A DNA stretch of 24,000 bases, from NCBI GenBank assembly GCA_045128915.1, contig JBGVIT010000006.1:81302-105301 (forward strand), written 5' to 3'. This DNA comes from Clostridia bacterium. GTDB taxonomy: Bacteria; Bacillota; Clostridia; UBA1381. Positions within the stretch are counted from its first letter, which is position 1, and every line of letters begins with the position of its first letter. This document shows, piece after piece, positions 1 through 24,000 of this stretch. Made by a program: the position numbers and the translations under genes. A model generated the notes under the pieces. The model did not search any database. It was not told the origin of the DNA and worked only from the letters and a program-made list of their open reading frames with translations.

Positions 1-300
1 GTACTGCTTGAAAATTATCGCTTCAAAGTGGTGGATTTGGGCAAAGATGTTTCGCCTGAGGAAATTGTCAATAAAATTCGTGAAGAAAATGCCACATTGG
101 TTGGATTGAGTGCGTTGATGACTACAACTGTTCCTGCAATGAAAGAAACAATCGCTTTATTAAAACAAGAGCTGCCTGATGTAAAGTCAATGGTTGGCGG
201 AGCTGTAATGACTGAGGAGTATGCGCAAATGATAGACGCAGATTTTTATTGCAAGGACGCAATGGAAGCTGTAAGATATGCACAAAAATTTTTCAAATAA
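1..300 (+). CDS. Cobalamin (B12)-binding domain protein, C-terminal part (corrinoid protein / methyltransferase B12 module); the 5' end lies outside the window
   Basis: Frame 1 is open from base 1 (VLLENYRFKVVDLGKDV...). The stretch VGLSALMTTT...MKETI...VGGA is typical of the Rossmann-like B12-binding module of MtaC/MetH-type proteins. Stop at 298-300 is followed by a hairpin terminator. Confidence 0.7.
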   Translation, partial: VLLENYRFKVVDLGKDVSPEEIVNKIREENATLVGLSALMTTTVPAMKETIALLKQELPDVKSMVGGAVMTEEYAQMIDADFYCKDAMEAVRYAQKFFK

Positions 301-302
301 TT

Positions 303-330
303 AAAAAGCACACAGTTGTGTGCTTTTTTT
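303..330 (+). terminator. Rho-independent terminator of the B12-binding protein gene
   Basis: Stem AGCACAC (307-313) / GTGTGCT (318-324), loop AGTT, flanked by an A-run upstream and T7 downstream (324-330). Confidence 0.75.
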
Positions 331-379
331 ATAAATCCTGCGCATAATAAACACAAATACATGAAAAGGAATTTATAAT

Positions 380-2188
380 ATGTGTGGTATAATCGGATAC
401 GTAGGATATAAAAATGCAGCGCCAATTTTGCTCGAGGGACTTTCAAGGCTTGAATACAGAGGCTATGATTCTGCAGGGGTTGCTACGCTTTCTTCCGGAA
501 AACTGAATGTAGCCAAAACAAAAGGCCGCATTTGTGCGCTCTCAAATCAAATCAAAAAGGGCGAATTATTAAATGGGAGCATTGGTATAGGTCATACACG
601 CTGGGCAACTCACGGTGAGCCGACCTATGAAAATTCACACCCACACGTTTCTTATGGCAGAATGTTTGCTGTTGTTCATAATGGGATTATTGAAAATTAT
701 AAGCATCTTAAGGACATGCTTATAGAAAAAGGCATAGAATTTGTATCACAAACTGATACAGAAGTAATTGCGCACTTGCTTGAATACTATTATGACGGTG
801 ATATATTAAAAGCTGTTTCAAAGGTTACCCGCTGTATAGAAGGCTCGTACAGCTTGGGAATAATTTGCGTAAATAATCCTGATTGTATCTATGCGGCAAA
901 AAAATCAAGCCCAATGATAATAGGTGTTGGTGAAAATGAAAGCTTTATTGCATCAGATGCGTCTGCTGTTCCGGTAAAGACGGCATATTATCTTGATGAC
1001 GGAGAAATAGCTGTTATTGAAGCTGACAGAATAACAGTCATGAACTCATCACTTGAACCGATTACAAAAAAAGAGCATCTTCTACACAATCATATTCAGT
1101 CAACTGACAAAAAAGGCTATGAGCATTATATGATGAAAGAGATTGACCAACAGCCTGAAGTGGTGAAAAAGACACTTGATTCAATGTATAAAGACGGGAA
1201 AGTGTGTTTTGAAAAGCTGAAGCTTACAAAAAACATCAATATGATATATATAATTGCCTGCGGCACATCATATCATGTGGGAGTTGTAGGAAAGTATATT
1301 ATTGAAAAGCTTTGCCGCATACCCACAGAAGCCATAATAGCCTCTGAATTCAGATATACAGATTCGGTAATAGGAAGTAATGATTTGGCTGTTTTAATTA
1401 GTCAATCGGGAGAAACTGCCGATACTATTGCGGCACTTAAGGAAGCAAAATCAAAGGGAGCAAAAACCTTAGCTATTGTAAATGTCCAAGACAGCACCAT
1501 TGCCAATGAAGCGGACAACGTAATATATACTCTTGCAGGTCAGGAAATAGCTGTCGCTTCCACAAAAGCTTATTCTACACAGCTTGCGGCTGTTTATATG
1601 CTTGCCCTTTATTTTGCAGATGTGCTGGATACCATATCGCCTGATACGTATAAACAATACATGAACGAGCTTATGAATATTCCTTCAAAGCTTGAAACCA
1701 TTCTTAATTCAAAGGAAAAAATAAAAAGGCTTGCGTATAATTATCAAAATTGCAAATCAGTATTTTTTATGGGCAGAAACCTTGATTATGCAGTAAGTAT
1801 GGAAGGTTCGCTGAAGCTTAAGGAAATATCATACATCCATAGCGAAGCTTATGCAGCAGGCGAGCTTAAACACGGAACAATATCGCTTGTAGAAAAGGAC
1901 ACCCTTGTAGTAGTGCCGTTAACTGTGGAGAAAACCTTTGATAAAACAGTCAGTAACATAGAGGAAGTAAGAGCCAGAGGTGGTGAGGTAATTGTTATAT
2001 GCCCTGCGAATAAGCTTGGGGATATAGATAGTAACTATTACTCTGTAAGTATTCCTGAAACGCCGGATTTGTTCTCGCCGTTTTTGTCTGTTGTTCCGCT
2101 TCAGATTTTTGCATATTATGTGGCGTATTTCAGAGGTTGTGATATAGATAAGCCAAGAAATCTTGCAAAGTCTGTTACGGTAGAATAA
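380..2188 (+). CDS. glmS: Glutamine--fructose-6-phosphate aminotransferase (isomerizing)
   Basis: N-terminal MCGIIGY with catalytic Cys2 of class-II glutamine amidotransferases. Two SIS domains (SQSGETADT, GELKHG). C-terminal KSVTVE. 602 aa, canonical length. RBS AAAAGGAA at 363-370. Confidence 0.97.
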   Translation: MCGIIGYVGYKNAAPILLEGLSRLEYRGYDSAGVATLSSGKLNVAKTKGRICALSNQIKKGELLNGSIGIGHTRWATHGEPTYENSHPHVSYGRMFAVVHNGIIENYKHLKDMLIEKGIEFVSQTDTEVIAHLLEYYYDGDILKAVSKVTRCIEGSYSLGIICVNNPDCIYAAKKSSPMIIGVGENESFIASDASAVPVKTAYYLDDGEIAVIEADRITVMNSSLEPITKKEHLLHNHIQSTDKKGYEHYMMKEIDQQPEVVKKTLDSMYKDGKVCFEKLKLTKNINMIYIIACGTSYHVGVVGKYIIEKLCRIPTEAIIASEFRYTDSVIGSNDLAVLISQSGETADTIAALKEAKSKGAKTLAIVNVQDSTIANEADNVIYTLAGQEIAVASTKAYSTQLAAVYMLALYFADVLDTISPDTYKQYMNELMNIPSKLETILNSKEKIKRLAYNYQNCKSVFFMGRNLDYAVSMEGSLKLKEISYIHSEAYAAGELKHGTISLVEKDTLVVVPLTVEKTFDKTVSNIEEVRARGGEVIVICPANKLGDIDSNYYSVSIPETPDLFSPFLSVVPLQIFAYYVAYFRGCDIDKPRNLAKSVTVE

Positions 2189-2226
2189 GAATATATATTA
2201 AATTATGATTACTTCAATGAAATTTA

Positions 2227-2255
2227 TTGATTTACTTCGGTTTTTGTGATATACT
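2227..2255 (+). promoter_or_regulatory. Sigma-A type promoter for the SNF transporter gene
   Basis: -35 TTGATT (2227-2232), 17-nt spacer, extended -10 TGaTATACT (2247-2255). It lies 31 nt upstream of the ATG. The 12-mer TTGTGATATACT recurs at 17283-17294 in front of another gene. Confidence 0.55.
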
Positions 2256-2285
2256 GTTATAAATCAGTATTATTGGAGGTTAATT

Positions 2286-3641
2286 ATGGAAAACAAAAGA
2301 AGTAGTTTTACCGGCAAAATAGGCTTTGTACTTGCAGCGGCAGGTTCAGCAGTCGGCTTGGGAAATATATGGAGATTTCCGTATCTTGCAGCTAATTACG
2401 GAGGCGGTATTTTTTTACTTGTGTATCTTGTGCTTGCTGTAACTTTTGGCTTTGCTCTTATGACAGCAGAGGTTGCAATAGGTAGAAAAACAGGACTTAG
2501 TGCTATTGAAGCATTTAAGAAGTTAAAAAGTAAATGGGCATTTATAGGATATATCGAAGCTTTGATACCTATTATAATTCTTCCGTATTATTCGGTTATC
2601 GGCGGCTGGGTAACAAAATATCTGTTTGAATTTACAGTAGGAAACGGTGCCGCAACTGCTGCAGACAGCTTTTTTGGCGGATTTATAGGACAGCCTGTAT
2701 CACCACTTGTCTGGTTTGCAATTTTTATCGGTATAACAGCGCTTATAGTCTGGTTCGGTGTAGAAAAGGGCGTAGAGAAAGTCAGCAGAATAATGATGCC
2801 TGTGCTTGTGGTATTGTCTGTTATTATAGCTGTGTATGTTGCGTTTATTCCTGGTGCTAAAGACGGAATTTTGTGGTATGTTCTTCCTGATTTCAGCCGT
2901 TTCTCGTTTACAACTGTGCTTGCGGCTATGGGACAGCTTTTCTATTCAATGTCACTGTCAATGGGCATCATGATAACATACGGCTCATACATGAAAAAGG
3001 ACGTAAACTTAGAATCATCAGTAAGACAAATTGAAATTTTTGACACAGCTATTGCATTCATTGCAGGCCTTATGATAATTCCTGCAGTATTTGCTTTTTC
3101 AGGCGGAAATGAGGAAGCTCTCGGAAAAGGTCCGGGACTTATGTTTGTTACACTTCCCAAAGTGTTTGAAAGCATGGTTGGCGGCAGAATAGTAGGATTG
3201 TTGTTCTTTGTGCTGGTTCTCTTTGCGGCACTTACATCTTCAATTTCTCTTATGGAAACAGTTGTATCCATATTCAGAGACAAGCTTGGACTTTCAAGAA
3301 ATAAAGCTTGCTTGGCAGTTCTTGCAATTTCATTGATTTTAGGAATTCCGTCATCTCTCGGTAATGGTATCTGGAGCGGAATCAAGCTTATAGGTATGGA
3401 TTTCCTCACATTCTTTGATTTTATAAGTAACAGCGTTCTTATGCCTGTTGTTGCATTCTTAACTTGTATTTTCATTGGCTATATTGTAAAGCCAAAGACG
3501 GTTATTGAAGAAGTTGAGCTTACGGGCAAATTTAAGGCAAAGGGATTATTTGTTGTAGTAATTAAATATTTTGCACCCATATGTATAGCGCTCATCCTTA
3601 TATGCTCTATATTGGAGGCTATGGGCGTTATGAGTATTTGA
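2286..3641 (+). CDS. Sodium-dependent transporter, neurotransmitter:sodium symporter (SNF/NSS) family
   Basis: Signature GSAVGLGNIWRFPY near the N-terminus. Multi-pass hydrophobic protein of 451 aa. GGAGG RBS at 2275-2279. Confidence 0.9.
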   Translation: MENKRSSFTGKIGFVLAAAGSAVGLGNIWRFPYLAANYGGGIFLLVYLVLAVTFGFALMTAEVAIGRKTGLSAIEAFKKLKSKWAFIGYIEALIPIIILPYYSVIGGWVTKYLFEFTVGNGAATAADSFFGGFIGQPVSPLVWFAIFIGITALIVWFGVEKGVEKVSRIMMPVLVVLSVIIAVYVAFIPGAKDGILWYVLPDFSRFSFTTVLAAMGQLFYSMSLSMGIMITYGSYMKKDVNLESSVRQIEIFDTAIAFIAGLMIIPAVFAFSGGNEEALGKGPGLMFVTLPKVFESMVGGRIVGLLFFVLVLFAALTSSISLMETVVSIFRDKLGLSRNKACLAVLAISLILGIPSSLGNGIWSGIKLIGMDFLTFFDFISNSVLMPVVAFLTCIFIGYIVKPKTVIEEVELTGKFKAKGLFVVVIKYFAPICIALILICSILEAMGVMSI

Positions 3642-3652
3642 TGATTATCCAA

Positions 3653-3688
3653 ACAGAAATCCGCAGATGCGGATTTCTGTTTTTTTTT
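3653..3688 (+). terminator. Rho-independent terminator of the SNF transporter gene
   Basis: 12-bp perfect stem ACAGAAATCCGC (3653-3664) / GCGGATTTCTGT (3669-3680), loop AGAT, then T8 (3681-3688). Confidence 0.9.
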
Positions 3689-3782
3689 GTTGTAAATTTA
3701 CACTAAAAAATTCTATACTTCGAGTTATTTTTCAAAAAAATGTAAAAAAAGAAATTACCAACAAAAAAATATTCTTATGTTC

Positions 3783-3811
3783 TTGACATAAGTCTTTGAA
3801 TATGGTATCAT
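3783..3811 (+). promoter_or_regulatory. Sigma-A promoter of the ilvE / oxidoreductase / acyl-CoA synthetase operon
   Basis: Consensus -35 TTGACA (3783-3788), 17-nt spacer, extended -10 TGgTATCAT (3803-3811). A/T-rich UP-like tract upstream (3700-3780). Confidence 0.65.
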
Positions 3812-3846
3812 TTATTAAAGTAATTCAGGAAGGTTTGGATGTTGTA

Positions 3847-3966
3847 ATGAGTTTAGTAGCGACTTTGTTCAGCGACAACATAATAATTATAAGCGCGCTA
3901 ATTATTGCCATTGCGATTATTAGTGCTGATTGTGGTGCCGTTAAGTCTTTAAAGGTTGGTTGCTGA
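3847..3966 (+). CDS. Putative 39-aa Ile-rich leader peptide (MSLVATLFSDNIIIISALIIAIAIISADCGAVKSLKVGC)
   Basis: ATG 3847 to TGA 3964-3966, not in the supplied ORF track because it is short. 9/39 codons are Ile (ATA/ATT at 3880-3891, 3901-3906, 3910-3912, 3916-3921). AGGAAGG RBS at 3827-3833. A 2-codon mini-ORF (ATG TTG TAA, 3839-3847) overlaps the start as TAATG. The ORF sits between the promoter and a terminator directly upstream of ilvE. Confidence 0.45.
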   Translation: MSLVATLFSDNIIIISALIIAIAIISADCGAVKSLKVGC

Positions 3967-4016
3967 ATATTACAATTATTTAAATGCATTGTTTACCAAT
4001 TAAAAGCTTACGGCAC
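3935..4016 (+). promoter_or_regulatory. Putative antiterminator hairpin of the ilvE leader
   Basis: 3935-3941 pairs with 4010-4016, 3943-3945 with 4007-4009, and 3947-3950 with 4003-4006 (14 bp, two 1-nt bulges). The helix is extended by 3954-3960 : 3995-4001 (7 bp including 2 GU). It sequesters the 5' arm of the terminator. The leader stop codon lies in its apical loop. Confidence 0.45.
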
Positions 4017-4032
4017 AAGCCGTAAGCTTTTT
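4002..4032 (+). terminator. Leader (attenuator) terminator upstream of ilvE
   Basis: Stem GCTTACGGC (4006-4014) / GCCGTAAGC (4019-4027), loop ACAA, extendable by 4 A-U pairs, then T5 (4028-4032). Only 37 nt with no promoter-like hexamers separate it from the ilvE ATG. Confidence 0.75.
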
Positions 4033-4069
4033 CTGAATTAAAAAAACAAGAAAAAAGAGGCGTCTTATT

Positions 4070-5134
4070 ATGGAAATTAAAATCACAAGAACAACACAGC
4101 CAAAACAAAAGCCCGCACCGGGTACAAAGCTTGGTTTCGGTAAGATTTTTACCGACCATATGTTTGTAATGAACTATACCGAAGGTAAAGGTTGGCACGA
4201 TGCAAGAATAGTGCCTTATGCACCTATTTCTCTTGATCCTTCATGTATGGTATTCCATTACGGTCAGGAAATGTTCGAAGGTCTTAAAGCATATCGTGGT
4301 GCTGACGGCAAGGCAAGACTGTTCAGACCTGATATGAATGCAAAGCGTGCCAATAAGAGTAACGAAAGACTTTGTATTCCTGAAATTCCTGAAGAGGATT
4401 TTGTAGAAGCAGTTAAGGCGGTAGTGAAGGTTGATGAGGATTGGATTCCTGAAGATGACGGAACATCTTTGTATATCAGACCTTTTGTAATTGCAACAGA
4501 TGAATTTCTTGGTGTTGCGCCTTCAAAGACATATATGTTCATTATCATACTTGCTCCAAGCGGTGCATATTATGAAAACGGTCTTGCACCCGTGGGCATC
4601 TGGATTGAGGACGACTACGTAAGAGCAGTTAAGGGTGGTATGGGCTTTGCAAAGACCGGCGGTAACTATGCAGCAAGTCTTGCAGCTCAGGTAAAGGCTC
4701 ACGACGACGGATATTCTCAGGTGCTTTGGCTTGACGGCGTTGAAAGAAAGTATATCGAAGAAGTTGGAGCGATGAATATTTTCTTCAAGCTTGACGGAAA
4801 AATTGTAACTCCTATGCTCAACGGAAGTATCCTTCCCGGTGTAACAAGAAACTCTGTAATCCAGCTTTGTAAGTCTTTGGGCTACGAAGTAGAGGAAAGA
4901 AAGGTTTCAGTTGACGAGCTTGTAGAAGCTGCTAAAAACGGAACATTAGAAGAATGTTTCGGAACAGGTACAGCAGCAGTAATCTCTCCCGTTGGTAAGC
5001 TCAGATACAAAGATGATGTATTTGAAATCAACAACAACGAAATCGGTGCAGTAAGCCAGAAACTTTACGACACAATCACCGGTATTCAATGGGGAAAATG
5101 CGAGGATGAGTTTAATTGGACAATAACTCTTTAA
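4070..5134 (+). CDS. ilvE: Branched-chain amino acid aminotransferase (PLP fold type IV)
   Basis: FGKIFTDHMF, FEGLKAYR, TGGNYAASL, LPGVTR and GTAA motifs typical of the ~355-aa BCAT subgroup. RBS AAAGAGG at 4054-4060. Confidence 0.93.
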   Translation: MEIKITRTTQPKQKPAPGTKLGFGKIFTDHMFVMNYTEGKGWHDARIVPYAPISLDPSCMVFHYGQEMFEGLKAYRGADGKARLFRPDMNAKRANKSNERLCIPEIPEEDFVEAVKAVVKVDEDWIPEDDGTSLYIRPFVIATDEFLGVAPSKTYMFIIILAPSGAYYENGLAPVGIWIEDDYVRAVKGGMGFAKTGGNYAASLAAQVKAHDDGYSQVLWLDGVERKYIEEVGAMNIFFKLDGKIVTPMLNGSILPGVTRNSVIQLCKSLGYEVEERKVSVDELVEAAKNGTLEECFGTGTAAVISPVGKLRYKDDVFEINNNEIGAVSQKLYDTITGIQWGKCEDEFNWTITL

Positions 5135-5802
5135 AATATAAAAGAATTTCTGTTTTCGTAGGTCACTACGGAAGCGGCAAAACAAATGTAGCTTTAAACT
5201 ACGCTCTTTCCGTAAGGGAACATGAAAAGCACGTAGCAGTAGCTGACCTTGATATTGTAAATCCGTATTTCAGGACTCAGGATAGTGCTAAAATGCTTGA
5301 AGATAAAGGCATTCGCCTTATTTCATCAGAATTTGCAGGTTCAAATGTGGATTTGCCCGCGCTTCCGGCAGATGTTTATACTATATCTCATAACCACGAT
5401 ATATATGCGGTGATGGATGTTGGTGGCGATGACAGAGGTGCGTTGGCACTTGGAAGATATGTTCCTGCAATAGTAGAAGAAAATAATTATAACGTATTTT
5501 TTGTTATTAACAAATTCAGACCTCTTACAAAAACTCCCGAACTTACAGTCGAGGTGCTTCGTGAGGTGGAGCAAGCGGCAGGCATAAAGGTTACTGCGCT
5601 TATAAACAACTCCAATCTCGGCGAGGATACCACGTGTGAAGATATAGAAGGCTCTGCAAAATATGCAGAAGAAGTAAGCAGGCTTTCAGGAATTCCTGTT
5701 GCATTTACAACGGTGCGTGAGGATTTGAGTGAAAAGGTGAATTTGGATAACATAATGCCTATAAGGTTGTATGTACAACAAAGCTGGCAAAAGGAGGTAT
5801 AA
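5116..5802 (+). CDS. P-loop NTPase of unknown function (SIMIBI/MinD-GPN-like)
   Basis: Walker A GHYGSGKTN at aa 16-24 and a Walker-B-like hhhDVGGDD. TTG start at 5116 preceded by GAGGA (5102-5106). It overlaps the ilvE 3' end by 19 nt and stops 5 nt before the ferredoxin-subunit ATG. The start codon is somewhat uncertain. Confidence 0.65.
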   Translation: MDNNSLKYKRISVFVGHYGSGKTNVALNYALSVREHEKHVAVADLDIVNPYFRTQDSAKMLEDKGIRLISSEFAGSNVDLPALPADVYTISHNHDIYAVMDVGGDDRGALALGRYVPAIVEENNYNVFFVINKFRPLTKTPELTVEVLREVEQAAGIKVTALINNSNLGEDTTCEDIEGSAKYAEEVSRLSGIPVAFTTVREDLSEKVNLDNIMPIRLYVQQSWQKEV

Positions 5803-5807
5803 TACTT

Positions 5808-6011
5808 ATGGCAAAGGTAACTTTTAAAAAGGATTTGTGTAAGGGTTGCGGACTTTGTGTTGGCGCTTGCCCAAAGCATATTGTAGAGCTTACAGGTGAA
5901 ATAAATGCAAAAGGATATCATCCAGCTGCTGTAACAGATCCTGAGCAGTGTATTGGCTGTGCATTCTGTGCAACAATGTGTCCTGATTGCGTAATTACAG
6001 TAGAAAAATAA
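5808..6011 (+). CDS. 2-oxoacid:ferredoxin oxidoreductase delta subunit (2x[4Fe-4S] ferredoxin)
   Basis: Two CxxCxxCxxxCP motifs (CKGCGLCVGACP, CIGCAFCATMCP) in 67 aa. AAGGAGG RBS at 5791-5797. Immediately precedes the alpha/beta/gamma subunits. Confidence 0.85.
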   Translation: MAKVTFKKDLCKGCGLCVGACPKHIVELTGEINAKGYHPAAVTDPEQCIGCAFCATMCPDCVITVEK

Positions 6012-6032
6012 TTTGAGAAAGGATTGAATTCA

Positions 6033-7100
6033 ATGTCAGAAAAGGTTTTGATGAAGGGTAACGAAGCTTTGGCTGAAGCTGCTATTATGGCGGGCTGCCG
6101 TCACTATTTCGGATATCCTATAACACCTCAGACTGAGGTTGCAGCATATATGTCAAAGAGAATGCCCAAGATTGACGGTGTATTTCTTCAGGCAGAAAGT
6201 GAAATTGCTGCTATAAATATGGTAATCGGAGTTGCCGCAACGGGTAAGAGAGTTATGACTTCAAGCTCCAGCCCCGGTATATCTCTTAAAAGTGAAGGAC
6301 TTTCATATCTTGCAGGATGCGATGTTCCTGCTCTCGTAGTTAACGTACAGCGTGGCGGCCCCGGTCTCGGCGGTATTCAGCCATCACAATCAGATTATTT
6401 CCATGCAACAAGAGGTCCCGGTCATGGTGATTTCCACATGATTGTTCTTGCTCCTGCATCAGTTCAGGAAATGGTTGACCTTACATTCAAAGGCTTTGAC
6501 CTTGCAGAAAAATACAGAATGACTTCTATGCTTCTTTCAGATGGAACAATGGGACAGATGATGGAGCCTGTAACACTTGATATGGGCGAAATCAAAGAAT
6601 ACGACAAGTCATGGGCTCTCACCGGAACAAAATGCGAAAGAGCTCCGAGAATTGTCAACTCACTTTTCCTTAAGCCTGAAGAGCTTGAAGTAACTAACTT
6701 TGAAAGATACGAAAGATATAAGCAGATTGAAGAAAATGAAGCAATGTTTGAAGAGTACAGAATGGAAGATGCAGAGGTTTGTATCGTAGCATTCGGTGTT
6801 GCTTCAAGAGTTTCAAAAAATGCTATTGACAAAGCAAGAGAGATGGGAATAAAGGTTGGTATGATAAGACCAATCACTCTCTGGCCATTCCCCAAGAAAG
6901 CTTTGGCTGCAGCTGCAGATAAGGTTAAGTCATTTGTTTCTGTTGAGCTTTCAATGGGCCAGATGATTGACGACATCGAGCTTGCAATCCGTTGCAAGAA
7001 GCCGGTTCTTCTTTGTAACCGTGTTGGTGGTATGATTCCCACAGTTGAAAATGTTCTTGAGAAAATTTGCGAAGCAGATAAAGTAGGAGGTGCGAAGTAA
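6033..7100 (+). CDS. 2-oxoacid:ferredoxin oxidoreductase alpha subunit (VorB/KorA-like)
   Basis: N-terminus MSEKVLMKGNEALAEAAIMAGCRHYFGYPITPQTE is characteristic of the OFOR alpha subunit. I prefer ATG 6033 (RBS GAGAAAGGA at 6015-6023, 9-nt spacing) over the track's TTG at 6024. Confidence 0.9.
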   Translation: MSEKVLMKGNEALAEAAIMAGCRHYFGYPITPQTEVAAYMSKRMPKIDGVFLQAESEIAAINMVIGVAATGKRVMTSSSSPGISLKSEGLSYLAGCDVPALVVNVQRGGPGLGGIQPSQSDYFHATRGPGHGDFHMIVLAPASVQEMVDLTFKGFDLAEKYRMTSMLLSDGTMGQMMEPVTLDMGEIKEYDKSWALTGTKCERAPRIVNSLFLKPEELEVTNFERYERYKQIEENEAMFEEYRMEDAEVCIVAFGVASRVSKNAIDKAREMGIKVGMIRPITLWPFPKKALAAAADKVKSFVSVELSMGQMIDDIELAIRCKKPVLLCNRVGGMIPTVENVLEKICEADKVGGAK

Positions 7101-7861
7101 TGAAAGTATTTGAAAAACCCCATGCTCTGACAGATAATGTACTCCATTACTGCCCCGGATGTACTCATGGTATTATCCACCGTCTTGTTGCTGAAGCGAT
7201 TGACGAGCTTGGAATAGAAGGCAGAACTATTGGCGTTGCTCCCGTTGGCTGCAGCGTTATGGCTTATAACTACTTTAATGTTGATATGGTTCAGGCAGCT
7301 CACGGAAGAGCTCCCGCTGTTGCAACGGGTGTTAAGCGTTCTGATCCGAATAATATAGTATTTACTTATCAGGGCGATGGCGACCTTGCCGCTATTGGTA
7401 CAGCTGAAACAGTTCATTCAGCAGCGCGTGGTGAAAATATCACAGTAATATTCGTAAACAACGCTATATACGGTATGACCGGCGGCCAGATGGCTCCTAC
7501 AACACTTCCCGGTCAGGTAACACAGACATCACCCTATGGCCGTGATATTGAAAGCGTTGGCTATCCTGTAAAGGTTTGTGAAATGCTTTCACAGCTTGAC
7601 GGTGCAGCATATCTTGAAAGAGTAGCTGTAAACAACGTTAAGAACGTAAGAAATGCTAAAAAAGCAATTAAGAAAGCTTTTCAGAATCAGGTAGAAGGAA
7701 AAGGCTTCTCACTTGTAGAAGTAGTATCTACTTGTCCTACAAATTGGGGACTCACACCTGAAAAAGCACTTGAATGGCTTGAAGAAAACATGATTCCGTA
7801 TTATCCTTTGGGAGTATATAAGGATAAGTATGCCGAGAAGGAGGATGGAGCTAATGACTAA
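7100..7861 (+). CDS. 2-oxoacid:ferredoxin oxidoreductase beta subunit (TPP-binding)
   Basis: CPGCTHG Fe-S ligand region and the TPP motif GDGDLAAIG...NNAIYGMTGGQ. The start ATG overlaps the alpha stop (TAATG). Confidence 0.9.
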   Translation: MKVFEKPHALTDNVLHYCPGCTHGIIHRLVAEAIDELGIEGRTIGVAPVGCSVMAYNYFNVDMVQAAHGRAPAVATGVKRSDPNNIVFTYQGDGDLAAIGTAETVHSAARGENITVIFVNNAIYGMTGGQMAPTTLPGQVTQTSPYGRDIESVGYPVKVCEMLSQLDGAAYLERVAVNNVKNVRNAKKAIKKAFQNQVEGKGFSLVEVVSTCPTNWGLTPEKALEWLEENMIPYYPLGVYKDKYAEKEDGAND

Positions 7862-8393
7862 ACAAATATTACTCGCAGGCTTCGGTGGTCAGGGAATACT
7901 TTTCTCAGGAAAGTTCCTTGCATATGAAGGCTTGCTTGAAGGCAAAGAGCTTAGCTGGCTTCCGTCATACGGACCTGAAATGCGTGGCGGAACTGCAAAC
8001 TGCAGCGTTATATTAAGCGATGAACCCGTTGGCTCTCCTATCGTAACAAATCCTGACATTCTCATTGCGATGAACCTGCCTTCATTGGATAAGTATGAGG
8101 ATGCAACAGTTGCGGGCGGTCAGATATTTGTTGACAGCTCTCTTATTGAAAGAAAGGTTCAGCGCACAGATGCAGAAGCATACTATATCCCTGCAACAAA
8201 GCTTGCATCAGATAACGACCTTTCAGGTCTTGCAAATATGATAATGATAGGTTATATGATTAAAAAGTCAGGAATAATCCCTTATGAAAATATTGCAAAA
8301 ACAGTAGAAAAGATAGTTCCTGCAAAAAAACAGCATCTTGTTGAAGCAAACAAGAAAGCTATTGAGCTTGGTTATAACTATATCGAGGCTTAA
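7854..8393 (+). CDS. 2-oxoacid:ferredoxin oxidoreductase gamma subunit
   Basis: [17 protein letters not shown] is typical of the gamma subunit. ATG 7854 has a strong AAGGAGGA RBS (7838-7845) and overlaps the beta stop. The track's upstream ATG at 7830 lacks an RBS. Confidence 0.88.
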
Positions 8394-8428
8394 TACAAAA
8401 AAAGTATTGTGAAAGGAGTAAAAATATT

Positions 8429-8977
8429 ATGAATGAACAAATCAAAGATATTGGTATGCGTCTTGCGTGCTTAAGAGAGGATATGGAATTTACTATACAA
8501 CAAATGGCTGAAAAACTTGGCATTGACGAGAATACATACATAGCGTATGAGAAAGGCGAGCTTGATTTTTCATTCAGCTTCATTTACAATGCAGCAGAAA
8601 TATTAGGTGTTGACGTACTTGACCTTATAAGCGGAAGTGCGCCTACGCTCTCTATGTGCTGTATGGTACAAAAGGGCAAGGGCTACTCTGTTAAAAGAGA
8701 TGATGAGTACGACTACAAGCACCTTGCATACACTTTCCGTAACAAAAAGGCAGAGCCTTTCCTTGTTACAATCTCTCCTGATGTAAAACCCGTTATGCAT
8801 GGACATGACGGTCAGGAATTCAACTATGTCATATCCGGCAAACTGAAGTTTTGTATAGGTGACATTTCATATGAGCTTACAGAGGGTGACAGCGTGTATT
8901 TTGATGCAAGCATACCCCATGCAGAAATGGCACTTGACGGAAAAGAAGCACAGTTCATTGCTGTGGTTGTAAAATAA
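8429..8977 (+). CDS. XRE-family HTH transcriptional regulator with C-terminal cupin sensor domain
   Basis: The N-terminal HTH_3-like segment (IGMRLACLRE...TIQQMAEKLGIDENTYIAYEKG) plus cupin motifs (HGHDGQEFNYVISGKL...GDSVYFDASIPH) give a PuuR-like architecture. AAAGGAG RBS. Confidence 0.85.
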   Translation: MNEQIKDIGMRLACLREDMEFTIQQMAEKLGIDENTYIAYEKGELDFSFSFIYNAAEILGVDVLDLISGSAPTLSMCCMVQKGKGYSVKRDDEYDYKHLAYTFRNKKAEPFLVTISPDVKPVMHGHDGQEFNYVISGKLKFCIGDISYELTEGDSVYFDASIPHAEMALDGKEAQFIAVVVK

Positions 8978-9004
8978 AGCAGTATTTCGGTTTGGAGGAT
9001 AATT

Positions 9005-10693
9005 ATGGCAATCTATGAAAAATTTGTGGGAGCATCAAGAGATGATTTTATCTCTCTTGATGATGCCCAGAAGAACTATAAACTAACATATAATGATGAT
9101 TTTAACTTTGCATACGATGTAGTGGATGAATTAGGCAAAACAAAGCCTGAAAAGCTTGCAATGGTTTGGGTATCAAAAGATGGGGAAGAAATGAGATTTA
9201 CTTTCCACGATATGATGATTTACTCAAACAAGGCGGCAAACTATCTCAACTACATGGGTATCCAGAAGGGTGATAAGGTACTGCTTGCTATGAAGCGCAG
9301 TTATTACTTCTGGTTTGTTATGCTGGGACTTCACAAAATCGGTGCAGTAGCCGTTCAGGCAACTAATATGCTTAAGGCTAAGGATTATGTATATCGCTGT
9401 AATGCAGGCAAGATAAAGGCAGTAATTCTTACAGGCGACGGTTCGGAAACTGAATATTTTGATGAAGGCGGCGACCAATACGAAACAATAGAAAAGAAAT
9501 TCGTATTGGGACATAAAAAAGCAGGAGAAGGCTGGATTGATTTTGAAGAAGGCTTTGCTCTTGCAAATACTGAATGGTCAAGACCTACCGGTGATCAGGC
9601 AATTATGGCTGATGATATGATGCTTATGGCATTTTCATCAGGAACATCCGGTTATCCCAAAATTATTACACACAACTTCAAATATCCTTTGGGACATATT
9701 ATGACCGGAGTTTTCTGGCATAGGGTAGTTGATGGCGGAATCCATTTTACAGTTTCCGACACCGGTTGGCTTAAGAGTCTTTGGGGAAAATTCTACGGAC
9801 AATGGTTTGGCGAAAGTGCTGTGTTTGTGTACGACTTTGACAAGTTTGACGGAGCGGATATTCTGTCAAAACTTGAAAAGTATAAAATCACAACCTTCTG
9901 TGTGCCGCCTACTATGTACAGAATGATTCTTCAAAACGATGTTAAGAAGTATGACCTTTCATCTTTGGTTCATTGCTGCACAGCAGGTGAAGCTTTGAAT
10001 CCTGAGATTTATAATAAGTGGTACGATGCTACGGGGCTTAAGATTTACGAAGGCTTTGGACAGACAGAAACAACTCTTTGTATTGCTACAATCAAGCCTT
10101 GGACACAGCCGGTACCCGGTGCAATAGGATTCCCCGTTCCTGGATTTGATGCACACATCATCGACGATCAGGGACATAGCTGCTCACGTGGTGCTACCGG
10201 TGAAATCTGTATTCGTGTTCTTAGCAATGAAAGAAAGCCTTGCGGCTTGTTGGATACATACAATTTCAGCGAAGAAGACACCTTAAAAGCTCTTCATGAC
10301 GGATTTTATCATACGGGTGATACTGCGTACAGAGATGAAAAAGGTATGTTCCGTTATGTAGGAAGAAATGATGATGTTATTAAGTCATCAGGCTATCGTA
10401 TCGGACCTTTTGAAATCGAAAGCGTTCTCCTTGAGCATCCGGCAGTTCTTGAAGTTGCAGTAACCGGAGTCCCTGATGCCGTTCGTGGATTTGCTGTAAA
10501 GGCAACTATTGTGTTGGCTTCAGGATTTGTCGGCTCCGATGAACTTACAAAAGAGCTTCAGACCTACGTTAAGACAAATACAGCTCCATATAAGTATCCA
10601 AGAATTGTTGAATACGTATCGGAGCTACCCAAAACATTTAACGGAAAAATCAGACGTGCTGAAATCCGTGAAAACGATTCAAAGAATAACTAA
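9005..10693 (+). CDS. AMP-forming medium/short-chain acyl-CoA synthetase (ACSM/MacS-like adenylate-forming enzyme)
   Basis: FNFAYDVVDELG N-terminal motif of the ACSM family, AMP-binding signature SSGTSGYPK, YGQTE-like GFGQTET, GDTAYRDEKG..GRNDDVIKSSGYRIGPFEIE, and C-terminal catalytic GKIRR. GGAGG RBS. Confidence 0.88.
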   Translation: MAIYEKFVGASRDDFISLDDAQKNYKLTYNDDFNFAYDVVDELGKTKPEKLAMVWVSKDGEEMRFTFHDMMIYSNKAANYLNYMGIQKGDKVLLAMKRSYYFWFVMLGLHKIGAVAVQATNMLKAKDYVYRCNAGKIKAVILTGDGSETEYFDEGGDQYETIEKKFVLGHKKAGEGWIDFEEGFALANTEWSRPTGDQAIMADDMMLMAFSSGTSGYPKIITHNFKYPLGHIMTGVFWHRVVDGGIHFTVSDTGWLKSLWGKFYGQWFGESAVFVYDFDKFDGADILSKLEKYKITTFCVPPTMYRMILQNDVKKYDLSSLVHCCTAGEALNPEIYNKWYDATGLKIYEGFGQTETTLCIATIKPWTQPVPGAIGFPVPGFDAHIIDDQGHSCSRGATGEICIRVLSNERKPCGLLDTYNFSEEDTLKALHDGFYHTGDTAYRDEKGMFRYVGRNDDVIKSSGYRIGPFEIESVLLEHPAVLEVAVTGVPDAVRGFAVKATIVLASGFVGSDELTKELQTYVKTNTAPYKYPRIVEYVSELPKTFNGKIRRAEIRENDSKNN

Positions 10694-10727
10694 AAAAATA
10701 GTGTCCTGACGGACACTATTTTTTTTA
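10691..10727. terminator. Bidirectional rho-independent terminator between the convergent acyl-CoA synthetase and tagA-like genes
   Basis: Stem ATAGTGTCC (10698-10706) / GGACACTAT (10711-10719), loop TGAC. A7 upstream and T8 downstream give a U-tract on either strand. Confidence 0.85.
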
Positions 10728-11465
10728 ATGTTCTTGTTTATATTTTTTGCCGTTTAATATAACTGTTACGGCGAACTTTGGAAGTGACATCATTCTCTTA
10801 GCTCTCCAAGGTTCTTTCATAAGGCGATAGAACCATTCAAGACCATGCTTGCAATAGAAATCGGGAGCACGTTCAACCACTCCGGCAAATACGTCAAGAC
10901 TTCCGCCAATTCCAAGTGCAGCTTTTACCTTCAGCTTGTCTGCGTTCTCATCAATCCAATATTCTTGCTTCGGAGCGCCTAAGCATACAAACAATAAGTC
11001 AGCACCTGAATTGTTGATTTCTTCCACAATTTCGGGTGTTTCTTCAGGCTTGAAATATCCGTTTCGAGTGCCTGCGATTTTTATTCCGGGGTATTTTTTT
11101 TCAAGTTCTTCCTTAGCTGTGTCAGCAATTCCCGGCTTCCCGCCGAATAAGAACAGCTTGTAATCTGACTTTGCAACCTTTTCGAGAAGCTTGCATGCTA
11201 TATCATAGCCTGCTGCGCGTTCAGGAACGGGGTGTTTAAGAATTTGTGCTGCCTTAACAACACCTATACCGTCAGCTGTAAGAAGGTCGGCATTATTGAG
11301 GATTTTCGCAAAATTTTTGTCATTATAACCTGCCATTATGATTTCGGAATTGGGAGTAAATACTTTTGCGCACTTATCTCCGCTTAAAAATGAGAATATG
11401 AGATCGGCAGAATCATTTATACCTATGCGGTCAACCTTGACTCCTAAAATGTTTACTTTCTTCAT
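10725..11465 (-). CDS. tagA: WecB/TagA/CpsF-family glycosyltransferase (GT26; N-acetylmannosaminyltransferase-like)
   Basis: ILGVKVD..., TPNSEI..., LLTADGIGVV, FGGKPG, LFVCLGAPKQE are typical of the TagA/WecG family. I prefer ATG 11465 because AGGAGA at 11480-11475 abuts the track's ATG at 11474 but is 9 nt from 11465. Confidence 0.82.
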   Translation of the reverse strand: MKKVNILGVKVDRIGINDSADLIFSFLSGDKCAKVFTPNSEIIMAGYNDKNFAKILNNADLLTADGIGVVKAAQILKHPVPERAAGYDIACKLLEKVAKSDYKLFLFGGKPGIADTAKEELEKKYPGIKIAGTRNGYFKPEETPEIVEEINNSGADLLFVCLGAPKQEYWIDENADKLKVKAALGIGGSLDVFAGVVERAPDFYCKHGLEWFYRLMKEPWRAKRMMSLPKFAVTVILNGKKYKQEH

Positions 11466-11489
11466 AACATTCATTCTCCTTAGGAAAGC

Positions 11490-12854
11490 TTATCTGTCAC
11501 ACATATATGTATATGGTCTTGGCTTTGAAATGGATTTGTATGCAGGACGTATGATTTTTCTGTTTGCGTGTACTTCTTCAAGTCTGTGAGCGCACCAGCC
11601 CGGAATTCTTGCGATTGCAAACAATGGCGTATATAATTCTTCGGGGATGCCGAGTAACTTATATACAAATCCTGAATACAAGTCAACGTTTGCACACATT
11701 ACCTTGCCGTTGTTCTTAACCTTTTCAAATACAGCCGGTGTAAGCTCTTCAACCAACTTGTAAAGCTCAAATTCTTTTACAAATTCAGGGCTTTGCTTAA
11801 CAAGCTTTTCTGCTTTTCTCTTAATTATAACTGCTCTTGGATCAGAAAGTGTATAGATTGCATGTCCCATACCGTATATAAGACCTGAATGGTCATAGGC
11901 TTCTTTTCTTATGATTTTTTCAAGATATGCGCTGACCTCGTCTTTGTCTGTCCAATCAGAAACATTTGCCTTTATATCTTCTATCATGCCCATTACTTTA
12001 GCGTTTGCACCACCGTGTTTTGGACCTTTCAGGGAACCTATGGCAGCTGAAATAGCAGAGTATGTATCAGTATCCGATGATGAAACAACGTGCGTTGTAA
12101 ATGCGGAGTTATTACCGCCGCCATGCTCTGCATGTACCATAAGTAATGTATCAAGAAGCTCTGCTTCGTCTTTTGTATATTTGTTGTCTGTGCGGAGCAT
12201 ATAAAGGAAATTTTCAGCAGTTGACAGTTTCGGATTTGGTGAATGAAGGAACAGACTGAGTCCGTCGTAATAATGACGCTTTGCCTGATAACCGTATGAT
12301 GCCATGACCGGAAGCTGAGCAATTAGGTGAATTGATTGCCTGAATATATTATCAACTGACAGGTCATCGGGGTTGTTGTCATAAGAATATGATGCAAGGA
12401 CAGAACGCGCAAGCTTATTCATTATATTATTGCTTGGAGCTTTCAGAATCATATCCTCTGCAAAGCCATCAGGCAAGAATCTGGAATTTCCGATGTATGA
12501 CTTGAATTTTGCAAGCTCATCTTCAGTTGGCAGTTTGCTTGTAAGAAGCAGATAAACAACCTCTTCAAAACCAAATCTGTTTTCTTTTTCGCAAGCTTCT
12601 ACAATATGGCTTATATCATATCCGCGATAGCGAAGATGTCCATGCATAGGCTTTTTCTCACCGTCGTCAATATAGTAGCCTGAAACCTCACCTATTGAGG
12701 TAAGACCTGCCATTACACCGGTTCCGTCTTTATATCTCAAGCCTTTTTTTACGTTGTACTTGTCATAGATTTCTTTATCAAGAGGTGCATACGCTTTATT
12801 GATGCCCTCTTTAAGAGTTTGCTCAAATTTATTAAGGTCTGTTTGATTTATCAT
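11490..12854 (-). CDS. gltA: Citrate synthase (Si-type family)
   Basis: GPKHGGAN, GMGHAIYTLSDPRA and NVDLYSG correspond to the conserved citrate synthase catalytic His/Asp motifs. ATG 12854 (RBS AAAGGA) is preferred over the TTG at 12872. Confidence 0.88.
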   Translation of the reverse strand: MINQTDLNKFEQTLKEGINKAYAPLDKEIYDKYNVKKGLRYKDGTGVMAGLTSIGEVSGYYIDDGEKKPMHGHLRYRGYDISHIVEACEKENRFGFEEVVYLLLTSKLPTEDELAKFKSYIGNSRFLPDGFAEDMILKAPSNNIMNKLARSVLASYSYDNNPDDLSVDNIFRQSIHLIAQLPVMASYGYQAKRHYYDGLSLFLHSPNPKLSTAENFLYMLRTDNKYTKDEAELLDTLLMVHAEHGGGNNSAFTTHVVSSSDTDTYSAISAAIGSLKGPKHGGANAKVMGMIEDIKANVSDWTDKDEVSAYLEKIIRKEAYDHSGLIYGMGHAIYTLSDPRAVIIKRKAEKLVKQSPEFVKEFELYKLVEELTPAVFEKVKNNGKVMCANVDLYSGFVYKLLGIPEELYTPLFAIARIPGWCAHRLEEVHANRKIIRPAYKSISKPRPYTYMCDR

Positions 12855-12878
12855 TTGACCGTGTCCTTTCAAATTGCG

Positions 12879-15089
12879 TTATTCAAAGGATATCTGACCG
12901 CTGTCCTCTTTTCTTATAAAACAGCCTGCGGCGGGGATATTCTTTGTTGAGTAGTATTTCAGGTCGCTGAGTGCTGTGTTTTCTGGTGTAGTAACACGTA
13001 TAAGCTTGGAGTTTTTCTTTTTAAGAGTAAGAACCTGAACACCTTGAGTGTTCTTTGTGGATTTCACAGGTATTTTTTCTGTATTAAACACCAATGCTTT
13101 ATTGTTGTCAGAAATTGCAACCAACTGCTTGTCGGACTCCAGATAATGAATTGCGCAAAGCGGTGATTTGTCCGAGTATGCGTTGATAAGACGCTTTCTG
13201 TTTGTTTTGGTGGCATAATTTGAAAGTTCTACTTTTGCCATTTTACCGTTTTCGAAGCAGTACAGCATCATGCCTTTATAATCTGTTGTAACGACCATAT
13301 AAACAAATTTTTCGTCACCTTCTGCATTAACAAGACCGGGAACATATTCTCCCATTGTGCTAACCTTTGCGTCAGGAATGTCATTGCATTTAATCTTATA
13401 AACTGTTGATTTGTCGGTGAACAGAAGAACCTCTGCTCTGTTTGTTGTTTCAATCTCCTGAATGATTTTATCCCCGTCCTTAAGCTTATGCTCGGTCGAA
13501 CTCATGCGCAGGGAGTTGTATGGGATTTTCTTCAGGTAATTGTCCTGAGTAAAGAACAAGGTAAGCGGGTAGTCCTCAATAACTTCTGTTTCTGTGTATG
13601 AAACAACTTCTGTTTCGGAAATAAGTTCTGTTTTTCTTTCGATTGCGTATTTCTTGGAAATTTCCGCAAGCTGTTTTGAAATGAGCTTCTTGATTTTCTT
13701 ATCGCTTGAAATTAAATCTTCAAGCTCAGCGATTTCCTCAATAAGCTTTTCAATTTCGGCAGTACGATTGAGAATATATTCGCGGTTTAAATTACGAAGC
13801 TTTATATCAGCAACATATTCCGCCTGAACCTTGTCGATGGAAAAACCGTCCATAAGGTTCGGAACAACATCTTCATCACGCTCTGTGTGGCGAACAATGC
13901 TGATTGCTTTATCAATATCAAGCAGGATTTTTTTAAGACCGGTGAGCAGGTGGAGCTTTGCACTCTTTTTGGAAATGTCGTATTCGGTTGCGTTTTTAAT
14001 GCATTGAATACGGAACAGTATCCATTCTCTCAAAATGTCCTTAACACCAAGCACCATCGGCTTTGAGTTAATAAGCACGTTAAAATTACAGCTGAATGAA
14101 TCCTCAAGAGATGTGAGCTTATAAAGCTTTGACATAAGCGCATCTGCATCTGTACCTCTCTTTAAGTCAATGGCAATTTTAAAGCCCTGAAGCCCCGTTT
14201 CATCTCTTGCATCCGAAATTTCTCTAAGCTTGCCCGCTTTTATGTTTTCCATAATTTTAGCGATGATTACTTCGCTTGTTGTGGTATATGGAATTTCTGT
14301 GATTTCTATACAGTTATTTTTTGCATCAAAGGAATACTTGGCACGAAGCTTGAAGCTGCCTCGTCCGGTTTCGTATATCTTATCCATTTCCTCTTTGTCA
14401 TATATAAGCTGAGCGCCCATAGAAAAGTCGGGCGCGGGCATAAATTCGGAAATGTCGCACTTTTCATCTTTGATATATGCAATAGTTGCATCGCAAACCT
14501 CTTTAAGATTGAATGAACAAATGTTGCTTGCCATACCGACAGCAATACCCTGATTGGGGTTTACGAGAATGTGTGGAAACGTGGTAGGGAGTAAGGTTGG
14601 CTCCTGCATTGTTCCGTCATAGTTGTCAATGAACTTAACTGTGTTTTTATTAATATCCGCAAACAATTCATTACAGATAGGCTCAAGCTTTGCTTCTGTG
14701 TATCTTGAAGCAGCATATGCCATATCACGTGAATATTGCTTACCAAAGTTTCCCTGAGATTCTACAAGAGGATGCAAAAGAGCCTCATTACCCCTTGTAA
14801 GACGTACCATGGTTTCATATATTGCCGCATCACCATGTGGATTAAGCTGCATTGTTTGTCCCACAATATTTGCAGATTTTATCATCTTGCCCGTAAGAAG
14901 CCCCATTTTATACATGGTATATAAAAGCTTTCTGTGAGCAGGTTTAAGTCCGTCAATTTCAGGAATTGCGCGGGAAATAATAACGCTCATGGCATAGGGC
15001 ATATAATTTGTTTCAAGAGTTTCACAAATAGGCTGCTGGCGCACTTCTGCCGGAATAAACTCCGGTTCAGCGGTTTTCTTTTTAGCCAT
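12879..15089 (-). CDS. parC: Type IIA DNA topoisomerase subunit A, topoisomerase IV ParC-like
   Basis: DGLKPAHRKLLY, QLNPHGD and the active-site AASRYTEAKL (catalytic Tyr). 736 aa with a short C-terminal beta-pinwheel domain and no GyrA-box (QRRGGKG-like) that I can find, which favours ParC over GyrA. Confidence 0.8.
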   Translation of the reverse strand: MAKKKTAEPEFIPAEVRQQPICETLETNYMPYAMSVIISRAIPEIDGLKPAHRKLLYTMYKMGLLTGKMIKSANIVGQTMQLNPHGDAAIYETMVRLTRGNEALLHPLVESQGNFGKQYSRDMAYAASRYTEAKLEPICNELFADINKNTVKFIDNYDGTMQEPTLLPTTFPHILVNPNQGIAVGMASNICSFNLKEVCDATIAYIKDEKCDISEFMPAPDFSMGAQLIYDKEEMDKIYETGRGSFKLRAKYSFDAKNNCIEITEIPYTTTSEVIIAKIMENIKAGKLREISDARDETGLQGFKIAIDLKRGTDADALMSKLYKLTSLEDSFSCNFNVLINSKPMVLGVKDILREWILFRIQCIKNATEYDISKKSAKLHLLTGLKKILLDIDKAISIVRHTERDEDVVPNLMDGFSIDKVQAEYVADIKLRNLNREYILNRTAEIEKLIEEIAELEDLISSDKKIKKLISKQLAEISKKYAIERKTELISETEVVSYTETEVIEDYPLTLFFTQDNYLKKIPYNSLRMSSTEHKLKDGDKIIQEIETTNRAEVLLFTDKSTVYKIKCNDIPDAKVSTMGEYVPGLVNAEGDEKFVYMVVTTDYKGMMLYCFENGKMAKVELSNYATKTNRKRLINAYSDKSPLCAIHYLESDKQLVAISDNNKALVFNTEKIPVKSTKNTQGVQVLTLKKKNSKLIRVTTPENTALSDLKYYSTKNIPAAGCFIRKEDSGQISFE

Positions 15090-15109
15090 TTATACTTTCA
15101 TCCTTTCAA

Positions 15110-17128
15110 TCAGCTTATATCAAGCATATCCATATATGCATAACCGTTTTCTGCAATATAGTCTTTTCTTTCCTGAAGCTTATCGCCAAGAAGAATATCA
15201 AACATAAGCGCAGTTTTTTCTACGTTTTCAGGTGTTACACGGATGAGTCGTCTTGTTGCCGGGTGCATGGTTGTAAGACTCATCATGTCTGGCTGGTTTT
15301 CACCAAGACCTTTTGAACGCTTGATTTCATACTCGTCCTTTTCTCTTGAAAGACCTTCTTCTTCAAGCTTTGCAACAATGGCATCCTTTTCTGCGTCGGT
15401 ATATGCAAACTTCTTTTCTCCCTTGCGCTTTGTCTTAAGGATAGATATTTCATACAGCGGAGATTCTGCAATATATACCTTTCCTGCATCAATCAAAGAG
15501 GGAGTAAGGCGGTAAATCATTGTCAGAACAAGAGTTCGTATCTGGAAACCGTCAACATCTGCGTCGGTACATATTATAACCTTGTCCCATCTCAGATTAT
15601 CCATGCTGAAGCTGTCAACTTTGGTGTTGTGCTTTGACTTGATTTCCACACCGCAGCCCAGAACTTTTAGTAAATCAACGATTATATCGCTTTTGAATAT
15701 TTTCGGATAGTCAGCCTTAAGGCAGTTGAGGATTTTGCCTCTGATTGGCATAATAGCCTGAAACATGGGATCTCTCGCTTGTTTACATGAACCGAGCGCT
15801 GAATCACCCTCAACGATATAAATTTCTCTTTTTGTTTTATCTTTAGTACGGCAGTCAACAAACTTTTCTACTCTGTTTGTAACGTCCATTGTGCCGGTAA
15901 GCTTTTTCTTAATATCAATTCGTGCTTTTTCCGCATTTTCACGGCTTCGCTTGTTAACCAATACCTGATTTGCGATTTTTTCTGCGTCTATCTTATTTTC
16001 AATAAAATAGATTTCAAGCTGCGTTTTTATAAATTCACTCATAGCCTCCTGAATGAATTTGTTATTGATAGCTTTCTTGGTCTGGTTTTCATAGCTTGTC
16101 TGGGTTGAGAATGAATTTATTACCAGCGCAAGACAGTCGCTTACATCATTAAAGCTTATTTTTGACTCGTTTTTGTTATATTTGTTGTTTGTTCTCAGAT
16201 ATTTATCAATAGCATTGGTAAAGGCGGTTCTCACCGCTTTATCAGGTGAGCCGCCATGCTCAAGCCAGCTGGAGTTGTGATAATATTCCAGAGTATTTAC
16301 TGTGTTTGAAAAGCAGAATACTATCTGCATTTTAACCTTGTAGTCAGCCATGTCCTCTCTGTCGCGGCCTTTTCTTTCACATTCCCAATTCTGTATATCA
16401 GTAAATGACTGCTCGTCAGTTTTTTCGCGGAGATAATCAACAATACCGCTTTCGTAGAAATATTCGTACATTTCCATGCCGTCAGTAGTTTCGTTGTAGA
16501 ATATGAATTTAAGACCGGCATTTACCATAGCCTGCTTTTCGAGAGTATCTTTATAGAATTCCACAGGAATTGCAATGTCTGTAAATACGTCAAGGTCAGG
16601 CTTCCAGCGCTGAACAGTTCCCGTCTGAACACTTCTTGTAGGCTCTTTTGTGAGTCCGCCTATGTTTTCGCCTTTTTCAAAGTGAAGAGTATATTTTGTT
16701 TTATCTCTCACTACCGTAACGTCCATGTACTCAGAACTATACTGAGTTGCACACGCACCAAGTCCGTTAAGACCAAGACTGTACTCGTACATTCCGTCTG
16801 AGTTATTATTATATTTTCCGCCTGCATACAGTTCGCAGAATACAAGCTCCCAATTAAACTTGCCTTCTTTTTCGTTGTAATCTACGGGTATTCCACGCCC
16901 ATGGTCGCGAATTTCAATAGAGTTATCGAGAAATCTTGTAATCTCAATAACATTTCCGTAGCCTTCGCGGGCTTCGTCGATAGAGTTTGACAAAATTTCA
17001 AAAAACGAATGCTGACATCCCTCAAGACCGTCAGAGCCGAATATAACCGCCGGACGTTTTCTTACTCTGTCCGCACCTTTAAGGCTGGTTATACTCTCGT
17101 TATCATAGGTTTTTTTCTTACCTGCCAT
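15110..17128 (-). CDS. parE: Type IIA DNA topoisomerase subunit B, topoisomerase IV ParE-like
   Basis: GHKL ATPase N-box (ILSNSIDEA), Toprim EGDSA, PIRGKILN, DADVDGFQIRTL. 672 aa. Located 20 nt upstream of the A subunit. Confidence 0.8.
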   Translation of the reverse strand: MAGKKKTYDNESITSLKGADRVRKRPAVIFGSDGLEGCQHSFFEILSNSIDEAREGYGNVIEITRFLDNSIEIRDHGRGIPVDYNEKEGKFNWELVFCELYAGGKYNNNSDGMYEYSLGLNGLGACATQYSSEYMDVTVVRDKTKYTLHFEKGENIGGLTKEPTRSVQTGTVQRWKPDLDVFTDIAIPVEFYKDTLEKQAMVNAGLKFIFYNETTDGMEMYEYFYESGIVDYLREKTDEQSFTDIQNWECERKGRDREDMADYKVKMQIVFCFSNTVNTLEYYHNSSWLEHGGSPDKAVRTAFTNAIDKYLRTNNKYNKNESKISFNDVSDCLALVINSFSTQTSYENQTKKAINNKFIQEAMSEFIKTQLEIYFIENKIDAEKIANQVLVNKRSRENAEKARIDIKKKLTGTMDVTNRVEKFVDCRTKDKTKREIYIVEGDSALGSCKQARDPMFQAIMPIRGKILNCLKADYPKIFKSDIIVDLLKVLGCGVEIKSKHNTKVDSFSMDNLRWDKVIICTDADVDGFQIRTLVLTMIYRLTPSLIDAGKVYIAESPLYEISILKTKRKGEKKFAYTDAEKDAIVAKLEEEGLSREKDEYEIKRSKGLGENQPDMMSLTTMHPATRRLIRVTPENVEKTALMFDILLGDKLQERKDYIAENGYAYMDMLDIS

Positions 17129-17218
17129 TTAATATATCAAATCCTTTCAGAACTGTTTTAAAATCACGGTTTAAAAAGCCGAATATACGCTGAAACACTT
17201 TGAACAAAAACCATTTCT

Positions 17219-17248
17219 ATTATACACCATTTTATGTATGTTTGTCAA
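17219..17248 (-). promoter_or_regulatory. Sigma-A promoter for the parE-parC-gltA-tagA block
   Basis: On the minus strand: TTGACA (17248-17243), 18-nt spacer, TATAAT (17224-19) preceded by TG. It lies ~90 nt upstream of the parE ATG. Confidence 0.6.
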
Positions 17249-17265
17249 ATTTTAAAACTTTACTA

Positions 17266-17294
17266 TTGTGTTACAAATTAAATTGTGATATACT
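17266..17294 (+). promoter_or_regulatory. Candidate promoter for the YkgJ-like / VanW gene pair
   Basis: Weak -35 TTGTGT (17266-17271), 17-nt spacer, extended -10 TGaTATACT (17286-17294). The 12-mer is identical to the one at 2244-2255. Confidence 0.45.
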
Positions 17295-17330
17295 ATTAAC
17301 ATGGTTTTAATGATATGGAGGATAATTTTT

Positions 17331-17858
17331 ATGAATACCGCATATGTATATTTACAGCTGTATAAATTATTTGATGATATAACACCCATAAAAGCCGATT
17401 GCGGTAAGCTTTGTAACTGTGCTTGCTGCAAGGGCGATGACTCGGGGATGTATCTTTTCCCCGGCGAAAAAAAAGTATATGAATTGCTTAATCCTTCATG
17501 GATAAGGATTGAACAGTCTGATTTTTATTATACCTGCGAAGGTAAAAAAAGAAACGTACCCATTGCCATGTGCAATGGCAAGTGCGACAGATTTCAGCGT
17601 CCTCTTGCGTGCAGGATTTTTCCGTTAACTCCGTATCTTGAAAACGGAGAACTGAAAATAATTACCGATCCGCGTGCAAAATCAGTTTGTCCTATGGCGA
17701 AGGTTATGAAAAAGGATGAATATTCTCCTGAATTTGTGCGTAATGTAGAGAGAACGTTTAAGCTTCTTATGAAGAACAAAGTATTCAGAGATTTTATGAA
17801 CTCATATTCGGAGTATTTGTCCGAATACCTTAGATTTTTTCCGGACTCACATAACTGA
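17331..17858 (+). CDS. Cys-rich protein, YkgJ/UPF0153-like putative zinc- or iron-chelating domain
   Basis: The N-terminal cluster CGKLCNCACC plus later Cys (CNGKCDRFQRPLACRIFP) resemble the CxxCxGxCC-type family. ATG 17331 has a GGAGG RBS at 17317-17321; the track's ATG at 17301 has none. Confidence 0.5.
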   Translation: MNTAYVYLQLYKLFDDITPIKADCGKLCNCACCKGDDSGMYLFPGEKKVYELLNPSWIRIEQSDFYYTCEGKKRNVPIAMCNGKCDRFQRPLACRIFPLTPYLENGELKIITDPRAKSVCPMAKVMKKDEYSPEFVRNVERTFKLLMKNKVFRDFMNSYSEYLSEYLRFFPDSHN

Positions 17859-17876
17859 TAAAAGGAAGGTTTACCA

Positions 17877-19697
17877 ATGAGCAACGAATTAGAAAACAAA
17901 GGAAATATCTCAGAGAATAATGACATTGATGATTTCAGCGGATTTGAACAGAGATATAACAAATCAGAGCCTGAACAGCAGGTGCAGGAGGTGTCAGCAC
18001 AGATGAATAATAATGATGCCGCCGCGTCTGTTAACAAAAAGAGAATACTTACTGTTATTATTTCGGCAGTTGCTGTAATAGTTCTTCTTGCAGGCGGAGT
18101 TTTTGTTTATGGTGCGACACTTCCAGAAGATAAAGTTATCGGCGGTGTTAAAGTAGGCGGAGTGGATATAGGCGGACTTTCAATTTCCCAAGCCTGCGAG
18201 AAAATCGAAAAGGCACCGTCTGTTATAAACAGTGAAGTTATAATTAACGCAAACGGTAGAAAATATATAATACTTCCTGAAGAAGTAGAAGTTAAGCTTG
18301 ATATTAATGCTACAGCTAAAAAGGCATTTGATATTGCCAAAAGCGGCAATGCTTTTATGAATGGAATATCTGCGCTGAAACTGAAGCTTTCAGGAAACAA
18401 TCTTATGCCGGTTATCACATACGATGTTGAAAAATTTGCCGCAAGAATTAATGAAATCGGATTATTGGCGGTTGGCTCGGTTCTTAAGGAACATTCTATA
18501 CGCATCGATGAAAACGGGAAAGCGTTTGTTGTGCCGGGAGTTTCCGGATATAATAATGATCCTTCAAGGGTTATGAGTCAGATTGACAGAGCGCTTGTGG
18601 AAACAGATTCAAAAAATATAGACGTTGATTTTGAAATAACATCTCCTGCAGCTATGACAATAGACCTGCTTGACAGCTTAATGTATTCAGAGCCTATGAA
18701 TGCATCCTTTGCTCTTGAAAACGGTCAGGTGGTTGTAGTACCGGCTCAGGACGGAAGATATATTGATAAAAATGCCTGCAAGCATCTGGTTTCTCAGGTT
18801 AAGGAAGGCGGACCGGAAATCGAAGTGCCGTACATGACTACTCCGGCTCAGCTGGATAGCGAGGCAATGAAAGCAAAGCTTTTTAATGGAAAGCTTGCAT
18901 CATATACCACACGATATGCCGCAGGCGGAAATCGTGGCTCAAATGTTGCAAACGCTGCAAGAAAAATCAACGGAAAAATTCTTATGCCGGGCGATACATT
19001 TTCATTTAACGAAACTGTGGGCAGAAGAACTGTTGCAAACGGTTTTAAAACTGCGCCTGAATATCAGAACGGTCAGACTGTTGACGGAATAGGCGGCGGA
19101 ACCTGTCAGGTAAGTACAACAGTATATTCAGCAGCACTTTATGCGGATTTGAAAATTGATAAAAGAACAAATCACTCTATGAGTGTTTCGTATGTTCCCT
19201 TAGGTCAGGATGCAACCGTAACCGATGGTGGTCTGGACCTTAAGTTTACAAATAATACGGAGTATCCTGTAAAAATCGAAGCTGTTACCGGCGGCGGTAA
19301 AATAACTGTTACTATAATCGGAACAACTCCTGATATTCCAAAGACAGTTAAGATTTCTCACAAACCCGTTTCTGTGGCTGTGGGAAGTGCAGTAAAGACT
19401 ATACGATATGTATATGACGAAAACGGAAATGTAATAAAAGAAGAAGATATGGGAGTAAGCAGATACAAGCCACACTCCGAGCCTGAAACCACAACATCTG
19501 CCGCGACTTCGGCGCCTTCAGCTCAGCCTGACGAAACATCTGCTCCGACGGCTACACAGAGTGTTCAGGGCGAGGAAACTGTTGCTCCCACAAAAGCACC
19601 TGAAGTAACTCAGGCTCCTGTAAATACTCCGTCTCCCACAAAGGCTCCGGAAGCGCCTTCGGACAAGACACCGGTGAAATCCGAGTCGGAAGAATAA
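17877..19697 (+). CDS. Membrane-anchored VanW-domain protein (YoaR-like; putative peptidoglycan LD-transpeptidase class) with a Pro/Thr/Ala/Ser-rich C-terminal tail
   Basis: A single TM segment (ILTVIISAVAVIVLLAGGVFVY) follows an acidic N-terminus. VanW core motifs are present (GDTFSFNETVG, GGGTCQVSTTVYSAA, GQDATV). The low-complexity tail from ~19476 has imperfect APTKAPE/SPTKAPE repeats. Confidence 0.85.
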   Translation: MSNELENKGNISENNDIDDFSGFEQRYNKSEPEQQVQEVSAQMNNNDAAASVNKKRILTVIISAVAVIVLLAGGVFVYGATLPEDKVIGGVKVGGVDIGGLSISQACEKIEKAPSVINSEVIINANGRKYIILPEEVEVKLDINATAKKAFDIAKSGNAFMNGISALKLKLSGNNLMPVITYDVEKFAARINEIGLLAVGSVLKEHSIRIDENGKAFVVPGVSGYNNDPSRVMSQIDRALVETDSKNIDVDFEITSPAAMTIDLLDSLMYSEPMNASFALENGQVVVVPAQDGRYIDKNACKHLVSQVKEGGPEIEVPYMTTPAQLDSEAMKAKLFNGKLASYTTRYAAGGNRGSNVANAARKINGKILMPGDTFSFNETVGRRTVANGFKTAPEYQNGQTVDGIGGGTCQVSTTVYSAALYADLKIDKRTNHSMSVSYVPLGQDATVTDGGLDLKFTNNTEYPVKIEAVTGGGKITVTIIGTTPDIPKTVKISHKPVSVAVGSAVKTIRYVYDENGNVIKEEDMGVSRYKPHSEPETTTSAATSAPSAQPDETSAPTATQSVQGEETVAPTKAPEVTQAPVNTPSPTKAPEAPSDKTPVKSESEE

Positions 19698-19704
19698 ATA
19701 TCAT

Positions 19705-19742
19705 AAGAGGTTGTTGACATTAGTGCAGACAACCTCTTTTTC
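19705..19742 (+). terminator. Hairpin terminator (possibly leaky) after the VanW gene
   Basis: 10-bp stem AAGAGGTTGT (19705-19714) / ACAACCTCTT (19729-19738), a 14-nt loop, and a short T-run (19737-19741) interrupted by C. Confidence 0.6.
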
Positions 19743-19758
19743 AAAAAACGGTGAAACT

Positions 19759-20037
19759 ATGATTGATAACAAAAGCATAGAAAGATTATTTGAAATCAGC
19801 AAATTATCCTTAACCTCGGGGGAGGCTGAAAGGTTCAGCGAAAGCCTTAAAGGTCTTGTATCTGTGACAGACGAAATTCTTTGTTTCAATACAGATGCAA
19901 TGCCTTATTGTGATGCTGAAAAGAAATCCTCTGAGCTTCGACAAGACTATGAAAGTTCCGATGATAAATCCGTATCAGTCAAAGAGTTTTATGTTCCTGC
20001 CATAATAGAACGGGGGGAGGATAAATATGACGATTAA
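19759..20037 (+). CDS. gatC: Asp-tRNA(Asn)/Glu-tRNA(Gln) amidotransferase subunit C
   Basis: 92 aa. MIDNKSIERLFEISKLSLTSGEAERF is a typical GatC N-terminus. It overlaps gatA. The track's TTG at 19711 would run through the terminator hairpin, so ATG 19759 is preferred. Confidence 0.82.
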   Translation: MIDNKSIERLFEISKLSLTSGEAERFSESLKGLVSVTDEILCFNTDAMPYCDAEKKSSELRQDYESSDDKSVSVKEFYVPAIIERGEDKYDD

Positions 20038-21433
20038 GAGTCTTAGAAAAGCACTTGATAACAAGGAAATAGGTTGTGTGGAGCTTACCTTGGATTATCT
20101 TTCCAAAATCAGCAAGGATGACTGTAATTGCTTTATAACGGTTTGTGAAGAAAAAGCAATAAAGAGCGCTGAAATTGCCCAGAAAATAATCAATTCGGGC
20201 AATTCACAAGCCATGACAGGAATACCTTTGGCTGTAAAGGACAATATCTGTACAAAAAGTATAAAAACAACCTGCGCATCAAAAATGCTTTCAGATTTTG
20301 TTCCCATGTATAATGCAGAAGCCGTTGAAAAGCTTTTAAATCAAGGTGCGGTTATTTTGGGTAAAACTAATATGGATGAGTTTGGCATGGGAAACACTTC
20401 ATCAACTTCTGTGTTTGGCGGAGTGAAAAATCCGGTTGATAAAAGCTATGTTGCAGGCGGTTCGTCAGGCGGCTCTGCGGCTGCTGTGGCGAAAAACCTT
20501 TGCGCATCTGCACTTGGAAGCGATACGGGAGGCTCGGTTAGACAGCCTGCGTCTTGGTGCGGCGTTGTAGGACTTAAGCCGACTTATGGCAGAGTTTCAA
20601 GATACGGACTTATATCATATGCTTCATCCCTTGAGCAAATTGGTGTTATTTCAAGATACGCAGAAGATGCAGGATATGTACTAAGCTGCGTATGCGCAAC
20701 GGATAAAAAAGATATGACGTGCCGGTATGAAGGGGAGGATTTTACAAGGCTTTGCGGAAAAGAAATCAAAGGCTTAAAAATTGCCTTGCTTGATGAATTC
20801 ATCAAGCTTTGTACTCCTGAAACTGCGGCGCTTATAGATGAAGCGGCAAAGGTTTATGAAAGCATGGGCGCAGAGCTTGTGCATTGCTCCATGCCCTCAT
20901 TAAAATTCGCAGTGAGTGGATATTATATTATTTCATCTGCCGAGGCGGCAAGCAATCTTGCAAGATTTGACGGTGTAAGATATGGTTGTGCCGTAAATAA
21001 TACGGAAATCTATGACGAGCTGATAAAAGCATCGAGAACTGAGGGCTTTGGAGATGAGGTCAAAAAAAGAATTCTTCTTGGAAACTATGTACTCACAGCG
21101 CAGGGGTATAATAAATACTACCATAAGGCGCTGAAAATGAGAAACCTTATAAAAAATGAATATAAAAGCATATTTGAAAAGTGCAGCTGTGTACTCGGTC
21201 CTGTAACTCCGTCAGGAGCAGTTTTAGAAGGTGCGCAAATCGGAGATGCATCATATTACGAAAGTGATGTGTTTACGGTCTGTGCCAATTTAGCCGGGCT
21301 TCCCTCAGTTTCTGTGCCGTGTGGGAATTACAAAAACGGTATGCCTGCAGGTATGTGCATTACCGGACCTGAACTTTCGGAAAGTCTGTTAATTTCATTG
21401 GCAGATGCTTATGAAAGGGGATGTGGCATATGA
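20027..21433 (+). CDS. gatA: Asp-tRNA(Asn)/Glu-tRNA(Gln) amidotransferase subunit A
   Basis: Amidase signature GGSSGGSAAAVA, SDTGGSVRQPA and the KDN catalytic Lys region. Strong GGGGGGAGGA RBS at 20011-20020. Confidence 0.95.
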   Translation: MTIKSLRKALDNKEIGCVELTLDYLSKISKDDCNCFITVCEEKAIKSAEIAQKIINSGNSQAMTGIPLAVKDNICTKSIKTTCASKMLSDFVPMYNAEAVEKLLNQGAVILGKTNMDEFGMGNTSSTSVFGGVKNPVDKSYVAGGSSGGSAAAVAKNLCASALGSDTGGSVRQPASWCGVVGLKPTYGRVSRYGLISYASSLEQIGVISRYAEDAGYVLSCVCATDKKDMTCRYEGEDFTRLCGKEIKGLKIALLDEFIKLCTPETAALIDEAAKVYESMGAELVHCSMPSLKFAVSGYYIISSAEAASNLARFDGVRYGCAVNNTEIYDELIKASRTEGFGDEVKKRILLGNYVLTAQGYNKYYHKALKMRNLIKNEYKSIFEKCSCVLGPVTPSGAVLEGAQIGDASYYESDVFTVCANLAGLPSVSVPCGNYKNGMPAGMCITGPELSESLLISLADAYERGCGI

Positions 21434-22842
21434 AATACGTTGCTTGCATAGGTCTTGAAATCCATGCGGAGCTTAAAACAGATACTAAGCTTTTCTGCGG
21501 CTGTGAAAATAGCTTTGGCGGCGAGCCAAACACACGCATATGCGCTGTGTGTTCCGGATTTCCCGGCGCAATCGGAGTTCTTAACAAAAACGCTCTTTTC
21601 CTTGCAGTTAGTTCAGGACTTGCATTAGACTGCAGAATAAACAATTACTCTGCTTTTGACAGAAAGAATTATTTCTATCCCGACCTGCCAAAAGGATACC
21701 AGATAACGCAGCAAAGATACCCCATTTGTCAGGATGGCTTTGTGCAGATAAACGACAGAAAAATCCGAATAAACAACATCCATCTTGAAGAAGATGCGGG
21801 AAAGCTTATACATGGCAAAGACATAACATTAATAGACTTCAACCGATGCGGTGTACCCTTGATTGAAATAGTAACTGAACCTGATATTACATCTGCTGAT
21901 GAGGCGGTAAGCTTTGTGGAAGAAATATGTCTCAGGTTGAAATACGCCGGTGTATGTGACGGAAAAATGGAGCAAGGCTCTCTGAGAGTTGATGTAAATG
22001 TTTCTGTTGCCCCTGAGAATGGTGAAGTGCCGGGAACAAGATGCGAGATTAAGAATTTAAGTTCTTTTAAATCTGTCAAAAAAGCTATCGAGTACGAGAT
22101 AACACGTCAGACAGAAGTTCTTTTTAGTGGTGATAAAATAGTTTTTGAAACAAGGCGATTTGATGAAAATTCCGGCAGAACATATTCGATGCGAGTGAAA
22201 GAAGATATTGTTGATTACAGATATTTTCCGGAGCCCGATATTACACCTGTATATGTGACTGATGAAGAAATTGAGATGCTGAGGGACGCACTTCCTGAAC
22301 GTCCGGATAAAAGATTTAAAAGGTATGTAAATGAATATAAGCTTACAAGCGAGGAAGCAGGGATAATTGTTTCAAACCCTGAGCTTTCGGAGTATTATGA
22401 TAGCTTGTGTTCAGGCTGTAATAGCTTTAAAAAGCTTGCAAATCTTTTGCTGGTTGGACTTGGCAGACTGTTTAACGAGCGAGGGGGAAGTGTTAAAGAG
22501 TTGCCGTTTGAGCCTGAGGATATAATGTGTATTGCAAATATGTGGCAAGACGGAAAAATCAACTCATCGTGCGCTATGGAGCTTTTGGAAATGCTGTATT
22601 CGGGCAATAAAAATCCATACAAGCTTGCGATGGATAATAATATGATAATAACCTATGATGCCGACAAAGCGGAAGAGGAAATCAACAAAATACTATCTTT
22701 GAATCAAGAGGCGGTTTGTGATTATAAATCAGGAAACAAGCGTGCTTTCGGATTTTTAATGGGGCAAGCTGTAAAGGCTTTAGGAAAAAGTACCGATACG
22801 GCGGCTTTAAAAGAACTGCTTGAGAAAAAATTAAACGATTAG
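21430..22842 (+). CDS. gatB: Asp-tRNA(Asn)/Glu-tRNA(Gln) amidotransferase subunit B
   Basis: IGLEIHAELKTDTKLFC, NRCGVPLIEIVTEPD, C-terminal YqeY-like tail. ATG 21430 overlaps the gatA stop (ATGA) and lies 9 nt after GAAAGGGG. Confidence 0.95.
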   Translation: MKYVACIGLEIHAELKTDTKLFCGCENSFGGEPNTRICAVCSGFPGAIGVLNKNALFLAVSSGLALDCRINNYSAFDRKNYFYPDLPKGYQITQQRYPICQDGFVQINDRKIRINNIHLEEDAGKLIHGKDITLIDFNRCGVPLIEIVTEPDITSADEAVSFVEEICLRLKYAGVCDGKMEQGSLRVDVNVSVAPENGEVPGTRCEIKNLSSFKSVKKAIEYEITRQTEVLFSGDKIVFETRRFDENSGRTYSMRVKEDIVDYRYFPEPDITPVYVTDEEIEMLRDALPERPDKRFKRYVNEYKLTSEEAGIIVSNPELSEYYDSLCSGCNSFKKLANLLLVGLGRLFNERGGSVKELPFEPEDIMCIANMWQDGKINSSCAMELLEMLYSGNKNPYKLAMDNNMIITYDADKAEEEINKILSLNQEAVCDYKSGNKRAFGFLMGQAVKALGKSTDTAALKELLEKKLND

Positions 22843-22854
22843 TGAGGAATTTTT

Positions 22855-24000
22855 ATGAGAAATATTAATGCAGGTGTTCAAAGAAACTCCATACAGCCTG
22901 ATGATATAAAAATAGGGGCAGAGCTTGAGTTTTCCTGCTGCGTTCATAAAATAAAAAAAAGAAGCGGCTTTACTTTTGTGACTCTTAGAACCGGAAGGTA
23001 TATTTTCAAATCCGTTCACAATCCCAAATACTGCGAAAAACCTTTAAAAGGTGTATTTGAAGGTGTGTATCTCAATGTAAAATGCTTTGTCAGAGAAGAG
23101 CTGCGCGGAGAAAACGGCATGGAGATTACCATAACAGATTATGAAATAATTTCAAAGCCGGCAGAAAAATACTCAATCCCCGTTTCCGACAGAATTGTTG
23201 ATTTAAGTCCGGAAGAGCTTGCAGAAAACAGATGCCTTTCCTTCAGAAATCCAATGGAGAGGATACCTGCAAGAATATTAGGTGCTGTCATTGAAGGCTT
23301 TTGCGACTTTATGAAAGAAAATCAATTTATGAGGGTGAGAACTCCAATAATAAGCGGTATTACCTTTGAAGAAGAAAAGGACAGTTTTTCTTTTGATTAT
23401 TTTGGTAATAAAGCCTATATATCAGGGGAGGGCAGTATTTACTGTCAGGAATGTGTAGCCTTTTATGACAGAGTGTATGATGTGTGCAAATCTGTCTTTG
23501 CAAAAAAGAGAAACTCTCCAAGACTAATGAGCGAATATACATCGCTGCATTTTGAAGCTGCTTTCATATCAAGCGCTTCGGAGATTATGGAGATAGAAAC
23601 TGCGCTGATAAAATTCATAACGGAGTATGTAAAAAAACAATGCCAACACGAGCTGAATATATGGGGTGTTAACGTTCCTGAGATTACAAGCATACCTGAA
23701 CTAAGCTTTGATGAAGCTATGGATATTCTGAAAAAAACAGAGATACAATACGACCTTGATCCAACTGATGAAAAGCGCATATGTGCATGGGCAAAAGAAA
23801 AATGCGGAAGTGATTTTGTATTCGTAAGCGGTATGCCATGCGAAAAAAGGCCGGTATATGACGAAAGCGGACAGAGTTTTGTTTTGCTTTTTAAAGGTAT
23901 CGAGATAGCCGGCGGCGGAAAAAGAATTCATGATTATAATGCTTTGGTTGAAAAACTCAAAGTTTCAGGAAAAGACTACAAATCATTTACTGACTTTCAT
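22855..24000 (+). CDS. Class IIb aminoacyl-tRNA synthetase paralog (archaeal/eukaryal-type AspRS-like) with divergent active-site motifs; the 3' end lies outside the window
   Basis: Open frame with no stop from ATG 22855 (GAGGA RBS at 22844-22848) to the window end (382 codons). It is missing from the ORF track because it has no stop. It has an N-terminal OB-fold segment (GFTFVTLRTGRYIFKSV), a motif-1 region (RCLSFRNP...FMRVRTPII), DRVYDV and GIEIAGGGKRIH, all collinear with AspRS. The positions of QSPQ and FRAE read GEGS and VFAK. Confidence 0.8.
   Translation, partial: MRNINAGVQRNSIQPDDIKIGAELEFSCCVHKIKKRSGFTFVTLRTGRYIFKSVHNPKYCEKPLKGVFEGVYLNVKCFVREELRGENGMEITITDYEIISKPAEKYSIPVSDRIVDLSPEELAENRCLSFRNPMERIPARILGAVIEGFCDFMKENQFMRVRTPIISGITFEEEKDSFSFDYFGNKAYISGEGSIYCQECVAFYDRVYDVCKSVFAKKRNSPRLMSEYTSLHFEAAFISSASEIMEIETALIKFITEYVKKQCQHELNIWGVNVPEITSIPELSFDEAMDILKKTEIQYDLDPTDEKRICAWAKEKCGSDFVFVSGMPCEKRPVYDESGQSFVLLFKGIEIAGGGKRIHDYNALVEKLKVSGKDYKSFTDFH

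Follow-up and report, generated by a model that had tools for sequence, protein, structure and literature searches.

How is the ilvE operon of this Clostridia bacterium controlled, and does the short, isoleucine-rich open reading frame (ORF) ahead of ilvE take part in that control? A sequence-only reading of the 24,000-nucleotide stretch analysed here, which we call the window, had proposed that the ORF encodes a leader peptide whose translation decides between a terminator and an antiterminator. Our analysis leads to much the same answer: the leader is probably a ribosome-mediated (leader-peptide) transcription attenuator that senses the supply of isoleucyl-tRNA and controls ilvE, the P-loop protein gene, vorDBAC and the genes of the HTH-cupin regulator and the MbcS-like acyl-CoA synthetase, as far as the extent of the operon can be predicted.

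The transcription unit and its leader ORF

The ilvE product scores 512 bits against NF009897 (cutoff 307) and 427 bits against TIGR01123 (cutoff 250). The genes spanning 4070-10693 are predicted to form one operon; no plus-strand terminator was found inside it, and the synteny is conserved in related loci (Table 1). Upstream, the terminator at 3651..3682 closes the SNF gene, so that the leader is the start of a new transcription unit. The promoter at 3783..3811 scores 11/12 plus the upstream TG and is the top promoter-like site within 3400-5400, and transcription would start near 3818. In every other leader type described below, a TTGACA/TGnTATAAT promoter lies at an equal distance from the leader ATG. 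A CodY-repressed promoter was considered and rejected: the CodY box (AATTTTCWGAAAATT) has no match within 3780-4070, and at 3 mismatches its 4 matches in the 24 kb, against 4.4 expected, are not above chance.

Table 1. Predicted features of the ilvE locus in the window
Feature	Position	Strand	Details
SNF-family transporter gene, 5' neighbour	2286-3641		Pfam SNF
Intrinsic terminator of the SNF-family gene	3651..3682	+	14-bp stem, then T-run
Promoter	3783..3811	+	-35 TTGACA 3783-3788, 17-nt spacer, extended -10 TGgTATCAT 3803-3811
Leader Shine-Dalgarno (SD) AGGAAGG	3827..3833	+	13 nt 5' of ATG 3847, 5 nt 5' of ATG 3839
Mini-ORF ATG TTG TAA	3839..3847	+	stop overlaps leader start (TAATG); window type only
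Leader ORF, 39 codons + TGA	3847..3966	+	MSLVATLFSDNIIIISALIIAIAIISADCGAVKSLKVGC; start position homologous with other types
Putative regulatory Ile tract, 9 Ile codons	3880..3921	+	ATA ATA ATT ATA ... ATT ATT. ATT. ATT ATT
Local hairpin within Ile tract	3895..3926	+	GCGCUAAU.AUUGC CAUU GCGAU.UAUUAGUGC; in MFE and centroid folds
Antiterminator 5' arm	3935..3950	+	GUGCCGUUAAGUCUUU; inside the 3' part of the ORF
Upper antiterminator hairpin	3954..4001	+	stem 3954-3960:3995-4001 plus apical hairpin; encloses stop codon 3964-3966
Intrinsic terminator	4002..4032	+	13-bp stem 4002-4014/4019-4031, loop ACAA, U5 (T5)
Shared segment: antiterminator 3' arm = terminator 5' arm	4003..4016	+	
ilvE SD AGAGG	4056..4060	+	9 nt 5' of ilvE ATG
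ilvE, branched-chain amino acid aminotransferase (type II)	4070..5134	+	Aminotran_4; NCBIfam BCAT equivalogs
CbiA/ParA-like P-loop protein	5116-5802	+	
Ferredoxin-like delta subunit	5808-6011	+	
VorB alpha	6024-7100	+	NF005507, 529 bits vs cutoff 399
TPP beta	7100-7861	+	
Gamma subunit	7830-8393	+	
HTH-cupin regulator	8429-8977	+	
MbcS-like acyl-CoA synthetase	9005-10693	+	MbcS best match, 410 bits, under its cutoff 850
Bidirectional terminator closing the operon	10692..10725		15-bp stem, T-runs on both strands

The leader ORF (3847-3966) contains nine Ile codons, at 3880-3891 (four in a row), 3901-3906, 3910 and 3916-3921, and Ile, Leu and Val (nine, four and three) make up 16 of its 39 residues; the leader of locus L012 has 12 Ile, 2 Val and 0 Leu. 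Ile accounts for 53% of the bulky hydrophobic residues in the window leader against a baseline of 25%, and its share of I+L+V+F+M is 40-75% in the leaders compared with 25% in the neighbouring SNF membrane protein. We surveyed 4954 ATG-initiated ORFs of 15-70 aa in six frames of 674 kb (the window and 80 related loci) for Ile density. Just 12 hold at least 7 Ile in 16 codons, and the window ORF is in the top 0.1% of those surveyed; five of the 12 are leaders located 104-148 nt 5' of ilvE on the same strand, and two more are antisense shadows of these. An Ile-dense ORF ahead of ilvE exceeds what is expected by chance.

The promoter, the codon and residue counts of the ORF and a two-codon mini-ORF overlapping the leader ATG had all been listed in the sequence-only reading, and direct reading bears them out. 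The mini-ORF is missing in L012, L014, L021, L024, L042 and the sister lineage discussed below. The spacing between the leader SD and ATG 3847 is long (13 nt), and the two-codon ORF ahead of that start is better spaced; in the other types an SD-like GGAG/GAGG lies 7-12 nt 5' of the leader ATG. A gene-finder call of an extended, 54-56-aa ORF (from TTG 3796 or ATG 3802) was rejected, as its start falls in or upstream of the -10 box without an SD and the homologous start of all other types aligns with ATG 3847. Within the Ile tract, the local hairpin at 3895..3926 may act as a pause or 'segment 1' element.

Alternative hairpins and ribosome position

The terminator arms, 4002-4014 and 4019-4031, form a perfect inverted repeat (100% complementary) with a folding energy of -19.7 kcal/mol (z -6.6). 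That a terminator scan overlooked it is a tool artefact, because the long stem takes up part of the T-run. The segment 3935-3950, near the end of the ORF, repeats the terminator's 3' arm in degenerate form, and no other leader segment complements the terminator arm as well (-16.4, next best -11.2). In the alternative hairpin, 3935-4016, it pairs with 4003-4016, and 3954-3960 pairs with 3995-4001; the fold reaches -24.9 kcal/mol with a z of -3.65, and 0/200 shuffles are equally good. In the window, adding the terminator arm to the free leader gains -17.1 kcal/mol, whereas shuffles gain -6.2 +/- 2.3, none of 300 equalling it. Since antiterminator and terminator share the 5' arm segment, they are mutually exclusive in the window.

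Folds of the complete leader with ribosome masks are uninformative, as nearly every fold that includes the 3' arm of the terminator favours the terminator, and the full-length MFE structure retains it. Nascent RNA with masked ribosome footprints was therefore folded instead, for six loci. In the window, with the footprint on each of the nine Ile codons, all 11 of 11 nt of the terminator 5' arm are paired upstream; with the ribosome at the stop codon this pairing is lost, leaving just a -1.6 kcal/mol residue. The distance from the final Ile codon of the cluster to the downstream antiterminator arm is 12-21 nt in all types. These results agree with three claims of the sequence-only reading, namely that the ORF end copies the terminator 3' arm and can pair with the 5' arm, that the two structures compete (-24.9 against -19.7 kcal/mol), and that a ribosome stalled on any Ile codon (9/9) leaves the antiterminator free. 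Its further claim, that a ribosome at the stop codon melts the antiterminator, holds in part: the pairing is lost in the fold, but a ribosome halted at that codon shields no more than ~3949-3976, and the antiterminator base 3935-3948 is blocked only during ribosome transit. A promoter scan found no promoter-like site between the leader terminator and ilvE, as that reading had also stated.

When no ribosome is placed on it, the window nascent RNA folds into the antiterminator and not the terminator (T3-blocked fold), whereas that of L012, L024 and L042 sequesters the arm instead. This preference of the untranslated window RNA suggests that termination needs translation through 3935-3966, which seems to set the window apart from the trp-type 'superattenuation' default: no trp-like default termination is predicted.

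Related leaders and the sister lineage

Related gut MAGs yielded 23 distinct sequences with the same layout, in five divergent peptide types: a TTGACA/TGnTATAAT promoter, an SD and ATG, an Ile-rich ORF with 6-12 Ile in 30-39 codons, a terminator in the equivalent place (23/23), and ilvE. The leaders always lie directly 5' of ilvE-P-loop-vorDBAC, and the reading frame and the position of the stop codon relative to the antiterminator arm are kept in all five types, as is a pairing of the ORF's 3' end with the terminator arm. Among the peptide clusters looked up, 10/10 are located 100-125 nt 5' of an Aminotran_4 gene, with CbiA-like, Fer4 and POR genes next wherever enough downstream DNA was recovered, and with varying upstream neighbours; in no case does the peptide occur apart from ilvE. 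The family is tiny, with six clusters in 1.84 billion representatives; a profile search of these representatives added just two further peptides, and a metagenome scan with a terminator-only pattern returned solely the contig already known as L042.

Leader and ilvE evolve differently. In type A, pS and pN are 0.27 and 0.145 for the leader and 0.58 and 0.049 for ilvE, giving a pN/pS of 0.54 versus 0.08. The Ile columns are invariant while other leader residues drift; in type A not even the third positions vary in the Ile columns and in the last five codons. At the 3' end of the ORF, synonymous sites that pair with the terminator arm are held fixed, and the conserved C-terminus, AICRA/AVCRV, coincides with that RNA helix. 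For types A, B and C, RNAalifold independently predicts the helix between ORF end and terminator arm, with 12 pairs. Its antiterminator pairs, whose covariation the sequence-only reading had proposed as a test, include no two-sided compensatory change. The antiterminator energy gain over shuffles is significant in types B and C and not in types A and D (23-191 of 300 shuffles as good), and the duplex scan for the best terminator-arm complement, clear in the window, is inconsistent in types A-C. The stop-codon-to-terminator spacer is the least conserved part of the leader; an equivalent of the spacer stem of the upper hairpin is retained as AAAAAGUUAC/GUAAUUUUU in types A and B, and also in L115, L110 and L109.

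Leaders were found in just 6 of 81 ilvE loci, many relatives having a plain promoter. In the nearest sister lineage (L109-L114; IlvE 93% identical) the Ile core is absent and the short leader ORF has 7 or 16 codons among strains with identical IlvE, and the promoter, the antiterminator hairpin (-21.6 and -23.0) and the terminator are retained. The variant L115 (IlvE 94% identical) keeps the frame, the stop position and both hairpins despite 4 changes among 15 C-terminal residues. Because four other types keep the Ile core, its absence in the sister lineage reads as secondary loss. The expectation that orthologous leaders would conserve the Ile run while the peptide drifts is borne out in the Ile columns and contradicted by this lineage, whose missing Ile run is something that the sequence-only reading had named as refuting. 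L022 and L023 also have an Ile-rich stretch 5' of ilvE, but its position upstream of the promoter rules it out as a leader. In the other two gene orders, neither acs nor the P-loop gene was found to be preceded by an Ile, Leu or Val leader.

Competing explanations, the proposed switch and known systems

Could the choice of hairpin be made by RNA alone or by a protein, through a riboswitch, an RNA-binding protein or a tRNA-sensing element, with the ORF and its Ile codons incidental? The complete leader is unusually structured (z -4.4), the operon encodes an HTH-cupin regulator, and L109-L114 keep the promoter and both hairpins even though the Ile core is lost and the leader ORF is not conserved. 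However, an Rfam search of 3640-4120 returned no T-box (RF00230) at the gathering threshold or at E<=10, no riboswitch, sRNA or other family at the gathering or a permissive threshold, and no homologous match to the curated amino-acid leaders (Leu, His, Thr, Trp, Phe and others), although the same method, as a positive control, detected the T-box (97 bits) before ilvE in a related Ruminococcus sp. MAG, L068. The sequence-only reading's view of the leader as something other than a T-box is upheld. A Phe_leader match was discarded, as it scores 25.9 bits against a gathering score of 55, is on the wrong strand and overlies the upstream terminator. The SD and ATG are, moreover, conserved in the five types along with the frame and stop position, the invariant Ile columns and Ile-specific enrichment stand far above background, and an aptamer would be expected in the very spacer that is least conserved. 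We regard such a switch as unlikely.

That the ORF is a real gene for a small hydrophobic (single-pass membrane or toxin-like) peptide, lying beside ilvE by chance, would fit its resemblance to a transmembrane helix with a polar or charged tail, the calling of four of six leader peptides as genes by gene finders and the fairly similar sequences within types A and B. The high pN/pS and constrained synonymous sites, though, are the opposite of protein-level selection, the conserved C-terminus is where the RNA helix lies, Ile greatly outnumbers the other hydrophobic residues (as many as 12 Ile, with 0 Leu), and this tiny family always sits 100-125 nt 5' of ilvE with the terminator in between; we consider this explanation highly improbable. 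The sparse distribution of the leaders and the erosion of the ORF in the sister lineage could instead point to a decaying or constitutive element, in which the terminator would do no more than keep basal expression low or end a short non-coding transcript, with no switching in response to Ile. Against this, the window copy is intact, six independent assemblies of other samples (L081-L086) carry it unchanged, the architecture is held across ~80%-identical IlvE lineages with synonymous sites frozen, and the antiterminator is far stronger than chance, making this reading very unlikely.

Under the attenuator reading, which we prefer, transcription would begin near 3818 and a ribosome would load at the leader SD and ATG (3847). 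With plentiful Ile-tRNA, it would pass the nine Ile codons and, at the time when RNA polymerase synthesises 4003-4031, would cover 3935-3966, which comprises the antiterminator 5' arm, its inner stem and the stop codon. This would let the 4002-4014/4019-4031 hairpin form, and transcription would stop at the U-tract. With scarce Ile-tRNA, the ribosome would stall between 3880 and 3921 with its leading edge at or before ~3934, so that 3935-3950 could pair with 4003-4016 once this is made, blocking the terminator and letting polymerase read into ilvE. The switch would thus most likely turn the operon on at isoleucine shortage. The sequence elements, the two competing hairpins with their energies, the conserved layout and Ile codons and the exclusive link to ilvE are shown directly by the sequences, from which we infer ORF translation, stalling, polymerase-ribosome timing and the physiological response.

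Induction by Ile starvation, taken with the gene content, would imply that the operon works anabolically: the ligase would convert 2-methylbutyrate into 2-methylbutyryl-CoA, reductive carboxylation by VOR would yield 2-oxo-3-methylvalerate, and IlvE would produce Ile. The presence of IlvE, VOR and an MbcS-like ligase suggests such Ile-starvation-induced synthesis of Ile from 2-methylbutyrate. That the Ile-only leader marks ilvE-P-loop-vorDBAC-(HTH-cupin)-acs as an Ile-starvation-induced 'isoacid to amino acid' operon is a more tentative proposal, to which we give slightly less than even chances. Activation at scarce Ile-tRNA would predict that the widespread cluster of IlvE, VorB-type oxidoreductase and MbcS-like ligase runs biosynthetically, a direction that bears on the need of fibre-degrading gut and rumen bacteria for isoacids, which has been known for a long time. 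If true, this would be the first cis-regulatory evidence on the direction and substrate preference of VOR-based branched-chain amino acid (BCAA) synthesis in uncultured gut and rumen Clostridia.

The leaders constitute an Rfam-absent, undescribed family in uncultured gut Clostridia (Oscillospiraceae/Acutalibacteraceae-like MAGs), a group whose regulation is, to our knowledge, essentially unstudied; a literature search found nothing specific on this leader family or an ilvE-VOR regulatory link. In Bacillota, transcription is generally regarded as 'runaway', the polymerase outpacing the ribosomes behind it (PMC13323073), which would make ribosome-timed attenuation harder there; if our reading is true, it operates in a Bacillota class assumed to be uncoupled. 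With a T-box, a plain promoter or an eroded leader before ilvE, close relatives offer a natural series of attenuator gain, swap and loss, which also serves the question of whether ribosome-polymerase coupling in Clostridia suffices.

Leader-peptide attenuation is a textbook mechanism, and the enterobacterial ilvL leader of ilvGMEDA resembles the window leader in its short ORF rich in branched-chain codons, in a terminator and antiterminator that share a segment, in readthrough upon stalling (proposed here) and in an operon that includes ilvE. However, control by ilvL is multivalent, through a mixture of Ile, Leu and Val codons, whereas the window leader is Ile-dominated, has no sequence homology to it and matches no Rfam leader family; the host here belongs to uncultured Clostridia (Oscillospirales-like), the operon carries VOR and an acyl-CoA ligase in place of de novo ilv genes, and the predicted untranslated default in the window is readthrough. 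The T-box of L068, likewise 5' of an orthologous ilvE, also senses tRNA charging through a choice between terminator and antiterminator, yet it binds tRNA directly without translation and has the conserved T-box sequence that is missing in the window.

Among Gram-positives, leader-ORF control of BCAA genes is shared with the predicted leader peptides of Lactococcus lactis, Streptococcus spp. and Corynebacterium glutamicum (cited in PMC5794164) and the Corynebacterium ilvB uORF (PMC10272879), which differ in taxon, in leu or ilvB operons, in mixed or Leu/Val-rich codons and in having no VOR or isoacid link. A precedent within Bacillota is the experimentally supported attenuator of Staphylococcus aureus ilvD (ilv-leu), with a 26-aa leader containing Ile and Leu codons, a terminator and alternative antiterminator, and no T-box (Kaiser et al. 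2018, PMC5794164). There, leader stop-codon and terminator mutations relieve repression (PMC5794164), and the relief in stop-codon mutants parallels the natural 7-codon variant in L109 and L114. In view of the S. aureus, L. lactis and Streptococcus systems, the earlier description of such an attenuator as unusual for Bacillota was overstated. The S. aureus leader, by contrast, is Leu-rich and Leu-responsive, precedes a de novo ilv-leu operon, is layered under CodY, belongs to class Bacilli and is backed by experiment, whereas the window attenuator is predicted from sequence. Most likely, the window presents a classic mechanism in a new bacterial group, ahead of a new kind of operon.

Leader and predicted operon organization around ilvE

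All elements named in the sequence-only reading, i.e., promoter, leader ORF, nine Ile codons, mini-ORF, terminator and ilvE, are present on direct reading of 3600-4200 (see the table). The promoter scores 11/12 plus TG and is the top promoter-like site of the region. Because the upstream SNF transporter gene ends at a terminator of its own, the leader starts its own transcription unit; in line with the sequence-only reading, a promoter scan of the region found no promoter-like site between the leader terminator and ilvE. The mini-ORF, optimally spaced from the Shine-Dalgarno sequence (SD), has a stop codon overlapping that of the leader start (TAATG); it might deliver ribosomes to the leader ATG by termination-reinitiation. 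Singled out earlier as an oddity, it is confined to the window type, without conservation in the other leader types or the sister lineage L109-L114. The 5' UTR/SD and a segment just past the terminator stem (TTTCTGAATTA) form an 11-nt inverted repeat with 91% complementarity, by which the leader SD of full-length or readthrough transcripts could be sequestered. An antisense 54-aa ORF without supporting signals, with a comparable shadow in the related locus L012, is likewise Ile-rich because AATAAT of the ATT/ATA repeats in another frame yields Ile codons.

Features of the leader region, its operon and related loci
Feature	Position	Strand	Details
Terminator of upstream SNF transporter gene	3651-3682		independent of leader terminator
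Promoter	3783-3811	+	-35 TTGACA 3783-3788, 17-nt spacer, extended -10 TGgTATCAT 3803-3811
Inverted repeat	3821-3831/4030-4040		5' UTR/SD with segment past terminator stem
Antisense ORF	3825-3989	-	54 aa
Leader SD	3827-3833	+	AGGAAGG
Mini-ORF	3839-3847	+	ATG TTG TAA
Leader ORF	3847-3966	+	MSLVATLFSDNIIIISALIIAIAIISADCGAVKSLKVGC
Ile codons (n=9)	3880-3891, 3901-3906, 3910-3912, 3916-3921	+	
Alternative hairpin (antiterminator)	3935-4016	+	base 3935-3950:4003-4016; middle stem 3954-3960:3995-4001; stop codon in apical part
Intrinsic terminator	4002-4014/4019-4031	+	perfect 13-bp inverted repeat, loop ACAA, T5
ilvE	4070-5134	+	Pfam Aminotran_4; NCBIfam BCAT equivalogs above cutoffs
CbiA/ParA-like P-loop gene	5116-5802	+	weak Pfam hits
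Bidirectional terminator	10692-10725	both	15-bp stem, T-runs each way
T-box RF00230, MAG L068	L068:3662-3904	+	97 bits; gathering score 93
FMN riboswitch, MAG L063	L063:3880-3998	-	117 bits

ilvE opens an array of + strand genes (4070-10693). Downstream of it come the CbiA/ParA-like P-loop gene, then genes for the 2x[4Fe-4S] delta, VorB-family alpha (NF005507, 529 bits; cutoff 399), beta and gamma subunits, and for an HTH-cupin regulator. The terminal gene encodes an AMP-forming acyl-CoA synthetase whose top NCBIfam match, MbcS (410 bits, under the 850 cutoff), is the S. aureus 2-methylbutyrate/isobutyrate-CoA ligase (PMC10026030, PMC11167679). No + strand terminator interrupts the array between ilvE and 10692; the bidirectional terminator there separates the synthetase gene from a convergent WecG/TagA-family glycosyltransferase gene. 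The P-loop protein, whose gene always separates ilvE from the VOR delta subunit gene, matches no NCBIfam family at all; it might help to mature the oxidoreductase or act as its accessory factor.

Scanning GTDB species genomes with IlvE yielded 80 loci (78-90% identity), all from gut or rumen Oscillospiraceae/Acutalibacteraceae-like MAGs. In most of them ilvE plus the P-loop gene, vorDBAC, HTH-cupin and an MbcS-like acyl-CoA synthetase gene (acs) occur together, a linkage that suggests a conserved isoacid-to-BCAA module. Three gene orders are found (acs>ilvE>..., ...vorC>ilvE and ilvE>...), and leaders are restricted to loci with ilvE first, no Ile, Leu or Val leader preceding the first gene in the other two. 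As opening on Ile-tRNA shortage fits a biosynthetic operon only, we infer 2-methylbutyrate-to-Ile conversion, which would proceed by the ligase, then reductive carboxylation, then transamination. That rumen anaerobes carboxylate isoacids reductively is established; the searchable literature yielded nothing on how this is genetically regulated.

Mutually exclusive RNA structures and ribosome position

Folding gives -19.7 kcal/mol (z -6.6) for the isolated terminator and -24.9 kcal/mol (z -3.65, 0/200 shuffles as good) for the alternative hairpin, which takes up the entire terminator 5' arm, so that the two are mutually exclusive, as the sequence-only reading had claimed. The free leader gains -17.1 kcal/mol once the terminator arm is appended, versus -6.2 +/- 2.3 in dinucleotide shuffles (0/300). 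The full untranslated leader (3818-4036; MFE -67.4, z -4.4) contains the terminator in its MFE fold, with RBS, start codon and first codons paired with 3950-3990. Because the antiterminator/terminator decision is kinetic, nascent RNA was folded to the terminator loop, masked through 13 nt beyond the chosen A-site codon. For each of the nine Ile codons (9/9), placing the ribosome there leaves the terminator 5' arm paired to 3935-3950 over 11/11 nt, whereas with it on the stop codon just a -1.6 kcal/mol remnant of the arm pairing persists, in agreement with the proposal that a stall on any Ile codon frees the antiterminator and a ribosome at the stop disrupts it. Without a ribosome, the nascent window RNA already adopts the antiterminator (fold with T3 blocked), so that 3935-3966 would apparently have to be translated for termination to occur. 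This predicted untranslated default departs from the trp paradigm.

Leader family and selection on codons and RNA

A window-like architecture occurs in 5/80 loci (L012, L014, L021, L024 and L042), with a common layout of TTGACA/TGnTATAAT, SD-ATG, a 30-37-codon ORF with 6-12 Ile, terminator and ilvE. A peptide profile found 18 called peptides among 5.8 billion proteins and only two more among 1.84 billion cluster representatives, so the family is small. In every contig fetched an Aminotran_4 gene follows the peptide at a distance of 100-125 nt, with CbiA-like, Fer4 and POR genes next in line wherever the contig reaches far enough; genes upstream of the leaders vary (SNF, PHP, MerR or HTS). The 23 distinct leader sequences comprise five peptide types: W (window type), A (..NFGIICIGLIIAIIIA.AVII....SAICRA), B (..FFNIISITLIAIIIAVIIR...SAICRA), C (MKLF.LINLISVISIIIDVIINIS..NAVCRV) and D (L021). 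The Ile enrichment is real and specific: at least 7 Ile in 16 codons occur in 12 of 4954 small ATG-ORFs (674 kb), five being leaders and two antisense shadows of leaders, and the Ile share of I+L+V+F+M is 40-75% in leaders versus 25% for the window's polytopic SNF protein.

In type A, the leader (pS 0.27, pN 0.145, ratio 0.54) evolves differently from codons 1-70 of the neighbouring ilvE (pS 0.58, pN 0.049, ratio 0.08). Its Ile columns show no variation, whereas interspersed positions vary (I/F/L/D/G or N/P/R/C/S), corroborating the expectation that Ile codons persist while the peptide drifts; the final five codons, GCT ATT TGT CGT GCA, are fixed even at third positions, bar the last unpaired base. 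RNAalifold on types A, B and C, from ORF end through terminator loop only, recovers the helix GCUA:UAGC + UGUCGU:RYGGCA + GC:GC, and thus the "conserved C-terminus" AICRA/AVCRV is the antiterminator arm. Of the anticipated arm covariation, pair-preserving changes are found, but all are one-sided; no two-sided covariation is seen in the ORF-end:terminator-arm helix of these types. Footprint masking gives the same stall-versus-stop contrast in 6/6 loci tested; in the shuffle energy test, W, B and C reach significance, and A and D do not. Collectively, these patterns indicate that selection on the leader targets codons and RNA, not the peptide. In type C (L014:about 180-200; L101), the Ile-codon region, at codons ATA TCT GTC ATT AGC, harbours the top complement of the terminator 5' arm plus loop (-17.2 kcal/mol), which may provide an additional alternative pairing; the ORF-end complement is weaker (-11.6 to -15.2 kcal/mol).

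Closer to the window, six further assemblies carry an identical leader peptide, and in L082 the shared arm has one C replaced by U, with both helices retained through G-U pairs. L115 (IlvE 94% identical) has four replacements among its 15 C-terminal leader residues, and retains frame, stop position, antiterminator (-24.7) and terminator (-17.9); a G-to-C change upstream of the arm plus a terminator-loop change create two extra pairs. The sister lineage L109-L114 (IlvE 93% identical) shares SNF-ilvE synteny, promoter, SD and ATG with the window, but lacks about 47 nt spanning the Ile core (e.g., L110:433-703 aligned to window 3780-4072). Depending on the strain, the leader ORF of this lineage reads MNAIGFRNNILFMLCR or MNTACFF (16 versus 7 codons, with IlvE identical); a strong antiterminator (-21.6 and -23.0) is combined with a weak terminator (-9.8). 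The sequence-only reading held that orthologous leaders without the Ile run would refute it, and this lineage has such leaders; however, the Ile tract is kept in four more distant types, so the loss is read as secondary erosion. These short leaders resemble the selected stop-codon suppressor mutants of the S. aureus leader (PMC5794164).

Regulatory class and known attenuators

Control of ilvE by a T-box does occur among relatives: in the Ruminococcus sp. MAG L068, Rfam detects one directly upstream of the orthologous gene (ilvE start 4001), which places the same gene under tRNA-sensing control via a different mechanism. The same tool finds no match in the whole window at the gathering threshold, and noise only at E<=10 in 3640-4120. 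CodY-box matches stay at chance level, with none within the leader. By these searches the window leader is not a T-box, a known riboswitch or a CodY site. The FMN riboswitch adjoining the ilvE locus of MAG L063 is unrelated to the leader. With the corrections given here, the attenuator interpretation is supported, and the best explanation, which we consider probable, is an Ile-responsive ribosome-mediated transcription attenuator of the ilvE-VOR-ligase operon.

E. coli ilvL exemplifies classical leader-peptide attenuation, and the window leader follows equal logic. Calling such a device unusual in Bacillota was an overstatement: the Leu-rich attenuator peptide of the S. aureus ilv-leu operon has experimental support (PMC5794164), and leader peptides are predicted in L. 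lactis, Streptococcus and Corynebacterium (PMC5794164; PMC10272879). The literature searches yielded no account of an Ile-specific leader from Clostridia or preceding an ilvE-VOR operon; comparative genomics keeps turning up uORF-type attenuators (PMC8632094). One reservation, of interest in itself, is that runaway transcription, in which polymerase moves ahead of trailing ribosomes, is attributed to Bacillota as a group (PMC13323073); a ribosome-timed attenuator in this phylum implies local synchronisation, probably via pausing.

Follow-up and report, generated by a model that had tools for sequence, protein, structure and literature searches.

Do the genes at this locus make branched-chain amino acids (BCAA) from branched short-chain acids, or do they use the same kinds of enzymes for another purpose? 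It is classical physiology that rumen bacteria and methanogens make valine, leucine, and isoleucine by reductively carboxylating isobutyrate, isovalerate, and 2-methylbutyrate. The locus lies in a 24,000-nucleotide stretch of DNA from a Clostridia bacterium (the window), and its features are listed in Table 1. We consider it probable (about 0.78) that these genes form an operon for the starvation-induced assimilation of branched-chain volatile fatty acids into BCAA. Most likely, scavenged branched short-chain acids are converted to isoleucine, valine, and leucine when these amino acids are in short supply. The predicted chemistry is that of the rumen pathway: the acid is activated to acyl-CoA, which is carboxylated with CO2 and reduced ferredoxin to the 2-oxoacid, and this in turn becomes the amino acid. 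Loci of this type share its gut or rumen habitat; the classical work is physiology and labeling.

Table 1. Features of the operon, with positions in the window
Feature	Position	Strand	Evidence or detail
Sigma-70-type promoter, TTGACA-17-TGnTATCAT	3783..3811	+	11/12 matches, extended -10 TG
Leader peptide ORF, 39 codons, GGAAGG upstream	3847..3966	+	9 Ile (IIII, II, I, II)
Predicted antiterminator	3935..4016	+	3935-3951, in the end part of the leader ORF, base-pairs with 4003-4016, in the terminator's 5' arm
Attenuator terminator hairpin, then T-run	4003..4035	+	-19.7 kcal/mol, z = -7.4
ilvE, branched-chain amino acid aminotransferase (class IV), 354 aa	4070..5134	+	NF009897, TIGR01123, Pfam Aminotran_4
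SIMIBI-class P-loop NTPase, uncharacterized, 228 aa	5116..5802	+	Walker A GHYGSGKT
OFOR delta, 2x[4Fe-4S] ferredoxin-like, 67 aa	5808..6011	+	Two Fer4 motifs; best NCBIfam matches are OFOR delta
OFOR alpha, VorB family, 355 aa	6033..7100	+	NF005507; POR_N, PFOR_II
OFOR beta, TPP-binding, 253 aa	7100..7861	+	TPP_enzyme_C; OFOR beta subunits are the top relatives with solved structures
OFOR gamma, 179 aa	7854..8393	+	Pfam POR, 131 bits; NF006323; AAGGAGG upstream of start
HTH(XRE)-cupin protein, 182 aa	8429..8977	+	HTH_19 and Cupin_2
AMP-forming acyl-CoA synthetase for short/medium chains, MacS/ACSM/MbcS type, 562 aa	9005..10693	+	Match to PDB 3ETC
Bidirectional intrinsic terminator, shared with convergent wecG-like gene	10692..10725	both	15-bp stem, A7 and T7 flanks

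A reading of this DNA made before any database search (the sequence-only reading) had proposed a single operon, with overlapping or short gene junctions, running from the promoter at 3783 to a bidirectional terminator at about 10691 to 10727. Both signals are where it placed them, the promoter is a strong one, and we confirmed the gene order, coordinates, and junction lengths. After the leader come eight closely packed genes: ilvE, the P-loop NTPase gene, the genes for the delta, alpha, beta, and gamma subunits of a 2-oxoacid:ferredoxin oxidoreductase (OFOR), the HTH-cupin gene, and the gene for an AMP-forming ligase. The successive spacings from ilvE through the ligase gene are -19, 5, 21, -1, -8, 35, and 27 nt, and each gene is preceded by a Shine-Dalgarno sequence. 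The attenuator is the sole real terminator within the unit; other intragenic matches to terminators or promoters are weak and occur as often in shuffled sequence.

The gene neighborhood survey that the sequence-only reading called for found the ilvE-OFOR-ligase arrangement to be widespread. The cluster is conserved, in two gene orders, in 80 species-level genomes and in 26 of 27 long metagenome contigs, with loci from rumen, caecum, colon, and human gut metagenome-assembled genomes, so it does not reflect chance juxtaposition. The P-loop, delta, alpha, beta, and gamma genes are contiguous at every testable locus, and both ilvE and a MacS-type ligase gene lie within the cluster at 41 of the 52 fully testable genome loci. 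Sampling seeded on the P-loop protein recovered the same cluster independently, at these 26 of 27 metagenome loci.

For the transamination step, IlvE exceeds the cutoffs of NF009897 (512.6 bits; cutoff 307) and TIGR01123 (ilvE_II, 427 bits; cutoff 250), and is the predicted branched-chain aminotransferase of the pathway. The four-subunit OFOR of the sequence-only reading is borne out by the domains of its subunits: the alpha subunit passes a VorB family cutoff, and beta (TPP), gamma, and delta (2x[4Fe-4S]) are each present as a subunit of their own. Comparing alpha to models of the characterized OFOR classes, as that reading had suggested, gave 529 bits for NCBIfam VorB (NF005507; cutoff 399), 248 bits for the 2-oxoglutarate enzyme OorA (cutoff 579), 319 bits for a generic alpha model (under that model's cutoff), and 79-109 bits for archaeal Por/Vor alpha models. 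Homologs of alpha with 83-97% identity are named VorB at NCBI.

The ligase is indeed of the proposed ACSM/MacS, AMP-forming type. It is 50.5% identical to MacS (PDB 3ETC) over 546 residues (E = 2.9e-187), and the tryptophans around the acyl pocket align between the two proteins. Its best NCBIfam model is MbcS (NF047394), with a score of 409.6 bits that lies below the curated cutoff of 850; by this measure it appears to be a relative of MbcS and not an orthologue. The preferred substrate of MacS from Methanosarcina acetivorans is 2-methylbutyrate, and it adenylates C3-C8 acids (PMC10455477). MbcS also prefers 2-methylbutyrate and accepts isobutyrate, with a Km of 5-10 uM for both (PMC13041820). 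By homology to these two AMP-forming enzymes, the window's ligase probably activates branched short-chain acids. Unlike them, it has an HTH-cupin partner, with which it forms a single protein in relatives, and its gene sits inside an amino acid operon.

Could the OFOR and the ligase act on other compounds, such as 2-oxoglutarate/succinyl-CoA, aromatic acids, or straight-chain acids, with IlvE only loosely associated? Among solved structures, those closest to alpha and beta belong to 2-oxoglutarate and general OFORs, and 2-oxoglutarate oxidoreductase is the name given to some JGI homologs. Some VOR-like enzymes favor aromatic 2-oxoacids, so sequence does not settle the substrate (PMC13290082), and the C3-C8 range of MacS points the same way. 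Nevertheless, we think this very unlikely: the OorA and generic alpha scores are both below their own cutoffs and far below the VorB score, ilvE is linked to the OFOR in two independent gene orders, and the regulatory elements, described below, are all specific for BCAA. From the VorB score, this regulation, and the ilvE linkage, we infer that the OFOR acts on branched-chain acyl-CoA and 2-oxoacids.

All of the parts of a leader-peptide attenuator precede ilvE. They are the promoter, a short ORF in which regulatory codons are clustered, the terminator, and a second, alternative hairpin that takes in the ORF's end. The ORF encodes MSLVATLFSDNIIIISALIIAIAIISADCGAVKSLKVGC, in which 9 of 39 residues are isoleucine, the only amino acid whose codons this leader would sense. 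(The peptide is hydrophobic, and in principle it could be a small membrane peptide.) The antiterminator has a folding energy of -24.9 kcal/mol, which was equaled by 3 of 200 shuffles, and it and the terminator hairpin compete with each other. Two related loci, L002 and L004, also have Ile-rich leaders 5' of ilvE (9 of 34 and 12 of 37 residues, respectively), and they retain the -35 and -10 boxes of the promoter as well as the attenuator hairpin, whose stem in L004 shows a compensatory change. No Rfam leader family matched the operon leader.

In species without the leader peptide, T-box riboswitches stand in for it. A covariance model of Stem I found 60 T-box elements. The specifiers of those that take the leader's place, which we took from one aligned column, are for isoleucine (AUC), valine (GUA/GUC), or leucine (CUC) and no other amino acid; among the T-boxes found with this model, none with a non-BCAA specifier adjoins the cluster. 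Directly 5' of HTH-cupin-ligase units are 21 Ile and 10-11 Val specifiers, and directly 5' of ilvE-first operons are 2 Ile and 1 Val. The Leu specifiers (n = 22) precede genes for LeuA-like proteins and FadD-like ligases. The relatives have separate Ile-, Val-, and Leu-gated ligases that feed one common OFOR. Ligase subclades mostly track the T-box specifier, and the window's ligase belongs to a clade separate from the T-box-Ile and T-box-Val clades. Many relatives have a LeuA-like gene in the cluster; the window has neither this gene nor the FadD-like ligase, which together make up the Leu-gated unit. The window seems to hold a condensed version of the system, with one ligase under leader-peptide control, where the OFOR and IlvE core of its relatives is fed by separate T-box-controlled ligases.

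Known ilv/leu leader-peptide attenuators have the same organization, in which a promoter is followed by a short ORF carrying a series of regulatory codons and by two hairpins that exclude each other, and BCAA T-boxes likewise control ilv/leu genes. The differences are that the genes regulated here are not those of the acetolactate pathway and that leader peptide and T-box swap at one position in closely related operons. The proposal that isoleucine starvation switches on the operon through its leader gains from the folding of the attenuator and its conservation in L002 and L004, and the T-boxes of the relatives strengthen it considerably. In silico, expression is predicted to respond to BCAA shortage, which is an anabolic logic.

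This regulation bears on the direction of flux. OFORs are reversible, and the clostridial four-subunit branched-chain OFORs that have been studied run oxidatively (PMC13011478, PMC13290082). The main rival explanation is that the operon supplies the primers of branched-chain membrane lipids. In that case, IlvE and the OFOR would work in the oxidative direction, from BCAA to 2-oxoacid to acyl-CoA, in place of the missing BKD complex, and the ligase would recover branched acids from outside into the same acyl-CoA pool, on which FabH draws. Both enzyme branches do meet at acyl-CoA. There is also a precedent in Pfor4 of Clostridium thermocellum (Clo1313_1353-1356), a delta/alpha/beta/gamma OFOR that is annotated as a ketoisovalerate reductase, oxidizes branched-chain 2-oxoacids in a member of the Clostridia that has no BKD, and is needed for iso- and anteiso-fatty acids (PMC13011478). 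The likeness to Pfor4 is one of composition, and no linkage to ilvE, a ligase, a P-loop gene, or a T-box is reported for it. MbcS of Staphylococcus aureus, whose NCBIfam model is the ligase's best match, performs such salvage (PMC11167679, PMC13041820). However, the leader and about 57 T-boxes predict that uncharged tRNA-Ile, -Val, or -Leu switches the genes on, as would suit genes that supply amino acids, and it would be senseless to break down a scarce amino acid during its own starvation. Amino-acid-specific gating of separate ligases on a common OFOR and IlvE also fits biosynthesis. Lipid priming is therefore unlikely as the main function, but could plausibly be a secondary fate of the acyl-CoA.

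The least probable explanation is that the locus ferments BCAA to branched acids and that the ligase either has no part in the pathway or recycles CoA. An aminotransferase and a VOR are indeed central to the catabolic loci known from gut Clostridia, such as CLOSPO_00146-00149 in C. sporogenes, CLOBAR_01193-01196 in I. bartlettii, and RUMHYD_00549-00553 in B. hydrogenotrophica (PMC13290082), and JGI annotation pipelines give homologs generic names. By their published descriptions, these loci combine the multi-subunit branched-chain OFOR and adjacent aminotransferase with phosphate butyryltransferase and butyrate kinase (PTB/BUK) and are induced by BCAA, where the window has an AMP-forming ligase and starvation sensors, the opposite regulation (PMC13290082). 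A domain search of the window's ORFs found no PTB/BUK or ADP-forming synthetase, either of which would conserve ATP, and acid could not be released via an AMP-forming ligase. The sequence-only reading had used the same argument for assimilation. We rejected a C. sporogenes-type locus, as the window's ORFs show no phosphotransacylase or acyl kinase domains and the conserved neighbors are AMP-forming ligases.

Two proteins of the operon have less obvious roles. First, the P-loop NTPase gene starts with TTG and is translationally coupled to ilvE, which it overlaps by 19 nt. Pfam gives only weak CbiA/ParA matches, and its homologs, in which the Walker A motif is invariant, are all named "hypothetical protein." The best folds for its AF2 model (pLDDT 85.7) are the GTPase domain of SRP54/FtsY and ATPase-type HypB (Foldseek probability 1.0; query-normalized TM-scores of about 0.5-0.6), so the protein combines the Walker A motif and the fold of the SIMIBI class. 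Profile comparisons to solved MinD, FleN, and Mrp structures match the P-loop stretch only (E >= 0.01). We ruled out membership in MinD/Mrp/NifH, as the protein does not have the signature lysine of a deviant Walker A motif (KGG) and its homologs do not share a conserved, cluster-binding cysteine; it belongs to a separate SIMIBI subfamily. Its gene adjoins that for delta at all 76 testable genome loci and at 26 of 27 metagenome loci. The sequence-only reading had the gene in place but listed it simply as a member of the operon; its product is probably an integral, invariant, and dedicated partner of the OFOR. By analogy to other SIMIBI NTPases, it most likely acts in OFOR assembly or cofactor insertion.

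Second, the HTH-cupin protein has the N-terminal HTH_3/HTH_19 and C-terminal cupin domains implied by the earlier label of XRE-cupin regulator, and NCBI names its homologs "helix-turn-helix transcriptional regulator." But it is probably not merely a repressor of the operon, because it is fused to the ligase, as one ORF, in 31 related T-box-gated units. In 32 units of the layout-A type the two are separate genes, and the HTH-cupin is always directly 5' of the MacS-type ligase. A single palindrome lies near the promoter, and it is not conserved. Residues H126, E130, and H164 are invariant, and the best full-length matches are, equally, the iron enzyme HppE and the HTH_3 regulator 1Y9Q (the model itself has low confidence, with a pLDDT of 69). 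The HTH-cupin would act jointly with the ligase, and its probable role is that of a regulatory module or of a sensor that binds a small molecule or a metal.

A pathway from branched acids to BCAA has been invoked for Methanobrevibacter ruminantium (PMC2812497). In the searchable literature, we found neither a described operon for this pathway nor any account of how it is regulated or of the P-loop and HTH-cupin parts.

Together, these results suggest the following scheme. When charged tRNA-Ile is scarce, ribosomes would stall on the isoleucine run of the leader, the antiterminator would replace the terminator, and transcription would read through into the eight genes. Given its homology and context, the MacS-type ligase would convert 2-methylbutyrate, and probably isobutyrate, to acyl-CoA, with ATP going to AMP and PPi. 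The VorB-type OFOR would use reduced ferredoxin and CO2 to convert the acyl-CoA to the 2-oxoacid, and IlvE would transaminate this to isoleucine or valine. Some of the acyl-CoA may prime branched-chain lipid synthesis. The conversion of branched acids to BCAA, as first proposed, was supported in each respect that could be examined in silico, and from this we infer the flux direction and substrates. If this reading holds, the operon is a candidate for the genes behind a nutritional trait that has been known since the 1960s.

The segment at 3783-10727, proposed in a sequence-only reading to be one compact transcription unit, is confirmed as such. It begins with a near-consensus promoter and ends at a bidirectional terminator. 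A Shine-Dalgarno sequence precedes every one of its eight genes, which are tightly packed (junctions of -19, 5, 21, -1, -8, 35 and 27 nt). Further promoter- or terminator-like matches within genes occur at the frequency of shuffled sequence. The end of an Ile-rich leader ORF can pair with the 5' arm of a hairpin that precedes a T-run; these competing predicted structures have the classical geometry of a leader-peptide attenuator. The Ile-rich leader, promoter and terminator are kept in two related loci, L002 (9 Ile/34) and L004 (12 Ile/37), and the terminator stem of L004 has a compensatory change. The attenuator does not match any curated leader family in Rfam. The window contains no T-box or other riboswitch at Rfam gathering scores, and none that is credible at E <= 10 within 3500-4200; the leader peptide is used in place of a T-box. 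We also considered whether a palindrome between the upstream terminator and the promoter might be an operator for the HTH-cupin protein. Since neither L002 nor L004 conserves the palindrome, an operator role is improbable.

Coordinates of features in the window and in related loci (L numbers; positions are those of the locus named)
Locus	Feature	Position	Strand	Remark
Window	Spacer upstream of glmS	300-380		about 80 nt
Window	glmS	380-2188		
Window	SNF transporter	2286-3641		
Window	Terminator of the transporter	3651-3682		
Window	Palindrome TTGTAAATTTACA	3690-3702		
Window	Promoter TTGACA-17-TGnTATCAT	3783-3811		11/12 matches
Window	Leader ORF	3847-3966		39 codons, nine for Ile; encodes MSLVATLFSDNIIIISALIIAIAIISADCGAVKSLKVGC
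Window	Alternative pairing, end of leader ORF	3935-3951		-24.9 kcal/mol
Window	Attenuator hairpin and T-run	4003-4035		-19.7 kcal/mol, z = -7.4
Window	HTH-cupin gene	8429-8977		
Window	Ligase gene	9005-10693		
Window	Bidirectional terminator	10692-10725		
Window	WecG/TagA-type glycosyltransferase, citrate synthase, GyrA/ParC-like and GyrB/ParE-like topoisomerase subunits	10725-17128	minus	convergent
Window	VanW-like protein, gatCAB	17301-22842		beyond the minus-strand block
Window	Sensor-swap site	3783-4040		
L002	Sensor-swap site	5700-5997		
L004	Sensor-swap site	5700-6012		
L012	Sensor-swap site	1656-1895		
L029	Sensor-swap site	5657-5891		
L030	Sensor-swap site	5700-5942		
L009	T-box, LeuA-like gene and FadD-like ligase fusion	1807-5962		Leu (CUC)
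L069	T-box, LeuA-like gene and FadD-like ligase fusion	11521-15726		Leu (CUC)
L069	AP_endonuc_2 and Amidohydro_2 genes	3495-4421, 15733-16545		
L054	AP_endonuc_2 and Amidohydro_2 genes	11615-12412		
L054	HTH-cupin-ligase fusion	4699-7092		
L074	ZMP/ZTP riboswitch	16547-16651		54 bits
L148	P-loop family member	7001-7576		58% identity, truncated match

Directly upstream of the operon is a transporter of the sodium:neurotransmitter symporter family (SNF), which could be an amino acid transporter; it lies outside the operon, has its own terminator, and is not kept beside the operon in related loci. The short spacer upstream of glmS has no match to the glmS ribozyme at the Rfam gathering score, an unusual situation among Firmicutes-type genomes. 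The downstream genes are unrelated to the operon.

IlvE scores far above the cut-offs of two curated equivalog models, and all four subunits of the 2-oxoacid:ferredoxin oxidoreductase (OFOR) contain the expected domains. The alpha subunit passes the NCBI VorB model (529 bits; cut-off 399), which we take to be tied to the Methanothermobacter enzyme, and is below the cut-offs of the models for the generic alpha subunit (319 bits), 2-oxoglutarate OorA (248 bits), and archaeal Por/Vor (79-109 bits). Homology searches with the OFOR returned only close relatives. For both alpha and beta, the closest experimental structures belong to 2-oxoglutarate and general OFORs, which makes this family a sister of the KOR-type lineage and not of the Pyrococcus Por/Vor type, yet still a family of its own that is not firmly placed among the 2-oxoglutarate enzymes. 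The substrate preference of OFORs is not reliably readable from sequence (PMC13290082).

The ligase is 50.5% identical over 546 residues (E = 2.9e-187) to PDB 3ETC, which is MacS from Methanosarcina acetivorans and prefers 2-methylbutyrate (PMC10455477). Its top NCBIfam model is MbcS of S. aureus, with a score below the cut-off; MbcS has a Km of 5-10 uM with either 2-methylbutyrate or isobutyrate, and isovalerate is a poor substrate for it (PMC13041820). The window's operon would chiefly convert 2-methylbutyrate to Ile and probably also isobutyrate to Val.

The association of ilvE, OFOR and ligase recurs well beyond the window, in two gene orders. When one genome per species was scanned, 561 relatives of the alpha subunit turned up, and the best 80 of these 561 have identities of 74-95%. 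Their source MAGs, from gut, caecum and rumen, belong to Acutalibacteraceae, Oscillospiraceae, Ruminococcus, Christensenellaceae and others. Among these 80, the gene for the P-loop NTPase is contiguous with delta-alpha-beta-gamma in all 76 testable loci, and the cluster includes both ilvE and a MacS-type ligase in 41 of the 52 loci that are fully testable. The order is either ilvE-P-loop-OFOR-HTH-cupin-ligase, as in the window (layout A), or HTH-cupin-ligase-P-loop-OFOR-ilvE, which a second HTH-cupin-ligase unit often precedes (layout B). A second, independent sampling started from the P-loop protein and covered metagenome contigs; the cluster was present in 26 of its 27 loci of at least 9 kb. 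One P-loop family member, in L148, has no recognizable OFOR, ligase or ilvE neighbors; it is the only such long locus.

Most other related loci have a T-box at the position of the leader. We built a covariance model of Stem I, used it to search the window together with the 80 genome loci, and took the specifier codon from one aligned column; this replaced a regular-expression reading in which a few T-boxes stayed unresolved or were spurious. LeuA-like genes are uniformly preceded by CUC, which was the positive control for the reading frame. Leu specifiers (CUC, with one CUG; n = 22) precede a LeuA-like gene and then a FadD-like ligase. Ile specifiers (AUC; n = 21) and Val specifiers (GUA; n = 10-11) lie 190-275 nt before an HTH-cupin-ligase unit, and two Ile specifiers and one Val specifier (GUC) lie directly before ilvE-first operons. 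No non-BCAA specifier adjoins the cluster in the window or the 80 loci. Where two units stand in tandem, gating is by Ile in the first and by Val in the second, which continues into P-loop-OFOR-ilvE. The subclades of the ligase largely match the T-box specifier. In several layout-A loci, a ten-gene operon starts with the Leu T-box and extends into ilvE across a 15-nt gap.

Regulators that respond to uncharged tRNA-Ile, -Val and -Leu are the hallmark of amino acid supply genes and are hard to reconcile with catabolism. The earlier suggestion that Ile starvation switches on the operon through its leader is strengthened by the attenuator, by its retention in L002 and L004, and by the BCAA-only T-boxes of the relatives. 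Depending on the species, one and the same operon is headed by an Ile-rich leader attenuator or by a T-box for Ile or Val. This is a natural exchange, at one position, of two unrelated RNA-level sensors (six sites in the table).

The LeuA-like gene, found behind a Leu T-box in about 22 loci, combines HMGL-like and LeuA_dimer domains and scores below the IPMS cut-offs. It is followed by a fusion of about 830 amino acids that joins a xylose-isomerase-like TIM barrel to the FadD-like AMP ligase (684 bits against PRK12583; cut-off 832). This unit, which is missing from the window, may serve as the isovalerate/Leu arm of the system. Recurrent in the extended clusters, too, are stand-alone genes for AP_endonuc_2 TIM-barrel and Amidohydro_2 proteins; the Amidohydro_2 family includes reversible decarboxylases. 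A ZMP/ZTP riboswitch in L074 is unconnected with the cluster.

Overall, the operon is most likely a starvation-induced system for assimilating branched-chain volatile fatty acids into BCAA. The enzyme families, the synteny and the BCAA-specific regulation all support the proposed route, and from them we infer the direction of the OFOR and its actual substrates. The catabolic loci for branched-chain OFORs (VORs) in C. sporogenes, I. bartlettii and B. hydrogenotrophica include aminotransferases and phosphate butyryltransferase/butyrate kinase (PTB/BUK) and are induced by BCAA; the OFOR assays in that study were all in the oxidative direction (PMC13290082). In contrast, the window has an AMP-forming ligase and no PTB/BUK-type genes, which agrees with the view that such a ligase is a sign of the assimilatory direction. 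The main alternative is that IlvE and the OFOR work oxidatively while the ligase salvages acids, so that both arms meet at acyl-CoA for lipids. Pfor4 of C. thermocellum, which has the same delta/alpha/beta/gamma composition, does provide branched acyl-CoA primers for lipids (PMC13011478). As the sole function, however, this conflicts with the starvation logic of the regulation, and we consider it improbable; lipid use of the acyl-CoA pool is plausible as a role secondary to BCAA synthesis.

Two components of the operon have less obvious roles. First, members of the P-loop family are annotated solely as hypothetical. Their GHYGSGKT, DLDIVNPYFR, DVGGDDRGALALGRY and NNSN motifs are invariant. The structural model is confident (pLDDT 85.7) and loosely resembles the GTPase domains of SRP54/FtsY and the ATPase-type HypB (query-normalized TM-scores of about 0.5-0.6). 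A single-sequence search against solved proteins found no match, and the sequence profile meets solved MinD/FleN/Mrp proteins over the P-loop region only. Thus, the P-loop protein belongs to a distinct SIMIBI subfamily that is dedicated to the operon's OFOR. By analogy, its role would most likely be assembly or cofactor insertion. A NifH-like role as an ATP-driven electron donor is unlikely because the family has no conserved Cys.

Second, the HTH-cupin gene is invariably directly 5' of a MacS-type ligase. About 32 units have it as a gene of its own (31 behind the OFOR, like the window's unit, plus 2 behind ilvE, in L060 and L068). In all 31 layout-B units that precede the P-loop gene or another ligase unit, it is fused to the ligase in a single ORF of about 750-800 amino acids, behind T-boxes. 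These fusions, such as the one in L054, link the separate HTH-cupin and ligase genes of the window in the manner of a Rosetta stone. H126, E130 and H164 are invariant. The top full-length matches are HppE, an iron enzyme with HTH-like and cupin domains, and the HTH_3 regulator 1Y9Q. The AF2 model is of moderate quality (pLDDT 69) and its inter-domain arrangement is unreliable; hence, the fold search does not separate enzyme from regulator. The label of XRE-cupin regulator holds in that an HTH domain is joined to a cupin domain, but the ligase fusions and the likeness to HppE argue against a plain operon repressor. The protein is better treated as a ligase-coupled module.

A broader proposal is tentative and, in our judgment, rather unlikely to hold as a whole. 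In it, the P-loop and HTH-cupin proteins would take part in the mechanism of a dedicated '2-oxoacid synthase' system instead of being bystanders. This OFOR lineage might strictly require the P-loop protein as a nucleotide-dependent partner, either for maturation or for a bias towards carboxylation. The HTH-cupin protein might be a ligase-coupled product sensor, similar to BirA, which senses the product of its own enzyme, or might exert end-product feedback on acid activation. Together with T-box gating of three ligases into one OFOR, this would be an undescribed modular system for salvaging amino acids from fermentation acids. The chemistry is classical; we found no paper describing the operon in the searchable literature, where the logic of its regulation and the two additional proteins also appear to be undescribed.

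Many fiber-degrading anaerobes of the rumen and gut require branched-chain volatile fatty acids, and ruminant nutrition makes use of "isoacid" supplements. To our knowledge, the genes behind this requirement have so far been largely assumed. The operon is a concrete and directly testable candidate, and it is widespread, as judged from the best 80 of 561 relatives in species-level genomes. It also exemplifies the mutual replacement of leader peptide and T-box, and it provides context for two uncharacterized families, that of the P-loop NTPase linked to the OFOR and that of the HTH-cupin protein linked to the ligase. Finally, BCAA T-boxes or an Ile leader offer a way to separate anabolic from catabolic VOR loci in metagenomes, a distinction that, as far as we know, current annotation does not make.
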